From Christensenellales bacterium (GTDB taxonomy: Bacteria > Bacillota > Clostridia > Christensenellales > MGBC116941), in assembly GCA_050945795.1 (NCBI GenBank), contig JBMNTP010000002.1, positions 22,188 through 86,187 of the forward strand: DNA of 64,000 bases. Direction: 5' to 3'. How positions within the stretch are numbered: the first letter of the stretch is position 1; every line of letters begins with the position of its first letter. Shown here one piece after another: positions 1 to 64,000 of the stretch. The notes below the pieces were generated by a model. That model had not been told where the DNA came from, searched no databases, and worked only from the letters and a program-made list of their open reading frames with translations. The translations under genes and the position numbers were made by a program.

Positions 1-2266
1 GACATGTCTCTACGCAGATGCCGCAGCCTGTGCAATCCAGCGTAGAAATGGCTAGCGCATAATGGCGATCAGAATAGCCGGTTGCCGCAACGCAGTCAAA
101 TCCTGATGGAGCGGCCTGTCGCTGAGCCTCATCAAGCAGCAGCGGACGAATCACCGCATGAGGGCATACAAATGCGCATTGATTGCACTGTATACAGTTT
201 TCCGGTATCCACCGAGGCGTCTCAATAGCTATGCCCCGCTTTTCCCACTGGGTGATGCCGGTAGGGTGAGTCCCATCCTCGCGGCCATTAAAAGCGCTTA
301 CAGGAATCAAATCACCCTGCTGCCTGTTCATAGGCTCAATGATTTTCTCTACAAATTCCGGCAGCTTCATCTGTGGCGCAGCTGCGTCCTCGGCGTTTTG
401 CCAGGATTTTGGATAACTTATTTTCTTTATGGATTGGCTGCCCTGGCGTAATGCCTCAAAGTTCATCTCAACAACTTTTAGGCCCTGTTTACCATAAGCT
501 TTTTCCACTTCATCCTCAAGTAGACGAATAGCTTCTTCCATGGGCAAAATACCGACAAGCTTGAAAAAGGCAGCTTGCATAATCATGTTAATTCTGCCGC
601 CAAGCCCGATCTGCCGGGCAATTTCTACAGCGTTTATAGTATAAAAGTCAACTTCATTTTCCGCTATAGATCGCTTAAGCACGGCGGGCAGGCGCTCTTC
701 TAATTCCGCTTCTTTCCATAAACAATTCAATAAGAATTTGCCACGCTTTTTAATGCCCTGCAAAAGGTCATATCTTCCGACATACGCCTGATTGTGGCAT
801 GCTATATAGTCAGCTTTTGTGACGGGATATGGAGATTGTATCGGCGAGTCGCCAAAGCGAAGATGCGAAACTGTCAAGCCCCCGGACTTCTTTGAATCAT
901 ATGCGAAATATGCCTGCGCATACATGTCGGTGTTACCGCCAATAATTTTTATAGCCGATTTGTTGGCGCTTACAGTGCCATCAGAGCCCAGCCCCCAAAA
1001 CTTGCAGGCTGTAACGCCAGAAGGCGTGGAATCAATCCGCATTGGATACGCCGGCAGCGATGTATGCGTCACGTCATCAACAATGCCGACGGTAAAACCA
1101 TTCCTTGGTGTTTCTTGCTTAAGGTTTTCAAAAACGGCCGCCGCATCCTCTGGATAAAAGTCTTTTGAAGCCAATCCATAACGTCCGCCTACTATAACCG
1201 GCCGCGTTTCCCTTTCGTAGAACGCATTACGCACATCTAAATAGAGCGGCTCTCCTATAGCTCCCGGCTCCTTTGTCCGGTCTAGCACCGCAATCTTTTT
1301 CACCGTTTGAGGAAGCGCGCCCAGGAAATGCTCTGCCGAAAACGGGCGATACAGATGCACCTCTAAAACACCCGCCTTTTCTCCTATGGCGTTTAGGTAA
1401 TCAACTGTTTCGCGTATAGTTTCGCAAGCCGATCCCATCGCTATAACAACATGCTCGGCCGCCTCATGCCCATGATAATTAAAAAGACCGTAGTTCCGTC
1501 CGGTAATGGCGTTTATTTTTTCCATTGCCGCAACAACCGCCGTGGGAACGTCCAGATAAAATTTGTTGGTCGCCTCGCGCATTTGGAAAAACACATCGGG
1601 GTTTTGAGTAGTTCCTCTTAAAACCGGATTATCAGGATTAAGCGCCCGCGCCCTAAATTCATCAACCGCTTTATGGTTTATCAAAGCAGCTAAGTCATCA
1701 TAGTCTAGAACATCAATCTTTTGCATCTCATGCGAGGTTCTAAAACCATCGAAAAAGTGCAGGAAGGGTATACGGGATTCAATGGCGCTCAAATGCGCAA
1801 CCGCCCCTAAATCCATGCACTGCTGCACACTACTGGACGCCAATAGCGCGAAGCCTGTTTGCCTTGTGGACATCACATCCTGATGGTCTCCAAAAATGCT
1901 TAGCGCGTTAGAGGCAAGCGAGCGCGCGCTAACGTGAAATACACAGGGTAAAAGCTCACCGGCAATTTTGTACATATTCGGTATCATAAGCAAAAGCCCC
2001 TGCGATGCCGTATAGGTGGTTGCCAACGCCCCGCCCTGCAACACGCCGTGCAGAGTGCCGGCCGCTCCGCCTTCCGACTGCATAACCTTCACCCTAACCG
2101 GTTGCCCGAATAAATTCTTTTTATCTTGCGCAGCCCACTCGTCCACAGATTCGGCCATTTGCGAAGATGGCGTAATTGGGTAAATAGCTGCCACGTCGGT
2201 GAAAGCATAGGAAACATATGCCGCCGCCATATTACCATCCATCGTCTGTCGCTGTGTCTTTTTCAA
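1..2266 (-). CDS. nifJ: pyruvate:ferredoxin (flavodoxin) oxidoreductase, single-chain type; 3' part runs off the window start
   Basis: Not in the ORF track because the stop lies outside the window. Manual translation from TTG 2266 (GAGG upstream) gives MKKTQRQTMDGNMAAAYVSYAFTDVAAIYPITPSSQMAE..., with FFDGFRTSHE, FWGLGSDGTVSANK, YDSKKSGG and 4Fe-4S motifs CIQCNQCAFICP and CTGCGICVETC. Confidence 0.95.
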   Translation of the reverse strand, partial: MKKTQRQTMDGNMAAAYVSYAFTDVAAIYPITPSSQMAESVDEWAAQDKKNLFGQPVRVKVMQSEGGAAGTLHGVLQGGALATTYTASQGLLLMIPNMYKIAGELLPCVFHVSARSLASNALSIFGDHQDVMSTRQTGFALLASSSVQQCMDLGAVAHLSAIESRIPFLHFFDGFRTSHEMQKIDVLDYDDLAALINHKAVDEFRARALNPDNPVLRGTTQNPDVFFQMREATNKFYLDVPTAVVAAMEKINAITGRNYGLFNYHGHEAAEHVVIAMGSACETIRETVDYLNAIGEKAGVLEVHLYRPFSAEHFLGALPQTVKKIAVLDRTKEPGAIGEPLYLDVRNAFYERETRPVIVGGRYGLASKDFYPEDAAAVFENLKQETPRNGFTVGIVDDVTHTSLPAYPMRIDSTPSGVTACKFWGLGSDGTVSANKSAIKIIGGNTDMYAQAYFAYDSKKSGGLTVSHLRFGDSPIQSPYPVTKADYIACHNQAYVGRYDLLQGIKKRGKFLLNCLWKEAELEERLPAVLKRSIAENEVDFYTINAVEIARQIGLGGRINMIMQAAFFKLVGILPMEEAIRLLEDEVEKAYGKQGLKVVEMNFEALRQGSQSIKKISYPKSWQNAEDAAAPQMKLPEFVEKIIEPMNRQQGDLIPVSAFNGREDGTHPTGITQWEKRGIAIETPRWIPENCIQCNQCAFVCPHAVIRPLLLDEAQRQAAPSGFDCVAATGYSDRHYALAISTLDCTGCGICVETC

Positions 2267-2900
2267 AGCTTCTCAACCTCATTTCTATTTCTCTTTTCAA
2301 TGTCCAAAACAATCTTGCCACGATACCGCCGGCGCTCATGGCTTTCACTAAAGCGCCTCCTTTTTGATGTCCACGCACATATGACGAATGCGCTCTCCCT
2401 AACACAATAAGAAGATAGAATGCCGATAAAGCCCGTCAATCGAGCCACTTTCTTTTATAAAAAATCTTTACTTTAGTTTTTGTCCTCTATAAATATACAA
2501 AAACAGTTTTGTGAATATATTAAATGAATAGTATTTTCTAAATCTTAAATACCCAGCCGAATATCGAGCTTTTCAATAGTTTTACTTACTCCATGAGCAT
2601 GATAAACTGTTATTCACATTAATTCAAGCCGTCTATTACTTCTCTATAATCATATTATCTTTGTTTTATATAAATCAATCCATAAGTCGTATTGGTATAT
2701 ACTCCGGCTCTGACTCTACCGGCAGTTATGAATTTAATTGGTGTATGAAGTGTTTAAGTTTAAATTATTGAAGGCTATAGAGTATCTTAGTTGCATATGA
2801 TTAGCCGGTATCGATCTTTAATACCAGATCTAAGGCGTTTGTCTTTAAAGTAAAAGTGCGTACGGAGAACTTTAAAAGCCTAACAAAATCAAATAATAAA

Positions 2901-2938
2901 GCAGGAGGGGGATAATGGAAGTCCCATAAGCCCCCTGC
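2901..2938 (-). terminator. probable intrinsic terminator downstream of the aldo/keto reductase
   Basis: Minus strand GCAGGGGG...CCCCCTCCTGC imperfect stem followed by TTTATTATTT, about 40 nt after the stop codon. Confidence 0.55.
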
Positions 2939-2979
2939 TCCGCTTCATTTTATCAGTTATTACGCTTGATCACCCGGCT

Positions 2980-3969
2980 TCATTGCGGCTGTTCAAGGTT
3001 TTCAATATCGCGGCGCATCTTTTCCACATCCGCCGACTCCAAAAGTATGCCTCCGCCCTTTACGTTTGCTAGTACATGCTCCGGCTTTCTGGCTCCGCAT
3101 AGCACGTTGAGTTTATCGCTCTGCGCGGCGGTCCAGGCAATGACAAGGCTTACGGTGTCGCATTCGTATTTATCCAAAAGCGGCTGCCAGCCTTCTAGCA
3201 TAGAGATGACTTTTTCACGCAAATCGCTTTGGTACCATTTTATTTTATTCCGTATATTTCCTTCCGGCACAACATAATCCCTTGTCAATCTCCCCGTCAA
3301 TAATCCCTGCTCAAGCGGCGAGTATGCCTGTAGCGTAATGCCGTGTTTTTCACATAGCGGCAGCAGCTCCTTTTCGACATCTCTTGTAAGCATGGAATAC
3401 TTCTGTTGTATCAGCGCGATATCGCCGTATTTGAGATACTCCTCCACTTGCTCCCCGGTAACATTTGAGACGCCAATGGCTCGGATTTTGCCTTCTTTTT
3501 TCAATTGGAGAAGCTCCTCCATGGTTTCCGAAATAGGCGTCAGAAACGGCGGCTGCGATTGCCAATGGGTGATAAAAATATCTATGTAGTCGGTGCCGAG
3601 GTTGCGAAGGCTATCCTCCGCCCCTTTTCGTACAGCCTGTTTAGATAGATTCCTGTTAATCTTTCTGCCATCTCTCTCCAGGAAAGGCGTGCCTTCCTCG
3701 TCAAAAACAAGACCGCATTTGGTAGCAACAAGAATATCCTGCCGTTTTCTTCCCTTTATCGCTTGCCCTACCACCCTCTCACTATGCCCAAAACCATAGG
3801 CGGGTGCGGTATCGATTAGGTTGATGCCATGTTCAAGCCCCTCGTGTATGGCGCGGATGGAAAGTCCGTCGTCTGATTTTCCCCATGCCTCGTCTCCGCC
3901 TACCGCCCATGTTCCTAAAGCAATCACAGACGCTTGAATACCACTATTGCCGATTTCTCTAAAAAGCAT
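2980..3969 (-). CDS. aldo/keto reductase, YdjG-like
   Basis: LGTWAVGG, IDTAPAYGFGHSE, ATKCG, THWQSQPPFLTPI, YSPLEQGLLTG. ATG 3969 has a GGAGG RBS; the ORF-track start at 4023 is too early. Confidence 0.92.
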   Translation of the reverse strand: MLFREIGNSGIQASVIALGTWAVGGDEAWGKSDDGLSIRAIHEGLEHGINLIDTAPAYGFGHSERVVGQAIKGRKRQDILVATKCGLVFDEEGTPFLERDGRKINRNLSKQAVRKGAEDSLRNLGTDYIDIFITHWQSQPPFLTPISETMEELLQLKKEGKIRAIGVSNVTGEQVEEYLKYGDIALIQQKYSMLTRDVEKELLPLCEKHGITLQAYSPLEQGLLTGRLTRDYVVPEGNIRNKIKWYQSDLREKVISMLEGWQPLLDKYECDTVSLVIAWTAAQSDKLNVLCGARKPEHVLANVKGGGILLESADVEKMRRDIENLEQPQ

Positions 3970-4334
3970 AAATAAACCTCCATTTTTATAGTTATGCAGA
4001 ATTGATTGATAAAACCGGAGCAAACCTCTCCGCCGCTATTCACTCATGCCGCGCGCCAAACCCTACCAGACGCACGGCTTAATCTATTATACCATAAAGC
4101 TGCGGCACAGCCAGCATCAGCGCAGCCACGACTTCCGCAACACGGAAGGGCCTATGGTTCATATCAATATAAAATAAATTTGTTTTTGTCTTGCTTATAT
4201 ATTTTAGATAGGAACTCTGCCAACGCTTGCTCCAACTCGATTGATCTCTATTCAAATAATAAATCATATTCCACAGCTATATTCAATCGAAAACACAACA
4301 ACCCCCATAAATAACTATAACCGCTAATATAAAA

Positions 4335-4363
4335 AGGGCAGCCATAGCGATTATATGACTGCC
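4335..4363 (-). terminator. probable intrinsic terminator after the cyclase-family gene
   Basis: Plus strand GGGCAGCCATA...TATGACTGCCC hairpin, followed by TTTT on the minus strand. Confidence 0.6.
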
Positions 4364-4391
4364 CATATAGAATTTAAAATATATTCTTTTT

Positions 4392-5057
4392 TCAAGCCTT
4401 AATATCCATTGCAACCGCCCTTAAAATACTACCGCTTGCCCCTTTTATGAGCAATGGGAATGCGGCAAAAAACCACTTATCTAACTCAAAAAGCTCCTTC
4501 GGCAACAGCAGGCCCTCGAATATAAGTACATCGGCTTCTAAAAGTATATCATGCGGTATCTCAACATTGGCTGCATTAGCGCCGCCTATGCTAAAGTGGT
4601 CAATCCCAACTCCGCTTACTCCCTTTTCTACTAAATACCTGGCCGCCTTTTCCCCTAGCCATGGCGAATGGAAAAGATATTTATCCTTTTGCTGCGGCGT
4701 TTTCCTATCCGGCCATCCGGTACACAGTAAAACAATGGAGCCCACCGTTATGCCTTCATGTTGCACATCCTTTAGCGTTATTTCCTCGTCCGGCTTTTTA
4801 TGCCGAAGATCAATTAGTATGCCTTCCCCCGCAAACCTTGTAAGGTTAAAAGCGTCGATAGACTTTCCGCCCCTTAATTTATGCAGCGGCGCGTCGACAT
4901 GCGTACCGACATGCGTCGCAGTGTATATTTTTTCGGCATGCCATCCTTCTTTCTCGTGCCTCATGCATATCTCAACATGCCCATCCTCAAAAGCCGGGTT
5001 CTGGTATCCATGCTCGACAAACGGCTGAGACAAGTCAATTATTCTTTTAATACGCAT
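4392..5057 (-). CDS. cyclase-family (kynurenine formamidase-like) metal-dependent hydrolase
   Basis: IIDLSQP, HVGTHVDAPLH (HxGTHxDxPxH), GVGIDHFS, H..LL..DVLIFEGL. ATG 5057 has an AGGAG RBS. Confidence 0.9.
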   Translation of the reverse strand: MRIKRIIDLSQPFVEHGYQNPAFEDGHVEICMRHEKEGWHAEKIYTATHVGTHVDAPLHKLRGGKSIDAFNLTRFAGEGILIDLRHKKPDEEITLKDVQHEGITVGSIVLLCTGWPDRKTPQQKDKYLFHSPWLGEKAARYLVEKGVSGVGIDHFSIGGANAANVEIPHDILLEADVLIFEGLLLPKELFELDKWFFAAFPLLIKGASGSILRAVAMDIKA

Positions 5058-5070
5058 ATCCTTCTCCTTA

Positions 5071-5832
5071 TCAGTATCCCAGCGTAATGCCCCCATCCAG
5101 ATTAAGCACAACCCCGGTAACAAATGACGCGTCCTCGCTGGCAAGATACAGCGCTGCCTTGCCGCAATCCTCTATAGTTCCCACCCTGCCTAAAGGATGC
5201 CGCTGATCAATATACCGTCTTGATGCCTGTTCATCCTCTTGTTGCGCAAACCAGTCGTCCAACAGCGGCGTTTGGATCCAGCCGGGGCAAATAGCGTTAA
5301 CGCGTATTCCATATTTAGAAAGATCAACAGCCATATTGCGAGTCATGCCAATCTGGCCGCCCTTGGTGGCAGAATATGCGCCGGCATTTGCCTGGCCGAC
5401 CAGCGCCACCATGCTGCTTATATGTATAATATTCCCATGAGTCTTTTTCAAATGCGGCAACGCATATTTGGAGCAATAGAAGGTACTGTACAGATTTGTT
5501 CTCTGTATGAAATCCCACTCCTCATCAGACGTATTCTCTATATCCTTAGAGTTATGGTATCCGGCGTTATTTACAAGTATATCTATCCTGCCAAACGCCT
5601 TTACCGCTTCCTCTATCATATTTTGTACCGAACCGCTGTCCGATACATCCGCCTTTATACATATTGCGTTGCCGTTATCCGAGCCTAATTGCTTTGCCAT
5701 AGCCTGCCCTTCGATTATATTCCTGCAAACCACAACAATCTTTGCGCCCTCGGCTGAAAATGCTCTGGCGATACCCTCGCCTATGCCTTTGCTAGATCCT
5801 GTAACTATAGCTACTTTTCCTGCCAATTTCAT
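5071..5832 (-). CDS. short-chain dehydrogenase/reductase (HSD17B14 / L-fucose dehydrogenase-like)
   Basis: TGSSKGIG, NNAG, YSATK (YxxxK), VNAICPG, C-terminal DGGITLGY. Confidence 0.92.
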   Translation of the reverse strand: MKLAGKVAIVTGSSKGIGEGIARAFSAEGAKIVVVCRNIIEGQAMAKQLGSDNGNAICIKADVSDSGSVQNMIEEAVKAFGRIDILVNNAGYHNSKDIENTSDEEWDFIQRTNLYSTFYCSKYALPHLKKTHGNIIHISSMVALVGQANAGAYSATKGGQIGMTRNMAVDLSKYGIRVNAICPGWIQTPLLDDWFAQQEDEQASRRYIDQRHPLGRVGTIEDCGKAALYLASEDASFVTGVVLNLDGGITLGY

Positions 5833-5868
5833 ATTTATTCCCCTCCTGTTATATGTTTTCTATGATCA

Positions 5869-6100
5869 TTAACCAATGTGCTTTTCCCCATTGATACTTA
5901 TATACTTCCCGGTAATATATCTTGAAAGGTCAGCCACCAAAACAGCACGACCTTATCGCATCCTCAGTTTTACATCGTTAAAATTGCTGTGAGGTTTTTC
6001 TGTCAGTTCAAATATCCCTATCTTTTTGGCATAACGCACCGGCACACCCAGCGATATCAATCGGCGTATAACGCTGCTGTCCATGCCGGTTCCGCTTATA
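5869..6100 (-). pseudogene. heavily eroded SDR remnant
   Basis: One frame ends ...AVLVADLSRYITGKYISINGEKHIG*, a typical SDR C-terminus. Another frame reads ISGTGMDSSVIRRLISLG, like a decayed Rossmann start. The middle of the gene is missing. Confidence 0.55.
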
Positions 6101-6787
6101 TCATCGCCTATCGAATAACATTGAATATTCATTGCACAGCGGATGAAGTATAGGTTCATCTTCTGTAATGCTGGAAAACCGGGTGGCCGTATCGGCGAAA
6201 TGATTATCCTTGCTATCATCATTTATGCTCGACACCTCTCCAACTATAAGATCGCCGTTTTCTGCTGCAAATTGATGATAAATATGCGGCGTTAGCGTTA
6301 TGCTATTGCCCCTTGTGATGACAACTTTTTCCCCCGCCGCAACAGTACGCTTAATGCCGTCCATATAAACACTGATATGGCTTTTTTGATCCACGCCCCC
6401 GTCCGGTAGCGAGCCGTATAGCTTAATCACCAACAGCCCTCCGCCTCGGTTTATAATATCCTCGGTTTTTGAATAGTGGTAATGCAGCGGCAACGTCTGC
6501 CCTTCTTTCATTAATATAACTTTCTCAGCATAAGGCGTGCCGCATCCGTGATTGTTTATATCGCCGTTACGCAGCGTGAAAAGTACAGCACCGGTTTTTT
6601 CAAAATCCCCGCTGCCAAAATCAGTAATGTCCCAGCCAAGCATGGTCTGTTTTATCCTGCCAATACTATCAGCCGCCGCCTTCCATTCCTCCATGCTCCA
6701 ATATGCAAAACCCGGCAGTTTAAAATGGTTTTTATTAAGCAGATCTTTTGCCCACTTAAGCATACTGTTGATTTTCGAACGTTTCAC
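6101..6787 (-). CDS. D-lyxose/D-mannose family sugar isomerase (cupin)
   Basis: MKRSKIN start (GTG 6787, GGGGG RBS), LGWDITDFG, FTLRNG, YAEK, PLHYHYSKTEDIINRGGG, GEVSSINDD, LCNEY. Confidence 0.9.
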   Translation of the reverse strand: MKRSKINSMLKWAKDLLNKNHFKLPGFAYWSMEEWKAAADSIGRIKQTMLGWDITDFGSGDFEKTGAVLFTLRNGDINNHGCGTPYAEKVILMKEGQTLPLHYHYSKTEDIINRGGGLLVIKLYGSLPDGGVDQKSHISVYMDGIKRTVAAGEKVVITRGNSITLTPHIYHQFAAENGDLIVGEVSSINDDSKDNHFADTATRFSSITEDEPILHPLCNEYSMLFDRR

Positions 6788-6800
6788 TCCCATACCCCCT

Positions 6801-7124
6801 TTAGTCAATATGGTATACTTGCTCCATATCAGCCCACCATTCGCCTTCTTTGCGCGTTTCGAGCGGCTGCTGGCACGGATCCGTCTCCCTCCACCACCGC
6901 TGCGTTTCCGCATCATCGCGCATTTTGGCCATATCTCTTTCATAATCGTCACCGGTATATTCAAAATAAGAGAACAAATAGCCATCTTTATAATAAATAG
7001 AAAAGTTTTGTATATTGCATTTCTTTATCATAGAGTTAACACCCGGCCAAGGATTGGCATGCAACTCCTTATAATACTCTAGCTTTTCCGGCCGGACTTT
7101 AATTACCTCACCAAATCTTTTCAT
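6801..7124 (-). CDS. L-rhamnose mutarotase family (RhaM/YiiL) protein
   Basis: YKELHANPWPGV, NFSIY, LFSYFEY, QRWW, W..MEQVYH pattern; 107 aa. Confidence 0.9.
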   Translation of the reverse strand: MKRFGEVIKVRPEKLEYYKELHANPWPGVNSMIKKCNIQNFSIYYKDGYLFSYFEYTGDDYERDMAKMRDDAETQRWWRETDPCQQPLETRKEGEWWADMEQVYHID

Positions 7125-7282
7125 CACTAAATACACCCCCTATACATTAAGTATGTGAGAATTATTATCTTGTATTTTTATTTTTAATAATGCTCATGAA
7201 CTCTGGTGTCAACTGCCGTTACAATCTTGCTCGCGGCACAAGTCCGCATTAAATGATCCGACTTACGGTAAGCTACCGCCTC

Positions 7283-9541
7283 CTAATTATTTACAAGTTG
7301 TTGGAAAGCTTTTTTTGCTCCTATCAACGATTCTCTAGCCGTCTCATTACCCATTAGAGTTCTATATATGGCGTCCGCAAGTATTGGGTCTGTAACATCT
7401 GGGTCTATAAGGTTTCCTTTAGAGTCGCGTATAACCTCACGTGTGCCCATATTTGAAAACGTTTCATCAATAAATCTTAGCCACGGAAATTTTGTTTTAA
7501 GCAGCGTGTTATCGCAAACCGCCTTGAGCGGCACCGCCCCGCCCATCATGATATTATGCACCGCTAAAGTATTGCTCGTCGCCCAGCGCAAATACGTATA
7601 CCCCTCATCCTGAGCGTCGCTGTAGCTGTTGATGCCGAGTATCCAGCATCCCAGCATGGGTTTTCCCCCGGGGATAGTAGTTACTTTAATAAAGCGGTCA
7701 AATGTATCGTTCAGCTTGGAATGCTTATATGGTAAATAATGCGAAGAAAATCCCTGTGCCATTATGATTTCGCCCGAAAGAAGTTTATTGAAAGCATCAT
7801 CGAAGAACCAAGATAGCGACTCTTTGGGAGAGTTTTTATATGTGTCCTCCAGGCTGGTAAGCGCGCGGACATTCTCGTCGCTGTCCAAATCCACCTTGCC
7901 CCACTCATCCAGTATCTTCCCATTAAATGCCCATTGTCGTGGAAAAAACTCCTCTACAATACCAATCGGATTCAATCCGCATATAGCCGTACCGTACTCC
8001 ACCGGAGAATTTGGATTGACAGATCTGTTGAAAAATTCAGCTATATAGTTAAACTCGGTCCATGTTCTGGGCGGATTTATTTCAAAGCCGTATTTCTTAA
8101 AAAAGCTCCACTTGATATCCTTGTCCTCGAATATATCGCTGCGGTAAAAAAGTGTTTCAGTAGTTGCGATAATGGGTAAGCCATATATATTGCGCTGCGT
8201 TTTAAAAAATGCCGACTTAATGCCCTGCGGATAGCTGTCAAGAATGGATTCATCGCCGGCCATTTTAGATTTCAAATCCAACAGCAATCCGCTGTTTTGG
8301 ACTTTATTCGCCCACGGCAAATCCACCATTATTATGTCGTATTCGCTGCTTTTGCCCTCTATCTGTTTTTTGACCTCCTGCTTAAGCTCCAGGTATGGCA
8401 GTATATTGAATTCCAGCCGCATATTATAATGGCTTTCGAAGCCTTTAGACAGCTTAACTAAAGCATCCATAGCGTTAGATTCAAAGAGCAGTACCCTAAG
8501 CGTCTTTTTTGAGATCGGCTTTTTGATTTTCTCGCTTTTATCGCCAATGTCGTCATTGCTGTGTACAACAATAGTCTGGTTCTCAACAAGCAGAGAGTTT
8601 TTGGTAAATCTGGCCAGTAACTCGGCGGCTTTTTCCCCCATCTTTACAGTCTCGCGCGAGCGCCGCTCCATGCCAAAGCTGTTTTTTGTAACGCTCATCC
8701 AATCACTTTCGGCCAGCGTAATAATTCTAGCCTCATGTTTTAGTATGCCAAATACTTCGCGCAATGCCCTGGCCACCTGCTGATTTGACGTAATACAGCA
8801 ACGTGGCTTGTCGTCCATATCATAAAAATGATCAAACAACGTATTAAAGGCATATTCTTTCTGCAGCCATACTTCAAATTTCCTTATATGCTCTTTCTTT
8901 AATTCAATACCTTTTTCCTTATGCCATCTTTCCATGGCCTCTAAATATCCTTCTACACAGTCGCGCTCGCTGCTATATTTCGCTTGGCCGACAATAAGCA
9001 TTATATCCTTGGCACTTAATTCATCTAAAAGCTCATACACCGTATCGTATATCAAGTTTTTATTATCAAACAGCACATTGCTAAAGGCAGTATCGTTCAC
9101 CTTTCTTTCAATAAAAACAATAGGTATGCCCTTATCCGCAATCCGCTGGTACTTTTCTACATTTTCCGGCTCACATGGTACCACCAGCATACCGCTCACG
9201 CCAATATCCAACAGCTCCTCTAAAACCCTGTTTTCGTTTTGTACATTGTTTTTAGATGTCTTTGTTATTACATAAAACTCCTCGTTGTCAAATATATGGT
9301 TAATGCCGTGGAAAATCTGTCCGTAGAATGTATCCATTTCAGGCAGCACCACCCCAACTATGCGCGCTTTCTGCTTTTTCAGGTTTTGCGCAATATAATT
9401 GGGCCGGTATTTTAGCTGCTCAATTGCATCAATAATACGGTAGTATTTTTCCTCACTGATGTTTTTTTTGCCATTTAGCATAAGTGACACAGTGGAAACC
9501 GATACATTAGCCAACTTTGCTACGTCTCTGATAGTTGCCAT
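7283..9541 (-). CDS. LacI-family transcriptional regulator fused to a C-terminal family-1 solute-binding domain
   Basis: N-terminal LacI HTH (ATIRDVAKLANVSVSTVS...YRPNYIAQNLK) and PBP-like sensor domain. Then about 400 aa with SBP_bac_1-type motifs (YDIIMVD, YGLP, LFYRSDIF, PPRTWTEF). No signal peptide. Confidence 0.85.
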   Translation of the reverse strand: MATIRDVAKLANVSVSTVSLMLNGKKNISEEKYYRIIDAIEQLKYRPNYIAQNLKKQKARIVGVVLPEMDTFYGQIFHGINHIFDNEEFYVITKTSKNNVQNENRVLEELLDIGVSGMLVVPCEPENVEKYQRIADKGIPIVFIERKVNDTAFSNVLFDNKNLIYDTVYELLDELSAKDIMLIVGQAKYSSERDCVEGYLEAMERWHKEKGIELKKEHIRKFEVWLQKEYAFNTLFDHFYDMDDKPRCCITSNQQVARALREVFGILKHEARIITLAESDWMSVTKNSFGMERRSRETVKMGEKAAELLARFTKNSLLVENQTIVVHSNDDIGDKSEKIKKPISKKTLRVLLFESNAMDALVKLSKGFESHYNMRLEFNILPYLELKQEVKKQIEGKSSEYDIIMVDLPWANKVQNSGLLLDLKSKMAGDESILDSYPQGIKSAFFKTQRNIYGLPIIATTETLFYRSDIFEDKDIKWSFFKKYGFEINPPRTWTEFNYIAEFFNRSVNPNSPVEYGTAICGLNPIGIVEEFFPRQWAFNGKILDEWGKVDLDSDENVRALTSLEDTYKNSPKESLSWFFDDAFNKLLSGEIIMAQGFSSHYLPYKHSKLNDTFDRFIKVTTIPGGKPMLGCWILGINSYSDAQDEGYTYLRWATSNTLAVHNIMMGGAVPLKAVCDNTLLKTKFPWLRFIDETFSNMGTREVIRDSKGNLIDPDVTDPILADAIYRTLMGNETARESLIGAKKAFQQLVNN

Positions 9542-9632
9542 TTTCACCTCTGTTTGCGGCATAATGCCGCGGAGTATTCCTATAATTGCTATAAATACTA
9601 TTTTCCCATTCGCTTTTTACTGCGATATTGCC

Positions 9633-9667
9633 GAGTTAGGAGGCGTCCATAAGGAGCCTCCTTTCTC
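9633..9667 (-). terminator. stem-loop after the sugar-binding protein gene (terminator or mRNA stabiliser)
   Basis: GAGTTAGGAGGC...GCCTCCTTTCTC inverted repeat between the SBP and LacI genes; no clear U-tract. Confidence 0.45.
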
Positions 9668-9676
9668 AGCGATTAT

Positions 9677-10807
9677 CTATTTTGCCGGAGCATCAAACCT
9701 ATCCAGCCATGTGCTAAGTATTTCATTTGTTACTTGCATTTTTAAATTGTCATACTCATCAATGTTTTCTGCCGTCACTAGGAACGACCCCGAGTCAATA
9801 ACCTCCGGCTGACCATCTTTGTAGGTGTAGCCATCAATGAGCATCTTGAGAGTGTATATACCTATGTATGATTGTCCCCACGGGTTTTGTGACATTGTTC
9901 CATATAGGCTGCCCTCACGTATGGCGTCCAATACCGCGCTATCAGTATCAATACCCACGCCCTTTATATGATTGTATTCTTCCTGACCAAGATATTTGGC
10001 CATAGCAACCGAAGGATAGTAAGCCGTGCTTATCATGCCGCCTATCTCATCGCCGCTAGCGGCCAGCAAGTCGCCTACCGCCGTCATAGAAGCTTCGGAG
10101 TTGTCAATGTCTGCTAATGTCTGGAACAGCTCCACGCCCGGATATTCATTGCAGGCGTCCTCAATAGCCTTAAGGCGTTTTTGGGTATTTGTGTCGTTGA
10201 GCGCTCCGGTCAAGCCCACAATGTTGCCCTTGCCGCCTATCGCCTCTATAACCGCCTTTGTACCTTCGTATGCCGATGTATAAACGTCTGTGGCCAGTGT
10301 CAGCGTGGCGTCAGAGGGAAGCTCGGGCGCTCCGCCCATGCATACTACGGGTATGCCGGCGTTAACCATCTTTGTAATCTGCTCGTTGGACGCCGTAGCT
10401 TCAGACGGCATCATGAATATGCCCTTGCAGCCACCGGAAATCAGCGCGTCCAGCAATTGGTTCTGGTCATTTTGCACCCAATCTTGTGGAGTGGAAATCA
10501 ATAAATGTTTTTTTATGCCGAGCTCGGCTTCCGCTACAGTAGCTGCCGGCTCCACCGGGTCGGCATATGGGTTTATTCCTCCAAAGGAAAACCCAAACTG
10601 GTAATCAGCATCCGTTTTGCCGGCGGTAGGCCCAAATGGGATATCAATGGCGGGCTTGTTGTCCGCCTGCGCATCGGTGCCGGTTTCCTGTGTTGTTTGC
10701 GGCCCTCCTCCGCTATCCGGGGTATCAGTTGTTCCGTCCGGCGCTCCACATGCCGCAAAGCTTAGAGTCAGCATCAATGCAATTATGAGGCAAACTAATT
10801 TTTTCAT
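9677..10807 (-). CDS. sugar ABC transporter substrate-binding lipoprotein (RbsB-like)
   Basis: Lipobox FAAC, low-complexity linker, type I PBP motifs (AGIPVV, GIDTD, GTMSQNP, IDSG..LVT.ENI). Confidence 0.92.
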   Translation of the reverse strand: MKKLVCLIIALMLTLSFAACGAPDGTTDTPDSGGGPQTTQETGTDAQADNKPAIDIPFGPTAGKTDADYQFGFSFGGINPYADPVEPAATVAEAELGIKKHLLISTPQDWVQNDQNQLLDALISGGCKGIFMMPSEATASNEQITKMVNAGIPVVCMGGAPELPSDATLTLATDVYTSAYEGTKAVIEAIGGKGNIVGLTGALNDTNTQKRLKAIEDACNEYPGVELFQTLADIDNSEASMTAVGDLLAASGDEIGGMISTAYYPSVAMAKYLGQEEYNHIKGVGIDTDSAVLDAIREGSLYGTMSQNPWGQSYIGIYTLKMLIDGYTYKDGQPEVIDSGSFLVTAENIDEYDNLKMQVTNEILSTWLDRFDAPAK

Positions 10808-10865
10808 GTTTTCTCCTTTCTACTATATCCTATATTCGCGGCACGCCGCCGCAAATTGGTTTACT

Positions 10866-12395
10866 TTAAATGCCCAGTATGTTTTCCATCACTGCAGTAC
10901 TCATAACTTCATAATCCTTGCTATTTTCAAGTTCTCCAACTATCTCCCCGTCCCGAAATACCAATACCTTCTCTGCCATCTGAATAAGCTCTGGCAAGTC
11001 GGAGGAAATCAGTATTATTGATTTGCCCTGCATGGAAAGATCGTATATAAGCCGGTGTATCTCGGACTTTGTTTTAACATCAATGCCCACCGTTGGCTCG
11101 TCGAATATAATTATTTCCGGCTCGGTTATAAGGCACTTGGCTATACAAACCTTCTGCTGGTTGCCTCCCGAAAGGCTTGATACCACCGCATCGGGCGAAC
11201 TCATCTTTATTTGTATGCGCTTGGCGTATTCTTTAGCCAATCGCCTTTCACGCTTTACTGAATTGAGCTTTGCCTTGTTTTTGATTTTATCCAGCGCCAC
11301 TATCGATATGTTTGTAGCTATGGAGTGCATCAAAAACAGCCCTTCCTCTTTGCGGTTTTCGCTAAGATAATAGATACTGTGCTTTTCAAATGCTTCTTTG
11401 TACGACCTTATCCTTACCCTTTTACCATTTATAATAAGCTCACCCTTTTTAATAGGATCAATGCCTATTATTTTCCTCGCAAGCTCTGTTCTGCCCGCAC
11501 CCACCAGCCCATACCATCCTAAAATCTGACCTTTTCTAAGCTCAAAACTGGCCGCCTTAGGGCTCTCTTTAGACTCAACCTCTATCGCCTGCAGCACATA
11601 CGGAGCATCCGATCTATCCTGCGAATTAAAACGCTGCAGCATCTCGCGGCTGCCCACCATCATCTCAATCAGACGATCGCGATTCAATTCTCCGATAGGC
11701 ACTGCGTCACCTACGTTATTCCCGTCGCGTATTACTGCAACGCGATCGGCAATAGAGAATATCTCTTCCAGCTTATGGCTGACATATATAATCGCCACTC
11801 CCTCTTGCCTTAGCTTTTTTACTATATCGAGCAGCATATCCGCTTCTTTTATCGATATGGATGCCGTGGGCTCATCCAGCAGCAGTATGTGCGAGTTTAC
11901 AGAAAGAGCCCTAGCAATCTCTATTAATTGTTTTTGCGCCGAGGACAAATCCTCCACCGAATCAGTAGGGTCAAGCGAAAGACGTACTCTGTTAAGCAGC
12001 TCTTTGGCATTTTCATGCATCCACTTGCTGTTAACCGGTTTAAGCCCTTTGCCACAAATCTTATCGAAGAATATATTTTCCGCCACATCAAACGTGGGTA
12101 TAAGGTTCCTCTCCTGATGCACAACGCTGATACCCATTTCCGTTGCCATCTGCGGATTTTTCAATTGCACCGGCACGCCGTCCACAAGTATTTCCCCTTG
12201 GTCCGGTGTCAACACCCCTGTCATGCAATTGATAAGCGTGGACTTGCCCGCACCGTTCTCGCCTACCAAGGCCAGTACCTCGCCCGGCTTTAGAGAAAGG
12301 CTCACCTTGTCAAGCGCCACAACGCCGGGAAACACTTTTCTTATATTTTTTAGCTCCAGCACATATTTAAGATTAGATTTATCGACATTTACCAT
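10866..12395 (-). CDS. sugar ABC transporter ATP-binding protein (two ABC domains, RbsA-like)
   Basis: GENGAGKST, LLLDEPT, GLVGAGRTE, LSGGNQQK, FDEPTVGID. ATG 12395 has an AGGAG RBS. Confidence 0.95.
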   Translation of the reverse strand: MVNVDKSNLKYVLELKNIRKVFPGVVALDKVSLSLKPGEVLALVGENGAGKSTLINCMTGVLTPDQGEILVDGVPVQLKNPQMATEMGISVVHQERNLIPTFDVAENIFFDKICGKGLKPVNSKWMHENAKELLNRVRLSLDPTDSVEDLSSAQKQLIEIARALSVNSHILLLDEPTASISIKEADMLLDIVKKLRQEGVAIIYVSHKLEEIFSIADRVAVIRDGNNVGDAVPIGELNRDRLIEMMVGSREMLQRFNSQDRSDAPYVLQAIEVESKESPKAASFELRKGQILGWYGLVGAGRTELARKIIGIDPIKKGELIINGKRVRIRSYKEAFEKHSIYYLSENRKEEGLFLMHSIATNISIVALDKIKNKAKLNSVKRERRLAKEYAKRIQIKMSSPDAVVSSLSGGNQQKVCIAKCLITEPEIIIFDEPTVGIDVKTKSEIHRLIYDLSMQGKSIILISSDLPELIQMAEKVLVFRDGEIVGELENSKDYEVMSTAVMENILGI

Positions 12396-12405
12396 AATCT
12401 TCTCC

Positions 12406-13398
12406 TTACTTTCTGATATAACGAACCCTGTCAATTGTTACGGCGATAAGTATAATAAGTCCGTATATCAGCTCGTTCCAGTAGACATCCACCTTAAGAT
12501 GCACCAGTGCGTTGTTTATAATTGTCAGCGCGAACGCTCCTAATATTGCCCCTATAACATTTACTTTGCCGCCGCTGTTCTTTGTACCGCCTATAAGGGG
12601 AGCAGCGAATGACAGCAACATCCAGTCGGCGCCCATATTCGGCTGCGCCGCTTCTATCCTTATCATAGCGAGTATGCCGGCAATCGATGCCAGTACCGCC
12701 GCAATTATATTAGCCGACAGCACAACCTTAAATTTTGATACGCCATACAGCCCAGCCGCCTTATTGTTTGCCCCAAAAGACAGCATCTGCCGCCCTATTG
12801 AAAGCTTTCTATACATCAGGCTGAGCAAAATAGCTACTATAAGCATTATAAAGATTGAAGACGGCAGCCCCAGTATCTTTTCGTTTCCGACAGAGAGAAA
12901 AACCTTGTCAAACTTACCGTCAGGGCCATAAAACGTATTGCCGCTTGTTATCATAAGATTAATGCCCTGAAACACGCTGGCTGTGGCAAGCGTCGTCATA
13001 AAGAATGCTACGCCTACTCCTCCGGCCCTGTAAATCAAAAGCCCGTTTAATATGCCGCATACAACGCCGACAAATAGTCCCATCAGCACCCCAAGCCACC
13101 ACGGCAACCCCGCCACCGACATCGCCCATCCGGCAATAACGGCGGATATTGCGCCGGTTGAGCCGATCGAAAGGTTTAAACCGTTGCAAGCTATTATAAC
13201 CATCTGCGAAAAGCCGACTAACGCCGTTACCGTAAGAACCTTTGCCAGCGCATATACATTGTTTGGAGACAGATAATTAGGCTTTATTATAAGCATTATA
13301 GACAGCAGGACAACAACTATGGCACCGGAGCTGAATGTGCTGGATTTGGCTATTCTACGCCATATCCCCGATGATGATAGCGCTGCTTTTTCATTCAT
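12406..13398 (-). CDS. sugar ABC transporter permease (RbsC-like)
   Basis: Multiple TM helices, NLSIG, GRQMLSFGAN, IGGT...GG. ATG overlaps the upstream stop region (ATGAATGA). Confidence 0.92.
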   Translation of the reverse strand: MNEKAALSSSGIWRRIAKSSTFSSGAIVVVLLSIMLIIKPNYLSPNNVYALAKVLTVTALVGFSQMVIIACNGLNLSIGSTGAISAVIAGWAMSVAGLPWWLGVLMGLFVGVVCGILNGLLIYRAGGVGVAFFMTTLATASVFQGINLMITSGNTFYGPDGKFDKVFLSVGNEKILGLPSSIFIMLIVAILLSLMYRKLSIGRQMLSFGANNKAAGLYGVSKFKVVLSANIIAAVLASIAGILAMIRIEAAQPNMGADWMLLSFAAPLIGGTKNSGGKVNVIGAILGAFALTIINNALVHLKVDVYWNELIYGLIILIAVTIDRVRYIRK

Positions 13399-14392
13399 GC
13401 CTGTTATCCCCCTTCTGCGCCGCTTCTGCAGCCAGTAACGTCTGCCTCTTAACAAGGGCAACCCTGGCCCTGTCAACCTCATAAGCAATCAGCAGCACAA
13501 CGCCCATAATAGCCTGGAACGCATATGTATTGACACGCCACAGCCCTAGCGCATTGTTTATAAAAACCATAAGCAGGCTTCCCAAAAGCGTACCGATTAC
13601 AGAAGCCTTGCCGCCCGAGAGCAGCGTCCCGCCCAGCACAGCCACAACAAACGATGTCATCATCCAATCGCTGCCTATGGCAAGCTGTGCGGAATTGAAC
13701 CTGCATATCTGTATAAAGGCAGCGAATCCACAAAACAATCCGGATAGTGCATGCCCGAGTATTATATTCATATCAACATTTATGCCCGAAAATCGGGCTG
13801 AGCGCTGATTGGCGCCAACTGCCTGAAGCCTCTTGCCTATATTGGTATAGTTAAATAATATAAATGCCAACGCGCAGATTATAAGCGCTATTATAAACGT
13901 GACCGGTACAGCGCCTATCTGCGCGCGACCAACATCTTTTATGAATTCCGGCAACCTGCTGTAGGAATTGCCTTTTGTGATAACGGTGGCAATACCGGTG
14001 TATACGCTTAGCAACGCAAGCGTAATTATAAAAGGACTTAATCCGCTTTTGGCTATCAATACCCCCTGTATGCCGCCGAGTGCCATAGCAATAAGTAGCC
14101 CCATAAAAACAGCTATAAGCACCGGTATCCCCAGCTCCTGCATAAATAAGCCCATCAATACCGCGGATAAAGAGCCCATAGCTCCAACAGCAAGATTAAA
14201 CTGCCCAAGAGCCAGCGCCGACATCTGTGCCAGCCCGATTAATACAAAAATCGCCACACTCTGGAAAACCGAAAGCATATTATATGCCGATAAGAATCCC
14301 GGCGAACTGCTTATCAGAACTACAAGCAATATGATCAGCGGCAGCAAAACGCTTGTCAGATCATTTCGGAAAAGCTTTCTGATTCTATCCAA
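13391..14392 (-). CDS. sugar ABC transporter permease (RbsC-like)
   Basis: NLAVG, PFIITL, GKRLQAVGAN..SARFSG, VLGGTLLSGG. TTG start after GAGGAG. Confidence 0.92.
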   Translation of the reverse strand: MDRIRKLFRNDLTSVLLPLIILLVVLISSSPGFLSAYNMLSVFQSVAIFVLIGLAQMSALALGQFNLAVGAMGSLSAVLMGLFMQELGIPVLIAVFMGLLIAMALGGIQGVLIAKSGLSPFIITLALLSVYTGIATVITKGNSYSRLPEFIKDVGRAQIGAVPVTFIIALIICALAFILFNYTNIGKRLQAVGANQRSARFSGINVDMNIILGHALSGLFCGFAAFIQICRFNSAQLAIGSDWMMTSFVVAVLGGTLLSGGKASVIGTLLGSLLMVFINNALGLWRVNTYAFQAIMGVVLLIAYEVDRARVALVKRQTLLAAEAAQKGDNRHE

Positions 14393-14669
14393 CCTTCTCT
14401 CCTCTTTCCTGATTAATGCACCGATGCGGTTAAGCCATCATAACTATCGATGAAAATCCCAAGCCACCGCGGCGGGTCACAAATTTAGATATACATGAAA
14501 CACTCTGATATTTCGACTAAAATGCATAGCAAACAGACCTCTGACAGACTAATTTTCTGAGAAATTTCTGGTTCAATCAAGCTTATACTATTTTATATTT
14601 AACTGTGTTAAAAACCGGCAGCAACTCTGCCTATGTATTGTTGTGATGTGCGTTCTTTTCGACAAGGTC

Positions 14670-14746
14670 ATTGTATCATGTGCGTCAATTATTCATCAAC
14701 ACCCTTTGATATACTATTCTTCAAACCGTTTTATTAAACCGTTCTA
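14670..14746 (-). promoter_or_regulatory. candidate promoter and tandem LacI-type operators of the sugar operon
   Basis: Minus strand TTGATG-18-TACAAT with TG extension (14670-14699). Plus strand TCAAACCGTTTTA (14721-14733) and TAAACCGTTCTA (14735-14746) resemble LacI-family operators with a central CG. Confidence 0.5.
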
Positions 14747-15059
14747 ATATTATCTAAGTTGCATTAAAACCCGCTCTAATAGCCGCTTTGAATGAATATC
14801 CTTCATACCAAGCCTCCGTCATAAGTTCTTGCATGTATCCGCCTTTAGTGCTGTGGTCTTTTGCTCATATAATGATTATGCTTGACAGCCACTAGATACC
14901 TAAACGCCGGTTAACATGCGTATCCAGGCATACCGATACCTGCTCATTGACAGTAGCAATATAGGAGTGCAACCTTTAGGAAGTAAGCAGCTCAGTGTAA
15001 AATGTTTTCTTATGTGCCTTTATATATCCGGCTATGCCACTCCCCGTAAATCCCGGTAG

Positions 15060-15422
15060 GTGGTTGCCGACATTGCCAATGTTTTTGGGGTTAGCCCGTT
15101 AGCACTTACCATTCCCGACATCGACTCTAATCTAGGCCTGGTACATACTTTCTTTGCGTTGGAGGATATCTATGGGCTTAGCATCAACAATATTGATGGC
15201 GAATTGTGCATGACCCTTGATAAATCTAAAGGCACCGCCTATACTCCCATGTTTGATATGTTCAGCGCGTGGCAACGGGAAGCTGAAAAGCTCGAAGCTG
15301 GTGAAATCACCAAGGAGGAATATAATGATTGGCGCTATAACTATCCTAAAGCCAAGGCGGAACGAACCCGGGCGGCGATTGATTCCCTTAGAGAGGAAAA
15401 GAATGCCGAACCCACTGAATAG
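15060..15422 (+). pseudogene. 5'-truncated XRE-family regulator of the type found on Firmicute ICEs
   Basis: VSPLALTIPDIDSNLGLVHTFFALEDIYGL...W...EITKEEYNDWRYNYP matches the recalled C-terminal part of ICE XRE regulators. The N-terminal HTH and an RBS are absent. Confidence 0.7.
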
Positions 15423-15436
15423 CCAGCAGCAAAACA

Positions 15437-15477
15437 AAAAAGAGCTAACTGACTACTCAAAATCAGTTAGCTCTTTT
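15437..15477. terminator. bidirectional intrinsic terminator
   Basis: AAAAGAGCTAACTGA-loop-TCAGTTAGCTCTTTT perfect inverted repeat between the converging XRE remnant and guaA. Confidence 0.85.
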
Positions 15478-15485
15478 GATATGTC

Positions 15486-15610
15486 TGATACTATATTGAT
15501 ACTACAGATGTTGCCAAAACGTTGCCATTCGTCTCGGCCAATTGCCGTAAACCCGCTTATTTAGCGGCTTTGCAGCATTCCCGTTCTTACTCCCACTCAA
15601 TCGTTCCCGG
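15486..15610. mobile_element. candidate attachment end of an island integrated at the guaA 3' end
   Basis: Two 11-bp-period direct-repeat pairs (TGATACTA at 15486/15497; GTTGCCA at 15510/15521) next to the guaA stop and the ICE-type XRE remnant. The guaA 3' end is a known integration hotspot. Confidence 0.55.
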
Positions 15611-17131
15611 CGGCTTGCTTGTCACATCATACACCACACGGTTGACGCCTTGAACTTCGTTTATTATGCGCTCGGACAGACGCTTTAGCAGCGTATACGG
15701 CAGCTCGGCGAATTCGACCGTCATAGCGTCGGTCGATGTTACCGCACGCACCGCCACGACATAATCGTATGTGCGCTGGTCACCCATAACGCCCACCGAC
15801 TGAACTCCGGTAAACACCGTAAAATACTGCCATATATTAGGCTCCAGCCCAGCTGCCGAAACTTCCTCTCGCAAAATGGCGTCGCTGTCTCTTACTATTC
15901 TCAGCCTGTCCTCTGTGATTTCGCCCATAATGCGTATCGCCAGACCCGGCCCTGGGAACGGCTGACGCCATATAAGCGGCTTAGGTATCCCCATGCTTTC
16001 ACCAAGCGCGCGCACCTCATCTTTAAACAGCATACGCAGCGGCTCTATTATGCCTTTAAATGACATATTTTCCGGCAGCCCGCCTACATTGTGATGGCTC
16101 TTTATAACGGCGGCTCCGCCATCCCCGCTTCCGCTTTCGATTACATCGGGGTATATAGTGCCCTGTACGAGATAGTCGACATCGCCAAGCTTTGCCGCCT
16201 CCTCCTCAAAAACCCTTATAAATTCCTCGCCTATTATCTTCCTTTTGCGCTCCGGCTCCACAACGCCCTCAAGCTTCTTTAAAAACCGCTTGGCGGCGTC
16301 TACGAATATAATATTAAGGCCGAGCGTTTCTTTATAATAATCCAAAACTTCTTTGGCTTCATTTTTTCTCATAAGGCCGTGGTCAACGAATATGCATGTC
16401 AGCCTGTCACCAACCGCTTTATGCACCAAAACGCTGGCGACAGAAGAATCCACTCCGCCGGACAGCGCGCTTAAAACCCGCCCGTCGCCCGCCTTGCGCT
16501 TTATATCCGCGACAAGCGTGTCGCAAAGATCCTCCATCTTCCAATCTCCGCTGCACCCGCATATTCCCTTAGCGAAGTTGTCAAGCAGCTTTTGCCCAAA
16601 CTCTGTATGCTTGACCTCAGGATGGAACTGCACTCCATAAAACGCTTTAGCCTCGTCGGATATAGCGGCGAAACGGCAATTATCAGTTGATGCAATGCCG
16701 CTAAAGCCGTCCGGCAGCTCAATCACAGCATCATTGTGATTCATCCAAACCTCGTTGTCTTTATCTATGCCTTCAAAAAGCGGCGACTGGTCCAAGCGGA
16801 TACGCGTTCTGCCAAACTCCGGCACCTCCGCCTTGCCCGTCTTACCTCCCAGCTGCTCTGCCATTACCTGCAAGCCATAACAAATGCCTAAAACAGGCAC
16901 GCCTAAATCAAATACGCCGGGGTCGCAGCGCTTAGCTCCAGAGCCGTGAACGCTGTCCGGCCCTCCCGAAAGTATTATGCCGTGAAGCTCATTTCCGGCT
17001 ATTTTCTCAAGGCTGTCAAAGTAAGGAAGTATCTCGCAAAATACTCCCGCCTCTCTTATCCTTCTCGCTATAAGCTGACAATACTGGCCGCCGAAATCCA
17101 GCACGACTATCCTCTGGTTCACTCTCCTCAC
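15587..17131 (-). CDS. guaA: GMP synthase (glutamine-hydrolysing)
   Basis: [53 protein letters not shown]. Confidence 0.98.
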
Positions 17132-18738
17132 CTTTTCTCTCTATGTTTTGCGGCCGCGGCAATCAGCTCTTTAAAAAGCGGATGCGCGTTATCCGGCCTC
17201 GATTTAAATTCAGGATGGAATTGACAGGCGATATAAAACGGATGCGACGGCAGCTCGATTATCTCAGCCAGCTTTCCGTCAGGATTCCAGCCGCTAAACA
17301 CCATACCCGCCTCTTCAAATGCCTCTACATATTTATTGTTGAACTCATACCTATGCCGGTGCCTCTCGTATATCGTTTCTTTTCCATACGCCGCTCTTGC
17401 CAATGTGCCTTCTTTAAGGTCGCAGGTATATTTGCCCAGCCTCATTGTGCCGCCAAGCCGGTCAAGGCCGCGCTGATCCGGCATAATATCTATTACCGGA
17501 TACGGCGTCGCTGTATCTACCTCGGTTGTATGGGCGCGGTTAAGCCCTATTACATTTCTCGCGAACTCCACAACCGCCATCTGCATGCCAAGGCATATAC
17601 CTAGGAAAGGTATTTTATTTTCTCTTACATATTTAACGGCGGATATTTTTCCTTCAAGCCCCCTTGAGCCAAACCCTCCCGGCACAATAACGCCATCGAC
17701 CCCTTCAAGCAACTCTGCCACTGAAGAAGCGTTTACATCCTCCGCCTGCACCCACTTTATTGTAACGTCACTCCTGTTATATATGCCGCCGTGTATAAGT
17801 GACTCGGCTATGCTAAGATAAGCGTCGTGCAGCTCAACATATTTGCCTACAATGGCGATAGTGCAGCTCGTTAAAGGGTTAAGCTGGTTATGCACAATCT
17901 TTTCCCATTCGCGCATATCCGGCGCCGGTAAATCAAGGCATAGCTTTTTACATACCGCGCGCCCCAATCCCTTTTCCTCAAGCAACAAAGGCACTTCATA
18001 TAGCGCCGCGGCGTCAAGGTTTTCAATAACATTTTCCTGATCAATATTGCAAAACAGCCCTATTTTAGTTCTTACATCCTCGCCAAGCGGCCTGTCGCTG
18101 CGGCAAACGAGTATATCCGGCTGTATGCCAAGCCCCAAAAGCTCCCTTACGCTATGCTGTGTCGGCTTTGATTTAAGTTCGCCCGCCGTTCCTATATAAG
18201 GCATAAGCGTAACATGAATATAGGCGCAGTTCTCGGGGCCGACCGTCCACTTTATCTGACGAATAGCCTCTAGATATGGCTGGCTTTCTATATCCCCCAC
18301 CGTTCCGCCGATTTCCGTTATAAGCACATCGGGGCGCACTTTATTGGCTATATTTATAATGCGGCTCATTATCTCATTTGTTATATGAGGAATAACCTGC
18401 ACCGTAGCTCCGTTATACATGCCCTTGCGCTCTTTTTCCATAACGCTTAGATATATCTGACCTGTTGTAGTATTGTTTTCGCGCGCTAGCGGCTCATTTA
18501 TAAACCTTTCATAATGCCCTATGTCCAAATCCGTCTCTGCGCCGTCGTCAGTCACAAATACTTCTCCGTGCTGGTATGGGTTCATGGTGCCGGGATCAAC
18601 ATTTATGTATGGATCCAGTTTATTTATAGAAACGCTCAATCCGCGGTTTTTCAAAAGCCTACCCAGCGCGGCGGCGGTAATGCCCTTCCCCAGCGATGAT
18701 ACAACGCCGCCGGTTATAAAGACGAATTTTGTTGACAT
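17128..18738 (-). CDS. pyrG: CTP synthase
   Basis: [54 protein letters not shown]. Confidence 0.98.
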
Positions 18739-18775
18739 AATATACCCCTTTAAGAAACTAATAATATAATATTTT

Positions 18776-20200
18776 TTAAGATAACAGCTCTTTTATAATC
18801 TCATTTACAATAGCCGGATTGGCCTTGCCTGCGCTGGCCTTCATAACCCGCCCTACTATCGATTTAAGAGCCTTCTCTTTGCCGGCTTTATAATCTGCTA
18901 CGGCTTTTTCGCTTTCAGAAACAGCCTTAATACACATTGCCCTTATCTCGTCCTCATCGCTTATCTGGGCAAGCTGCTTTTCTTTTACAATTTCCTCCGG
19001 CATAACGCCTTTGCTCTCAAACATAAGCTCCATAACCTTTGAGGCTATTGTACGGCTTATTGTGCCTTTGCCCACCATATCTATAAGGCTTGAAAGCTGC
19101 TCGGCGTTTATAGGAACATCCTCCGGCTCAATGCCCTTTTCATTTATAACCCTGCTTATATCGCTTATTATGTAGTTAAGCGCGTCCTTGGGCTGCGTCC
19201 CCATTTCAACAGCGCCGTCAAGCAGGTCTGACAGCGCCTTAGACGCTGTAACAACGCCGGCATCACGCTCTGAAAAGCCGTGCTGCGATACATACCGCTC
19301 CTTGCGGCTGGCCGGCAGCTCGGGTATCTCGGACCTTATGCTCTCTAGCCATTTTTCATCTATAACTATCGGCATTATATCCGGCTCCGGGAAGTAGAGA
19401 TAGTCGTGCGCATCCTCTTTAGAGCGCATAGCGTAGTTTATGCCTTGGACGTCATCCCACCGCAGCGTTTGCTGCATTATCTCGCCGCCGCTTTCTATAA
19501 CATCAATCTGCCGCTGCGCCTCATATTCTATAGCCCTTGTAACCGCCCTAAAAGAGTTGAGATTTTTCATCTCTGTCCTTGTCCCAAACTCTTTGGCTCC
19601 GCGCTCTCTTATCGACAGATTTACATCGCACCTTAAAGAGCCTTCCTCCATGCGGCAGTTGGACACCCCGGTATAAAGCAGTATCGACCTCAGCGTCTCA
19701 AGAAAGGCTTTTGCCTCCTCCGCCGACCTTATATCCGGCTCCGACACTATTTCAATTAGAGGTACGCCGCCCCTGTTGTAATCTATCCTCGTGCCGTAAC
19801 TTTCGTGTATAAGCTTTCCGGCGTCCTCCTCTATATGTATACGCGTTATGCCTATTGTCTTTTTGCCGTTCTCGGTATCTATTTCCACCGCTCCCCCAAG
19901 GCAAATAGGCTGATCGTATTGAGAGGTTTGAAAGTTTTTGGGCAGATCGGGATAATAATAATGCTTTCTGTCCTGCCTTGAATTTTTTGAAATAGAGCAG
20001 CCGATGGCAAGCCCCGCCTTTATGCAATACTCTACAACCTTTTTATTCAAAGCCGGCATCATGCCCGGCATACCCACGCATACCGGACAGCAGTGCGTGT
20101 TTTCCTCTCCGCCAAAACGCGTTGTGCATCCGCAATATATTTTAGAATCGGTATCAAGCTCGGCGTGAACCTCAAGCCCTATTACGATTTCATAATCCAT
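18776..20200 (-). CDS. gatB: Asp/Glu-tRNA amidotransferase subunit B
   Basis: [60 protein letters not shown]. Confidence 0.98.
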
Positions 20201-20212
20201 TTGCGCACCTCC

Positions 20213-21661
20213 TCACAGCTTCGGGGCGGGTATGCCTCCCGCCGCCTGCTCATATGCGTATCCCGCCCTTAGTATAGCCGCCTCGCCAAGCGGCGGTCCT
20301 ATTATCTGCATACCTACCGGCAATCCTCCGTTCATGGCGCAGGGAATGCTCATGCCGCACAACCCCGCCGCGTTTATAGACGCCGTGCAGACATCGGCGG
20401 CGTATATCTCTTTAATATCCGATACCTCGCCAAAGCGCCATGCCGTTTTGGGCGAAGTAGGCATTATAAGCGCATCAAAGCTGGAAAACGCCTTGTCAAA
20501 GTCCATCTTGAGCAGTGTTCTCGCCTGCTGCGCCTTTTTATAATACGCGTCATAATAGCCGGAGCTTAACGCATACGCCCCTAGCATTATACGGCGCTTA
20601 ACCTCGACTCCAAAGCCTTCTGTACGCGTTTTGATATACATATCCCTTAAATCATCGTAATCCTTGGCGCGTAAACCGTACTTAACGCCGTCAAAGCGCG
20701 CTAGGTTTGAGCAAGCCTCAGCCGACGATATTATATAATAAGAGGCCAGCGCGAATTCGGTACTCGGCAGGCTACACTCCTCTACAATCGCTCCGGCATC
20801 ACTAAGCCTTTTAACGGCGCTTAATACCGCCTCTTTAATATCGGCATTTATCCATTCAAAATACTCTTTAGGCAACCCTATGCGCATACCCTTTACATCG
20901 CCGGTAAGCGCCGCAGTATAATCGGGAACCGGAGCGTCGAGCGATGTCGCATCCCTCTCATCTCGCCCTGAAATGGCGTTTAGCACCAGCGCCGCGTCGG
21001 TAACATCCTTTGTAATAGGCCCTACCTGGTCTAAAGAAGAGGCGAAAGCCACAACTCCAAACCTCGACACCCTGCCATACGTCGGCTTTAGTCCCACAAC
21101 GCCGCACAGCGCCGCCGGCTGGCGTATAGAGCCGCCGGTATCGGTGCCTATTGAAAATATAGCCTCTCCCGCCGCTACCGCCGCCGCGCTGCCGCCGCTT
21201 GAACCGCCGGGAACGCGCTCGGTATCATACGGGTTACATGTCTTTTTAAAATACGATGTCTCTGTTGTAGAGCCCATGGCGAATTCGTCAAGATTGGTTT
21301 TGCCCACCATTACCGCTCCTGCATCACTAAGCCTTTCGTATACATCGGCGCTGTAAGGCGGCACAAAATCCTTAAGCATCTTTGAAGCGCAGGTCGTTGA
21401 TATGCCTTTTGTACATACCAGATCTTTTAAGCCGTAAGGCACGCCTAAAAGACCGCCGCCCTCGCCCGCAGCGTAACGCTTTTCGGCGTCCTCGGCGCTT
21501 TTAAGCGCTGAATCCTCTGTCAGCGTAATATAAGCACCAATCTGAGGCTCAACGCTCTTTATCCTTTCAAATACAGAGCGGGTAAGCTCAACAGGCGAGA
21601 TTTCCCGCCTTTTCATCATACCCGTCAGTTCATGAGCCGTTTTTTCATACAGCCTGTCCAT
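20213..21661 (-). CDS. gatA: Asp/Glu-tRNA amidotransferase subunit A
   Basis: Amidase signature GKTNLDEFAMGS, PGGSSGGSAAAVA, GTDTGGSIRQPA; RRIMLG. Confidence 0.98.
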   Translation of the reverse strand: MDRLYEKTAHELTGMMKRREISPVELTRSVFERIKSVEPQIGAYITLTEDSALKSAEDAEKRYAAGEGGGLLGVPYGLKDLVCTKGISTTCASKMLKDFVPPYSADVYERLSDAGAVMVGKTNLDEFAMGSTTETSYFKKTCNPYDTERVPGGSSGGSAAAVAAGEAIFSIGTDTGGSIRQPAALCGVVGLKPTYGRVSRFGVVAFASSLDQVGPITKDVTDAALVLNAISGRDERDATSLDAPVPDYTAALTGDVKGMRIGLPKEYFEWINADIKEAVLSAVKRLSDAGAIVEECSLPSTEFALASYYIISSAEACSNLARFDGVKYGLRAKDYDDLRDMYIKTRTEGFGVEVKRRIMLGAYALSSGYYDAYYKKAQQARTLLKMDFDKAFSSFDALIMPTSPKTAWRFGEVSDIKEIYAADVCTASINAAGLCGMSIPCAMNGGLPVGMQIIGPPLGEAAILRAGYAYEQAAGGIPAPKL

Positions 21662-21948
21662 TATTCCACCACCTTTGGTACTATAAAGCAGCATTCGTCT
21701 TTTTCGGGCGCATTTTGCAATAGCGCCGCCCTGTCAGAGTACGGCACCAGCTTGTCCTCTCTTAAAACGTTTTCAACCGGCATAGCGTGGGTTGTGGGTA
21801 TTATGCCGGACGCGTCAAGCGCAGACAGCTTATCGGCAATCTCAATTATATTGCCCATATCCTCCACCAGCGCATCCATCTCGTCCTCGCCAATGCTTAT
21901 CATAGCCAGCGCCGCAGCGTGTTCTACATGCTCTCTTGTAATCTTCAT
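21661..21948 (-). CDS. gatC: Asp/Glu-tRNA amidotransferase subunit C
   Basis: 95 aa, MKITREHVEHAAALA...NVLRED...NAP...FIVPKVVE, directly upstream of gatA. Confidence 0.95.
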   Translation of the reverse strand: MKITREHVEHAAALAMISIGEDEMDALVEDMGNIIEIADKLSALDASGIIPTTHAMPVENVLREDKLVPYSDRAALLQNAPEKDECCFIVPKVVE

Positions 21949-21963
21949 AAAAGCCTCACTCCA

Positions 21964-23790
21964 TCATTCAACAGTAACGCTCTTTGCGAGGTTTCGCGGC
22001 TTGTCAATGTCGCATCCCCTCTCCAGCGCCATATAATACGCGAAAAGCTGCATGGGTATTATCGATAGTATAGGCGAAAAGCGGTTGGTGTGTGGTATCC
22101 GCCAAATATGGTCGGCCTCCTGCTCCATAACATCGTCGTTTTCGCTAACCAACGCCAGCACCTCCGCCCCCCGGACCTTTACCTCCTTAACGTTTGAAGC
22201 GATTTTATCGACTAGGTAGCCCTGCGTGGCTATTGCCACAACAAGCACCCCCTCCTCTATAAGGGCGATAGTCCCGTGCTTAAGCTCTCCCGCCGCGTAT
22301 GCCTCGGCATGCACATAAGATATTTCCTTAAGCTTTAGCGCCGCTTCAAGCGCTAAGCAGTAATCAAGCCCCCTGCCTATATAAAACATATGCCGCCGAT
22401 CAAAAACCCGGCTGGCAAAGTATTGTATAACGTCTTTTCTCTCAAGAAGCGCCTGCGTTTTTTCAGGCAGCGTCTTAAGCTCGCTTATAGCTGCAAAAAG
22501 CTCCTCGCTTTTTATATTTCCCCTTTTAGAAGCCATGTCATACGCCAATATATAAAGCATGAGCACCTGGGATATAAACGCCTTAGTAGAAGCTACGGCA
22601 ATCTCCGGCCCCGCAATGGTATAAAGCACATGGTCGGCTTCCCTCGCTATTGTCGAGCCTATCATATTGCATATCGCTATAACCTCGGCGCCCCTGCGCT
22701 TGGCTTCTCGCATGGCGGCGATGGTGTCGGCGGTTTCCCCCGACTGACTTATTATAATGAACAAATCGCCTTTGTCTATTATAGGATCTCTGTATCTATA
22801 TTCGCTGGCGATGTCGACCTCAACGGGTATACGCGCCAGCTTTTCTATAATCGCCTTGCCCACCATACCGGCGTGGTATGCCGTACCGCACGCTACTATC
22901 TTTATAGAGCTAAGCCGCTTTGCCCGCTCAGCGTCTATAGGCATAAATTCATCGCGCATGGCCATAGCTTCGGTATCGACGTATTTTTCGAGTGTATTTC
23001 TAAGTACCGACGGCTGCTCGTGTATTTCCTTTATCATGAAATGCTCAAAGCCGCCTTTTTCTGCCGCCTCTATATCCCAGCTTATACGCTGCGCCGGCCT
23101 TTGAGCTCTCTGTCCGAATTCATCGTAAAATTCCGCGGTGCCGCGTCCTATGACAGCGACGTCGCGGTCGTCTAAAAAATATATATTTCGAGTGTATTCA
23201 AGAAGCGCCGTTACATCGGAACCTATAAACCCTTCATTCTCTGTAAGTCCTACTACAAGAGGACTGTCTTTTCTTACGCAATAAAGTTTCTCCGGCGCGT
23301 CGTTGCATATTATGGCCAATGCGTAAGAGCCTTTAAGCACCGCCACCGTTTTATATATCGCCGCCACCATATCGCCATTGTAGTAATAATCGAGCAGGTG
23401 CGCTATTACTTCAGTGTCCGTTTCCGATGCGAATTTATAGCCTTTTGCGCTTAGCATCTGCTTAAGCTTGAAATAGTTTTCTATTATGCCGTTATGCACT
23501 ACGGCTATGCCGTGTCCCGCATTTGACTGCGGATGCGCGTTTATGTCGGAAGGCTCGCCGTGTGTAGCCCATCTGGTATGCCCTATGCCTGTTGTTCCTG
23601 AAAGAGGGGTTTTAAGTAGCCTGTCTTGGAGTTTTGTCAACCTGCCCTTAGCTTTGGCTATGTTTATTGTGCCGCCGTCGTATATGGCTACTCCCGCCGA
23701 GTCATATCCCCTGTATTCAAGCCGTTCTAGTCCGCCGAGCAATATCGGCTGGCATTGTTTATCTCCAGTATATCCGACTATACCGCACAT
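21964..23790 (-). CDS. glmS: glutamine--fructose-6-phosphate aminotransferase
   Basis: MCGIVG start, LEYRGYDSAG, GHTRWATHG, HNGIIEN, SQSGETADT, PRNLAKSVTVE. Confidence 0.98.
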   Translation of the reverse strand: MCGIVGYTGDKQCQPILLGGLERLEYRGYDSAGVAIYDGGTINIAKAKGRLTKLQDRLLKTPLSGTTGIGHTRWATHGEPSDINAHPQSNAGHGIAVVHNGIIENYFKLKQMLSAKGYKFASETDTEVIAHLLDYYYNGDMVAAIYKTVAVLKGSYALAIICNDAPEKLYCVRKDSPLVVGLTENEGFIGSDVTALLEYTRNIYFLDDRDVAVIGRGTAEFYDEFGQRAQRPAQRISWDIEAAEKGGFEHFMIKEIHEQPSVLRNTLEKYVDTEAMAMRDEFMPIDAERAKRLSSIKIVACGTAYHAGMVGKAIIEKLARIPVEVDIASEYRYRDPIIDKGDLFIIISQSGETADTIAAMREAKRRGAEVIAICNMIGSTIAREADHVLYTIAGPEIAVASTKAFISQVLMLYILAYDMASKRGNIKSEELFAAISELKTLPEKTQALLERKDVIQYFASRVFDRRHMFYIGRGLDYCLALEAALKLKEISYVHAEAYAAGELKHGTIALIEEGVLVVAIATQGYLVDKIASNVKEVKVRGAEVLALVSENDDVMEQEADHIWRIPHTNRFSPILSIIPMQLFAYYMALERGCDIDKPRNLAKSVTVE

Positions 23791-23827
23791 TAATTCCACT
23801 CCTATCCGCGCGTCTAAACCATACAAT

Positions 23828-23926
23828 AAAAAAACAGAATAAACGTCCTGAAGGGTATTCAGTTATCCCACTCCAGAACGCCGTTATCCTTGGCTGATTA
23901 TAGCATAAAACCATATCCTCGCACAA
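23828..23926 (-). promoter_or_regulatory. glmS-operon promoter followed by a terminator-like leader hairpin
   Basis: TTGTGC-18-TATAAT with TG extension (23897-23926), then a long imperfect hairpin (23837-23889) and a T7 run before the glmS RBS. Confidence 0.5.
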
Positions 23927-24018
23927 CATAATTCTTTATGTCGCGCGCGCAGTATCAGCCGTCAATTAATTATATTTTTATGCCGCGCACTATATACCGG
24001 CGCTAAAGGATAAGCGAA

Positions 24019-25530
24019 CTATCTCATAAAATCCTGGCTCGCCGCGTTTTTCTTTACCTCCGCGTCGGTTTCTAAAATATCCAAAAAAGCATCTACTACG
24101 CGCTTATCAAACTGTGTGTTCGAGCCCTGCACCAACTGCTTTTTAGCCTCCTCAAGTGTAAGATGGGTACGGTAATGCCTGTCCGACGTCATGGCGTCAA
24201 AAGCGTCTGCTACGGCGAGTATCCTTGCCGAAATCCCAATCTCTTCGCCCTTAAGCCCGTCAGAATAACCCTTCCCGTCGTATCTCTCATGATGATGCAG
24301 CACAATAGGCACAACATCTTGGAACATCGATACGGCGGAGAGTATCATAGCGCCTTTGCTCGGATGCTTCTTTATTTCATCATATTCTTCTTTTGTCAGC
24401 GCCCTGCGCTTTAAAAGTATGTCGTCGGCTGTTCCTATTTTGCCTATATCATGGAATATGCCGGCAAGGTGCAGCCTTTCAAGCTCATCCTCGCTTAGCC
24501 CCATCCGCTTGCCTATAACCTGCGAATAATACGATACCCTGTCGCTGTGACCTCGAGTATATTCGTCCTTTGCGTCAACGGTAAGCCTTAAGACTTCTAT
24601 AGTATCCATATACCTGCGCTTAAGTTGGGCGTAGGTGTGTATAAGCTCTTCGTTTTTGGTGTTAACCAGAGAATGTAAAGATGCGTTGTTTATAGATGAC
24701 GCAGCCTGACTGGCGTATATCTGCAGCAGCTTTATGCCTTCAAGCGATTGCTTGCCGCCTACAAACAGCACGCCTATCGAGTTTCTCGTATCGTTTGACA
24801 GCGGTATAGCAACGCCGTTATCCTTTTCTATAACCTCGTTTCCGGCGCGCGCCCGGCCAATAAGCTCTAAAAGGTTTGGCCCGAGTATCTCTGAGAATCT
24901 TTCAAGCGGCGCCATAAACTTGCCTATGCCCCTAAATATACTCTGCTGCCCGCCGCCCTTTTCATCGAGCTCATCTATAAGTATAAACGCATCCTTACTG
25001 TTTACCAGCGGCAGTATCTGCTCTAATATCTCCTCAAGTATATTGCCTATGGGCTGAAGCTGATATATCTTTGGCACCGCGCCAAGAATACTGTTTAGCC
25101 CCTCTTGGAATTTTTTTATAAGCCGCATTTGCGATATAGACTTTATGCCCGACTCAATAAGCAATTGAAGCTGATCCAGCCTGTCGCTTTTTTCGCAGTA
25201 AGCTTGTATATCGAGGGATTTTATTGTTTCTATAGGCGGCGCTAAATCCTTATGGCCGGTGAGCAGCAGTATATACAGCTCTTTATCGAACTTGCGTATG
25301 CTTTCAACAACCATATCTCCCCTAAGCGGGTGCATATAATAATCGAGCACGAGTATATCGTATTTTTCGCGCCTAAGCTCCTCAATGCCGTCCATAGGGT
25401 TGGTAAATCCTATAGACCAGTATCCATTTCGCTCAAGCAATGCGCCAACGATATCAACTATGCCCTCTTCGTCGTCTACCAGCATAATTTTATATTCCCT
25501 AGACAAATCCTTGGTCTTAGTTTTTCTCAT
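24019..25530 (-). CDS. response regulator with REC, GAF-like and HD-GYP domains (candidate c-di-GMP phosphodiesterase)
   Basis: REC motifs (LVDDEE, LDYYM, LLTG, CEK); YTRGHSDRV, FHDIGK, HHHERYDGKGYS, ADAFDAMTSDRHYR. Confidence 0.9.
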   Translation of the reverse strand: MRKTKTKDLSREYKIMLVDDEEGIVDIVGALLERNGYWSIGFTNPMDGIEELRREKYDILVLDYYMHPLRGDMVVESIRKFDKELYILLLTGHKDLAPPIETIKSLDIQAYCEKSDRLDQLQLLIESGIKSISQMRLIKKFQEGLNSILGAVPKIYQLQPIGNILEEILEQILPLVNSKDAFILIDELDEKGGGQQSIFRGIGKFMAPLERFSEILGPNLLELIGRARAGNEVIEKDNGVAIPLSNDTRNSIGVLFVGGKQSLEGIKLLQIYASQAASSINNASLHSLVNTKNEELIHTYAQLKRRYMDTIEVLRLTVDAKDEYTRGHSDRVSYYSQVIGKRMGLSEDELERLHLAGIFHDIGKIGTADDILLKRRALTKEEYDEIKKHPSKGAMILSAVSMFQDVVPIVLHHHERYDGKGYSDGLKGEEIGISARILAVADAFDAMTSDRHYRTHLTLEEAKKQLVQGSNTQFDKRVVDAFLDILETDAEVKKNAASQDFMR

Positions 25531-25548
25531 AACATCAACCCTCTTAAG

Positions 25549-27375
25549 CTATAAAAGCGGAATAGATATATAAAATGTCGTGCCGTCCCCCGATCTTGTC
25601 TCAAACCACATCTTGCCCCTGAATCCGCCTTTAACGGTACTATGCGACATATACAGCCCCAAACCTGTCCCGTACTTGCCTTTCGTTGTCACCATAGCGT
25701 TGAGCAGCTTGGTCCTTATGCTTTTGTCTATGCCGCCCGCCTTATCCTTAATGGCGAAAATCAGATTATCGTTTTCCTTGGTTAAATCAAGCTTTATAAC
25801 GCCCGGCTTACCGCCATAAGCCTGTATGGCATTGACAATAATATTATCGAACACCTGAACCAGGCTGTTTATATCGCCCTTAAGCTTTGTTTTCAAATCT
25901 ACTTCAGTATTTATTGTCATGGAACAGGCGGATTTTGTCAACTCATGTCTCATTAAAATATTGACGCGTTTAAAAAGTTCTTCAATTGTGAAATACGATT
26001 CCTCGCTGCCTATAAACTTTGTAGCCTGATCTTTAACCGTTGATATTATATCCGCCATATACCCCATATGTGTTTTGACCTTGGCAGTCCATTGCATTAT
26101 CTCACCGGCTATTTCCCTATGATCGTCATCTGTAACAGAACTGTCGCCTATCGAATCGCGGTATTCCTCGGTCAAATGCCTTATCTGGTCAATAGAGCCG
26201 GCAACCGACATTATAGGTGTTCTAAGGTTATGCGCTATGCCGCCTATAAGCTGCCCCAGCATAGCCAACCGCTCTCTTTCAAGCAGCGCCACCTGGTTTT
26301 CCTGTATTGTCTTTGTATCCATTACATGCTGCGTTATATCTTTAAAAAGCAGTATAACCGCCGCTGTATGATTGTTTTTATAAGCTATGGGCGTCAATTC
26401 AATTATATAATACAGCTTTTCATCCTGCCATTCGAGGCTGAAATCCAGCATCGCCGCCTCTCCGCTTTGAAATACCTTTTGGGCAAACTCCTTTATCTTC
26501 TGCACGCTATAATCGGCTCCGATTTTAGTATCAGCAAAATCTGAAAGATTTTTTACCGCTCTTGGCTGCAATCCCGACCTGAGTATGAAATTATCCTCAA
26601 ACGCCTTGTTGTGATCTATAACTCTGTAATCGGAATCTATAACTACAAAGCTATCAGATATTCTGTTTACCACCGTTTGCGTGGCGATAGGCGTTATTTT
26701 AAGCAAATTATACCTGAATATGCCAAGTGCGAACAGCGCTAATGTAAGCGCAAAAGCCGCCGGCGTGGTATGAACGGTAAAGCCGGGTACACGAATCGTG
26801 TAGAGCACATTCGTCGCCAGCGGTATAATGCTGCCTACGCTTATTGTTATAGCCTGCAGCGAAAGTATGCCGGAGTTTTTTATGGCAAAAAACACAAGAT
26901 AGCCCAGCCCCGCCAGCATACAAACATACATATATGCGGCATGGAAATAAAAATACGGACCGGTTACATTCAAAGAGGTATCAAGAGCGCTGTATGACTG
27001 ATAGAAAAGATGATGATAGTCGTTTGTCCATACCATTATTATGGAAATAATCGGTACTATCAATATATATTTATACAGCCTGTAAATCGCCCTTTCGGGA
27101 TACGCAAATACCAACCCCAGTACCAGCAGCGACACCGGCGCCAGCGCCGAACCAAGATACGTCATGTTTTCCCAGAACATAATCATATCCGCATCGCCTA
27201 TATTTGCGGCCAAACTTTCAAATATAACCGCTACCGACCATATTATAAGCTCTATAACAATAGTAAGAAAAACATTATGCAGTATCGACCGCTTTTTTAT
27301 AGATAATATGTATACCAAAAGCCCTATAAGGAACAGCGTTGTTATGCATAGCACATAAAGCCATAGTTCATTCAT
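25549..27375 (-). CDS. sensor histidine kinase with N-terminal 7TM domain and PAS-like domain
   Basis: About 7 hydrophobic helices (including WTNDYHHLFY), PAS-like segment ending FKDIT, H-box AHNLRTP, N-box NAIQA, DKAGGI, TTKGKYGTGLGLY. Confidence 0.92.
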   Translation of the reverse strand: MNELWLYVLCITTLFLIGLLVYILSIKKRSILHNVFLTIVIELIIWSVAVIFESLAANIGDADMIMFWENMTYLGSALAPVSLLVLGLVFAYPERAIYRLYKYILIVPIISIIMVWTNDYHHLFYQSYSALDTSLNVTGPYFYFHAAYMYVCMLAGLGYLVFFAIKNSGILSLQAITISVGSIIPLATNVLYTIRVPGFTVHTTPAAFALTLALFALGIFRYNLLKITPIATQTVVNRISDSFVVIDSDYRVIDHNKAFEDNFILRSGLQPRAVKNLSDFADTKIGADYSVQKIKEFAQKVFQSGEAAMLDFSLEWQDEKLYYIIELTPIAYKNNHTAAVILLFKDITQHVMDTKTIQENQVALLERERLAMLGQLIGGIAHNLRTPIMSVAGSIDQIRHLTEEYRDSIGDSSVTDDDHREIAGEIMQWTAKVKTHMGYMADIISTVKDQATKFIGSEESYFTIEELFKRVNILMRHELTKSACSMTINTEVDLKTKLKGDINSLVQVFDNIIVNAIQAYGGKPGVIKLDLTKENDNLIFAIKDKAGGIDKSIRTKLLNAMVTTKGKYGTGLGLYMSHSTVKGGFRGKMWFETRSGDGTTFYISIPLL

Positions 27376-30300
27376 ATGCTGACCTCCTTATCATAAGCAA
27401 AGATATCCGATACATAGCCTTCTATATACTTCTCATCAATTACCGGCCATTTAAAAACTATGCCCTTAAGACACTCCGATGTAATATCGCTTGAAAGGGC
27501 AATCCTCTGCTCACCTTGCGATACGTCTACAAGCAGTCCGGCAAGGCTGTCGTATTTTCCCGAGCGGCTCATACTCAATACTATTTCGGTAAATTCGGCA
27601 TCCGGCTTAACCTCGATTGCGCGATCCATGCGGCTCAGCGTTTTCGCCAGCCATCCGGCGGTTACAACATTGGGATTGTCTAAATGATATACCCGCTCCT
27701 TCATGCCCTTCGCCGCCGCTAGCGCCAGCACCGCCTCTGCCGATGCGTCTACAGGTGCCAGCTCAAGCTGCTGTCCCTCCATGCTTTGAGGTATAGCGCC
27801 TATGCTTATAAGCGCCTTTATGCGCTGCGCGAAAGCGTTTTTCTCCGGCTCTCTTTGGAATTTTCCGTCCCCCGTCCTGCCGGTAAGGTTGCCTATTCTG
27901 TATATGCGGGCGTCCAGCCCCTTTTCAATCGCCTCAAGCACAATGCCTTCGGCTATAAACTTTGTCCTAACATATTCGTTGTCGGTATAATTCTGGCCTA
28001 TAAAATAATCCCTCTCGCTAAGCTCTCCGTGCTTTTGAGCGTCGCCTTCAAAATGCGTGCCGGTAACGCTTATTGTCGATAGGTGCAGAAGTACGGCTCC
28101 GGCTTGTTTTGCCAGCCTAACCGCCTGCCTTGTACCCTCAACATTAACCCTGTCAAAGTCCTCCGGTCTTCCGATATGGCTTGTTATGGCCGCGCAATGC
28201 ACCACCGTATCTACAACCGCCGCTTTTTCATAATCTCTTCGTGAAAGCCCAATGCGATGTCGTGATACATCTCCTTTTAAAACCTCGGTACCCGCGAGTA
28301 TGCCCTCCGCCTCCATAGCAAAATAATATCTTACGGTATCAAAAAGCCTCTTTCGCGCCGCGTCATTATCCTCCGCTCTGACAATACAATAAACCTTTGA
28401 GCCGTATTCCTTCCTAAGCTGCCTTAGTATATAAGCACCGGCATATCCCGTCGCCCCCGTTAGAAGCACAGTTTCAAGCCGCACCGGCATAAGCGGCTCA
28501 TCAGACGGCACAACGCTTACCCTAAGCGCCGGCGTACCTTTCGCCCCGCCCGCCGCTTTGGCTTCTTCTTTCATGTCAATGCGCGAGCATATTTTTCTTA
28601 GCGTGCCTAGGGAATAGAAGTCCTGCGTGCGTATGCTCCAGCCAAACTGTATAATTGCCGCCTGAACTTTTATAACCGCTAAAGAATCGCCGCCGAGCGA
28701 AAAGAAGTTATCATCCGGTCGTATTCCCGAAACGCCGAGCACACGGCTCCATATCCTTGCCATCTTCTTCTCCGCCGCGCTCATACCCGATGCCTTTACC
28801 GCCGCCTCCGGCTGAGCTTTTTTATCCGGCTCGGGCAGCGCCTTTCTGTCCACCTTGCCGTTTAATGTAAGTGGCATTGCCTCAAGCTGTAGAAGATACT
28901 GCGGCACCATATAATTAGGCAGCCTTTCGCCCAGCTTTTTTCGCAGCTCGTCCTTGTCAACGGCTTGCTTTGAGGCAAAATATCCGCACAGATATTTATT
29001 CATGCCGGAGCCAAAATCCTTCACAACCGCCTCGTCTATGCCGGGAAATTCACGCATCGCCGCTTCAATTTCGCCCAGCTCTATGCGTAACCCTCTTATT
29101 TTTATCTGGTTATCCGCCCGCCCCATTATCTCCATTTCGCCGTTTTCCATAAACGCGCATATATCCCCCGATTTATACATAACTCCGCCGGGGAAAAACG
29201 GGGCGGGCAAAAAGCTTTTTTTATTAAGCTCGTTACGGCCTATATATCCCGTCCCAACGCAATGCCCGCCAATATAAGCCTCGCCCGGAACGCCTATGGG
29301 AGTAGGGTTCATATCGGCATCGAGTATATACATGCGGGTGTTTATAATAGGCTTTCCTATTGTGATATGGCGGGTGGCGCTTAAATCCTTGAATGTGCAG
29401 TACACAGTTGTTTCGCTCGGGCCATAGCCGCTTATAATGCGCGCCGAAGTATGCTTTTTAAGCAGCGCCAGCAGCGATGAAGGAAACTCCTCACCGCCCA
29501 ATACAATCTTTTTAATATTGCCGCCCGCCGCCTTTCTAAACGCCTTGTCCTCCATCATAAGCCGCATGCGTGTCGGCGTTGTCTGTATAAACGCCACGCC
29601 CTCGCGCTCTATAAGACCGGCAAGCAGCACCGGCTGCCTTAACTCTTCCTCTGTGCATATTACAACTGTGCAGCCAAATAGCATAGGCATTATAGCGTCT
29701 ATTACAAATATATCGAAGGATACAGTAGTAACAGACACGCTTATCTCGTCCGGATCGAACGCTATCGTCGACTTCGTAGCCTCATAAAGGTTATACAGCG
29801 CTATCCTCGGCAGCACAACTCCTTTTGGCGTGCCGGTAGAGCCGGATGTGTATATTATATACGCGGCATCCTGCGGCTCGTTTATATGCTCAGGATTTTC
29901 GACCCGTCCCGCCGTGCTTATGTCCTTTGTATATATAACTGCGCCATCAAATTCAAAGTCTATATCGCAATCGGTTATTATATGCGTCGCGCCGCTGTCT
30001 TTTAGCATAAACGCCACCCTGTCATCAGGATATGCCGGGTCAAGCGGCAGATACCCGCCGCCGGCCTTTAATATGCCCATAAGCGCCGCCATCATATCAA
30101 AAGAGCGGCTTATATGCAGCGCCACAACTGTATTTCTTGAAACGCCGTCCTCTTTAAGGCGCAGCGCTATTTGATTAGCTCTATCGTTAAGCTGCCCAAA
30201 AGTAATGCTCTTATCGTCCACCACCAGCGCTTTTTTGTCGGGTATACGCCTTGCTAACTCTTCAAGCGCGCCCTGTATACTGCCATCGGGCAGCGGCGCG

Positions 30301-33300
30301 TCCGTCATGTTAAAGCCGCGCGTCACCATATGCAGCTCCTCGCCGCTCATAACGCCTACGTCTTTTATAAGCGCGCCGGGATTTTCGCAAAGGTGCTTTA
30401 TAAGCTCCTTCATATGCGAAGCCATACGCCGCGCGGTAGAACGCTTGAAAAGCGACGAGTTGTATTCAAATAGGCATTCCATGCCGTCCCCGTCGTAAAC
30501 CTCAAGAGTAATATCAAGCTTGGCTACGCCGGGGTCAAACGGCAGCAGCCGCCCTTTCTGCCCCGATAGCACAACCGGCCTTTGCGTTCCGGTTTGGAAT
30601 ACCAGCATGGTATCATAAAGTGGGTTTCTGTTGACCTCTCTTTGTATGTTAAGATCGCCTACCAGCATATCAAGCGGATAATCGGCGTTATCATACGCCA
30701 CGACGCAATTATCCTTAACCTCCTCAAGGAAGTCGGAAAAGCTTTTGTTCGCCTCCGGCCTGTTCCTTAAAGGCAACGTGTTTAGGAATATGCCCGCCAC
30801 ATCCTTAAGCTCATACCTGTTTCTGCCGGATACCGGCGCGCCAATAATAATGTCATGCTGTCCGGTGTACTTTTTAAGGAAGATATTATAAGCCGCCAGC
30901 ATAAACATAAACGGCGTAGCTCCGGCTGCCGCTGCTATGCTTTTAAGCTGCCTTGACAGCTCCGGCTCAATTGTAAAGTTGCATCTCGCTCCGGTATATT
31001 TCATGCGCGCGCCGCGCGGCTTGTCCGTTTTAAGGTTTAGCAGCGGCAATTCTCCGCTAAGTTCCGACATCCAAAAGCCCTTTTGCTTAGCAATTTCCTT
31101 GGACGCCATGCGTTTGTTTTCATAAACGGCGTAATCCTTATATTCTATTTCAAAAGCCGCCCCTGGCCTGCCGCCCAGCGTCCGCTCCAGCTCCTCAAGT
31201 ATAATTTCGGATGTGCGCATGTCCCCGATTATATGGTGCATATCAACAAACAGCACATCTCCGGTAGCTCCGCGTATTATACCCGCGCGTATAAGCGGCG
31301 CACTGCCCAGATCAAACGGCTGCACCAGGCTTTTAAGCAAGCTTTTTATGCGCCGCCCGTCCTGCTCAATTATATCGAGCTTAAACGCCGCCCTCGCCAT
31401 AACCCGCTGCCTAAGCTCGCCGCGCCTTATCTCAAACACCGTTCTAAACGCTTCTCTAGACTCTATAAGCTTTTTAAACGCCTTTTCAAGCTCACCTTTA
31501 GGCAATCGAGATTTAAACTCAAAAGCCATAGGCATGTTATAAGCAAGCGATGACGCATCGCTCATAGCCATTACATACATGCGTTTTTGCGCCGACGATA
31601 CCGGGTAGTCGCGCATTTTAGGCGCCGGCTCGATAGGCGCATAACTGCCGCGCACAGCGGCATCTATAAGCGAAGCGGCGTTTTTTAGCGAAGCGTCAAG
31701 GTATAATTCTTCAAGCGACACTTCCGCGCCGTATTTCTTTCTCACCTGCGATAGCATTGTAATAACCGAAAGCGAGTTGCCGCCTATATCAAAGAACGAA
31801 TCATCCCGCCCTATATTTTTAGCGCCCAGCACCTCGCTCCAAATCTGCGCCAACTCTTTTTCCGTTGTAGTTTTCGGCGCCACAATCTCAGCTGCCGCAT
31901 CGCCAATTTTATGCATAGGATCGGGCAGCCGCCTTTTATCCACCTTGCCGCTGTTGTTCAGCGGCAGTTCATCAAGGAAAACCACATGCGATGGCACCAT
32001 ATAAGAAGGCAGCTCTTTTGAAAGCTCCCGCTTTATATCCGCCGCCGTCAGCTCCGTCTCCCCCACTATATATGCGCCAAGATATTTTTGTCCGCTATTA
32101 TCTATCCTATCGGCAACAGCGCAGGCGAAAACTCCGCTTATCCGCTGAAGCTTTTCCTCTATCTCGCCCAGCTCCACCCGATACCCGCGTATCTTTACCT
32201 GCTGATCCATCCTGCCTAGAAACTCTATCTCGCCCCTTGGATACCACCTCGCCATATCGCCGGTGCGATACAGCATCTCCCCTTTAGCAAACGGATTTTG
32301 CACAAATCTCTCGGCGGTAAGCTCGGGATTGTTTATATACCCCCTCGCAAGACCAAGGCCACCTATATAAAGCTCTCCGTAAACGCCTATAGGCACCGGA
32401 TTCATATGGCTATCGAGTATATAAGCTTTAACGTTTTTAAGCGGCCGCCCTATATTTACCTCTGACGCTTCCGTAACGTCTTTGCAGGTCGCGGCAATCG
32501 TTATCTCTGTCGGCCCGTAATAATTATATATACGCGCGTTTGTCCTGGCCTGTATGCGCTTTAATAGCGATAACAGCAGCACATCTCCGCCGCTTATAAT
32601 ATCCGTCATATCCCTAAGACAGGTATCAGAACCGGGGTCTGAAAGCAGCATCTCCATTCTGCCCGGTGTAAGCACCATTATGGTAACGCCTTCTTTTGAT
32701 ATAAGGCTAACCATGTTCTTAGGTATATTCACCTCATGCTCCATCGCCATAACAACGGTGCCGCCTAGCGCCAGAGGGCAATATATCTCCATAATGCTTA
32801 TATCAAACGATATTGAGGAAGCGCAAAGCATACGCGCGCCGGGTCCATAGCTGTGCAGCGCCGCGGTGGCGAATATGTAGTGCGTGAGCGTGTTATGCTC
32901 TATCATAACCCCCTTTGGCCGTCCTGTTGACCCGGAAGTATATATTATATAAGCAATATCGCCCGGTTCCGGCATACGCGCTTTAAAATCGACGACAGGC
33001 AATATATCCGCCGCCGAAATTATAGGCACATCACTAAGCGCCGCCGCCCGCTCCGCAAGACCATCTGAAACGATAACCGCCTTCGCCCCGCTGTCGCTGA
33101 GCATATACGCTATCCTTTCATCCGGCAAATCGGGATCGAGCGGCACAAACGCCGCCCCCGCTTTTACCGCCCCCATCTCGCCGGTAATAACATCGGCGTT
33201 TCTATAAGTCATAACGCCAACAGCGTCGTCCCTGCCTATTCCTAACTTTAGCAGCTTCGCGGCAGCTCCGGCCGCCAGCTCGTCCGCCTCCTTATAGCTA

Positions 33301-34781
33301 AGCGTTTTACCCGCGCATACAAAAGCTGCGGCGTCCGGCTGCTTCTCCACCCATTCGTTCCACAAATCGGCTATTGTGCTTTGTTTTGGGAACTCCATGC
33401 CGGTGTCGTTGAAGGTCGAGAGTATGCGTTGCCGCTCCTCGCTAGTAAGTATGTTTATAGAGTGCAGCGGCTGCGATGCATGCTTAAATACCGCCTCGAA
33501 TATGGCGAGAAGATGCATGTGTATGTATTCTATTTCCTTTAGCGAATACATGGGTATAAGATGATCGTAATCTATTAAAAGCTTACCGGAATCGTCCCTA
33601 TCGTGTATGTGTATGTTAAGCGAAGTGGCCTGATAGCCGGTAAAATGCCAACGCCCCTCATATGAAAAAAGGTCTGATTTTCTTTCAAATTTGGCGTTTT
33701 GATATGATAGCGTGATGTCGTAAAGCGAGTCGAGCTCTTTATTCGTCTTTCTAAGCTCTTGTAAAAGCATATCGTATGGATATTTTTGATGCTTTAAAAC
33801 GGAAAACCATTCGTTAGCCGCTTTTTGAGCAAAGCCGCTGAACGTCAGCTCGTCATCAATGTTTATCCTTACCGGCACAGTGCTTACAAACATTCCGAAA
33901 GCCTGCCTCATGCTGCGACTGGTGCGGTTGTAAACCGGTGTGCTTATAATAAGGTCTTTTTTGTTTGTTATCCTGCTTATGTAAATGCTTAGTGCCGACA
34001 AAAAGAACGCAAATACCGACACGTCGAATCTAGCGCAGTAATCACGCACTTTTTGCGATAGCTCGCTGCTAAGCACATATGTTTTTCTTCTCGCCCTTGT
34101 TCCCTGCTTGCGTGGCTTTTGCTTAAGTACCGTCGGCTCCGGCAAACTGCCAAACCTCGATAGCCAAAAGCTCCTGTCCCTTTCAAACCGCTTCGAGCAA
34201 AGGTATTCCTGCTCGGCGTTTACAAAATCTATATAGCTGCCGCTAAAAACGCTGTCCGGCTCCTCATCTTTTAGCAAAAGCCCGTATGTTTCAAGCACTT
34301 TGCTTGAAAAAGTAACCATAGAAAGCGCATCTGATATAATATGGTGTATTTTTGCGTACATGCCGCCTTCTTGCTCACCTAGCCGAAAAACGGCGAAATA
34401 GCAGAGGTTTGAATCGATTAATGTAAGCGGCGTCTGGCTTTGGAGCGTATCCCATGCGTAAAGCGCCTGCTCGCCTTCGGCGCTAAAATCCAGCGTATCG
34501 ATATTTCCAGGCATTTCATCTGAAACATACTGATATGCGACGCCGTCTTCCTCGCCCACTCTAAGGCGTATCGAGTCGTTGTCCCTTACATACATGCGTA
34601 TAGCTTTTTTGAGCAACTCAAGGTCTATGCGGCCTTTTATTTTGAGCGTACCCGCATTGCTCCACATCGCGGTTCCCGGAAACCTTTTTTCGCTGTACCA
34701 TACCCTCTGCTGAGGATGCGTCAAAGGATACTTAATCTTGTCCTTTTTCAATGCCCTTCCCCCATCTTCTGTATAAATCAA
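27372..34781 (-). CDS. bimodular non-ribosomal peptide synthetase, C-A-T-C-A-T-R (terminal reductase)
   Basis: C1 HHIISDA; A1 YTSGSTGRPKG, YGPTE, YRTGD, NNSGKVDK; T1 FFDIGGNSL; C2 HHIIGDM; A2 YTSGSTGTPKG, YGPSE, TLNGKVDR; T2 FFSLGGDSL; R TGATGYAG and YVRTK. The true start may be TTG 34751. Confidence 0.96.
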   Translation of the reverse strand: MIYTEDGGRALKKDKIKYPLTHPQQRVWYSEKRFPGTAMWSNAGTLKIKGRIDLELLKKAIRMYVRDNDSIRLRVGEEDGVAYQYVSDEMPGNIDTLDFSAEGEQALYAWDTLQSQTPLTLIDSNLCYFAVFRLGEQEGGMYAKIHHIISDALSMVTFSSKVLETYGLLLKDEEPDSVFSGSYIDFVNAEQEYLCSKRFERDRSFWLSRFGSLPEPTVLKQKPRKQGTRARRKTYVLSSELSQKVRDYCARFDVSVFAFFLSALSIYISRITNKKDLIISTPVYNRTSRSMRQAFGMFVSTVPVRINIDDELTFSGFAQKAANEWFSVLKHQKYPYDMLLQELRKTNKELDSLYDITLSYQNAKFERKSDLFSYEGRWHFTGYQATSLNIHIHDRDDSGKLLIDYDHLIPMYSLKEIEYIHMHLLAIFEAVFKHASQPLHSINILTSEERQRILSTFNDTGMEFPKQSTIADLWNEWVEKQPDAAAFVCAGKTLSYKEADELAAGAAAKLLKLGIGRDDAVGVMTYRNADVITGEMGAVKAGAAFVPLDPDLPDERIAYMLSDSGAKAVIVSDGLAERAAALSDVPIISAADILPVVDFKARMPEPGDIAYIIYTSGSTGRPKGVMIEHNTLTHYIFATAALHSYGPGARMLCASSISFDISIMEIYCPLALGGTVVMAMEHEVNIPKNMVSLISKEGVTIMVLTPGRMEMLLSDPGSDTCLRDMTDIISGGDVLLLSLLKRIQARTNARIYNYYGPTEITIAATCKDVTEASEVNIGRPLKNVKAYILDSHMNPVPIGVYGELYIGGLGLARGYINNPELTAERFVQNPFAKGEMLYRTGDMARWYPRGEIEFLGRMDQQVKIRGYRVELGEIEEKLQRISGVFACAVADRIDNSGQKYLGAYIVGETELTAADIKRELSKELPSYMVPSHVVFLDELPLNNSGKVDKRRLPDPMHKIGDAAAEIVAPKTTTEKELAQIWSEVLGAKNIGRDDSFFDIGGNSLSVITMLSQVRKKYGAEVSLEELYLDASLKNAASLIDAAVRGSYAPIEPAPKMRDYPVSSAQKRMYVMAMSDASSLAYNMPMAFEFKSRLPKGELEKAFKKLIESREAFRTVFEIRRGELRQRVMARAAFKLDIIEQDGRRIKSLLKSLVQPFDLGSAPLIRAGIIRGATGDVLFVDMHHIIGDMRTSEIILEELERTLGGRPGAAFEIEYKDYAVYENKRMASKEIAKQKGFWMSELSGELPLLNLKTDKPRGARMKYTGARCNFTIEPELSRQLKSIAAAAGATPFMFMLAAYNIFLKKYTGQHDIIIGAPVSGRNRYELKDVAGIFLNTLPLRNRPEANKSFSDFLEEVKDNCVVAYDNADYPLDMLVGDLNIQREVNRNPLYDTMLVFQTGTQRPVVLSGQKGRLLPFDPGVAKLDITLEVYDGDGMECLFEYNSSLFKRSTARRMASHMKELIKHLCENPGALIKDVGVMSGEELHMVTRGFNMTDAPLPDGSIQGALEELARRIPDKKALVVDDKSITFGQLNDRANQIALRLKEDGVSRNTVVALHISRSFDMMAALMGILKAGGGYLPLDPAYPDDRVAFMLKDSGATHIITDCDIDFEFDGAVIYTKDISTAGRVENPEHINEPQDAAYIIYTSGSTGTPKGVVLPRIALYNLYEATKSTIAFDPDEISVSVTTVSFDIFVIDAIMPMLFGCTVVICTEEELRQPVLLAGLIEREGVAFIQTTPTRMRLMMEDKAFRKAAGGNIKKIVLGGEEFPSSLLALLKKHTSARIISGYGPSETTVYCTFKDLSATRHITIGKPIINTRMYILDADMNPTPIGVPGEAYIGGHCVGTGYIGRNELNKKSFLPAPFFPGGVMYKSGDICAFMENGEMEIMGRADNQIKIRGLRIELGEIEAAMREFPGIDEAVVKDFGSGMNKYLCGYFASKQAVDKDELRKKLGERLPNYMVPQYLLQLEAMPLTLNGKVDRKALPEPDKKAQPEAAVKASGMSAAEKKMARIWSRVLGVSGIRPDDNFFSLGGDSLAVIKVQAAIIQFGWSIRTQDFYSLGTLRKICSRIDMKEEAKAAGGAKGTPALRVSVVPSDEPLMPVRLETVLLTGATGYAGAYILRQLRKEYGSKVYCIVRAEDNDAARKRLFDTVRYYFAMEAEGILAGTEVLKGDVSRHRIGLSRRDYEKAAVVDTVVHCAAITSHIGRPEDFDRVNVEGTRQAVRLAKQAGAVLLHLSTISVTGTHFEGDAQKHGELSERDYFIGQNYTDNEYVRTKFIAEGIVLEAIEKGLDARIYRIGNLTGRTGDGKFQREPEKNAFAQRIKALISIGAIPQSMEGQQLELAPVDASAEAVLALAAAKGMKERVYHLDNPNVVTAGWLAKTLSRMDRAIEVKPDAEFTEIVLSMSRSGKYDSLAGLLVDVSQGEQRIALSSDITSECLKGIVFKWPVIDEKYIEGYVSDIFAYDKEVSI

Positions 34782-35440
34782 ACTGAATTAGTATTGAGAA
34801 GTTCAGAAAACAAAACCTTTCTTAGTTCCGGTTCTTCCTCCGTCTTATAACAAACTGCCGCGGCATACCCCGGCAAATCGAAGGTGGCAAACCGCGCCCC
34901 CTCAATATTCGATGCCTTGTATCCGCCCTTAGTATTAAGCTCAAAACTCAGCTTCGTCAAAGGATATGAAATGCCGGTGCCTATAAACTTTACATAGCTT
35001 TCCTTAAGCGCCCAGATGGCGCAAAAATGCCGCTTATCGTAACCCGATGCCTTATACGCCCCAAACTCGGCTTTAGACATAATCCTCTTCGCGACCTCCG
35101 GCCTTACCTCATGCACTCTCTCTATATCCGCCCCCACCTCCGCCTTATCAACGGCGCAAACGGCAGCGCCGCCGCTATGGCTAAGGTTAAAGAATATGCC
35201 GCCGCTTATATACGGCTTGCCCCGCTCGGAAAAAATGAAATCCTCAGGGCCTACACTTATGCCGGCATAGTCATTAAGCGCGAATTTAACCAGCCTGTCC
35301 GACACCAGCAGCGAAATAATATGCTCTTCCTTTTTAAACCGCTGCGCCCTTTGCCTTTTCGTCTCATAAAGTTCGCCAAGCCAACGCTCTTTTATAGCAG
35401 GCGGAATTTCAGCCGGCATATCAATATAATAAACCCTCAT
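34778..35440 (-). CDS. Sfp-type 4'-phosphopantetheinyl transferase
   Basis: RGKPY, FNLSHSG, VGADIE, WALKESYVK..G.G; overlaps the NRPS start. Confidence 0.93.
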   Translation of the reverse strand: MRVYYIDMPAEIPPAIKERWLGELYETKRQRAQRFKKEEHIISLLVSDRLVKFALNDYAGISVGPEDFIFSERGKPYISGGIFFNLSHSGGAAVCAVDKAEVGADIERVHEVRPEVAKRIMSKAEFGAYKASGYDKRHFCAIWALKESYVKFIGTGISYPLTKLSFELNTKGGYKASNIEGARFATFDLPGYAAAVCYKTEEEPELRKVLFSELLNTNSV

Positions 35441-35787
35441 GCTGCTTCCCCCGCGCTCGCCATTTTTTTACGCATACAAACGCCGGTATATCCACGCGCG
35501 CTATCCGCCAATTTTATACTTGCCCTGTTTAAATAAGAAAGCGCACTAAAATAGCTGTCCTTGCCTATAATAAACGCTATGTTCTTTTCGTCCATGATAA
35601 TATCGATAAGAAAATCGTAAGCGGCGCGCGAAACCCTTTTCATAAATCCGGAAAAATGCACATTATACCCGGCCTTAACCGGTGATTTAATGTAATCGCT
35701 TTTACCGGCAGACACCACCGCTCCGCCTATCACCGTATGCTTTAAATCGCTACTTCTCACAATTTTATATAGTGAATAATTACGCAA
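35437..35787 (-). CDS. hypothetical protein (116 aa) coupled to the PPTase
   Basis: Stop overlaps the PPTase ATG (ATGA); TTG start overlaps the upstream ORF stop; no recognised domain. Confidence 0.5.
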   Translation of the reverse strand: MRNYSLYKIVRSSDLKHTVIGGAVVSAGKSDYIKSPVKAGYNVHFSGFMKRVSRAAYDFLIDIIMDEKNIAFIIGKDSYFSALSYLNRASIKLADSARGYTGVCMRKKMASAGEAA

Positions 35788-35962
35788 TGTTCATACTTCC
35801 CATCACGAAATTTCTAAAATTAACTACATTTAACATAATACCATCTTTTTCGCGCCCTATCAATGAAAACAGCGTATCCGCCGCCGCAAAATCATACCCG
35901 CCAGCACCTAAAACCATCGCCATTATATGCACAAGGAATCTATATTTATTTATGGCCGTCAT
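35780..35962 (-). CDS. small hypothetical protein (60 aa), first ORF of the NRPS operon
   Basis: GGAGG upstream of ATG 35962 (MTAINKYRFL...); stop overlaps the next start. Confidence 0.4.
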   Translation of the reverse strand: MTAINKYRFLVHIMAMVLGAGGYDFAAADTLFSLIGREKDGIMLNVVNFRNFVMGSMNIA

Positions 35963-36035
35963 ATTCCCGCTAAACCTCCGAATATGGTGAATTTGGCAGG
36001 CAATCAACATACTATCGTTTATCATCTGCATATTA

Positions 36036-36057
36036 TTAAGTGCTTTTTAAGTACTTT
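36036..36057. promoter_or_regulatory. tandem 11-bp direct repeat in the divergent NRPS/ABC promoter region
   Basis: TTAAGTGCTTT TTAAGTACTTT (10/11 identical); an extended -10 TGATATAAT for the ABC genes lies at about 36090-36098. Confidence 0.5.
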
Positions 36058-36130
36058 CTATGGCAAAATCCTTCTCGGACTGTTTCCGTATGATATAATT
36101 ATCTCATATTTTTTAGGGAGAATTGATAAT

Positions 36131-36835
36131 ATGCTTACAGTTGAGAATGTGACTAAAAAATACGGCAAAACACTAGCAAACGACAGCCTGAGTTTTAGCG
36201 TTAAGTCGGGTCAGGCGGCTATACTCCTTGGCCCTAACGGAGCCGGCAAATCAACAATTATAAAATGCATAGCCGGCCTGCTGCGGTTTTCCGGCCTTAT
36301 AAGCATTGAAGGACATCAAAATACATCTATAGACGCCAAGCGTGTTTTAGGGTATGTGCCGGAGATGCCCGCCGTATATGACCTTCTAACAGTATCAGAG
36401 CATATAGAGTTTATAAACAGAGCATATCGCGTTAGCGATTACAAGTACGGCGAAGAGCTGCTTGAGCGCTTTGAAATGGCCGACAAAAAATCTAAACTTG
36501 GCAAAGAGCTGTCAAAAGGCATGCAGCAAAAGCTTTCGATATGCTGCGCTCTTTCGCATAAGCCGTCGGTTATAGTGCTCGATGAGCCGCTTGTCGGCCT
36601 CGACCCTCACGCTATAAAAGAGCTTAAGCTTATTATAACCGAGCTTAAACAGCAGGGCGCCGCGCTGCTTATAAGCACGCATATGCTCGATAGCGTTGAG
36701 GACTACTGGGACGTCGCCCATATAATGATGCATGGCAAAATAGCCGCCACCAGCATAAACCCCGGCGGCGAAGCCGGAGCCAAATCGCTTGAGGAGCTGT
36801 TTTTTAGCATAACAGAAAGCGGAGGTGGCAAATAA
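36131..36835 (+). CDS. ABC transporter ATP-binding protein (exporter type)
   Basis: GPNGAGKST, LSKGMQQK, LDEPLVGLD, ISTH. ATG 36131 follows GGGAG. Confidence 0.93.
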   Translation: MLTVENVTKKYGKTLANDSLSFSVKSGQAAILLGPNGAGKSTIIKCIAGLLRFSGLISIEGHQNTSIDAKRVLGYVPEMPAVYDLLTVSEHIEFINRAYRVSDYKYGEELLERFEMADKKSKLGKELSKGMQQKLSICCALSHKPSVIVLDEPLVGLDPHAIKELKLIITELKQQGAALLISTHMLDSVEDYWDVAHIMMHGKIAATSINPGGEAGAKSLEELFFSITESGGGK

Positions 36836-38412
36836 TGAGCGCCGCCTTAACTTACGTTCTTGCCGCGCGGCTTAAAAACAACATAAAAGGCTTGCTAAAA
36901 AGCCCCGGTAAACTGACTTACGCCTTAATACTCATTGCCGTTCTGGTATTGTCGGCGACTACTCAGAATATGGACGGCGCAGCGCATGGCGATTACCGCG
37001 ATATACGCGAACTTTACGCCATCGCCCTTGCCCTCTATACTATTATGTTCGTGCTTATATCGCATAACGGCTTTCAGCGCGGAGCCAGCATGTTCTCGCT
37101 GCCCGATGTAAACCTAGTGTTCACATCGCCTATAAGTCCGGCAAAGGTTTTGTTTTACGGCCTTTTCCAGCAGCTTGGCTCATCGATTATAATTGGTTTT
37201 TTTATATTCTTCCAATACGGCTGGATAAGCTCGATATACGGTGCCGGCTTTGAAGTGTTGCTCGCTATATTCGCCGCTTACGCTGTAACCGTTTTCCTCG
37301 CCCAGCTTACCGCCATGGCGATATATTCTTTTACAAACTCCAACTTCAAAAGGCTAAGAGTGATAAAAACGATCTTTTACGGCATAGTCATAGCATACGC
37401 CGCCGCGGCACTGCTGTTTTTAGCCGGCGATTATTCAAACCTGCTCCCCCGCGCCTTAGAAGCGGCTACAAGTCTGCCGGCGATGCTTTTCCCGGTATCA
37501 GGCTGGGCGGCGTCAGGTGTTTACGGCCTTTTAACCGGCAGTACTTTAACCTCGCTTTTGGGCCTCGCGCTTTGCGTGGCTTATACTGCGGCCATAGTAA
37601 TTCTTATTATAAAAACAAAGCAGGATTATTATGAAGACGTTCTTTCCGCCGCCGAAACATCGTTTTCGGCGCTTGAGGCAAAGAAAAGCGGTAATCTTAG
37701 CGAGGCGTCTATTCGTGGCGTGCGTACCGGCAAAATAGGCATAGGCAACGGCGAAGGCGCAGATGCTTTCTATTATAAGCACATTGTTGAGAACAGGCGA
37801 TCGCGAGTGTTCATACTAAGCGGCTCCTCGCTTATATTCGCCGTATGCATAATAATATATGCCTACTTCACTAAAAGCATGGGGCTTATACCTATAATCG
37901 CGTTTAGCACTTATATGCAGTTTTTCTCAGTCGCCATGGGAAGGCTGTCAAAAGAACTTATGAAGCCTTATATATACCTTGTCCCCGCCTCTCCTTATAA
38001 AAAGCTTGTAGCTTCCATAAAGGAAAGCTTTTCGGGCTTTGTAGTCGAAGCGGTGATTGTATTTTTGCCTATATCCTTCATACTTAATTTGCCGCCTCTT
38101 CTAACGCTATTGTGCATAGCTGTGCGGATATCCTTCGCTATGCTGTTTACAGCCGTTAATATACTGGTTCAGCGGGTATTTGGTTCATCGCCTATGAAAA
38201 CGCTGATATTCCTTTTCTACTTCCTTGCCTTTATATTGATGTGCGCACCGGGCGTTATAGCCGCTATATTGCTTATATCAAACGGCTTTGTAATAGTATC
38301 TGAAGATGTGACGATGCTCATCTCTCTTATAGCTTTAAACATACCTGTTTCACTTCTGGTTTTCTACCTTTGCAGAAATATGCTTAAGTATTCGGAGCTT
38401 AATTCGAGATAA
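36835..38412 (+). CDS. putative ABC exporter permease
   Basis: 525 aa with two blocks of TM helices and a YYED motif; TAATG coupling to the ATPase. Confidence 0.85.
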   Translation: MSAALTYVLAARLKNNIKGLLKSPGKLTYALILIAVLVLSATTQNMDGAAHGDYRDIRELYAIALALYTIMFVLISHNGFQRGASMFSLPDVNLVFTSPISPAKVLFYGLFQQLGSSIIIGFFIFFQYGWISSIYGAGFEVLLAIFAAYAVTVFLAQLTAMAIYSFTNSNFKRLRVIKTIFYGIVIAYAAAALLFLAGDYSNLLPRALEAATSLPAMLFPVSGWAASGVYGLLTGSTLTSLLGLALCVAYTAAIVILIIKTKQDYYEDVLSAAETSFSALEAKKSGNLSEASIRGVRTGKIGIGNGEGADAFYYKHIVENRRSRVFILSGSSLIFAVCIIIYAYFTKSMGLIPIIAFSTYMQFFSVAMGRLSKELMKPYIYLVPASPYKKLVASIKESFSGFVVEAVIVFLPISFILNLPPLLTLLCIAVRISFAMLFTAVNILVQRVFGSSPMKTLIFLFYFLAFILMCAPGVIAAILLISNGFVIVSEDVTMLISLIALNIPVSLLVFYLCRNMLKYSELNSR

Positions 38413-38460
38413 CTTTTAAAAGCTTATATTCCGGCGGGGCGATATAATTGCGCTCCTCCT

Positions 38461-39810
38461 TTATTTTTTCTTAAACGGCAATCGCGCCGGCGCGTCAATA
38501 ACATGAGCGTCTTTTGTAAACCGCGAGCCGTGGCACGGGCAGTCATAGCTACCCTCTTCCTTATTAAAACGCAGCCGGCAACCCATATGCGAGCAGATAG
38601 GATCATCCCGGCGCACAATACCGCCTATATAAGACGCCGCCATCGCAGCCATATTACCGGCTATGGCGCCAAGCCCCGGAAATATGCTGCGCCTGGGCGA
38701 GTAAACTTGCGCCAAAGGATTGTTTATGCCCATAATTATATCCCTAAGTATATTCGCCGCCGTCATAGAGCCGGTTATACCCCACTTGGCAAAGCCTGCC
38801 GCCGTTAAAAGTCGGGGCATAGACCGCGCATACTCCCCTATATAAGGCAGATCGTCGGGCGGCATACCATCTTGTGCCGACCACCTGTTTATAACGGCTC
38901 CGCCAAAATGTTTTTTTGCGTGGTTCGCCAGTCTGTCATGCCTTTTTACCGGACGGCGCGCGCCGCATTTATAATCAAAACCTGACACTATAAGCACATC
39001 CCTGTTCATACGCACAGAAAACCCATCTCCATCAAGCGATAAGTGCATGCCGCGAACATTACCGCCCCGCATAGCCAATACGTTTGAGCGGTTCTGCTGA
39101 AGCTTTATGAAGTAATAGCCCGGTGCGTTTATAATAGGATACCGTGTCGCCATTATGACATGTCCGGCGGTAACACTGCCCCTGTCAGTAATGACCCTGC
39201 CCTCTTGATATTCAAGCATTCTGCTATTTTCAAATATGCGGCAGCCGCCCTTTGACAGCTCTAGCGCCACCGCCCTCATATATTTAACCGGATGAAACAT
39301 CGCCTGATTCTTAAACCGCATAGACGCCAGTACCTCAAAAGGCAATTCGCTCTCTTCATGCATATCCGCCACAAGACCGCATTTTTGGGCGGCATCCGTC
39401 TCTTTATACAGCTTTTCGGCATTCTGCGCGGTGTTTGAAAAGGTATAGGCGTCCGCCCTAACAAAATCACAGTCTATACTAAGCTCATCTATAAGCTCGG
39501 CGTATTGCTCTATCGCTCTCGTCTGCGACATAGCATGAGCCTGAGCTACATCCTGTCCCCATTTTTTTATAAGATTTGAGTATATAACACCTTGCTGCGC
39601 CGTTATTTTCGCCGTAGTATGGCCGCTAGTACCGTTGCCTATGCGGTTGGCTTCTATAAGCACCACACTCACACCCGCCCTTTGCAGCAACAGCGCTGCG
39701 TTAAGTCCGCATAAACCGCCGCCCACCACCGCTACATCCGCCTTGTGCGCGCCCTCTAGCGTTCCGAATTTCGGCATTTCCTCATTAAGCCAATAAGAAT
39801 CAGAGCCCAT
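38461..39810 (-). CDS. FAD-dependent oxidoreductase with C-terminal Rieske 2Fe-2S domain (YhfW-like)
   Basis: VVGGGLCG, GTSGHTTAKIT, WSAQD..PPD.LPYIG, GFAKWG, CSHMGC...CPCHGSRF. Confidence 0.92.
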   Translation of the reverse strand: MGSDSYWLNEEMPKFGTLEGAHKADVAVVGGGLCGLNAALLLQRAGVSVVLIEANRIGNGTSGHTTAKITAQQGVIYSNLIKKWGQDVAQAHAMSQTRAIEQYAELIDELSIDCDFVRADAYTFSNTAQNAEKLYKETDAAQKCGLVADMHEESELPFEVLASMRFKNQAMFHPVKYMRAVALELSKGGCRIFENSRMLEYQEGRVITDRGSVTAGHVIMATRYPIINAPGYYFIKLQQNRSNVLAMRGGNVRGMHLSLDGDGFSVRMNRDVLIVSGFDYKCGARRPVKRHDRLANHAKKHFGGAVINRWSAQDGMPPDDLPYIGEYARSMPRLLTAAGFAKWGITGSMTAANILRDIIMGINNPLAQVYSPRRSIFPGLGAIAGNMAAMAASYIGGIVRRDDPICSHMGCRLRFNKEEGSYDCPCHGSRFTKDAHVIDAPARLPFKKK

Positions 39811-39982
39811 TTTTATCTCCTTGGACGTTTTTTCTTATTGTGCGTATCACTGGCCTGTTTAATCCCTGCTTGACTAAGTTTAAGCGGCGCATATAAAATA
39901 TATGAATATGGCCACGACAACTTACCCGGCCAGACAGCGAGGCGCAACCGCCTCAAATATAGCTTTTTGGGGGAAATCGCTT

Positions 39983-40684
39983 ATGCCGCTTACAGGTACG
40001 CTGGTAAACGCCGCCGCCATACTGGTTGGTGGATTAACAGGTTATATATTTAGAAAAAAACTGCCGCAAAAATATCTCGCCCTTAATATGAACGCCGTCG
40101 CGCTTGTTGTTTTAATGCTCGGAATGCAGTACGCGCTGCAATCACAGCAACTGCTCTGCCTTATGATAAGCATATTATGCGGCACAGCGCTAGGTACTAT
40201 GCTGCGCCTACACGACCGCCTCTCAGACCTCGGCGATTGGCTAAAAGATAAGCTTAAAGCCGGCGATGGCAAATTCGCCGAAGGATTTGTAACAAGCGTG
40301 CTGCTGTTTTGCACCGGAGCTATGGCTGTAACCGGCGCGATACAAAGCGGCATGAGCCACGACCATAGCACGCTGCTGCTAAAGGCGGTCATGGACGGAG
40401 TAATATCAATTTTCCTTACTTCCGCTATGGGTCTTGGCGTACTGTTTTCAGCTCTCGCCGTTCTTATTTATCAAGGCGTAATAGCGCTCGGCGCTCACGC
40501 TCTTTCCGGCGTAATGGCAGGCCCTGCACTTACTGAAATAACGGCGGTAGGCGGCATACTTTTAATAGCGCTCGGCCTTACAATGCTTGAAGTAAAGCAG
40601 TTTCGCGTTTCGGATATGCTGCCCTCAATATTTTTGCCCATAGCCTTTTTGCCGCTTATAAACCTTCTTGTAAATATGTTCTAA
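39983..40684 (+). CDS. DUF554 (YdfK/YqgA-like) membrane protein
   Basis: GTLVNAAAILVGG, EGFVTSVLLFCTGAMAVTG, KAVMDG, YQG, GGILLIALGL. Confidence 0.88.
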   Translation: MPLTGTLVNAAAILVGGLTGYIFRKKLPQKYLALNMNAVALVVLMLGMQYALQSQQLLCLMISILCGTALGTMLRLHDRLSDLGDWLKDKLKAGDGKFAEGFVTSVLLFCTGAMAVTGAIQSGMSHDHSTLLLKAVMDGVISIFLTSAMGLGVLFSALAVLIYQGVIALGAHALSGVMAGPALTEITAVGGILLIALGLTMLEVKQFRVSDMLPSIFLPIAFLPLINLLVNMF

Positions 40685-42451
40685 TCAGTCGTTTAAATCG
40701 GCTTTGTCTGCATCAAGCAGAAACTGCGTCTGATACAGGCGGTAATAATATCCTTCTTTAGCCATAAGCTCATCATGCGGGCCGTATTCCTTTATGCCCT
40801 CATCATCTATAAACGCTATCATATCCGCCGAGCGCACTGTCGAAAGCCGGTGCGCTATTATAAGCGAGGTACGTCCCCTACTAAGCTCATCAAGCGCCTG
40901 GCCGATTTTGTGTTCTGTTTCAAGGTCTAACGCCGATGTCGCCTCATCAAGTATAAGTATAGGCGGGTTTTTAAGGAATATCCGAGCTATGCTTATCCTC
41001 TGCTTCTGCCCGCCCGACAGCATTACTCCCCTCTCACCGCACATAGTATCATAGCCATCTTCAAGCGACATAACAAAGTCATGTATCTCGGCTTTTTTCG
41101 CCGCCGCCTCAACCTCCTCGCGCGACGCTTTTACATTACCATAGAGTATATTGTCGTATATGCTGCCGGCAAACAGGAATACGTCCTGCTGCACAATGCC
41201 TATCTTTTCACGCAGCGAAGCAAGCGTAAATTGCCTTATATCTCGGCCGTCTATTGTAATAGTGCCGCTGTCGATATCGTAAAAGCGGGGCAGCAACTGG
41301 CAAAGCGTTGTTTTTCCGCCGCCTGATGGCCCCACCAGCGCCACGCGGCTGCCCGCCTTTATATCAAGATTAACACCGTTAAGCACCTTAACGCCCTTGT
41401 CGTATGAAAAGCTAACGTCCTTTATAATTATATCGCCCTTAACCTCGCCAAAAGCCTCAGCACCCGGCAAATCCTTTATGTCCGGCTCAACCTCCATAAG
41501 CTCTACAAAGCGGGAAAAGCCGGCCATGCCCGTTTCATATTGTTCAACGAAGGCCGTCAGCCGTCTTATAGGCTGAAGAAAGGCGCTTACAAACAGCGTA
41601 AACGTCACTATGTCGGTAGCGTCCATATCGCCTCTCATAACCAGCAGCCCGCCCACAACGATAACCATTACATATTGTATGCTTGTCATAAATTCCATGC
41701 CGCTGTGGTAAATGCCCATGGCCTTATAAAAATGCCGCTTGGACTTTCTAAAATCCCTGTTGCCCCTTTCAAACTTCTCAAGCTCATACTCCTCGTTTGA
41801 AAACGCCGTCGCCACGCGTATGCCGGATATGCTGCTCTCTATACCGGCGTTTATGCCCGCCGTGCTCTCTTTAACCTCCCTTGAAGCCCTAGACATTCTT
41901 CTCCTGTTCCTTATAGTAAAGAACAGCAGCGCCGGAACCAGCGCAAACAGCACCAGCGCCAGTTTCCATTGAATAAACAGCAGCGCTATAAACGCGCCTA
42001 TAAACGTTATAAGCGATATAAACAGATCTTCCGGCCCGTGATGCGCCAGCTCCGTTATCTCAAAGAGGTCATTCATAACCCGCGACATAAGATGACCCGT
42101 CCGCGTTTTATCATAAAAGCTAAAAGACAGCTTCTGCAGATGCGAAAAAAGGTCGCGGCGCATGTCCGCCTCCATCTTCACACCAAGTATATGCCCCCAA
42201 TAATCTACTATATACTGCATACCGCCTCTTAATACATACAGCAGCACCAGCCCCGCCGCCAGTACGAAAAACGGAGCGTACAGATTTTGCGGCAGCAGGT
42301 TTTGCAGCGCATAACGCGACACCAGCGGAAACCCTAAATCAACCAGCGCTATCATAAGCGCGCACGACATATCCAGTATAAAAAGCCGCATATGCGGTTT
42401 ATAATACGCTAGAAAGCGCTTCAGTTTATAATTTTTGCTTTTCTCTCCCAT
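40685..42451 (-). CDS. ABC transporter fused permease/ATP-binding protein (YwjA-like)
   Basis: TM domain with ELAHHGPED; GPSGGGKT, LSGGQKQR, LDEATSALD, IAHRLST. Confidence 0.93.
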   Translation of the reverse strand: MGEKSKNYKLKRFLAYYKPHMRLFILDMSCALMIALVDLGFPLVSRYALQNLLPQNLYAPFFVLAAGLVLLYVLRGGMQYIVDYWGHILGVKMEADMRRDLFSHLQKLSFSFYDKTRTGHLMSRVMNDLFEITELAHHGPEDLFISLITFIGAFIALLFIQWKLALVLFALVPALLFFTIRNRRRMSRASREVKESTAGINAGIESSISGIRVATAFSNEEYELEKFERGNRDFRKSKRHFYKAMGIYHSGMEFMTSIQYVMVIVVGGLLVMRGDMDATDIVTFTLFVSAFLQPIRRLTAFVEQYETGMAGFSRFVELMEVEPDIKDLPGAEAFGEVKGDIIIKDVSFSYDKGVKVLNGVNLDIKAGSRVALVGPSGGGKTTLCQLLPRFYDIDSGTITIDGRDIRQFTLASLREKIGIVQQDVFLFAGSIYDNILYGNVKASREEVEAAAKKAEIHDFVMSLEDGYDTMCGERGVMLSGGQKQRISIARIFLKNPPILILDEATSALDLETEHKIGQALDELSRGRTSLIIAHRLSTVRSADMIAFIDDEGIKEYGPHDELMAKEGYYYRLYQTQFLLDADKADLND

Positions 42452-42522
42452 AATGTTTGCCTCATAATTGTGTTATTATTGTAATTCGAATTCTACCAAC
42501 AGCTTTTTAAAAATACAATCCC

Positions 42523-42556
42523 CCTACCTTTTCTTTAGAAAAGGTAGGACCAAAAG
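42523..42556 (-). repeat. REP-like palindrome, copy 1
   Basis: CCTACCTTTTCT-TT-AGAAAAGGTAGG perfect stem, preceded on the minus strand by CTTTTGG. Confidence 0.7.
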
Positions 42557-42990
42557 AAATCTCTTGCGCCTTTAAAATGCGTTTGTCTACATAGCGTAAC
42601 AAAAAGCCTCTTAAGTATCGAAACACAAGCCAATAGAAACCTCTCACAACCATAAAATACGTTTGTTTACATCTCGCAACAAAAAGCCTCTTAAGTATCG
42701 AAACGCAAACCAATAGAAACCTCTCGCAACCATAAAATACGTTTGTTTACATCTCGCAACAAAAAGCCTCTTAAGTATTGAAACACAAGCCAATAGAAAC
42801 CTCTCGCAACAAAAAGCCTCTTAAGTATTGAAACATATCCCAATAGAAACCTCTTGCGCCCGTGAGATATGTTTACCCACACCACGAAACAAACATCCCT
42901 CCAATACTGAAACGCAAACTTAAAGAACCCCCGCGCCCGTAATTTACTCGCGCTTGCATCGCATAACAAAAACTCTACGGCAATATACAT
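42551..42990. repeat. tandem array of about six 80-bp units (one shortened to 50 bp)
   Basis: Units start at 42551, 42631, 42711, 42791 (50 bp), 42841 and about 42921. The core CAACAAAAAGCCTCTTAAGTAT(C/T)GAAAC....CCAATAGAAACCTCT is near-identical in central copies and degenerate at the edges. Confidence 0.9.
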
Positions 42991-42996
42991 CAGCTT

Positions 42997-43078
42997 AGAA
43001 ATGCGAAGCATTTCTGCAAAGTCTTTTGCTTCTTTTCTTCTAGAAAAGAAGCGGGAGTATGAGGGCTGCGCCCTCATA
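42997..43078 (+). repeat. cluster of three hairpins including REP-like palindrome copy 2
   Basis: AGAAATGC-GAA-GCATTTCT (42997-43015); GCTTCTTTTCT-TCT-AGAAAAGAAGC (43028-43052); TATGAGGGC-TGC-GCCCTCATA (43058-43078). Confidence 0.75.
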
Positions 43079-43086
43079 TCGTCCCC

Positions 43087-43134
43087 CGTCCTCTCGTCCT
43101 CTCGTCCTCTCGTCCTCTCGTCCTCTCGTCCTCT
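43087..43134. repeat. octanucleotide microsatellite (CGTCCTCT)x6
   Basis: Six perfect copies with degenerate flanking copies. Confidence 0.95.
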
Positions 43135-43231
43135 CGTCCCATCGTTCCTAGTTGTTACCAATGCCCCGGCGAACAAAAAAGCGCGCCGAGGCGCACTTTC
43201 GTCATGACCGATTGAGTTTTCCAATGTCAGA

Positions 43232-44038
43232 TTATTCTATGCCCCACTTGTCGAGCAGTTGCTGCAACTCGCCGCTCTTTTCTATTTCGGTTATAGTCTG
43301 GCTTATCTTTTCCGCTAGCTTCTGCTCACCACCGCTCAGCACCACGCAATACTTTATATCGCCAAGCGACTCCGGCAATATTGTGGTGTCGACATCAACC
43401 ATAGCGCAGAGTGTGGCGAATCCCGAGCAAAAAGCGTCTATAGTGCCGTTTTTAAGAGCCTCCACCGCCTCGGGATACGAAGCGATGCTGATTGGCTCAA
43501 AATCCAGCTTCTTGTCCTGTTGAAGGCCTGTTAGCATAGCGCCTATAACATCCGGGTTGGTATAGCCTATTTTACCTCCGCCTTTTACAATATCATCGGC
43601 GGACGCAAAACCACCCTTAAGGCACATAAGCCCTGCCGCGTCTATATAATACGGCTTACTGTACGATACGCTCTTGCTGCGCCCCTCCTCGTATGCCATG
43701 GTGGAAACTATAAAATCGACATCCTCGCTTTGCAACAAAGGATATGCTGTGCAACTGTTGACCTCAACCTCCCGCACATGAACATTGTCCTCGGTTATCT
43801 TTTCTGAAAGCAGCTTAGCCAGCTCTGGCTCAAACCCGTTTATATTGCCATCTTCGTCTTTAAAAGCGAATTTAGGTGTCTTGGTTTTAAAACCTACTCT
43901 TATTATGCCGCGCTGCTCAATGCCGCTAAGCAGCTTTGATGCTCCGGCGCCTCCGCATGCCGTCAACATAGCCACGGCTAATACAACCGCGAACACCTTC
44001 ATATATTTACTTATTTTTCCAAATAAATCTCTTTTCAA
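43232..44038 (-). CDS. polar amino-acid ABC transporter substrate-binding lipoprotein (family 3)
   Basis: Lipobox LTAC, RGIIRVG, GFEPELAK, YSKPYY, EAVEALKNG.IDAF, SGELQQLLDKW. Start uncertain. Confidence 0.88.
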   Translation of the reverse strand: MKRDLFGKISKYMKVFAVVLAVAMLTACGGAGASKLLSGIEQRGIIRVGFKTKTPKFAFKDEDGNINGFEPELAKLLSEKITEDNVHVREVEVNSCTAYPLLQSEDVDFIVSTMAYEEGRSKSVSYSKPYYIDAAGLMCLKGGFASADDIVKGGGKIGYTNPDVIGAMLTGLQQDKKLDFEPISIASYPEAVEALKNGTIDAFCSGFATLCAMVDVDTTILPESLGDIKYCVVLSGGEQKLAEKISQTITEIEKSGELQQLLDKWGIE

Positions 44039-44392
44039 AACAATCTCCCAAGTTAAAATTTATCCTGCGTTGGTATTGTACTCCAATTCACATTATTACG
44101 CAAGTATTACGCGCCCTTTATAAAAACTAAATATTACCAGTCTATTATTGCTTAATTCCGAAACATCTCTCATTATTATTTCATGTTTTAACCATATTTA
44201 GTCAGATTAAAGCCACAAAATAGCCGCTGTTTGCCATCCGATTCCATCAAAATAAACGGTGGCAAAGCGGGCTTATATAAACCGATTGATATAATGGCAT
44301 TTTTGGTGATATAATGTATACTTAGCTGGAAAATGCGTGTATATTACCCACTCTAACTGCCAGCATTATATATAAAGGGAGTAAATTTGTAA

Positions 44393-45685
44393 ATGTCCAC
44401 ACATTGCAATACCGCGCCATACCTTAAAGAGACCGCTGCCGTTATACCGGAGATACTGTTGCCGCGCACCGGCGTTGATATGGAAAAATGGGCGGTTATT
44501 GCCTGCGATCAGTATACTTCACAGATAGAATACTGGCAAACTGCTGATGATCTTGTAAAAGAAGCGCCCAGTACCCTTCGCATAACGTTGCCCGAAGTAT
44601 ACCTTGAGGACGAAGACAAGCCCGAGCGCATAGCCGGTATACGCGGAGCTATGCGTAAGTATATAGATGAAGGTATATTTGAAAAGCATCGCGGCATTGT
44701 ATATGTTGAGCGGCAAACCACCATGGGATTAAGAAAAGGGCTGGTACTGGCGCTTGACCTGGACAGATACGACTACAGCCCCAACTCGCAATCTTTGATT
44801 CGCGCCACAGAAGGCACAATTATAGAGCGTATACCCCCTAGGGTAGAGATAAGGCGCGGCGCTCCGCTTGAAACACCGCATATAATGGTTCTTATAGACG
44901 ATGAGAAAAACATTGTCATAGGCGGCGCCGAGCGCGCTAAGAACTGCTATAAAAAGCTGTACGGCTTTGAGCTTATGAAGGGCGCGGGACGCATAGACGG
45001 CTGGTTGGCCGAAAAAGACAGCGACACCGACGCTATACTAACCGCTTTAGCCGAACTATCTAAAGGACGCTCGCTTTTATACGCCGTAGGCGATGGCAAT
45101 CATTCACTCGCTACCGCTAAAGCGTGTTACGAGGAGCTTAAGGCGAAAGATAAAGAGGCGGCTAAAACCTCGGCGGCGAGGTTTGCGCTTGTTGAGATAG
45201 TCAACCTGCATGACTCGGCGCTTGAATTTGAGCCTATTCACAGAATTCTTTTCTCTGTCGATACTAACTGTACCGAGCGAATTGTTGAATTGCTTTTAGC
45301 CGCCGGTAATCGCGGCGTCAGCCTTAATTGGGAAGATAAGAGCGAGTACAGCGGTGACGGATTTTCAATAGAGCTTATTTATGGAGATAAAACAGGGCAT
45401 TTGATAATCGAGAAGCCGGTATCTGACCTTGCCGTAGGAATACTACAGCCGGCTTTGGATGAATATATAAAAGAAAGCGGCGCGGCGATTGACTATGTTC
45501 ATGGCCAAGAGGCGGTGCTTGAAGCGGCTAGGCGCGGTGAAAACCTCGGCCTTATACTTCCGGCAATGGATAAAAGCCACCTGTTCAGCTATATAAGCGA
45601 CAACGGTCCGCTGCCGAGAAAGACTTTCTCCATGGGTGAGGCGGAGGACAAACGGTTTTATATTGAATGCAGAAAAATCTGCTGA
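44393..45685 (+). CDS. DUF1015 family protein
   Basis: WAVIACDQYTS, IRATEGT...RIPPR, YAVGDGNHSLATAK, FEPIHR, LPRKTFSMG. Confidence 0.88.
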   Translation: MSTHCNTAPYLKETAAVIPEILLPRTGVDMEKWAVIACDQYTSQIEYWQTADDLVKEAPSTLRITLPEVYLEDEDKPERIAGIRGAMRKYIDEGIFEKHRGIVYVERQTTMGLRKGLVLALDLDRYDYSPNSQSLIRATEGTIIERIPPRVEIRRGAPLETPHIMVLIDDEKNIVIGGAERAKNCYKKLYGFELMKGAGRIDGWLAEKDSDTDAILTALAELSKGRSLLYAVGDGNHSLATAKACYEELKAKDKEAAKTSAARFALVEIVNLHDSALEFEPIHRILFSVDTNCTERIVELLLAAGNRGVSLNWEDKSEYSGDGFSIELIYGDKTGHLIIEKPVSDLAVGILQPALDEYIKESGAAIDYVHGQEAVLEAARRGENLGLILPAMDKSHLFSYISDNGPLPRKTFSMGEAEDKRFYIECRKIC

Positions 45686-45707
45686 AGTTTACGATAGGAG
45701 GTTGTGT

Positions 45708-47024
45708 ATGGGCACAAAAGTTGTAAAATTTGGGGGAAGCTCACTGGCCGATTCCAAACAGTTTAAAAAGGTTAAGAAGATTATTTTGTCGGACAACGAC
45801 AGGCGTTTTGTTATACCCTCCGCGCCTGGCAAACGTGATTATGCCGACGAAAAGATAACCGATATGTTGTATGCCTGCGCGCAGCTTACCGGAGAGGACA
45901 GAGAGGTCTGCGCCATATTTACGCGTATAGAAGAGCGCTATGGCGAAATAAAGGACAAGCTCGGCCTCAAAATAGATATAGAAAAGCATCTTGATAAGGC
46001 TCGCACCGATATACTTAACGGAGCGGGCAGAGATTATGCTGCCAGCCGCGGCGAATATTTTAACGCGCTGCTTTTAGCCGATTATCTCGGCTTTGAGTTT
46101 TTAGACGCCGCCGATGTAATCTTTTTCAAGCAGGACGGCACCCTCGACTCGGCTAAGACACAGCAGGTGCTTTCCTCCGTACTAAAAACCAAAGAAAATT
46201 CCGTTATACCCGGCTTTTATGGTTCTATGCCGGATGGCAGCATAAAAACATTTTCAAGGGGCGGCTCGGACATTACCGGCGCAATAGTAGCGCGTGCCGC
46301 ATTCGCCGATGTTTATGAAAACTGGACGGACGTTTCCGGCTTTCTTATGGCAGATCCTCGCATAGTAATGAACCCTCGCTCTATAAATATGCTTACATAT
46401 GCCGAGCTTAGAGAGCTTTCATACATGGGCGCTACCGTTTTGCATGAAGAAAGCATTTTCCCGGTTAAAAAAGCCGGCATACCTATAAATGTAAAAAACA
46501 CAAACTTCCCTGATGAAAAAGGTACTATGATATATTCCGAAATCCCTAAAGACGTCAAGCTCAATAGCATAACCGGTGTTGCGGGGCGCAAAGGATTTAC
46601 TATCGTTTCTCTTGAAAAAGATATGATGAATGCGCAATACGGCTTTGTAAGGCGGGTTCTTACAGTGCTTGAGGATCTTGGCATATCCTTTGAGCATATG
46701 CCAACCGGCATAGACACGCTTTGCCTTATAATATCCGACTCACAGCTTGAAGGTAAACTCGACATGCTGCTTGATGGGCTTAGAAGCGAAATAGATCCTG
46801 ACCGCTTAGAAGTCACAACCGACCTTGCACTTATAGCAACGGTGGGATACGGCATGATACGCCGTCCCGGCATATCGGCAAAGCTCTTTGGGGCGCTGGC
46901 GGCTAAGAGAATAAACGTAAGAATGATTGATCAGGGTTCAAGCGAGCTTAATATAATAGTCGGTGTAGCTGGCAACGACTTTGAAGAGGCGGTAAGAGCG
47001 ATATATGAGGCTTTTATCGACTAA
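45708..47024 (+). CDS. lysC: aspartate kinase
   Basis: VVKFGGSSLA, PSAPGKR, SRGE, TFSRGGSDITG, WTDVSG..ADPR, two ACT domains. ATG 45708 follows AGGAGG. Confidence 0.93.
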   Translation: MGTKVVKFGGSSLADSKQFKKVKKIILSDNDRRFVIPSAPGKRDYADEKITDMLYACAQLTGEDREVCAIFTRIEERYGEIKDKLGLKIDIEKHLDKARTDILNGAGRDYAASRGEYFNALLLADYLGFEFLDAADVIFFKQDGTLDSAKTQQVLSSVLKTKENSVIPGFYGSMPDGSIKTFSRGGSDITGAIVARAAFADVYENWTDVSGFLMADPRIVMNPRSINMLTYAELRELSYMGATVLHEESIFPVKKAGIPINVKNTNFPDEKGTMIYSEIPKDVKLNSITGVAGRKGFTIVSLEKDMMNAQYGFVRRVLTVLEDLGISFEHMPTGIDTLCLIISDSQLEGKLDMLLDGLRSEIDPDRLEVTTDLALIATVGYGMIRRPGISAKLFGALAAKRINVRMIDQGSSELNIIVGVAGNDFEEAVRAIYEAFID

Positions 47025-47059
47025 GCGCTTTGCTTGAGGAAAGTATAGGGTAGCTTTTA

Positions 47060-48010
47060 ATGGGTCTTGTTGTTTGGGACGCGGTGCAGGCGGTGCTTGT
47101 TATAGCGCTGCTAACATTCGCGGGCTGGTTTTTCTGTCGCGTTGGCTGGTTCGACAGCAAAAAAACCGGCGATATGATAGTCAGGCTGGTGATAGAGGTC
47201 ACCTTCCCCTGCATGATAGTTACTAACCTATGGACATATTTTACCCGGGAAATACTCGCTTCGGCCGGAGCCGGGCTTTTAATGGGCTGGGGAAGCATTT
47301 TCACGGCCTATCTCATTTCCTGGCCGCTTTGCTCGCTGCTTAAAATACCAAAAGGACGGCGGGGGCTTTTTAAAAGCATGTTTTCGCTTTCAAACTCCAT
47401 GTTTGTGGGGCTGCCGGTTTCAAAAGCGCTTTTTGGTGACGCCGGAATACCGTACGCGCTTTTTTACTACATAGCCACCACCACAACTCTTTGGACGCTC
47501 GCGCATTACACAATAAGGCGCGACGGCGAGGGAGAAGGGCGTATTTCCTTTAAAGAGGTAATACAAAAGCTGATGTCTCCCCCGCTTTTAACCTTTTTAA
47601 TCTCCATATCACTTATATTAATAGGTTTCACGCCGCCAAAAATAGTGCTCGACGTAGCCGGATACCTCGGCGTTATGACAACGCCGCTTTCGCTGTTTTT
47701 TAGCGGCATTATAATTTATAAAATCGGCCTTAAAGGCCTCAAAATGGAAAAGGGCATACCGTTTGTAATGCTGTCGAGGTTTATACTATCGCCGCTTATA
47801 ATGCTCCTTATAGGAACGATTATAAAAGCCGACAAACTTATGCTCAGCGTTATGGTTATACAGGCGTCCATGCCGGTTATGCTGCAAGCCTCTATACTAG
47901 GGGAAAGATACGGGGCCGACGCGGCATACGCTACAAACGGCTTTGTCTGGACGTCTTTGCTCAGCTTTGTATTTATACCATTTTATATGGTTTTGTTTTC
48001 GCTTATTTGA
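47060..48010 (+). CDS. AEC (auxin efflux carrier) family transporter
   Basis: About 10 TM helices, SNSMFVGLP, SPPL, TTPLSL, MPV motifs. Confidence 0.88.
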   Translation: MGLVVWDAVQAVLVIALLTFAGWFFCRVGWFDSKKTGDMIVRLVIEVTFPCMIVTNLWTYFTREILASAGAGLLMGWGSIFTAYLISWPLCSLLKIPKGRRGLFKSMFSLSNSMFVGLPVSKALFGDAGIPYALFYYIATTTTLWTLAHYTIRRDGEGEGRISFKEVIQKLMSPPLLTFLISISLILIGFTPPKIVLDVAGYLGVMTTPLSLFFSGIIIYKIGLKGLKMEKGIPFVMLSRFILSPLIMLLIGTIIKADKLMLSVMVIQASMPVMLQASILGERYGADAAYATNGFVWTSLLSFVFIPFYMVLFSLI

Positions 48011-48022
48011 ACGGAGGGCTAA

Positions 48023-48958
48023 GTGGATATTTTTTCGATACTCCAATCTGTACTTGGCGTTTTTGTCCTGGTGGCGGCGGGATACTACCTCTGCCATAGA
48101 AAAATACTCAACCGCGAGGCCGGCGATGTTTTCGCTAAGCTTGTTACTATGGTGAGTATACCCGGGCTGCTTATTTCGACAATATATAATCAATTCAGCG
48201 TATCAATGCTTAGTGAAGCGGCGCTGCTTTTTTTGGTGGGTTTTGCGGCTCAAGTTATAATAATGCTTGCCGCCATACCTTTAGCACGGCTGCTTAAAAT
48301 ACCCTCAAACAGGCGCGGGCTTTTTATATGCCTTTGCGCATTTGGCAATTATGTATTTGTAGGGCTACCCATCTCCTCCGCCATATTTGGAGAGGCGGCG
48401 GCAGTCGCTTCTATCTGCTTTTATATATCGAATATTATAATATTTTGGACGGTAGGGCTATTAGCTATAGCCGGCGACGCAGGTGAACAAATAACATGGC
48501 GTATAGCTCTTAAAAAAATGGCCAATCCTCCTCTTATAACGTTTTTAGTTATGACAGCGGCTATAATACTTGAAATACAGCTGCCAAAGTTCATACTGCA
48601 AACGGCGGGGTATCTTGGCGGGTTAACAACGCCTATGTCCATGCTTTTTACCGGCATAATAATTTATGATGCCGGCATTAAAGGCATGAAGCTGGAAAAA
48701 GGCGTTATCAGCGTTCTTATAATGCGCTGCGTTGTTGCGGCGGCGGTGGCTTTTGTATTGTCAAAGGCGCTGGGGCTAGGCAGTCAGGATATTAAGATTA
48801 TGACGCTTTTAAGCGCCATGCCGGTGCTGTCGGCTACCTGCATAACGGCGCAGGCTTACGGCGCCGACGCTTATTATGCGGTAAAAAATTTCTTTTGGAC
48901 TACTGTTGCGGGTGTTATAATTATCCCGTTATATGCTATTATACTGCTATCTATATGA
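48023..48958 (+). CDS. AEC family transporter (tandem paralogue)
   Basis: GNYVFVGLP, NPPL, TTPMSM, MPV; same layout as the upstream gene. Confidence 0.88.
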   Translation: MDIFSILQSVLGVFVLVAAGYYLCHRKILNREAGDVFAKLVTMVSIPGLLISTIYNQFSVSMLSEAALLFLVGFAAQVIIMLAAIPLARLLKIPSNRRGLFICLCAFGNYVFVGLPISSAIFGEAAAVASICFYISNIIIFWTVGLLAIAGDAGEQITWRIALKKMANPPLITFLVMTAAIILEIQLPKFILQTAGYLGGLTTPMSMLFTGIIIYDAGIKGMKLEKGVISVLIMRCVVAAAVAFVLSKALGLGSQDIKIMTLLSAMPVLSATCITAQAYGADAYYAVKNFFWTTVAGVIIIPLYAIILLSI

Positions 48959-48988
48959 GGGCGCGACGCGCCATGAAAGGAGCTTGTC

Positions 48989-51900
48989 TTGGTTAGACGG
49001 GTATATGTAGAAAAAAAAGAAGGTTTTAATGTTGAAGCGCGGCAAACACTTAATGATATGCGCGAAAATCTTGGTATAAAGGCTCTTAGCGGCCTTAGAA
49101 TTTTCAACAGATATGACATATCCGGCATTTCGGATGAAGAATATGAGTCGGCTCGCACGCTGGTTTTTTCAGAGCCTCCTGCCGATAATGTTTACGACGA
49201 GGCGCTGCCGGATAGCGACGGCTTTATATTCGCGGTGGAGTATCTGCCGGGGCAGTATGACCAACGTGCCGATAGCGCCGCGCAATGCGTGCAACTGTTG
49301 ACGCAGGGCGAAAGGCCGAAGGTAAAGGTGGCGCGTGTATATGTGCTTTTTGGTGATCTTTCAAGCGAGGATATCTCGGCTATAATCTCTTATTGCATAA
49401 ACCCCGTCGATTCGCGGCAGGCGTCGCTTGACAAACCGAATACACTCTACGATGTTCTTGAATCGCCGCCAGCGGTATCTGTGCTTGACGGCTTTATAAA
49501 TATGGATAAGTCGGAGCTTTTGGCGCTATGGGAGCGGTTAGGCATGGCTATGAGCCTTGACGACCTTGAGTTTTGCCGCGATTACTTCGCCTCAGAGCGT
49601 CGTAATCCCACGATAACCGAAATGAGGGTTATAGATACATACTGGTCCGACCATTGCCGCCATACTACCTTCCTTACCCGCATAGAAAAGGTGGAGATAG
49701 AGCCGGGCGAGTTTTCTAACTGTATAAAATCAGAATACGATAAATACATAGCCGCGAGAGAAAAAATCGGGCGCGCCGATCGTGATATAAACCTTATGGA
49801 TATGGCTACGATATGTATGCGTGAGGCTAAGGCGGCGGGGCTGTTAGACGCGCTTGATGAATCTGAGGAAATAAATGCCTGCTCTATAAAAGCCGATATA
49901 ACTGTAAACGGCGAAAAAGAGCAATGGCTTATAATGTTTAAAAACGAAACCCACAACCACCCCACCGAAATAGAGCCTTTCGGCGGCGCGGCCACCTGCC
50001 TTGGCGGAGCTATACGAGACCCGCTTTCGGGTCGGTCTTATGTCTATCAGGCGATGCGGGTAACCGGAGCCGGCAATATACTTGAGAGCATCCATGACAC
50101 TATGGAGGGCAAGCTGCCGCAAAGGACAATAACCACTCAAGCAGCGAAAGGCTATTCTAGCTACGGCAATCAGATAGGACTGGCTACCGGCATAGTAGAC
50201 GAGCTGTATCATGAAGGATATAAAGCCAAGCGCATGGAAATAGGCGCTGTTATAGCCGCCGCCCCCGCTAAAAACGTAGTAAGGGAGCGGCCGGCACCCG
50301 GCGACGCAATCCTCCTTATAGGCGGCAGAACGGGAAGAGATGGCTGCGGGGGAGCGACCGGCTCTAGTAAAGCGCATGATGAAGAAAGCATAGAAAGCGG
50401 CGGAGCCGAGGTGCAAAAGGGCAATCCTATTACCGAGCGCAAGCTGCAGCGACTGTTCCGCGATGCGGCTTTTAGCCGCCTTATAAAGCGGTGCAACGAC
50501 TTTGGAGCTGGCGGCGTATGCGTAGCTATAGGCGAGCTTGCCGATGGAATTTTGGTAAACCTAGACTCTGTTCCTAAAAAATATGAAGGATTAGACGGTA
50601 CTGAGCTGGCCATATCTGAATCTCAGGAGCGTATGGCCGTCGTTGTCGACGCCAAAAATGCGCAGCGCATAAAAGAGCTGGCGGCGCTAGAGAATCTTGA
50701 GGCTACCGTTGTAGCCGAGGTTACCGGCGACGCTAGGATGGTAATGCATTGGCGCGGCGATACTATTGTAAATATATCAAGAGATTTTCTAAATACAAAT
50801 GGAGTTACGCAAAAAGCCGAGGTTTTGGTAAAAGCGCCGGCTAAGCCGCGACCCAAGATTATAGAGGGCAGCGCGCTTGATAAATGGAAAGCGGCGGTAT
50901 CAGACCTAAACGGCTGCTCAAAGCAGGGCATGGCGGAAATATTCGACTCCACCGTCGGCGCGGCTACAGTTTTAATGCCGTTTGGCGGCAAAACGCAGCT
51001 TACACCGGCTAAGGTTATGGCGGCGCATCTACCTGTGCTGCATGGGCATACAGACGACGGCACTCTTATGAGCTTTGGCATCGACCCGCATACCGGCAGT
51101 TGGAGCCCGTTCCATGGCGGCATGAACGCTGTCGTATACGCGGCTGCGAATATAGTAGCGGCGGGAGGCGATATTAAAAACTGCTTCCTATCGCTTCAGG
51201 AATACTTTGAGCGACTGGGCAACGAAAGTGAAAGATGGGGCAAGCCGTTCGCGGCGCTGCTAGGAGCGCAGGCGGCGCAAAGAGGACTTAAAATAGCCGC
51301 GATAGGCGGTAAGGACAGCATGTCCGGCAGCTTTAACGAGCTTGACGTGCCGCCTACCATTTGCGCTTTTGCCGTATGCCCCGCCGATATGACAAAAATA
51401 GTATCGCCGGAATTTAAGGCGGCGGGCAATATATTAAGATATATAAAAGCCGATAAACTATCCGGCGGAGTGATAGATTTTGAAAAGCTCCTTAGCGGCT
51501 TTAATAAAATAACTGACCTTATATCGAAGGGCAAAGCCGTTTCGGCGGCGGCTGTCGGCATAAAAGGTGTTGCTCATACCATAGCGACCTGCTGTTTTGG
51601 CAACACATTAGGCGTGGAGCTTGAAAACAACCTAAGCGATGATGAGCTTTTTGGCGATAACTGCGGCGGCATAATAATTGAGCTTTTAGAAGATATCGAC
51701 ATAGGAGTAAGGCTAGGACGGATAAGCGAGCGATCCGCTATAACAGCGCCGGACTACGATATACCGGTTATAGAGCTGCAAAAGTCTTTTACCGGCAAGC
51801 TTGATACTGTTTTCCCCACCACCGCCGCGCCTTCATCAATAAGCGGCGACATGCCCCTTTATAGCGCCAAGAGCACAGTGCGGCCCAAGGCCAAAATAGC

Positions 51901-52699
51901 AGCGCCGCGCGTTGTGATACCCGTCTCCCCCGGCACCAATTGCGAATACGATTCTCTTTTGGCGTTTGAGCGGGCAGGAGCCAAAGTTCAGACAGTTATA
52001 ATAAGAAACCTCACTCCGGCGGATATAGAGGACAGCATAAAAGAGCTGGCCAACGCTATATCCAACAGTCAGATAATAATGCTGCCCGGTGGCTTTAGCG
52101 GCGGTGACGAGCCGGACGGCAGCGGCAAATTCATAGCGACAATGTTTAGAAACCCCCGCATATCCGACGCCGTAACATCGCTTATGGACGACAGGGACGG
52201 GCTTATACTCGGCATATGCAACGGATTCCAGGCTTTAATAAAGCTCGGCCTCGTGCCTTACGGGCGCATATGCGATATGACGCCGGACAGCCCCACTCTT
52301 ACCTTCAACACTATAGGCCGTCATGTCAGCCGCATAGTAAATACAAGGGTAACAAGCGTGCTGTCGCCGTGGCTGTCTTTGTGCGAGCCGGGTCAAGTTC
52401 ACGCTATACCGGTATCGCATGGTGAAGGCAGGTTTATCGGCCAAGATGATGAAATAGCGCGGCTCTTTAAAAGCGGGCAGATAGCCACGCAGTATGTAGG
52501 AGAGGATGGCGTTCCCTCAGCTCAAATGCCTTATAACCCCAACGGCTCTATGTATGCTGTTGAAGGACTTTGCAGTCCCGATGGACGTATACTCGGTAAA
52601 ATGGGGCATAGCGAGCGGTATTCAAAAGGGCTTTATATAAATGTACCGGGCGATTTTGAGCAGCATATTTTCAAAAGCGGCGTTGAGTATTTCTCTTAA
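48989..52699 (+). CDS. purL: phosphoribosylformylglycinamidine synthase (large fused PurL/PurQ form)
   Basis: YWSDHCRH, FKNETHNHPTEIEPFGGAAT, DFGAGG, SESQERM, IGGKDSMS, PGTNCE, PGGFSGGD, GICNGFQ, HGEG, MGHSER. Confidence 0.97.
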   Translation: MVRRVYVEKKEGFNVEARQTLNDMRENLGIKALSGLRIFNRYDISGISDEEYESARTLVFSEPPADNVYDEALPDSDGFIFAVEYLPGQYDQRADSAAQCVQLLTQGERPKVKVARVYVLFGDLSSEDISAIISYCINPVDSRQASLDKPNTLYDVLESPPAVSVLDGFINMDKSELLALWERLGMAMSLDDLEFCRDYFASERRNPTITEMRVIDTYWSDHCRHTTFLTRIEKVEIEPGEFSNCIKSEYDKYIAAREKIGRADRDINLMDMATICMREAKAAGLLDALDESEEINACSIKADITVNGEKEQWLIMFKNETHNHPTEIEPFGGAATCLGGAIRDPLSGRSYVYQAMRVTGAGNILESIHDTMEGKLPQRTITTQAAKGYSSYGNQIGLATGIVDELYHEGYKAKRMEIGAVIAAAPAKNVVRERPAPGDAILLIGGRTGRDGCGGATGSSKAHDEESIESGGAEVQKGNPITERKLQRLFRDAAFSRLIKRCNDFGAGGVCVAIGELADGILVNLDSVPKKYEGLDGTELAISESQERMAVVVDAKNAQRIKELAALENLEATVVAEVTGDARMVMHWRGDTIVNISRDFLNTNGVTQKAEVLVKAPAKPRPKIIEGSALDKWKAAVSDLNGCSKQGMAEIFDSTVGAATVLMPFGGKTQLTPAKVMAAHLPVLHGHTDDGTLMSFGIDPHTGSWSPFHGGMNAVVYAAANIVAAGGDIKNCFLSLQEYFERLGNESERWGKPFAALLGAQAAQRGLKIAAIGGKDSMSGSFNELDVPPTICAFAVCPADMTKIVSPEFKAAGNILRYIKADKLSGGVIDFEKLLSGFNKITDLISKGKAVSAAAVGIKGVAHTIATCCFGNTLGVELENNLSDDELFGDNCGGIIIELLEDIDIGVRLGRISERSAITAPDYDIPVIELQKSFTGKLDTVFPTTAAPSSISGDMPLYSAKSTVRPKAKIAAPRVVIPVSPGTNCEYDSLLAFERAGAKVQTVIIRNLTPADIEDSIKELANAISNSQIIMLPGGFSGGDEPDGSGKFIATMFRNPRISDAVTSLMDDRDGLILGICNGFQALIKLGLVPYGRICDMTPDSPTLTFNTIGRHVSRIVNTRVTSVLSPWLSLCEPGQVHAIPVSHGEGRFIGQDDEIARLFKSGQIATQYVGEDGVPSAQMPYNPNGSMYAVEGLCSPDGRILGKMGHSERYSKGLYINVPGDFEQHIFKSGVEYFS

Positions 52700-52721
52700 A
52701 ATCTAAATCGCCTAAAAATAT

Positions 52722-52746
52722 AGAGGCTCCGCATGGAGCCTCTTTT
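52722..52746 (+). terminator. intrinsic terminator after purL
   Basis: AGAGGCTCC-GCAT-GGAGCCTCT-TTT. Confidence 0.85.
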
Positions 52747-52802
52747 ACATCTTTCTTTGCTCTATTCTTGCTAAAATGTGGCATGTGCGGCATTTTATAA
52801 AG

Positions 52803-52853
52803 TTTTGGATCAAACCCTTTTTAAAGGGTTTACCGCCGGAAGCTTCAGGCGGT
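52803..52853 (+). repeat. REP-like palindrome copy 3 plus adjacent GC hairpin
   Basis: TTTTGG.. AAACCCTTT-TT-AAAGGGTTT followed by ACCGCC.GAAGCTTC.GGCGGT. Confidence 0.6.
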
Positions 52854-52924
52854 TTAAAAATGATAGATAACAACAGAGCCAATATATGATAATATATTCT
52901 TATGATTACACAGGAGGAATTGCA

Positions 52925-54334
52925 TTGTCGTTTGTTAAATTTTCGGACAGCGTTTGCATGTTCGATGTAACTCCGCTGGAAAATCTATACATTGAGGAAT
53001 ACATGCGCCGCGCGCCGGGCGACTTTGTCAAGGTGTATATATACGGGCTTATGCATTGCTATCATGCCCGCGAAGCCACGACAAGGACGTTTGCGCACGC
53101 GCTTTCGCTAGAGGAAAACGAGGTGCTAAACGCCTTTAACTACTGGGAGCGCCAAGGGCTTATACGCCGTAGCGGCAACAGCTATGAATATATGCCGGCA
53201 AAGGCGGTAATAGAGCTTGACCGCGACACCGCCTCGGTGCTTTATAAATACAAAGATTTTAACAACCGCCTTCAAGAGCTGCTGCCCGGCCGCCTGCTGC
53301 TGCAAAACGATTTCCAACGCGCGTACGATTGGATAGAAATATACAATCTTGAGCCGGACGCGGTGCTCGTACTCATTTCATGGTGCGTAAGCAGAAAAGG
53401 CCCTAAGATATCTTTCGCGTATATCGATAAAGTTGCGAAGGACTGGGCGTCGCTCGGTATAATAACGCTGGAGCGAGCGGAAGAACATATAAGGCGCGAC
53501 GAGGCGCTGCGCTCCGCCGTAGGCGGCATATTGGCGCATATAGGCATAAAGCGCGCGCCTACTGTTGACGAACATAAGCTTTATTCTAAATGGACATCTG
53601 AGTGGGGATTCACGCGCGAAGCGGTAACCGCCGCCTGCCTCGATATGAGCCGGACGCGCAATCCCAATATGGCGTATCTTGATAAGGTGCTTGAAAGCTA
53701 TCGGGCGCAGGGGATTCTAACCGCCGAAGACATAACGGCGGCGCAAAGCGGCAAGGCCGACCTTAACCGCAGCGTAGGCGAAATGCTTTATAATCTTGCT
53801 ATAAAAGGAGCGCCCGCCCCCGCCCATATAGAGATGTACAAGCGCTGGAGCGAGGAATGGGGCTTTGAGCATAAATCGATAATACACGCCTGCAAGCACG
53901 CGGCGCTCGAGGGCAATCCCTCCCCCGCCTATGTTGAAGCCGAGCTTTGGGCGCTTAAAACAGACGGCATAACAACTCTCGCGCAGGTTAAAGCATATTA
54001 TGAGGAAAGCCGCGAAACCGATCACGAATTACGTGCTGTTTTTAACTGCGCGGGCATAAAGCGCAGCCCGTCGGCTACAGATAGGAAATGGTACGCACGG
54101 GCGACGAGTGAATACGGCATGAGCTCGGAACTTATATGTCATGCCGCGTCTTTGGCACAGGAAGCGCGCAATAAAACGGCCTTTATACAAAAAGTGCTGG
54201 ATGAGTGGCATAAAAACGGCGTAAAAACGCCGGACGAGGCCAGGGCGAGAAAACCCAAGCACAGTCAAAGCGGCACGAAATACGATATGCACGACTATTC
54301 CGATGTTGCCGATACACTATACAATAATTATTGA
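52925..54334 (+). CDS. DnaD-domain replication protein with repeated DnaD/DnaB_2 domains
   Basis: N-terminal ENLYIEEYM..APGDFVKVY; repeated YIDKVAKDW, YLDKVLESY, FIQKVLDEW motifs. TTG 52925 follows AGGAGG. Confidence 0.85.
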   Translation: MSFVKFSDSVCMFDVTPLENLYIEEYMRRAPGDFVKVYIYGLMHCYHAREATTRTFAHALSLEENEVLNAFNYWERQGLIRRSGNSYEYMPAKAVIELDRDTASVLYKYKDFNNRLQELLPGRLLLQNDFQRAYDWIEIYNLEPDAVLVLISWCVSRKGPKISFAYIDKVAKDWASLGIITLERAEEHIRRDEALRSAVGGILAHIGIKRAPTVDEHKLYSKWTSEWGFTREAVTAACLDMSRTRNPNMAYLDKVLESYRAQGILTAEDITAAQSGKADLNRSVGEMLYNLAIKGAPAPAHIEMYKRWSEEWGFEHKSIIHACKHAALEGNPSPAYVEAELWALKTDGITTLAQVKAYYEESRETDHELRAVFNCAGIKRSPSATDRKWYARATSEYGMSSELICHAASLAQEARNKTAFIQKVLDEWHKNGVKTPDEARARKPKHSQSGTKYDMHDYSDVADTLYNNY

Positions 54335-55281
54335 GGAACCGATTTATGTCTGTCGAACAAAACATACTTAGAGAATATGAGCGGCTGCGTCTTAAAAACG
54401 AGCTGGAGCTTGAGGAAAGGCTGGCTAAAGTGTCTTGCCTGCCCGGCGTATCCAAAATTCAGCGGCGGTTGGGCAAGGAATACTCCGCCTTTTTCGCCTG
54501 CCGCCCCGGTGCCGCCGAACGCGATGACGCTCTTAAGCGCATAGCTTCGCTAAACGATCAAATAAAGGCGGCACTTGAAGCGTCAGGGCTTACCCGCGAT
54601 TATCTTGAGCCGCAATACCATTGTAAAACATGCCGCGATACCGGCTTTTTAGAAAACAGCCGTCGCTGCCGCTGCTTTGAAAAGAAAATTGCCGCTTATT
54701 ACGCTAAAGCATGGGGCATGGCGGATACCGGCGCAAGCTTTTCAAGCTTCGATCTTTCGGTATTCAAGGATGCGGAGCACTTAGAGCATATAAAAAGGCT
54801 GTTGCCGGTTTGCAAAAAATATGCCTCCGACTTCCCTGCCACAAAAAAGCGCAATATGCTTTTTATAGGCAAGGCGGGGCTTGGAAAAACGTATATGATG
54901 GAAAGCGTATGCCGCGAGGTTTCCAGCCGCGGCCACGGCGTAATATTTATAACCGCCTACCGGCTTATAGAGATAATAATGCAGTCGGGCTTTGGCGATG
55001 AGCGCGCCACCGCCGTTTCAGAGCTTATTTCCTGCCCGCTTTTAGCCATAGACGACCTGGGCAGCGAGCCTATGTATAACAATATGACTGTCGAAATTCT
55101 TTTCAACATATTAAATGAGCGTATGACGCGCCGCCGGCATACACTAATATGTACAAACCTCGTTTTAGAGCGCATACAGGAGCGCTATGGCGATAGAATA
55201 GCCTCCCGGCTTTTTGATACCGGCAGCACAATAATATCGCTTTTTAAAGGGCGTGACCTTCGGCTTTCCCACCACTTTTAA
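54331..55281 (+). CDS. dnaC: DnaC/IstB-like AAA+ helicase loader
   Basis: Zn motif CKTCRDTG...CRC, Walker A GKAGLGKT, IDDLGSE, NER, RIASRL; overlaps the dnaD-like gene. Confidence 0.85.
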   Translation: MRNRFMSVEQNILREYERLRLKNELELEERLAKVSCLPGVSKIQRRLGKEYSAFFACRPGAAERDDALKRIASLNDQIKAALEASGLTRDYLEPQYHCKTCRDTGFLENSRRCRCFEKKIAAYYAKAWGMADTGASFSSFDLSVFKDAEHLEHIKRLLPVCKKYASDFPATKKRNMLFIGKAGLGKTYMMESVCREVSSRGHGVIFITAYRLIEIIMQSGFGDERATAVSELISCPLLAIDDLGSEPMYNNMTVEILFNILNERMTRRRHTLICTNLVLERIQERYGDRIASRLFDTGSTIISLFKGRDLRLSHHF

Positions 55282-55301
55282 AGCCGGCAATCAGAAAGTG
55301 C

Positions 55302-55330
55302 TTGTATGGCGCGGCGGCGTGTGTTATAAT
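55302..55330 (+). promoter_or_regulatory. sigma-A promoter of the aromatic amino-acid operon
   Basis: TTGTAT-17 bp-TATAAT with TG extension. Confidence 0.8.
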
Positions 55331-55359
55331 CCATGTATTATTAACGAAAGGCAAAGGAT

Positions 55360-55491
55360 ATGGAACAGCTTCTGGCGTTGACATTCGTATTCGTGTATTT
55401 TAGCTTTAGCTTCCTCTTTATGGGCTACGGCTATTTTAAGTACTCGAAAATCGAATCGGCGCATAAGCGATACCGTATTATGGAAATATAA
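55360..55491 (+). CDS. Phe/Tyr-rich attenuator leader peptide (43 aa)
   Basis: MEQLLALTFVFVYFSFSFLFMGYGYFKYSKIESAHKRYRIMEI*: 7 Phe + 5 Tyr, with 11 aromatic codons among codons 9-28. AAAGG upstream. Lies between the promoter and the terminator. Confidence 0.78.
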   Translation: MEQLLALTFVFVYFSFSFLFMGYGYFKYSKIESAHKRYRIMEI

Positions 55492-55546
55492 ACGTAGAAC
55501 CCTGTTTTAACGGTTACAACGGATGCTTATGCGGCATCCGTTTTTT
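55460..55546 (+). terminator. attenuator with antiterminator/terminator pair upstream of aroF
   Basis: Terminator AACGGATGC-TTATGCG-GCATCCGTT-TTTT (55518-55546). CGCATAAGC (55460-55468) is the exact reverse complement of GCTTATGCG (55525-55533), and CCGT (55473-55476) can pair with ACGG (55519-55522). Confidence 0.8.
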
Positions 55547-55578
55547 ATATTTGATTTAAAGTTAAGGAGCGAATTTAA

Positions 55579-56595
55579 ATGATAGTAGTTATGAAAGGCG
55601 GCTCGCCCAAGGGCGAGACGGAGAATGTCGTTAAAGAACTGGAGGGATTGGGAATGCAGGTGCAAATGAATGACGGCATAGGCTGTATGGTGCTTGGCGT
55701 TATAGGCGATACGATATCCATAGACAAGGATAAAATAAGCATGATGCCGGGCGTAGACCGTATTATGCCGGTTAGTGAGCCGTTCAAAAAAGCCAACCGC
55801 AAAGTCCATCCCGGCGATACAATTATAAGGGTTGGTAATGTTACGGTAGGCGGCAAAAAGCTTACCGTTATGGCGGGGCCGTGTTCGGTTGAAAGCAAAG
55901 ATCAGATAGGAGCCGTTGCTATGGCGGTAAAAGACGCCGGCGCTAAAATGCTGCGCGGCGGAGCCTACAAGCCAAGAACATCGCCTTACGCTTTCCAAGG
56001 CCTTGAAAAGCAGGGGCTTGACATGCTGCTTATGGCACGAGAGCTTACCGGCCTTCCCATAGTTACAGAAATAATGTCGCCGCGCCATGTTGAGATGTTT
56101 GAAATGGTTGTAGACGTAATACAGATAGGCGCACGCAATATGCAAAATTTCGATTTGCTAAAAGAAGTTGGGCGCACCAAAAAGCCGGTGCTTTTAAAGC
56201 GCGGCCTGTCTTCAACAATAGAGGAATGGCTTATGTCGGCGGAATACATACTCAACATGGGCAACCCCAATGTAATACTATGCGAGCGCGGCATACGCAC
56301 ATTTGAAACATACACCAGAAACACACTCGATCTAAGCTCTATACCCGCCGTAAAGCGCATGAGCCACCTTCCCATAATAGTAGACCCCTCCCACGCCTGC
56401 GGCATGTCATGGATGGTCGAAAGCATGGCAATGGCGGCGGTGGCGGCGGGCGCAGACGGACTTTTGATAGAAGTGCATAACGACCCTAAAGGCGCGCTTT
56501 GTGACGGGCCGCAGTCCCTCACTCCTGAGCAGTTCGATTCCCTTATGCAAAAGCTAAGGCAGCTTGCCCCGCTTGTAGGGCGGGAGCTTGATTAA
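55579..56595 (+). CDS. aroF: 3-deoxy-7-phosphoheptulonate (DAHP) synthase with N-terminal regulatory domain
   Basis: AGPCSVE, RGGAYKPRTSPY, QIGARNMQNF, LKRG, CERGIRTFE, DPSH, IEVH..P...LCDG. Confidence 0.96.
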   Translation: MIVVMKGGSPKGETENVVKELEGLGMQVQMNDGIGCMVLGVIGDTISIDKDKISMMPGVDRIMPVSEPFKKANRKVHPGDTIIRVGNVTVGGKKLTVMAGPCSVESKDQIGAVAMAVKDAGAKMLRGGAYKPRTSPYAFQGLEKQGLDMLLMARELTGLPIVTEIMSPRHVEMFEMVVDVIQIGARNMQNFDLLKEVGRTKKPVLLKRGLSSTIEEWLMSAEYILNMGNPNVILCERGIRTFETYTRNTLDLSSIPAVKRMSHLPIIVDPSHACGMSWMVESMAMAAVAAGADGLLIEVHNDPKGALCDGPQSLTPEQFDSLMQKLRQLAPLVGRELD

Positions 56596-56604
56596 GGAGC
56601 AATT

Positions 56605-57450
56605 ATGTTTACCACCGTTATAGTCGGCCTTGGGCTTATGGGCGGATCGTTCGCCATGGCGGCACAAGGCTTTAAAGGCGGCAGGATATGCGCTATTGAT
56701 ACCGATAAACAAGTAATGGCGGCGGCGCTTAAAAGCGGCGTTATTGAAAGCGGCTCATCATCGCCCGATATTATATCCAAAGCCGACCTTGCAATATTAT
56801 GCTTAAATCCCGCCGACACCATTTCGTTTATACAGCGAAACGCCGCGCTTTTTAAGCCGGGAAGCCTTGTTACCGATATATCCGGCGTTAAGCGGGCGAT
56901 ACACCCCGCCATAGCCTTGCTGCCACCGGAAGTAGAGTATGTAGGCTCGCACCCCATGGCGGGACGAGAATGCAGCGGATTTAAAAACGCCCAGAAAGAC
57001 TTATTTAAGGGCGCGAATTATATAATAACTCCGGAAAACGCATCTGATAAAAGCGTATCCCTTATACGCGAGCTGGCCGCCTATATAGGATGCTCAAATA
57101 TAATAACCTCAACCGCCGAAACGCACGACCGCAACATAGCATACACCAGCCAGCTTATGCATGTACTAGCGGCGGCAATATGCTTTGACAGCGACTTAAA
57201 AGCGTCTATTGGGTTTGACGGCAACAGCTTTCGCGACTGTACTCGAGTTGCCAAGCTTGATCCTTTGATGTGGAGCAGCCTTTTTGCTTTAAATGCCGAC
57301 TATTTATCATCGTCGGTAAAAAAGCTCGAGGATTCGCTTGGATATTTGCGGCTGCTTATAGAAGGGCGAAACACGAAGGACATCGAACAGGCGCTTTTAA
57401 AGGCGGTAAAACTAAAGGAGGAATGGCAAAATGCAAAGGATTCACGTTAA
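56605..57450 (+). CDS. tyrA: prephenate dehydrogenase
   Basis: VGLGLMGGS, TDISGVK, SHPMAGRE, HD..IAYTSQL.H, FRDCTRVA. Confidence 0.93.
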   Translation: MFTTVIVGLGLMGGSFAMAAQGFKGGRICAIDTDKQVMAAALKSGVIESGSSSPDIISKADLAILCLNPADTISFIQRNAALFKPGSLVTDISGVKRAIHPAIALLPPEVEYVGSHPMAGRECSGFKNAQKDLFKGANYIITPENASDKSVSLIRELAAYIGCSNIITSTAETHDRNIAYTSQLMHVLAAAICFDSDLKASIGFDGNSFRDCTRVAKLDPLMWSSLFALNADYLSSSVKKLEDSLGYLRLLIEGRNTKDIEQALLKAVKLKEEWQNAKDSR

Positions 57451-58492
57451 CTTAGCCGGCAGCAGCTATGACATACTTATAAAAAGCCGCCTTTTACACG
57501 AAGCCGGCAATAATATACCGCTCCCCCAAGGCAGGAAACTGGCTGTGGTATGCGACAGCAGAGTCGCCGCTCTATACTCTGACGCGGCGCTAAACGCTTT
57601 TGCTGCCGCCGGATACGAAGCATCTTTGGTAATAACTGGCGAAGGCGAAGCTTCAAAGAGCATGGATATGATTATGCGGCTGTATGATAAATTCATAGAG
57701 CTTAATATAAGCCGCGGCGACGGCATCGTCGCACTTGGCGGCGGCACAACCGGCGATTCGGCGGGATTCGCCGCTGCTACATATCTTCGCGGCGTTCCGC
57801 TTTTTATGATACCTACAACGCTGCTTTCACAAGTCGACAGCTCTGTCGGCGGCAAAACTGCTATAAATCTGCCGCAGGGCAAAAACCTTGTAGGCGCTTT
57901 TCATCAGCCTTCCGGCGTTATAATAGACACCTCCCTCCTCTCAACACTGGAACCACGCCAGTTCGCCTCCGGCATGGCAGAGGTAATAAAAACCGCCGCC
58001 ATAGCCGACGCCGAGCTTTTTAGCCAGCTGGAGAGGTTTGATAACACTGCGCTACACCAAAACCTCGATAGAGTTATAGCGCGCTGCTGTGAAATAAAAA
58101 GAGGCTATGTGCAAGACGACGCCTTAGATACCGGCGTGCGTATGCAGCTCAACTTCGGCCATACTCTCGGCCACGCAATAGAGGCGGCGGCGGGCTACGG
58201 CGAAATAACGCATGGAGAAGGCGTGGCTATAGGCATGTACGCCGCCGCGCGGTTTGGAGAAAGCGAAGGCATAACGCCGCTGGGCAGCGCCGAGCGCATA
58301 AAGGCTGTGCTGCAAAAAAACAATCTGCCGTATAAAGCGCCGCACCTTGAAGGCGTGCTGTCGGCGCTTAAAAAGGATAAAAAAGCCGGCGGCGGCGCTG
58401 TAAAGCTGGTGCTGCTTGAAAGTATTGGTCGGACCACAACGCTTGAAGTATCGCTTGATAGAGCTGCGCTACTTTGGGAGGCGGTAAAATGA
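57431..58492 (+). CDS. aroB: 3-dehydroquinate synthase
   Basis: GEASK, LGGGTTGD, PTTLLSQVDSSVGGKTAIN, KNLVGAFHQP, LNFGHTLGHAIE, HGEGVAIG. Confidence 0.96.
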   Translation: MQRIHVNLAGSSYDILIKSRLLHEAGNNIPLPQGRKLAVVCDSRVAALYSDAALNAFAAAGYEASLVITGEGEASKSMDMIMRLYDKFIELNISRGDGIVALGGGTTGDSAGFAAATYLRGVPLFMIPTTLLSQVDSSVGGKTAINLPQGKNLVGAFHQPSGVIIDTSLLSTLEPRQFASGMAEVIKTAAIADAELFSQLERFDNTALHQNLDRVIARCCEIKRGYVQDDALDTGVRMQLNFGHTLGHAIEAAAGYGEITHGEGVAIGMYAAARFGESEGITPLGSAERIKAVLQKNNLPYKAPHLEGVLSALKKDKKAGGGAVKLVLLESIGRTTTLEVSLDRAALLWEAVK

Positions 58493-59745
58493 GCATTATA
58501 ATACCTCCCGCCACTTTAAGCGGTGCGATAAAAATACAGCCTTCAAAAAGCATGACGCACCGCGCCGCTATATGCGCAGCGCTAGCGGGAAAAGGAGCAG
58601 CCGTTATAAACGCCGGCCGCTCGGAAGACACTGCCGCTACGCTCGGTGCGCTGGCCTCCCTCGGTATAGCATCTTTTAATCAAAAAGGTAATGCGCTTTA
58701 CGTATCGGAGCCAAAGCCGGGCAGTCAGGGCATAGCCGACTGCGGCGAGTCCGGCTCAACGCTGCGGTTTTTAATCCCGATAGCTCTTTTAAACGGCGGC
58801 GGCGTATTTTCAGGACGCGGCAGGCTTATGCAGCGCCCGCTCGACGTTTACCGCGATATATTCACACCTATGGGTGTTACATGGCAGCAGAAAAAAAACC
58901 ACTTAAGCATAAGCGGCAAACTTTCCCCCGGCGAATACCGGCTGCCCGGAAATGTAAGCTCGCAGTTTGTATCGGGTCTGCTGTTCGCGCTGCCGCTTAC
59001 AGCTTCCGGCTCTGTTATATCGCTTAGCGCAACTGTGGAATCGCGCGGCTATATAGATATGACGCTTGAAGCGATGTCACGCTTTGGCGTTTGGGCAGGC
59101 TGGCTGGACCAACGCACAATTGAAATACCCGGAAATCAAAGCTATAAGCCGGCCAAAATGACGGTGGAAGGCGACTACTCTCACGCCGCCTTTTTCCTAT
59201 GCGCCGGAGCTATGGGCGGAGATATAGAATGCCTCGGCCTCTCTGGCGATACCTCGCAGGGCGACAGCCGCGTTATAGAAATAATACGCTCTATGGGCGG
59301 CGACTGCGGCATAAGCGAAGATGTTGTATACTCTCGCGGCCGCGTATCGCGCGGCGCTACAATAGATGTTTCTCAAATACCCGACCTTGTGCCGGCGTTG
59401 TCGGTACTGGCCTGTGCGGCAAACGGCGTTACGAGGCTTGAAAATGCGGCGCGGCTGCGTATAAAGGAGAGCGACAGGCTTAGCGCTATGGCTGCGGGGC
59501 TGTCTAATCTTGGCGCGGATATTACAGAAGGCGAAGACTTTCTTGAAATACGCGGCAACGGAAAACTAAAAGGCGGCAGCTGCTCGGCCTGGAACGATCA
59601 TCGCATAGCCATGTCGCTAACTACGGCGGCGGCGATATGCGAAGGCGATATAATACTTGATGGTCATGAATCGGTGGCTAAATCGGCGCCGGAATTTTAT
59701 AATGAATATAAAAGCCTCGGAGGTAAAGCATATGAGCGCGAGTAG
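58489..59745 (+). CDS. aroA: 3-phosphoshikimate 1-carboxyvinyltransferase (EPSP synthase)
   Basis: PSKSMTHRA, CGESGSTLRF, SSQFVSGLL, EGDYS, RLRIKESDR, DHRIAM. Confidence 0.96.
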   Translation: MSIIIPPATLSGAIKIQPSKSMTHRAAICAALAGKGAAVINAGRSEDTAATLGALASLGIASFNQKGNALYVSEPKPGSQGIADCGESGSTLRFLIPIALLNGGGVFSGRGRLMQRPLDVYRDIFTPMGVTWQQKKNHLSISGKLSPGEYRLPGNVSSQFVSGLLFALPLTASGSVISLSATVESRGYIDMTLEAMSRFGVWAGWLDQRTIEIPGNQSYKPAKMTVEGDYSHAAFFLCAGAMGGDIECLGLSGDTSQGDSRVIEIIRSMGGDCGISEDVVYSRGRVSRGATIDVSQIPDLVPALSVLACAANGVTRLENAARLRIKESDRLSAMAAGLSNLGADITEGEDFLEIRGNGKLKGGSCSAWNDHRIAMSLTTAAAICEGDIILDGHESVAKSAPEFYNEYKSLGGKAYERE

Positions 59746-60802
59746 AGGAAGAAGCCTTCGCCTGACTATATTTGGCGAATCGCACGGATCGGCGATAGGA
59801 GCGGTGCTTGACGGCGTTCCGGCGGGAACGGTAATAGATATGGACAGCATAAGATTTGAAATGTCACGCAGGGCGTCGTCTCTTAGCATGTCTACGCCGC
59901 GTCGCGAGCCGGATATCCCCGAGATACTAAGCGGCGTACTTAACGGCCGCGCTACCGGAGCGCCTATAGCCGCCATAATCAAAAACACAGACACAAGGAG
60001 CGTTGATTACGCCGCCTTAAAAAACCTGCCCCGCCCCGGACACGCTGATTATACAGCGCATGTAAAATACTCCGGCTTTAACGACAGGCGCGGCGGCGGG
60101 CATTTTTCCGGCCGTCTTACCGCGCCGCTGGTTTTTGCCGGAGCCATAGCGCGCGCAATATTAAGCGGATTTGGCATAAGCGTTATATCTCATATATCCG
60201 AAATAGGCGGCATAAAGGACACCCCGTTTGACGCCGTAGCGCCAGCGCTGCCCGAAGGCTTTTACCAGCGCCGCTTGCCGGTTATAGATGAAACAGCCGG
60301 CCTTGACATGGCTAACGCCGTAGCCAAAGCCTCGACCGATGGCGATTCATTAGGCGGCATAGTTGAATGTGCGGCGGTTGGGCTTATCCCAGGGCTAGGC
60401 GAGCCGTTTTTCGACTCGGTTGAAAGCGTATTGTCGGCTGCGCTTTTTTCGATACCCGCCATAAAAGGCATAGAATTTGGCGCCGGCTTTGGCATGGCAA
60501 AAATGACAGGCTCCACCGCCAACGACGCTTTTATAATAAAAGACGGCGATATAGCCACCGCCACAAACAATAACGGCGGCATAAACGGAGGCATTACAAA
60601 CGGAATGCCGCTTATATTCCGCTGCGCCATAAAGCCTACGCCGTCTATATCTTCAGAGCAGCAAACTGTAAATCTTGAAACAATGCAAAAACAAACCATA
60701 TCAATATCCGGTCGCCACGACGCCTGTATAGTACCGCGCGCGCTGGCGGCAATAGAAGCGGCGACGGCGCTGTGCCTTGGCGATATGCTGCTATGGAGGT
60801 GA
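59732..60802 (+). CDS. aroC: chorismate synthase
   Basis: FGESHG, PRPGHAD, GGGHFSGR, GDSLGG, GGINGGITNG, KPTPSI, GRHD.CI. Confidence 0.96.
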   Translation: MSASRGRSLRLTIFGESHGSAIGAVLDGVPAGTVIDMDSIRFEMSRRASSLSMSTPRREPDIPEILSGVLNGRATGAPIAAIIKNTDTRSVDYAALKNLPRPGHADYTAHVKYSGFNDRRGGGHFSGRLTAPLVFAGAIARAILSGFGISVISHISEIGGIKDTPFDAVAPALPEGFYQRRLPVIDETAGLDMANAVAKASTDGDSLGGIVECAAVGLIPGLGEPFFDSVESVLSAALFSIPAIKGIEFGAGFGMAKMTGSTANDAFIIKDGDIATATNNNGGINGGITNGMPLIFRCAIKPTPSISSEQQTVNLETMQKQTISISGRHDACIVPRALAAIEAATALCLGDMLLWR

Positions 60803-60807
60803 ACGGG

Positions 60808-61935
60808 TTGAACGAACTTGACAAGCTTAGAAATAAGATAGATGAAATCGACTCTTGCCTGCTTGAGCTTTTTGAAAAGCGCATGGCGGTGTCGCGAAGC
60901 ATAGGCGAATATAAGCGCGAGCGCTCTTTGCCGGTGCTTGATGAAAATAGAGAAAAGCAGGTTATACAAAACCGGCTTGATAAAGTGCAAGATGAAAAGC
61001 TTAAGCCCGCCGCACGGGAGTTTTTTACTTCGCTTATGCGGCTTAGCAAAAATGCGCAGTATCCCCCGCCTAAAAAGCAGCCTTCCCCTTCATCCGCTGC
61101 CAGCGGCGTCGGCGTGGCTTATCAGGGTATACCCGGCTGTTACGGTGAGGAGGCGGCGCTGGCGTATTTCAAAAATGATATGACAGGTATACCTCTTAAC
61201 GATTTTGAGGCGGTTTTTCGCTCTGTAAGCGAGGGTGGCGCGCGATACGGCGTGCTGCCGCTGGAGAATTCATCCACCGGCTCCATAGCGCGCGTATACG
61301 ACCTTTTGATGCAATACGGCTGCGTCATCACCGGCGAATATTATCTGCCGGTAAATCATTGCCTTTTATGTGTGCCGGGCGCGGCGATAGAAGATATTGA
61401 GCGCATATATTCGCATGAGCAGGGGCTTTTGCAATGCTCGGCATTTTTAGCCGCATACCCAAATTGGCACCAGCTGCCGTATCATAACACTGCCGTCAGC
61501 GCCCGCCATGTCGCCGAACTTAATGACCGTTCAAACGCGGCTATAGCCGGCCGCCGCGCCGCCGAGGCATACGGTCTTGATATACTGGCAGAAGGCATAC
61601 AGACTTATGGCGGCAATTATACCCGCTTTATAGTCGTATCTAACAGCGCTAAAAACACCGGCCTTGAAAACAAAATAAGCCTGTTTTTCAGCCTTAAGCA
61701 TCAAAGCGGCACGCTGCATAGCGCGCTGTCGCATTTTGCTAATACCCGACTTAACCTTACAAAAGTTGAATCGCGCCCCGCCCCATATAAAAGCTGGGAG
61801 TATGTTTTCTTTGTCGACTTTGAAGGCAATCTATCGGGCAACGATGTTAAAGAAGCGCTTAAGGCGCTGGAAAAAGACTGTGTAGAGCTTAGAGTGCTCG
61901 GTAACTATATAGCGGGGAATAAAATAAATGAATAA
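60808..61935 (+). CDS. pheA: chorismate mutase / prephenate dehydratase (P-protein)
   Basis: AroQ-type chorismate mutase N-terminus (LRNKIDEID...R...K...RE), then YQG.PG.Y.E.A, PLENSSTG, NYTRF and ACT motif ESRP. TTG 60808 follows GGAGG. Confidence 0.94.
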   Translation: MNELDKLRNKIDEIDSCLLELFEKRMAVSRSIGEYKRERSLPVLDENREKQVIQNRLDKVQDEKLKPAAREFFTSLMRLSKNAQYPPPKKQPSPSSAASGVGVAYQGIPGCYGEEAALAYFKNDMTGIPLNDFEAVFRSVSEGGARYGVLPLENSSTGSIARVYDLLMQYGCVITGEYYLPVNHCLLCVPGAAIEDIERIYSHEQGLLQCSAFLAAYPNWHQLPYHNTAVSARHVAELNDRSNAAIAGRRAAEAYGLDILAEGIQTYGGNYTRFIVVSNSAKNTGLENKISLFFSLKHQSGTLHSALSHFANTRLNLTKVESRPAPYKSWEYVFFVDFEGNLSGNDVKEALKALEKDCVELRVLGNYIAGNKINE

Positions 61936-62443
61936 CATATACCTTACAGGACTGCCCGGCTGCGGCAAAACTACGATAGGCCACATAATATCGGATATTA
62001 CCAAAGCGCCTTTTATAGACTTAGATACCTTAATAGAAAAAAAATCGGGTATGCGCATTTATGATATATTCGAAAATTATAGCGAGATAGCGTTTCGCGA
62101 TATGGAAACCGAAGCCCTTTTTTCAACGGCATCGCTTGAAAATACAGTTATAGCAACAGGCGGCGGCGCTGTACTGCGCAGCCAAAACACCGATTTTATG
62201 AAACAGCACGGCAGCATTGTATTTATAGACCGTCCGCCAGAACAAATACTCACCGATATACAAACAGGCCCCCGTCCGCTTCTTAAAGGCGGACAGGAAG
62301 CCTTTTTAAAGCTAAGCGTTGAGCGCAGGGATATATATATATCCACCGCCTCCGCCGTTGTGCCAAACACCGGCAGCGCAAACGACTCCGCCCTTTATAT
62401 CATCAATCTTTTCCCAGACCTTTTAAAATCGCCTCGTGCATAA
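61928..62443 (+). CDS. aroK: shikimate kinase
   Basis: GLPGCGKTT, DLD..IE, FRDME, IATGGG, RPLL. Confidence 0.95.
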   Translation: MNNIYLTGLPGCGKTTIGHIISDITKAPFIDLDTLIEKKSGMRIYDIFENYSEIAFRDMETEALFSTASLENTVIATGGGAVLRSQNTDFMKQHGSIVFIDRPPEQILTDIQTGPRPLLKGGQEAFLKLSVERRDIYISTASAVVPNTGSANDSALYIINLFPDLLKSPRA

Positions 62444-63281
62444 GCTCACGAACCACCCGCGCGTCGTCTGCATTCGGCTTTATGCCGGTATATATCTCAA
62501 ACGCCAATAGCCCCTGATGTAGCAGCATAGCCGCCCCGTTAACGGTTGAAAAGCCGTATTCCTCCGCCTTTTTTAAAAGCGGCGTGTACAGCGGATGATA
62601 AACAGTTTCGCATATGACAGCATCCTTAGGAGCCTTTTTTAAAAATTCAAGGCTGTCAAAATCACCTGCCATGCCCAGCGATGTGCCGTTTATAATAACA
62701 TCGCTTTTAGCGGCATAGCGGTTAATAGTGCCGCTGTCCATATTGCCGGCTTGAGCCTTTAGCCCCGTCTTTTCTTTTATCTGCGCCGCCAGATCCCGCG
62801 CCTTTTCAACAGTGCGGTTGAGTATGCTTATGCCGCCCGCCCCCGCCCGCGCCATACTAAAAGCGATATTGCTAGCCGCGCCGCCCGCCCCCATAATAAG
62901 CACGCTACTGCCCTTAACACTCATGCCCGTCTCCTCAAGCGCAGCTATAAAGCCGCGTCCGTCTGTTGAAAAACCGTACATGCGCCCCGATTCAATTTTT
63001 ATAGTATTAACAGCGCCGCAATCGCGCGCCTCCTCTGCCATTTCATGCATAAACGGTATAACCGCCTTCTTATGCGGCATTGTCACATTTAACCCGTACA
63101 GCGATAGCGCCTCGACAATATGCCATAGCCTGTCTATGCCGCCTTCGGGTATGAATATATGCTGATACAGTGCATCTATCCCATAGCGCTCAAAAAGTGT
63201 ATTGTACATCAAAGGCGACAGGCTGTGCGCCACTGGATCGCCAATTACGCCGAATCTCTTGGTATTAAAGCCGTATTGCAT
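62403..63281 (-). CDS. aroE: shikimate dehydrogenase
   Basis: GDPVAHSLSP, NVTMPHK, GAVNT, TDGRG, GAGGAA, NRT..KA, MLLHQG. Confidence 0.95.
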   Translation of the reverse strand: MQYGFNTKRFGVIGDPVAHSLSPLMYNTLFERYGIDALYQHIFIPEGGIDRLWHIVEALSLYGLNVTMPHKKAVIPFMHEMAEEARDCGAVNTIKIESGRMYGFSTDGRGFIAALEETGMSVKGSSVLIMGAGGAASNIAFSMARAGAGGISILNRTVEKARDLAAQIKEKTGLKAQAGNMDSGTINRYAAKSDVIINGTSLGMAGDFDSLEFLKKAPKDAVICETVYHPLYTPLLKKAEEYGFSTVNGAAMLLHQGLLAFEIYTGIKPNADDARVVRELMHEAILKGLGKD

Positions 63282-63368
63282 AAAATTACCCCCAAAGTAT
63301 TATAAGCATAATATAGCATAAAACACCGTCCGTCCGCATCCCCTCATGCTTTGCATAAAACTAAACAC

Positions 63369-63397
63369 TTGCATGGCCGGATAGCTTATGCTATAAT
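63369..63397 (+). promoter_or_regulatory. sigma-A promoter upstream of tRNA-Arg
   Basis: TTGCAT-17 bp-TATAAT with TG extension. Confidence 0.7.
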
Positions 63398-63476
63398 AGT
63401 CCGGCATGGCTGAGTTTGCTTTGCCGGTTGTCCGGCCTTTTCTTGCGAACAGCCATTATAATAACATAATTCGCGT

Positions 63477-63553
63477 GTGCCCGTAGCTCAGCTGGATAGA
63501 GTGCTTGACTACGAATCAAGAGGTCACAGGTTCGAATCCTGTCGGGCACGCCA
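63477..63553 (+). tRNA. tRNA-Arg(ACG)
   Basis: Acceptor stem GTGCCCG/CGGGCAC, D-arm GCTCAGCTGGATAGAGT, anticodon arm CTTGA-CTACGAA-TCAAG, T-loop GGTTCGAATCC, encoded CCA; 77 nt. Confidence 0.97.
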
Positions 63554-63595
63554 CTTACCTTTCTTTTAGAAAAAAGAAAGGTAAGTCAAACAAAA
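63553..63595 (-). repeat. REP-like palindrome copy 4, directly after the tRNA
   Basis: ACTTACCTTTCTTTT-AGAA-AAAAGAAAGGTAAGT, preceded on the minus strand by TTTTG. Confidence 0.65.
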
Positions 63596-63600
63596 TCAAT

Positions 63601-63636
63601 TCGCGCGCTGTCTTTTGATGGTGCGCGATATTTTTT
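63601..63636 (+). terminator. intrinsic terminator of the tRNA gene
   Basis: TCGCGCGCTGTC-TTTT-GATGGTGCGCGA followed by TATTTTTT. Confidence 0.7.
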
Positions 63637-63700
63637 ATTCGCGCTCCGTTTTGCCTCTTTACAAACAATACCATATAGCTAAAACTGCCTGGCAAAAGCA

Positions 63701-63724
63701 GAAGCTCTTCGTTTGAAGAGCTTC
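63701..63724 (-). terminator. hairpin just after the stop of the terminal minus-strand gene
   Basis: GAAGCTCTTC-GTTT-GAAGAGCTTC perfect stem. Confidence 0.6.
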
Positions 63725-63725
63725 T

Positions 63726-64000
63726 CTACCAGTATATTTTATAATTTTGCAGCGGTATGCTGTCCGATACTACCTTGCATAAACGATCGACTATATCCCC
63801 CCTGCCATAGTATCGCGTCCTACCCATAGATCTGTTCGCCATAAGTATAATAGGTGTATCGCCAAAAATGTCCTCCATTTCTTCCACCGCCTGCTCACGA
63901 GCACAGGATCGTCGACAACATTACGTTTCACGCAACAAATAACGAATACCTCACCGAAGGCTCGTACATACGCGCCGGTAAATCTGATATCGCCGCTGGC
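63726..64000 (-). pseudogene. 3' part of a hypothetical protein with an apparent frameshift near 63900
   Basis: Frame A reads ..IRFTGAYVRAFGEVFVICCVKRNVVDDPVL. A different frame, blocked upstream by a stop, continues REQAVEEMEDIFGDTPIILMA...YYGRGDIV...YKIYW*. Confidence 0.5.

What the first reader, a model, noticed from the sequence alone, without database searches (positions are those of the whole stretch)
24019..38412. NRPS-reductase translationally coupled to a 7TM histidine kinase and a REC-HD-GYP enzyme: candidate peptide-signal / c-di-GMP circuit
Seen: one minus-strand chain runs small ORF > small ORF > Sfp PPTase > C-A-T-C-A-T-R NRPS > membrane histidine kinase > REC-GAF-HD-GYP protein. 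The NRPS stop overlaps the kinase start (ATGA, 27372-27375), and only 18 nt separate the kinase and response regulator. An ABC exporter is transcribed divergently. There is no DNA-binding response regulator in the cluster. Known: starter-C/terminal-R NRPSs of gut Clostridia (e.g. ruminopeptin synthetase RupA) release N-acyl dipeptide aldehydes, usually discussed as protease inhibitors; HD-GYP domains typically hydrolyse c-di-GMP. Inference: the synthase + exporter + membrane sensor + effector layout parallels agr-type quorum sensing, but with a non-ribosomal autoinducer and an enzymatic second-messenger output. I do not know of a characterised example of this arrangement.
Basis: partly seen in the sequence, partly recalled or inferred. 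Interest (0 to 1): 0.88.

Follow-up and report, generated by a model that had tools for sequence, protein, structure and literature searches.

The report
NRPS lipopeptide paired with 7TM kinase
A small-peptide synthetase, a membrane sensor kinase and a c-di-GMP-degrading response regulator form a conserved three-gene unit in many anaerobic Clostridia, and the synthetase's substrate-choosing parts and the kinase's sensor are swapped together between strains, as expected if the bacteria sense their own product.

Summary
On the minus strand lie a PPTase, a C-A-T-C-A-T-R NRPS, a HisKA_7TM-PAS histidine kinase (ATGA overlap with the NRPS stop) and, 18 nt further, a REC-DUF3369-HD-GYP regulator. An ABC exporter is divergent.

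The NRPS-kinase-regulator triad is a conserved module.
- In 401 genomes of the order, kinase orthologues occur in 34, always directly 3' of an NRPS and 5' of the regulator.
- An NRPS lies upstream in 78 of 80 GTDB loci and in 66 of 68 informative metagenome loci.
- The exporter permease and both small ORFs are not conserved (0 of 160 loci).

New evidence comes from strains whose kinase cores differ by at most 8%. Their sensor domains fall into discrete types, and the NRPS A-domain specificity codes change with them (8 of 8 evaluable comparisons). In four independent pairs an A-domain island and a sensor island are replaced while the DNA between them stays 89-100% identical. This resembles agr/ComQXPA pherotype cassettes.

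Best reading (about 0.6): the kinase senses the NRPS lipopeptide and controls c-di-GMP hydrolysis. Nothing is shown experimentally. I found no expression data and no downstream effectors. I rate it a new variant of a known kind.

The parts
24019..25530 (-). Response regulator, 503 aa: REC, DUF3369 (GAF-like), HD-GYP. This is the 'RpfY'-type architecture.
   Evidence: Pfam. Invariant in the alignment: REC residues D19, D20, D63, T91, K114; HD-GYP residues H328, H360-D361, H413-H414-E415, D418, G419, G421, Y422. The window protein has S at the GYP proline. Best NCBIfam match is the NosR-family c-di-GMP phosphodiesterase regulator, 205 bits, below its cut-off of 400.
25552..26295 (-). Kinase transmitter core (aa 361-608): DHp with H382, plus the CA domain.
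   Evidence: H-box GGIAHNLRTPIMS, N-box, DxGxG and GTGLGL are conserved. This is the conserved part in strain comparisons.
26296..26679 (-). Cytoplasmic PAS domain of the kinase (aa 233-360).
   Evidence: PAS_9 and PAS_4 hits, below the Pfam cut-offs. PAS-like strands in the model. It belongs to the variable cassette in several strain pairs.
26680..27375 (-). 7TM sensor domain of the kinase (aa 1-232), with a GPCR-like fold and an inferred N-out/C-in topology.
   Evidence: PF16927, 145 bits. Model pLDDT 90.8, pTM 0.87. All top 50 VIA-align rows are GPCR-fold chains, Z 15.8-19.2. It is hypervariable between strains with identical kinase cores.
27372..34781 (-). NRPS C-A-T-C-A-T-R. 2469 aa from TTG 34781; the alternative start is TTG 34751.
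   Evidence: Pfam. Motifs HHIISDA, HHIIGDM, GGNSL, GGDSL, GATGYAG and YVRTK. Pocket codes DIMVISYIA and DIIQILGVY. Best NCBIfam match is AusA, 1418.9 bits, below its cut-off of 2500. The best solved relatives of C1 are 7c1k, 7c1h and 7c1p.
27372..27375 (-). ATGA overlap: the NRPS stop and the kinase start.
   Evidence: Sequence, with AAGGAGG 7 nt upstream.
34778..35440 (-). Sfp-type 4'-phosphopantetheinyl transferase.
   Evidence: PF01648. Best NCBIfam match is AusB, below its cut-off. A PPTase hit is found next to the NRPS in 9 of 80 GTDB loci.
35437..35787 (-). orf116, an unsupported small ORF whose stop overlaps the PPTase start.
   Evidence: No Pfam or NCBIfam hit. 0 of 160 related loci. 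The Atlas model has pLDDT 0.33 and gives no informative neighbour.
35835..35863 (-). Promoter-like site: TTGATA, 17 nt, TG-TATTAT.
   Evidence: Consensus scan. This is a pattern match only.
35927..38412 (+). Divergent ABC exporter: ATPase 35927-36835 and ABC_export permease 36835-38412. It is not part of the conserved module.
   Evidence: Pfam. Permease hits in 0 of 80 and 0 of 80 related loci.

Best explanation
The three genes form one functional unit in which the kinase is the receptor for the synthetase's own product.

Proposed mechanism:
1. The PPTase-activated NRPS starts with a lipoinitiation-type C domain, joins two amino acids and releases the product reductively. The likely product is an N-acyl dipeptide aldehyde (inferred from domains).
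2. This lipophilic molecule is recognised by the GPCR-fold 7TM (plus PAS) sensor of the co-translated histidine kinase (inferred from co-variation).
3. The kinase sets the phosphorylation state of the REC-DUF3369-HD-GYP regulator.
4. The regulator's HD-GYP domain hydrolyses c-di-GMP. By analogy with characterised REC-HD-GYP proteins, hydrolysis is expected when the REC domain is phosphorylated. The output is therefore a second-messenger level, not transcription directly.

Between strains, A-domain specificity and sensor change together, giving pherotype-like variants. In logic this is an Rpf/DSF-type circuit with agr/ComQXPA-type specificity cassettes, built from an NRPS and a 7TM kinase.

Shown here: gene content, intact catalytic motifs, strict synteny, and coupled replacement of A-domain and sensor. 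Inferred: product structure, ligand binding, the sign of regulation, c-di-GMP as substrate, and whether the signal acts between cells or only on the producer.
For: Synteny:
- Kinase orthologues (E<=1e-40) occur in 34 of 401 genomes of the order. In all 34 an NRPS hit abuts the kinase 5' on the same contig and strand.
- Full-length regulator orthologues occur only in those 34 genomes, abutting the kinase 3'.
- GTDB-wide: an NRPS lies upstream in 78 of 80 best loci; the other two have 1180 and 278 nt of upstream DNA. An HD-GYP regulator hit is present in 68 of 80.
- Metagenomes: 66 of 68 loci with at least 1500 nt upstream have the NRPS. 63 of 65 loci with at least 1500 nt downstream have an HD-GYP regulator.
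- The adjacent regulator is always REC-(DUF3369)-HD-GYP, never a DNA-binding type, in those examined.

Intact parts:
- NRPS motifs, kinase H/N/G boxes, and REC and HD-GYP metal ligands.
- The genome has 3 GGDEF, 0 EAL and 2 HD-GYP matches, so HD-GYPs are the only c-di-GMP phosphodiesterases found.

Coupled diversification:
- Among 161 kinases, 112 pairs have kinase cores at most 8% apart. Their 7TM distance is either <=0.06 or 0.18-0.57.
- 9 of 20 backbone groups hold more than one sensor type. A-domain codes differ in 8 of 8 evaluable between-type comparisons. Codes are identical within 12 of 14 multi-member types.
- Non-contiguous double replacements: L022/L025, A2 core 60-80% and 7TM 68-71% identical with T2-R between at 89-95% (congener control). 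L056/L176, A1 55-62% and late-TM/PAS 65-85% with 4 kb between at 97-100%. L152/L160, A1 58-69% and R-end/TM 64-71% with 97-100% between. L132/L153.
- Contiguous cassettes end at the PAS/DHp junction: L053/L059, L149/L160, L081/L183.
- Reverse mosaic L056/L062: the NRPS and the kinase 5' end are 91-100% identical in backgrounds that are only 63-78% identical.
- At a fixed kinase-core distance of 0.1-0.2, mean 7TM distance is 0.19 with the same codes (n=7), 0.39 with one module differing (n=19) and 0.51 with both differing (n=13).

The sensor has a GPCR-like 7TM fold.
Against: - No experiment, no RNA data and no ligand.
- The partial Mantel test vanishes when the NRPS R-domain or whole-NRPS distance is the control (r -0.02 and -0.23). 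A pocket-specific signal is therefore not separable from overall NRPS divergence in the global set, and physical linkage explains the contiguous cassettes.
- Counter-examples: L023/L119 have an A2 island (71-82%) with no 7TM island. L062/L148 have a PAS island with no NRPS island.
- 16 representative pairs with near-identical codes have 7TM distances of 0.40-0.52 at kinase distance 0.3-0.4, apart from L056/L062 at 0.12.
- Two kinase-regulator pairs lack an adjacent NRPS: L133 and L192.
- 12 of 80 GTDB loci have no HD-GYP regulator within the fetched DNA.
- In this genome no PilZ domain and no c-di-GMP-I or -II riboswitch was found. The RF01051 control rang in no control genome, so that blank is weak. 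The downstream effector is unknown.
- The exporter is not conserved.
- The window's regulator reads GYS instead of GYP.
- Many loci come from metagenome assemblies, where strain chimeras are possible.
Confidence: 0.6

Rival explanations
1. Linkage without sensing. The kinase detects some other membrane or environmental cue, and through c-di-GMP controls when the NRPS product is made or used. The sensor varies together with the NRPS only because it is the neighbouring DNA and hitch-hikes in recombination tracts.
For: - Contiguous replaced blocks run from the NRPS into the kinase 5' half: L053/L059, L149/L160, L169/L198.
- The Mantel correlation disappears when controlled for the adjacent R domain.
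- Sensor domains of histidine kinases generally evolve faster than transmitter cores, so change-points at aa 306-368 (32 of 33 pairs) could be a rate effect.
Against: - Four independent pairs have an A-domain island and a sensor island separated by 1.5-4 kb of 89-100% identical DNA. Hitch-hiking does not explain this.
- It also leaves unexplained why the kinase is next to an NRPS in 34 of 34, 78 of 80 and 66 of 68 cases across many families.
Confidence: 0.15
2. Self-protection or feedback rather than communication. The product is mainly an antagonistic or protease-inhibiting metabolite. The kinase monitors the producer's own product load, in the membrane or through the cytoplasmic PAS domain, and adjusts physiology accordingly. 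There is no cell-cell signalling role.
For: - The product is made in the cytoplasm and the kinase has a cytoplasmic PAS domain that co-varies in several cassettes.
- There is no conserved exporter.
- Related reductase-terminated NRPS products of gut bacteria are described as protease inhibitors (passages in PMC12327764 on Schneider & Balskus 2018 and Guo et al. 2017).
- Producer-encoded two-component systems that sense their own product are known for lantibiotics (recalled).
Against: - Pherotype-like discrete allelic types in otherwise identical backgrounds are typical of recognition between cells. A private feedback loop has less reason to diversify.
- Kinase-regulator pairs without an NRPS (L133, L192) look like listeners.
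- TE-terminated relatives would make N-acyl amino acids, not aldehyde warheads.
Confidence: 0.15
3. Protein docking. The 7TM/PAS region binds the NRPS itself, as RpfC binds RpfF (recalled). This would tether synthesis to the membrane or gate it. The co-variation would then reflect a protein-protein interface, not a ligand.
For: - Translational coupling of the NRPS and the kinase.
- Whole A-domain cores, not only pocket residues, are replaced together with the sensor.
Against: - Either A1 or A2 can be the co-varying partner. That is odd for one fixed interface but natural if both residues are part of the ligand.
- The 7TM part is membrane-embedded with short loops.
- No complex prediction was run.
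Confidence: 0.07

Closest known systems
Rpf/DSF quorum sensing of Xanthomonas (RpfF synthase, RpfC sensor kinase, RpfG REC-HD-GYP regulator)
   Same: The genes for a diffusible lipid-like signal synthase, a membrane histidine kinase and a REC-HD-GYP regulator are clustered. The output is c-di-GMP turnover or protein interaction rather than DNA binding. Sources: passages of PMC8895600 and bioRxiv 10.1101/2021.11.05.467447.
   Different: - The synthase here is a two-module NRPS with a reductase, not a crotonase-type enzyme.
- The kinase is a non-hybrid HisKA_7TM-PAS kinase without REC or HPt domains.
- The regulator carries an extra DUF3369 domain.
- The hosts are Gram-positive anaerobes.
- Strain-level specificity cassettes are present.
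agr (AgrBDCA) and ComQXPA pherotype systems
   Same: The signal-producing genes sit next to a polytopic sensor kinase. The producer genes and the N-terminal membrane sensor are polymorphic, while the cytoplasmic kinase part and the regulator are conserved. For ComP this comes from passages of PMC4008528; for agr it is recalled.
   Different: - The signal here is non-ribosomal and no precursor peptide gene is seen.
- The regulator is an HD-GYP enzyme, not LytTR or NarL.
- The kinase sensor is a HisKA_7TM domain with a GPCR-like fold.
AusAB aureusimine synthetase and the gut-Clostridia dipeptide-aldehyde NRPSs (ruminopeptin RupA; Guo et al. 2017)
   Same: A two-module NRPS ending in a reductase, with an Sfp-type PPTase. 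AusA and AusB are the best NCBIfam matches. The products are dipeptide aldehydes (passages of PMC12327764).
   Different: - Scores are below the AusA and AusB equivalog cut-offs.
- An extra N-terminal starter C domain is present.
- Guo et al. 2017 and Schneider & Balskus 2018 were not held, so whether they mention a linked kinase or HD-GYP gene could not be checked.
RpfY-family regulators (REC-DUF3369-HD-GYP), e.g. VCA0210 and DVU0722
   Same: Same domain order and a full set of metal ligands (family description in bioRxiv 10.1101/2021.11.05.467447, DUF3369 section).
   Different: - No sequence comparison with VCA0210 was made here.
- The window protein has GYS in place of GYP.
- The partner kinase and gene neighbourhood are different.

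Membership tests
HD-GYP c-di-GMP phosphodiesterase domain | HD motif plus HHExx(D/N)GxGYP and the other metal ligands | tested here: met
   H328, H360-D361, H413-H414-E415, D418, G419, G421 and Y422 are invariant in 11 aligned sequences. The window has S for the final P. HD_5 scores 134 bits. Motif definition taken from section 5 of bioRxiv 10.1101/2021.11.05.467447.
HD-GYP c-di-GMP phosphodiesterase domain | Hydrolysis of c-di-GMP | not testable with these tools
   Needs an enzyme assay. Context only: 3 GGDEF, 0 EAL and 2 HD_5 matches in the genome.
RpfY/RpfG-type response regulator | N-terminal REC with phospho-acceptor Asp, followed by (DUF3369 and) HD-GYP | tested here: met
   Response_reg, DUF3369 and HD_5. 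D19, D20, D63, T91 and K114 are invariant.
Rpf/DSF system | RpfF-type enoyl-CoA hydratase signal synthase | tested here: not met
   The synthase is an NRPS. No crotonase-family gene lies among the neighbours scanned.
Rpf/DSF system | Hybrid sensor kinase with REC and HPt domains (RpfC) | tested here: not met
   The kinase has HisKA_7TM, PAS, HisKA and HATPase_c only.
agr / ComQXPA peptide pheromone systems | Ribosomal precursor peptide and its processing enzyme | tested here: not met
   None was recognised among the ORFs. The two small ORFs are not conserved.
agr / ComQXPA peptide pheromone systems | Polymorphic producer plus sensor segment on a conserved kinase core and regulator | tested here: met
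AusA-type / dipeptide-aldehyde NRPS | Two A-T modules ending in a thioester reductase with an NAD(P) site and YxxxK | tested here: met
   Pfam. GATGYAG at 2109 and YVRTK at 2270.
AusA-type / dipeptide-aldehyde NRPS | NCBIfam AusA equivalog score | tested here: not met
   1418.9 bits against a cut-off of 2500, and the best-scoring stretch covers residues 1044-2457.
AusA-type / dipeptide-aldehyde NRPS | Aldehyde product | not testable with these tools
   Needs expression and LC-MS.
Lipoinitiation (starter C) NRPS | N-terminal C domain with no preceding carrier domain, related to known starter C domains | tested here: inconclusive
   The C domain is the first domain and carries HHIISDA. The best solved relatives are 7c1k, 7c1h and 7c1p (E 1.5e-33), Txo1/2 and CDA synthetase 4jn3. 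That 7c1* and 4jn3 are starter C domains is recalled, not given by the tool. No subtype phylogeny was made.
HisKA_7TM histidine kinases | PF16927 above its cut-off, plus a functional transmitter | tested here: met
   145.2 bits against a cut-off of 28.6. H382, N511/N515, D544/G548 and G569-G573 are invariant.

The most novel reading that the evidence does not exclude
A widespread and so far undescribed class of Gram-positive cell-cell signalling. NRPS-made N-acyl (di)peptide aldehydes or acids act as pheromones. They are read by GPCR-fold 7TM histidine kinases with strain-specific 'pherotypes', and the output goes directly into c-di-GMP. If so, the reductase-terminated dipeptide NRPSs of gut and digester Clostridia, usually discussed as makers of host-protease inhibitors, are first of all bacterial communication genes.
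Probability: 0.4. Interest if true: 0.9.

Novelty: new variant of a known kind. Interest (0 to 1): 0.8.

Why it matters
- It gives a testable native function to a large family of small NRPS clusters from anaerobic Clostridia.
- It proposes a ligand class for the orphan HisKA_7TM sensor domain.
- It extends the Rpf-type logic (signal to kinase to HD-GYP) to Gram-positive anaerobes with a non-ribosomal signal.
- The natural allele pairs found here serve as ready-made specificity controls for biochemistry: the same kinase core with a different sensor and a different A domain.

Tried and rejected
- Rfam. The window at gathering threshold gave only a tRNA. E-value scans of 23700-24100 and 35700-36250 gave nothing credible. 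So no riboswitch was seen at the operon's 5' end, and no glmS ribozyme upstream of glmS.
- c-di-GMP-I and -II riboswitch and PilZ searches of the genome found nothing. The RF01051 control rang in no control genome, so that blank is weak.
- Expression. No RNA holder was listed. Laying contigs of four DNA runs showed only the same strain at low depth, with no variant cassette. Neither result bears on expression.
- Global Mantel tests were ambiguous: positive when controlled for the kinase core (r 0.33), null when controlled for the R domain.
- The change-point clustering in the kinase may be only a rate effect.
- Foldseek against the PDB gave no hit at E<=0.001. VIA-align gave GPCR-fold matches, which show a fold and not a function.
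- orf116 in the protein Atlas gave nothing informative.
- Literature. Searches found no paper linking an NRPS with a 7TM kinase and an HD-GYP regulator. 'HisKA_7TM' occurs in only two held papers, as a named domain. Guo et al. 2017 and Schneider & Balskus 2018 are not held, and supplements are closed, so prior mention there cannot be excluded.
- The GC-skew sign change near 44 kb was checked for dnaA-like genes; none was found.

Full report
1. What is in the window.

Searches confirm a minus-strand chain:
- orf83 (35780-36031) and orf116 (35437-35787).
- An Sfp-type PPTase (34778-35440).
- A 2469-aa NRPS (27372-34781) with Condensation x2, AMP-binding x2, PP-binding x2 and a terminal NAD_binding_4 reductase.
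- A 608-aa kinase (25549-27375): HisKA_7TM at 145 bits, PAS, HisKA, HATPase_c.
- A 503-aa regulator (24019-25530): Response_reg, DUF3369, HD_5/HD.

The kinase ATG overlaps the NRPS TGA (ATGA) and is preceded by AAGGAGG. Eighteen bases with GAGGG separate the kinase from the regulator. A divergent ABC ATPase and ABC_export permease follow (35927-38412).

The neighbours are housekeeping genes: glmS, gatA and gatB on one side, and a DAO-Rieske oxidoreductase, DUF554 and an ABC transporter on the other. No DNA-binding regulator is present.

The NRPS motifs are intact:
- C1 HHIISDA and C2 HHIIGDM.
- Carrier serines in GGNSL and GGDSL.
- Reductase GATGYAG and YVRTK.

The NRPS start is TTG 34781, or more likely TTG 34751 behind GGGGGAAGGG. 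NCBIfam places the NRPS and PPTase nearest to AusA and AusB, but below the equivalog cut-offs. The first C domain's best solved relatives are 7c1k/7c1h/7c1p, Txo1/2 and the CDA synthetase C domain. I recall, but the tool does not say, that 7c1* and 4jn3 are starter (lipoinitiation) C domains.

2. Corrections to the observation.

- The regulator's motif is HHERYDGKGYS. The proline of GYP is present in 10 of 11 aligned relatives. All metal ligands and the REC residues D19, D20, D63, T91 and K114 are invariant.
- The two small ORFs have no family hit, no relative in 160 related loci and no useful Atlas neighbour.
- A promoter-like site with an extended -10 lies inside orf83 (pattern only).
- The ABC ATPase domain begins at about residue 68 of its ORF.

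3. Is the arrangement conserved?

The window is contig C2 of a 1.97-Mb genome that is 98% complete. By the names of its nearest relatives it belongs to the Christensenellales. DNA runs holding it are bioreactor and digester metagenomes.

In 401 genomes of the order:
- Kinase orthologues at E<=1e-40 occur in 34.
- By coordinates, each has an NRPS hit directly 5' on the same strand and a full-length regulator orthologue directly 3'.
- All other regulator hits in that search cover only the HD-GYP domain of differently built proteins.
- A 35th genome (G039) has the kinase cut by a contig end.
- Twelve genomes have NRPS hits without the kinase. Where those hits span most of the query they are at most 31% identical, so the NRPS superfamily is wider than the linked clade.

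In the best 80 loci:
- An NRPS lies upstream in 78. L079 and L096 have only 1180 and 278 nt upstream.
- An HD-GYP regulator hit is present in 68.
- A PPTase hit is present in 9.
- The ABC permease, orf83 and orf116 are present in 0.

In 80 metagenome loci:
- 66 of 68 with at least 1500 nt upstream have the NRPS.
- The two exceptions, L133 and L192, have unrelated genes upstream.
- 63 of 65 with at least 1500 nt downstream have an HD-GYP regulator.

Variants of the module:
- In gut 'uncultured Clostridia' the regulator is a 350-aa REC-HD-GYP without DUF3369. It is sometimes displaced by a few genes.
- Some environmental lineages have one-module synthetases, C-A-T-R or C-A-T-TE. The terminal domain is R in 66, TE in 7 and neither in 7 of the 80 synthetase ORFs.

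The constant feature is therefore a starter-C lipo-amino-acid or lipo-dipeptide synthetase, plus this kinase, plus an HD-GYP regulator. The aldehyde and the exporter are not constant.

4. Co-variation.

A-domain pocket codes were extracted by alignment to the window (window codes DIMVISYIA and DIIQILGVY; the positions are recalled Stachelhaus positions). They are very diverse and are shuffled between modules.

A global Mantel test gave mixed results:
- Codes correlate with 7TM distance (r 0.43).
- The correlation persists when controlled for the kinase core (r 0.33, 1 of 2001 permutations as high).
- It does not persist when controlled for the R domain (r -0.02) or the whole NRPS (r -0.23).
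I count this test as inconclusive.

Close relatives are decisive. Among 161 kinases, 112 pairs have kinase cores at most 8% apart. Their 7TM distance is bimodal, either <=0.06 or 0.18-0.57. Twenty backbone groups result:
- Nine hold two or three sensor types.
- Codes differ in 8 of 8 evaluable between-type comparisons.
- Four comparisons are not evaluable because NRPS sequence is missing.
- Within 14 multi-member sensor types, codes are identical in 12 and differ at 1-2 positions in 2.
Many same-type members are probably the same strain, so the within-type agreement is weak evidence.

Sliding nucleotide identity shows the structure.
- L053/L059: the background is 90-99% identical, and one block at 57-69% runs from C2 to kinase residue ~342.
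- L022/L025: the background is 89-97% identical, with exactly two islands in 21.6 kb. These are the A2 core (60-80%) and the 7TM (68-71%), with T2-R between them at 89-95%. A third congener shows that L025's lineage is the odd one.
- L056/L176: the background is 97-100% identical, with two islands, A1(+T1) at 55-62% and late-TM/PAS at 65-85%. The 4 kb between them is 97-100% identical.
- L152/L160: islands in A1 (58-69%) and in the R-end/TM (64-71%), with 97-100% between.
- L132/L153: an A1 island, then T1-C2 at 93-98% (one window at 90%), then A2 through TM at 55-68%, then the kinase core at 99%.
- L149/L160, L081/L183 and L169/L198: contiguous blocks ending at or before the PAS/DHp junction.
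- L056/L062 is the reverse case. The NRPS and the first ~600 nt of the kinase are 91-100% identical, while the kinase core, the regulator and the flanks are 50-78% identical.

As a back-of-envelope inference, a second island would hit the ~1-kb sensor-coding segment by chance about once in ten per pair. Four independent pairs give roughly 1e-4.

At a fixed kinase-core distance of 0.1-0.2, mean 7TM distance rises with the number of modules whose code differs:
- 0.19 with no module differing (n=7).
- 0.39 with one differing (n=19).
- 0.51 with both differing (n=13).

5. Evidence against.

- L023/L119 have an A2 island with no 7TM island. The pocket differs at 2 of 9 positions.
- L062/L148 have a PAS island with no NRPS island.
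- At kinase distance 0.3-0.4, 16 representative pairs with near-identical codes have 7TM distances of 0.40-0.52, apart from L056/L062 at 0.12. The codes therefore do not determine the sensor one-to-one. Acyl chain and stereochemistry are not captured by the codes.
- Contiguous blocks are also what linkage alone would give.
- Most loci are metagenome assemblies.
- No RNA run holds the locus.
- The genome has 3 GGDEF, 0 EAL and 2 HD-GYP matches. No PilZ domain or c-di-GMP riboswitch was found, and none at the operon's own 5' end. What reads the c-di-GMP change is unknown.

6. The sensor.

The 7TM domain models confidently (pLDDT 90.8, pTM 0.87). Foldseek finds only weak GPCR matches (best E 1e-3). 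VIA-align against 48,161 representative chains returns only GPCR-fold chains in its top 50, at Z 15.8-19.2, mostly around 3 Å rmsd over about 200-229 of 235 residues. This is above the tool's stated baseline of about 13-14 for helical bundles.

From the helix order in the model and the positive residues in loops 26-30, 92-97, 194-202 and after 222 (sequence), I infer an N-out/C-in topology. The conserved WTNxxHxLFY segment (116-125) would then sit at the outer end of TM4. A shared fold shows no function. No ligand is known for HisKA_7TM (passages of PMC5847659).

7. Mechanism and comparison.

The best-supported reading is that the kinase is the receptor for the synthetase's lipopeptide. It would set the phosphorylation state of the regulator, whose HD-GYP domain hydrolyses c-di-GMP. 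Characterised REC-HD-GYP proteins need REC phosphorylation for activity (Regulatory roles section of bioRxiv 10.1101/2021.11.05.467447). The same preprint names the REC-DUF3369-HD-GYP architecture RpfY and notes that VCA0210 also cleaves cGAMP.

Comparison with known systems:
This locus fails its defining features for the synthase and for the hybrid kinase, so it works like Rpf but is not a member.
- The polymorphism pattern (producer plus sensor variable, transmitter plus regulator conserved) is that of ComQXPA (PMC4008528 passages) and agr (recalled).
- The synthetase is nearest to AusA and to the gut dipeptide-aldehyde NRPSs, known as sources of pyrazinones and protease inhibitors (passages of PMC12327764).

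Five literature searches found no description of the triad.

8. Verdict.

I class it as a new variant of a known kind. Confidence is about 0.6 that the kinase senses the NRPS product, and about 0.4 that it is true cell-cell signalling. Interest is 0.8.

Noticed in passing
window 23827-24018: The 190-nt leader between the regulator's stop and glmS gives no glmS-ribozyme hit, or any other credible Rfam hit. glmS ribozymes are common in Firmicutes (recalled).
   Followed up: partly
window 42000-44400: GC skew changes sign (about -0.23 to +0.06) where gene orientation flips from the minus to the plus strand. The genes just after the flip are DUF1015, an aspartokinase-like protein and Mem_trans. 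No dnaA-like gene was seen.
   Followed up: partly
L133:1-4593 and L192:1-1833: Two kinase plus HD-GYP regulator pairs without an adjacent NRPS. Upstream genes are a PPIase and POR in L133, and ODP/flavodoxin in L192. These may be 'listener-only' loci or losses.
   Followed up: partly
L033:5923-9981 (also L036, L041, L047): One-module C-A-T-TE synthetases in front of the same kinase family. They imply N-acyl amino acid products rather than aldehydes. C-A-T-R one-module forms also occur (for example L034, L039, L083).
   Followed up: partly
L040:13267-20601 (minus strand): A second 2444-aa ORF lies convergent to the triad, immediately after the regulator. Its size suggests a second NRPS, but it was not scanned for domains.
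   Followed up: no
G000 contigs C1:190107-190562, C17:19395-19865, C9:907-1362, C1:290013-290483: The genome's c-di-GMP set as found is 3 GGDEF matches, 0 EAL, 2 HD-GYP, and no PilZ or riboswitch. The effectors are therefore unidentified.
   Followed up: partly
L056 vs L062, about 7011-8200 in L056: Inside an otherwise 93-100% identical NRPS there is an A2 sub-island at 73-81% identity that leaves the pocket code unchanged.
   Followed up: no
window 35437-35440 and 34778-34781: Further 4-nt stop/start overlaps: orf116/PPTase as ATGA, and PPTase/NRPS if TTG 34781 is the start. These suggest a tightly packed operon, although orf116 has no relatives.
   Followed up: partly

What the first reader, a model, noticed from the sequence alone, without database searches (positions are those of the whole stretch)
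55302..55578. Phe/Tyr leader-peptide attenuator controlling the aromatic amino-acid operon in a Clostridia-type genome
Seen: a promoter (55302-55330) is followed by a 43-codon ORF missing from the ORF track, with 7 Phe, 5 Tyr and no Trp; 11 of them fall in codons 9-28. An intrinsic terminator (55518-55546) follows, before aroF. A segment in the 3' end of the leader ORF (CGCATAAGC..CCGT, 55460-55476) is complementary to the terminator's 5' arm and loop, giving a mutually exclusive antiterminator. The downstream operon includes pheA and tyrA, matching the control codons. No T-box motif is visible. Known: this is the logic of enterobacterial pheL/trpL attenuation, whereas Firmicutes usually use T-boxes or TRAP. 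Inference: stalling at Phe/Tyr codons frees the antiterminator and full translation occludes it, making a dual Phe+Tyr sensor.
Basis: partly seen in the sequence, partly recalled or inferred. Interest (0 to 1): 0.82.

Follow-up and report, generated by a model that had tools for sequence, protein, structure and literature searches.

The report
Phe/Tyr leader-peptide attenuator before aroF
A short upstream reading frame packed with phenylalanine and tyrosine codons, followed by a terminator and a competing hairpin, very probably lets this gut Clostridia-type bacterium switch on its aromatic amino-acid operon when those two amino acids run short; the mechanism is a known kind, found here in a lineage where it had not been described.

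Summary
A 43-codon ORF (55360-55491, 7 Phe, 5 Tyr, 0 Trp) is followed by an intrinsic terminator (55518-55542 plus T-run). Bases 55460-55476 inside the ORF's 3' end pair with the terminator's 5' arm and loop. Rfam gives no T-box or any other family.

In 27 of 30 aroF loci of the same order (Christensenellales by record titles), a short aromatic-rich ORF precedes aroF, and all 27 are followed by a strong terminator. Reverse strands and shuffles rarely show such ORFs. ilvB upstream regions of the same genomes show no aromatic-rich ORFs but do show Ile/Leu/Val-rich ones. The peptides share only their aromatic run, which argues against a stand-alone membrane protein.

Weaknesses:
- There are no expression data.
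- There are no close relatives for covariation.
- In most relatives the antiterminator does not beat the terminator at equilibrium.

The kind is already in print: the aroR leader before aroF in Corynebacterium glutamicum, the uORFC-13-1 motif before aroF in Acholeplasma, and His leaders in Firmicutes. This is therefore a new member of a known kind. My confidence in the mechanism is about 0.85, and interest is moderate.

The parts
55302..55330 (+). Candidate sigma-70-type promoter: TTGTAT, 17 nt, TGnTATAAT (extended -10)
   Evidence: Read. The consensus scan did not list it, because the -35 matches 3 of 6. By eye only.
55346..55358 (+). Weak Shine-Dalgarno-like purine tract (GAAAGG 8 nt and AAAGGA 1 nt before the ATG)
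   Evidence: The duplex with a generic anti-SD is -3.5 kcal/mol, weaker than in 24 of the 27 leader ORFs scored in that call (<= -4; own leader included in the 27).
55360..55491 (+). Leader ORF, 43 codons plus TAA
55384..55443 (+). Control-codon run: 7 Phe and 4 Tyr in codons 9-28
   Evidence: A 40-nt stretch (55398-55437) is 88% identical to the leader of the same-family genome G001.
55357..55387 (+). Region 1: pairs with 55452-55479 in the untranslated RNA and so sequesters the antiterminator strand
   Evidence: MFE helices. The whole leader folds at -62.6 kcal/mol, z = -3.98 against 200 shuffles.
55401..55433 (+). Hairpin inside the aromatic run: TAGCTTTAGC (Phe-Ser-Phe-Ser codons) pairs with GCTACGGCTA (Gly-Tyr-Gly-Tyr codons). 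Possible RNA-polymerase pause element (inference).
   Evidence: Against codon shuffles, own z = -1.46 (p 0.08); 13 of 27 loci have z < -1.64.
55460..55476 (+). Region 2: antiterminator 5' strand (codons 34-39 of the leader)
   Evidence: The antiterminator hairpin 55455-55534 folds at -21.6 kcal/mol.
55518..55552 (+). Intrinsic terminator: stem 55518-55527/55533-55542, then TTTTATATTT. Bases 55519-55533 are shared with the antiterminator.
   Evidence: -13.8 to -14.4 kcal/mol
55579..62443 (+). Controlled operon: aroF (55579-56595), tyrA (56605-57450), aroB (57431-58492), aroA (58474-59745), aroC (59657-60802), pheA (60772-61935), aroK (61928-62443)
   Evidence: Pfam and NCBIfam. The AAGGAG Shine-Dalgarno of aroF is at 55564-55569.

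Best explanation
This is a ribosome-mediated (leader-peptide) transcription attenuator of the aroF-tyrA-aroBAC-pheA-aroK operon.

How it works:
- Transcription starts near 55337, and a ribosome translates the 43-codon leader.
- When Phe-tRNA and Tyr-tRNA are plentiful, the ribosome runs through codons 30-43 and covers bases 55460-55476. The terminator (55518-55542 plus U-run) then forms, and transcription stops before aroF.
- When charged Phe- or Tyr-tRNA is scarce, the ribosome stalls in the aromatic run (codons 9-28). Bases 55460-55476 stay free and pair with 55519-55533 as soon as these are made. The terminator cannot form, and the operon is transcribed.
- With no translation at all, region 1 (55357-55387) holds region 2 and termination is the default.

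Shown from sequence: the ORF, the codon bias, the terminator, the alternative pairings, their positions, and their recurrence in relatives.
Inferred: translation of the ORF, stalling, the kinetic order of folding, and the response to both amino acids.
For: Anatomy in the window:
- The ORF, terminator and antiterminator are as stated.
- The antiterminator duplex (-17.3 kcal/mol) was matched by 0 of 200 shuffles.
- I folded only the RNA 3' of a stalled ribosome. The antiterminator is the minimum-energy structure when the A site is at codons 7-11 or 19-29 (Phe9, Phe11, Phe20, Tyr23, Tyr25, Phe26, Tyr28). The terminator wins at every position from codon 30 to the stop.

Recurrence in relatives:
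- I took the 30 best-scoring aroF loci, out of 48 of 61 genomes with a match.
- 27 of these 30 loci have a short ORF with >=5 aromatic residues in 12 within 700 nt upstream.
- Within 350 nt, >=7 of 12 is reached in 19 of 30 loci on the forward strand, in 2 of 30 on the reverse strand, and in 1.2% of 600 dinucleotide shuffles.
- All 27 are followed, 14-67 nt after the stop, by a hairpin plus T-run of -12.2 to -29.1 kcal/mol. The 3 loci without such an ORF have no terminator or only a weak one.
- In 18 of 27 loci, the best pairing to the terminator's 5' arm beats >=95% of shuffles. In 14 of those 18, its 3' end lies within 12 nt of the leader's stop codon.
- 24 of 27 leaders have a Shine-Dalgarno-like site.

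Specificity:
- aroF upstream regions: aromatic-rich ORFs (>=6 of 12) in 24 of 30; Ile/Leu/Val >=10 of 12 in 0 of 30.
- ilvB upstream regions of the same genome set: aromatic-rich in 0 of 29; Ile/Leu/Val >=10 of 12 in 8 of 29.

Closest relative: the same-family genome G001 keeps the aromatic run at the DNA level, 88% over 40 nt, 205-241 nt before its aroF.

Other mechanisms: no Rfam family in the window or in 20 relatives' loci.
Against: - No expression or 3'-end data exist; no RNA run was listed.
- The Shine-Dalgarno of the window's own leader is weak (-3.5 kcal/mol).
- The promoter is by eye only.
- With the A site at codons 12-18, the terminator is favoured by 0.4-2.4 kcal/mol. The energy gaps are small throughout.
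- Across relatives, an equilibrium fold with the complete terminator present lets the antiterminator win at >=50% of stall positions in only 6 of 27 loci, and at any position in 8 of 27. A co-transcriptional snapshot test was weak: 66% of the 5'-arm bases were sequestered against 45% in shuffles, and it was individually significant in 3 of 27 loci. In most relatives the switch must therefore be kinetic, which I cannot test.
- 9 of 27 loci have no antiterminator better than shuffles.
- No close relatives exist for covariation: the best aroF identity is 70% in genomes and 68% in metagenomes. In the one dense subgroup the pairing is invariant, so it is uninformative.
- The window's own peptide, taken alone, looks like a transmembrane helix with a basic tail.
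Confidence: 0.85

Rival explanations
1. The ORF encodes a stand-alone small membrane protein, and the hairpin at 55518-55542 is simply its terminator. aroF would then have its own promoter, or be read through constitutively.
For: The window's peptide has a 23-residue hydrophobic stretch followed by a Lys/Arg-rich tail. Hydrophobic small proteins are common.
Against: Relatives share only the aromatic run. Their lengths are 18-44 residues, and several cannot span a membrane, for example the 19-residue MKNYANQNFYYFYFFFNKQ and the polar N-terminus in G001. The ORF is always placed before aroF (27 of 30 loci) and never before ilvB (0 of 29). The antiterminator overlaps the ORF's 3' end. Pfam finds no family.
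Confidence: 0.04
2. This is a terminator/antiterminator switch operated by something other than the ribosome (a protein, a small RNA or a metabolite), and the ORF is incidental.
For: The alternative structures exist regardless of translation. The window's own Shine-Dalgarno is weak. The genome encodes a TRAP homologue.
Against: Aromatic-codon enrichment is frame-specific, far above reverse-strand and shuffle controls, and operon-specific. No RNA sequence is conserved across the order apart from the codon run, and no Rfam family matches. The leader has only 4 (G/U)AG triplets and no chain of 3 or more, so it is not a TRAP site.
Confidence: 0.08
3. It is a T-box riboswitch or another curated RNA family that the first reader missed.
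For: T-boxes are the usual amino-acid sensors in Firmicutes, and this genome has 8 T-box matches, 4 of them over the cut-off.
Against: cmscan of 54800-56000 against all 4227 Rfam families at E<=10 gives only two chance-level hits. None of the 8 T-box matches lies at aroF. Twenty relatives' loci gave 0 gathering-level hits.
Confidence: 0.01

Closest known systems
aroR leader peptide before aroF in Corynebacterium glutamicum (Neshat et al. 2014, known to me only through passages of the review PMC11802643)
   Same: A short leader ORF with Phe and Tyr codons sits before the operon that starts with the DAHP synthase gene. Ribosome stalling raises transcription.
   Different: The phylum differs (Actinobacteria). 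aroR has a short Phe-Tyr-Phe motif, against 11 aromatic codons in 20 here. According to the review, Tyr supply had no effect there. No sequence comparison was made, because I held no aroR sequence.
pheL-pheA and trpL attenuators of Escherichia coli (established knowledge; PMC3082878 seen as listing and abstract only)
   Same: The logic is the same: control codons for the end product, regions 1-4, and a terminator against an antiterminator chosen by ribosome position.
   Different: pheL is about 15 codons with tandem Phe codons only and controls pheA alone. Here the leader has 43 codons, Phe and Tyr are interleaved with Ser/Gly/Val, and the whole common pathway plus both branches is controlled. 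No Rfam leader family matched.
uORFC-13-1 motif before aroF in Acholeplasma (Brewer et al. 2021, PMC8632094, passages read)
   Same: Bioinformatic prediction of a uORF with Phe codon(s) directly before an intrinsic terminator and aroF.
   Different: It was found only in Acholeplasma and environmental sequences (24 representatives), with 'at least one' Phe codon.
Two uORF candidates at shikimate genes with Phe and Tyr (Stav et al. 2019, PMC6429828, Fig. 6b legend read)
   Same: Short ORFs with Phe and Tyr, associated with shikimate-pathway genes.
   Different: The organism and sequences are given only in figures and supplements, which I could not see. Overlap with the present lineage cannot be excluded.
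His-leader attenuators in Firmicutes (PMC9413887, passages; PMC2965389, passages)
   Same: Classical leader-peptide attenuation in Firmicutes lineages that lack the usual T-box at that operon.
   Different: They sense a different amino acid, control a different operon, and occur in other lineages (B. cereus group, Peptostreptococcaceae, Erysipelotrichales).
T-box riboswitch (Rfam RF00230)
   Same: A terminator/antiterminator decision reports tRNA charging.
   Different: A T-box senses uncharged tRNA directly and needs no ORF. It was tested here and not met.

Membership tests
Ribosome-mediated (leader-peptide) transcription attenuator | A short translatable ORF lies between the promoter and the first structural gene | tested here: met
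   43-codon ATG ORF at 55360-55491 with a weak SD-like tract. Translation itself is not shown.
Ribosome-mediated (leader-peptide) transcription attenuator | The ORF is enriched in codons for the amino acid(s) made by the operon | tested here: met
   11 Phe/Tyr codons in codons 9-28, and the operon holds pheA and tyrA. Enrichment is operon-specific in relatives.
Ribosome-mediated (leader-peptide) transcription attenuator | An intrinsic terminator lies between the leader ORF and the first gene | tested here: met
   55518-55542 plus a T-run, 36 nt before aroF. Present in 27 of 27 leader-bearing loci.
Ribosome-mediated (leader-peptide) transcription attenuator | A mutually exclusive antiterminator whose 5' strand is covered by a ribosome finishing the ORF and is free when the ribosome stalls at the control codons | tested here: met
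   In the window. In relatives: the duplex test supports it in 18 of 27 loci, but equilibrium and snapshot folds support it only weakly (6 of 27 and 3 of 27).
Ribosome-mediated (leader-peptide) transcription attenuator | Read-through depends on leader translation and on charged tRNA supply | not testable with these tools
   No RNA run was listed. Reporter assays or Term-seq are needed.
T-box riboswitch (RF00230) | Match to the T-box covariance model (specifier loop, T-box sequence) | tested here: not met
   No T-box hit in 54800-56000 at E<=10. The 8 genome hits lie elsewhere.
TRAP-regulated leader | A series of about 9-11 (G/U)AG triplets spaced by 2-3 nt (number recalled from B. subtilis work) | tested here: not met
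   Only 4 triplets and no chain of 3 or more in 55337-55578, although a TRAP gene exists in the genome.
Curated Rfam leader families (enterobacterial Phe leader; Lactococcus leu/phe leader; names recalled, not returned by any search) | Match to the family's covariance model | tested here: not met
   cmscan against all 4227 families listed none of them. I did not verify that these families are in the release searched.
aroR (C. glutamicum) / uORFC-13-1 (Acholeplasma) | Sequence or structure homology to those elements | not tested
Only functional likeness is claimed.

The most novel reading that the evidence does not exclude
The window's element belongs to an order-wide, fast-evolving family of aromatic leader-peptide attenuators in Christensenellales. 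Similar elements also lie before aroF homologues in gut Treponema.

In this family the Phe/Tyr codons are interleaved with Ser (AGC) and Gly (GGC) codons, so the control-codon run is itself the two arms of a hairpin (UAGCUUUAGC with GCUACGGCUA). One stretch would thus encode both the sensor peptide and a pause or anti-antiterminator RNA element.

Together with the tandem Ile/Leu/Val leaders before ilvBNC in the same genome, this would make leader-peptide attenuation a main amino-acid sensing mode in a Clostridia order, beside T-box and TRAP.
Probability: 0.35. Interest if true: 0.55.

Novelty: new member of a known kind. Interest (0 to 1): 0.4.

Why it matters
Firmicutes are usually said to sense amino-acid supply through T-boxes, TRAP or repressors, with classical leader-peptide attenuation treated as a proteobacterial and actinobacterial habit.

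Here one small gut Clostridia-type genome appears to use all three RNA-level systems:
- T-boxes
- a TRAP gene
- leader peptides before the aromatic operon and the branched-chain operon

The aromatic leader recurs across most families of the order that I sampled. This has three practical consequences:
- It gives genome annotators a rule for a recurring short ORF that gene callers may miss or name a hypothetical protein.
- It predicts how aromatic amino-acid synthesis is controlled in a largely uncultured group of gut bacteria.
- It offers many natural variants of one simple attenuator for studying how such switches evolve.

It does not open a new mechanism.

Tried and rejected
- Rfam: an evalue-mode scan of the window and a gathering-mode scan of 20 relatives' loci gave nothing usable.
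- Nucleotide search of 40 relatives: only one genome (G001) gave a match, in two short pieces, so no nucleotide alignment across the order was possible.
- Closer relatives for covariation: the genome contigs and metagenome-contig scans with aroF gave nothing above 70% and 68% protein identity. Covariation for the window's own helices could therefore not be tested.
- Alignment of 27 leaders of a Ca. Ventricola-like subgroup (A1): the candidate antiterminator and the terminator are nearly invariant, so there is no covariation signal either way.
- G002 (same family): its aroF is directly preceded by coding sequence (it looks like the end of chorismate synthase, by eye), so that locus is uninformative. 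I did not look further upstream.
- Equilibrium fold test across 27 loci and co-transcriptional snapshot test: both gave only weak support for the antiterminator in relatives. Results are reported in the Against line.
- Genome-wide scan for other leader peptides: no convincing Trp, His, Thr or Leu leaders. A second Phe/Tyr-rich ORF on contig C4 precedes a 227-aa ORF of unknown family and was not pursued.
- The look-up of sequencing runs, kind rna: no RNA holder was listed.
- I did not run the search for homologous proteins, the protein-atlas search, structure prediction or complex prediction on the 43-aa peptide. The comparative data already answered the membrane-protein rival.
- Literature: seven searches found no paper describing an aromatic leader peptide in Christensenellales, other Clostridia or Treponema. 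The library lacks most subscription journals, and supplements were closed. The supplements of PMC6429828 and PMC8632094 may hold related elements.

Full report
**What is in the window**

Downstream of a dnaD-like gene and a dnaI/IstB-like ATPase gene (52886-55281) lies a 297-nt gap before aroF. The gap contains the following, in order.

- Promoter-like site: TTGTAT, 17 nt, TGnTATAAT at 55302-55330. I read this. The consensus scan did not list it, because the -35 matches only 3 of 6.
- A weak purine tract.
- A 43-codon ORF at 55360-55491. It has 7 Phe, 5 Tyr and no Trp, and 11 of the 12 aromatic codons fall in codons 9-28.
- A small hairpin.
- An intrinsic terminator at 55518-55542, followed by TTTTATATTT.
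- The AAGGAG Shine-Dalgarno and the ATG of aroF at 55579.

The operon that follows is aroF, tyrA, aroB, aroA, aroC, pheA (chorismate mutase + prephenate dehydratase + ACT) and aroK. aroE lies on the other strand.

**Alternative structures**

Bases 55460-55468 are the exact reverse complement of 55525-55533. With two further A-U pairs and CCGU/ACGG, the strand 55460-55476 can take the whole 5' arm and loop of the terminator.
- The duplex energy is -17.3 kcal/mol, reached by 0 of 200 shuffles.
- As a hairpin, 55455-55534 folds at -21.6 kcal/mol, against -14.4 for the terminator.

In the untranslated RNA, the leader folds into one long imperfect hairpin:
- 55357-55387 pairs with 55452-55479.
- The apex is a 9-pair helix between the Phe-Ser-Phe-Ser codons and the Gly-Tyr-Gly-Tyr codons.

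In that state the antiterminator strand is held and the terminator forms. The total is -62.6 kcal/mol, z = -3.98. This is the classical four-region layout.

**Ribosome positions**

I folded only the RNA 3' of a ribosome whose A site sits at a given codon.
- The antiterminator is the minimum-energy fold for A-site codons 7-11 and 19-29. These include 4 Phe and 3 Tyr control codons.
- The terminator is the minimum-energy fold for codons 12-18, by 0.4-2.4 kcal/mol.
- The terminator wins at every position from codon 30 to the stop, because the ribosome then covers region 2.

The energy gaps are small, so the decision must be largely kinetic: the antiterminator partner is transcribed before the terminator's 3' arm. 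That part is inference.

**Comparison with relatives**

The genome (1.97 Mb, 57 contigs) belongs to a sparsely sampled family. Record titles of the nearest aroF genes place it among Christensenellales.

aroF is present in 48 of 61 genomes of the relatives sample, and the 30 best loci were fetched. Results on these loci:
- 27 of 30 have a short aromatic-rich ORF upstream.
- Within 350 nt, >=7 aromatic residues in 12 occur in 19 of 30 loci on the coding strand, in 2 of 30 on the reverse strand, and in 1.2% of dinucleotide shuffles.
- All 27 are followed, 14-67 nt after the stop, by a hairpin plus T-run of -12.2 to -29.1 kcal/mol. The three loci without the ORF have no terminator or a weak one.
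- The best pairing to the terminator's 5' arm beats >=95% of shuffles in 18 of 27 loci. In 14 of those 18 it ends within 12 nt of the leader's stop codon. This is the position at which a terminating ribosome would mask it.
- 24 of 27 leaders have a Shine-Dalgarno-like site.

The peptides share nothing but the aromatic run. Refined lengths are 18-44 residues, and many are polar outside the run. That speaks against a conserved membrane protein.

The same-family genome G001 keeps the run at the DNA level: 88% over 40 nt, 205-241 nt before its aroF.

**Specificity control**

I fetched ilvB loci from the same set of genomes and scanned them in the same way.
- ilvB upstream regions: aromatic-rich ORFs in 0 of 29; Ile/Leu/Val-rich ORFs (>=10 of 12) in 8 of 29.
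- aroF upstream regions: aromatic-rich (>=6 of 12) in 24 of 30; Ile/Leu/Val >=10 of 12 in 0 of 30.

The codon bias therefore follows the operon's product.

**Results that do not help the reading**

- With the complete terminator present, equilibrium folds let the antiterminator win at half or more of the stall positions in only 6 of 27 loci, the window among them. Shuffled controls give 1%.
- A snapshot fold before the 3' arm is made shows 66% of the 5'-arm bases sequestered, against 45% in shuffles, and is individually significant in 3 of 27 loci.
- Nine of 27 loci show no antiterminator better than chance.
- No covariation test was possible. No close relatives were found, and the one dense subgroup is invariant in the helices.
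- The window's own Shine-Dalgarno is weak.
- No RNA data could be found; see Tried and rejected.

**Other mechanisms**

- No T-box or any other Rfam family matches the leader or 20 relatives' loci.
- The genome does have 8 T-box matches elsewhere and a TRAP gene.
- The aroF leader has only 4 (G/U)AG triplets and no chain of three, so it is not a TRAP target.

**What is known**

The mechanism is the textbook one of trpL and pheL. An aromatic leader before aroF is also in print:
- aroR (Phe-Tyr-Phe) in Corynebacterium glutamicum. It was responsive to Phe but not to Tyr, according to the review passage I read (PMC11802643). I did not see the original paper.
- uORFC-13-1 before aroF in Acholeplasma (PMC8632094, passages).
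- Two Phe/Tyr uORF candidates at shikimate genes (PMC6429828, figure legend). The details are in supplements I could not open.

Leader peptides in Firmicutes have been reported for histidine genes (PMC2965389; PMC9413887). Seven searches found nothing on Christensenellales, other Clostridia or Treponema for the aromatic operon.

**Verdict**

I put it at about 0.85.

It is a new member of a known kind, not a new kind. The claim of dual Phe and Tyr sensing is plausible, because both codon types sit at antiterminator-favouring positions, but it is untested and is contradicted by the one experimental precedent.

Interest is moderate. The wider pattern is worth a comparative-genomics note and a reporter experiment. 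That pattern is:
- an order-wide aromatic leader
- tandem branched-chain leaders in the same genome
- a hairpin built from the control codons themselves (13 of 27 loci against codon shuffles)
- similar leaders before aroF in Treponema (13 of 19 loci)

Noticed in passing
Own genome contig C12, minus strand; locus L195 4149..3839 (leaders), 3772..2108 (ilvB), 2101..1580 (ilvN), 1578..586 (ilvC): Two tandem Ile/Leu/Val-rich leader ORFs, both containing the residues MTNL near their start. Each is followed by a strong terminator (-20.3 and -21.5 kcal/mol), and they precede ilvB-ilvN-ilvC (Pfam-confirmed). Tandem leader-peptide attenuators look unusual to me.
   Followed up: partly
Loci L198-L227 (ilvB of relatives): Ile/Leu/Val-rich short ORFs (>=9 of 12) precede ilvB in 9 of 29 loci of the order, the own genome included. 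In the remaining loci I saw no such leader, and in several of them the best upstream ORF reads like the end of a longer protein, by eye.
   Followed up: partly
Loci L079-L105 (Treponema/Spirochaetaceae records): 13 of 19 scanned spirochaete aroF loci carry a conserved aromatic-rich upstream ORF, for example one ending ...FYFYYYGNSSLVRGA. Some have terminators. The aroF proteins are 54-58% identical to the window's, which suggests the gene and its leader may travel together between gut phyla.
   Followed up: partly
Loci L040-L068, L109, L112; alignment A1: 27 species-level genomes related to Ca. Ventricola share a nearly invariant leader, 23-24 residues in 25 of the 27 loci and 35 in two, of the form M..FSF[AV]RFSGY....LAFVRA. 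It has a GGAGG Shine-Dalgarno, and the stop codon lies inside the candidate antiterminator strand.
   Followed up: partly
Own genome C23:8464-8658 (-) and C20:28776-28816 (+); loci L197, L196: A TRAP (TrpBP, PF02081) gene is present. The only genomic chain of 6 or more (G/U)AG triplets overlaps the Shine-Dalgarno of a 454-aa PLP-dependent (PALP) ORF whose N-terminus looks TrpB-like by eye. This is a candidate TRAP translational target.
   Followed up: partly
Own genome, 8 places listed: There are eight T-box matches, 4 of them over the gathering score. The genome therefore combines T-box, TRAP and leader-peptide control. I did not examine the genes they control.
   Followed up: no
window 55579-55780 (aroF residues 1-67): The DAHP synthase carries the N-terminal ferredoxin-like domain (PF18152), and pheA carries an ACT domain. 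Allosteric feedback probably acts alongside attenuation.
   Followed up: no
window 59657-59760: The listed TTG start of aroC overlaps aroA by 89 nt, and the Pfam match begins at residue 34. The true start is probably further downstream.
   Followed up: no
Loci L026 and L032: Here the leader and terminator lie 264-308 nt before aroF instead of 20-150 nt. An aromatic-rich ORF also appears on the reverse strand of the last 350 nt. Unexplained.
   Followed up: no
Own genome contig C4, + strand, 261-410: This is the only other Phe/Tyr-rich small ORF (6 of 12) that has a terminator and a downstream gene. The gene is a 227-aa ORF of unknown family with hydrophobic N-terminal segments.
   Followed up: no
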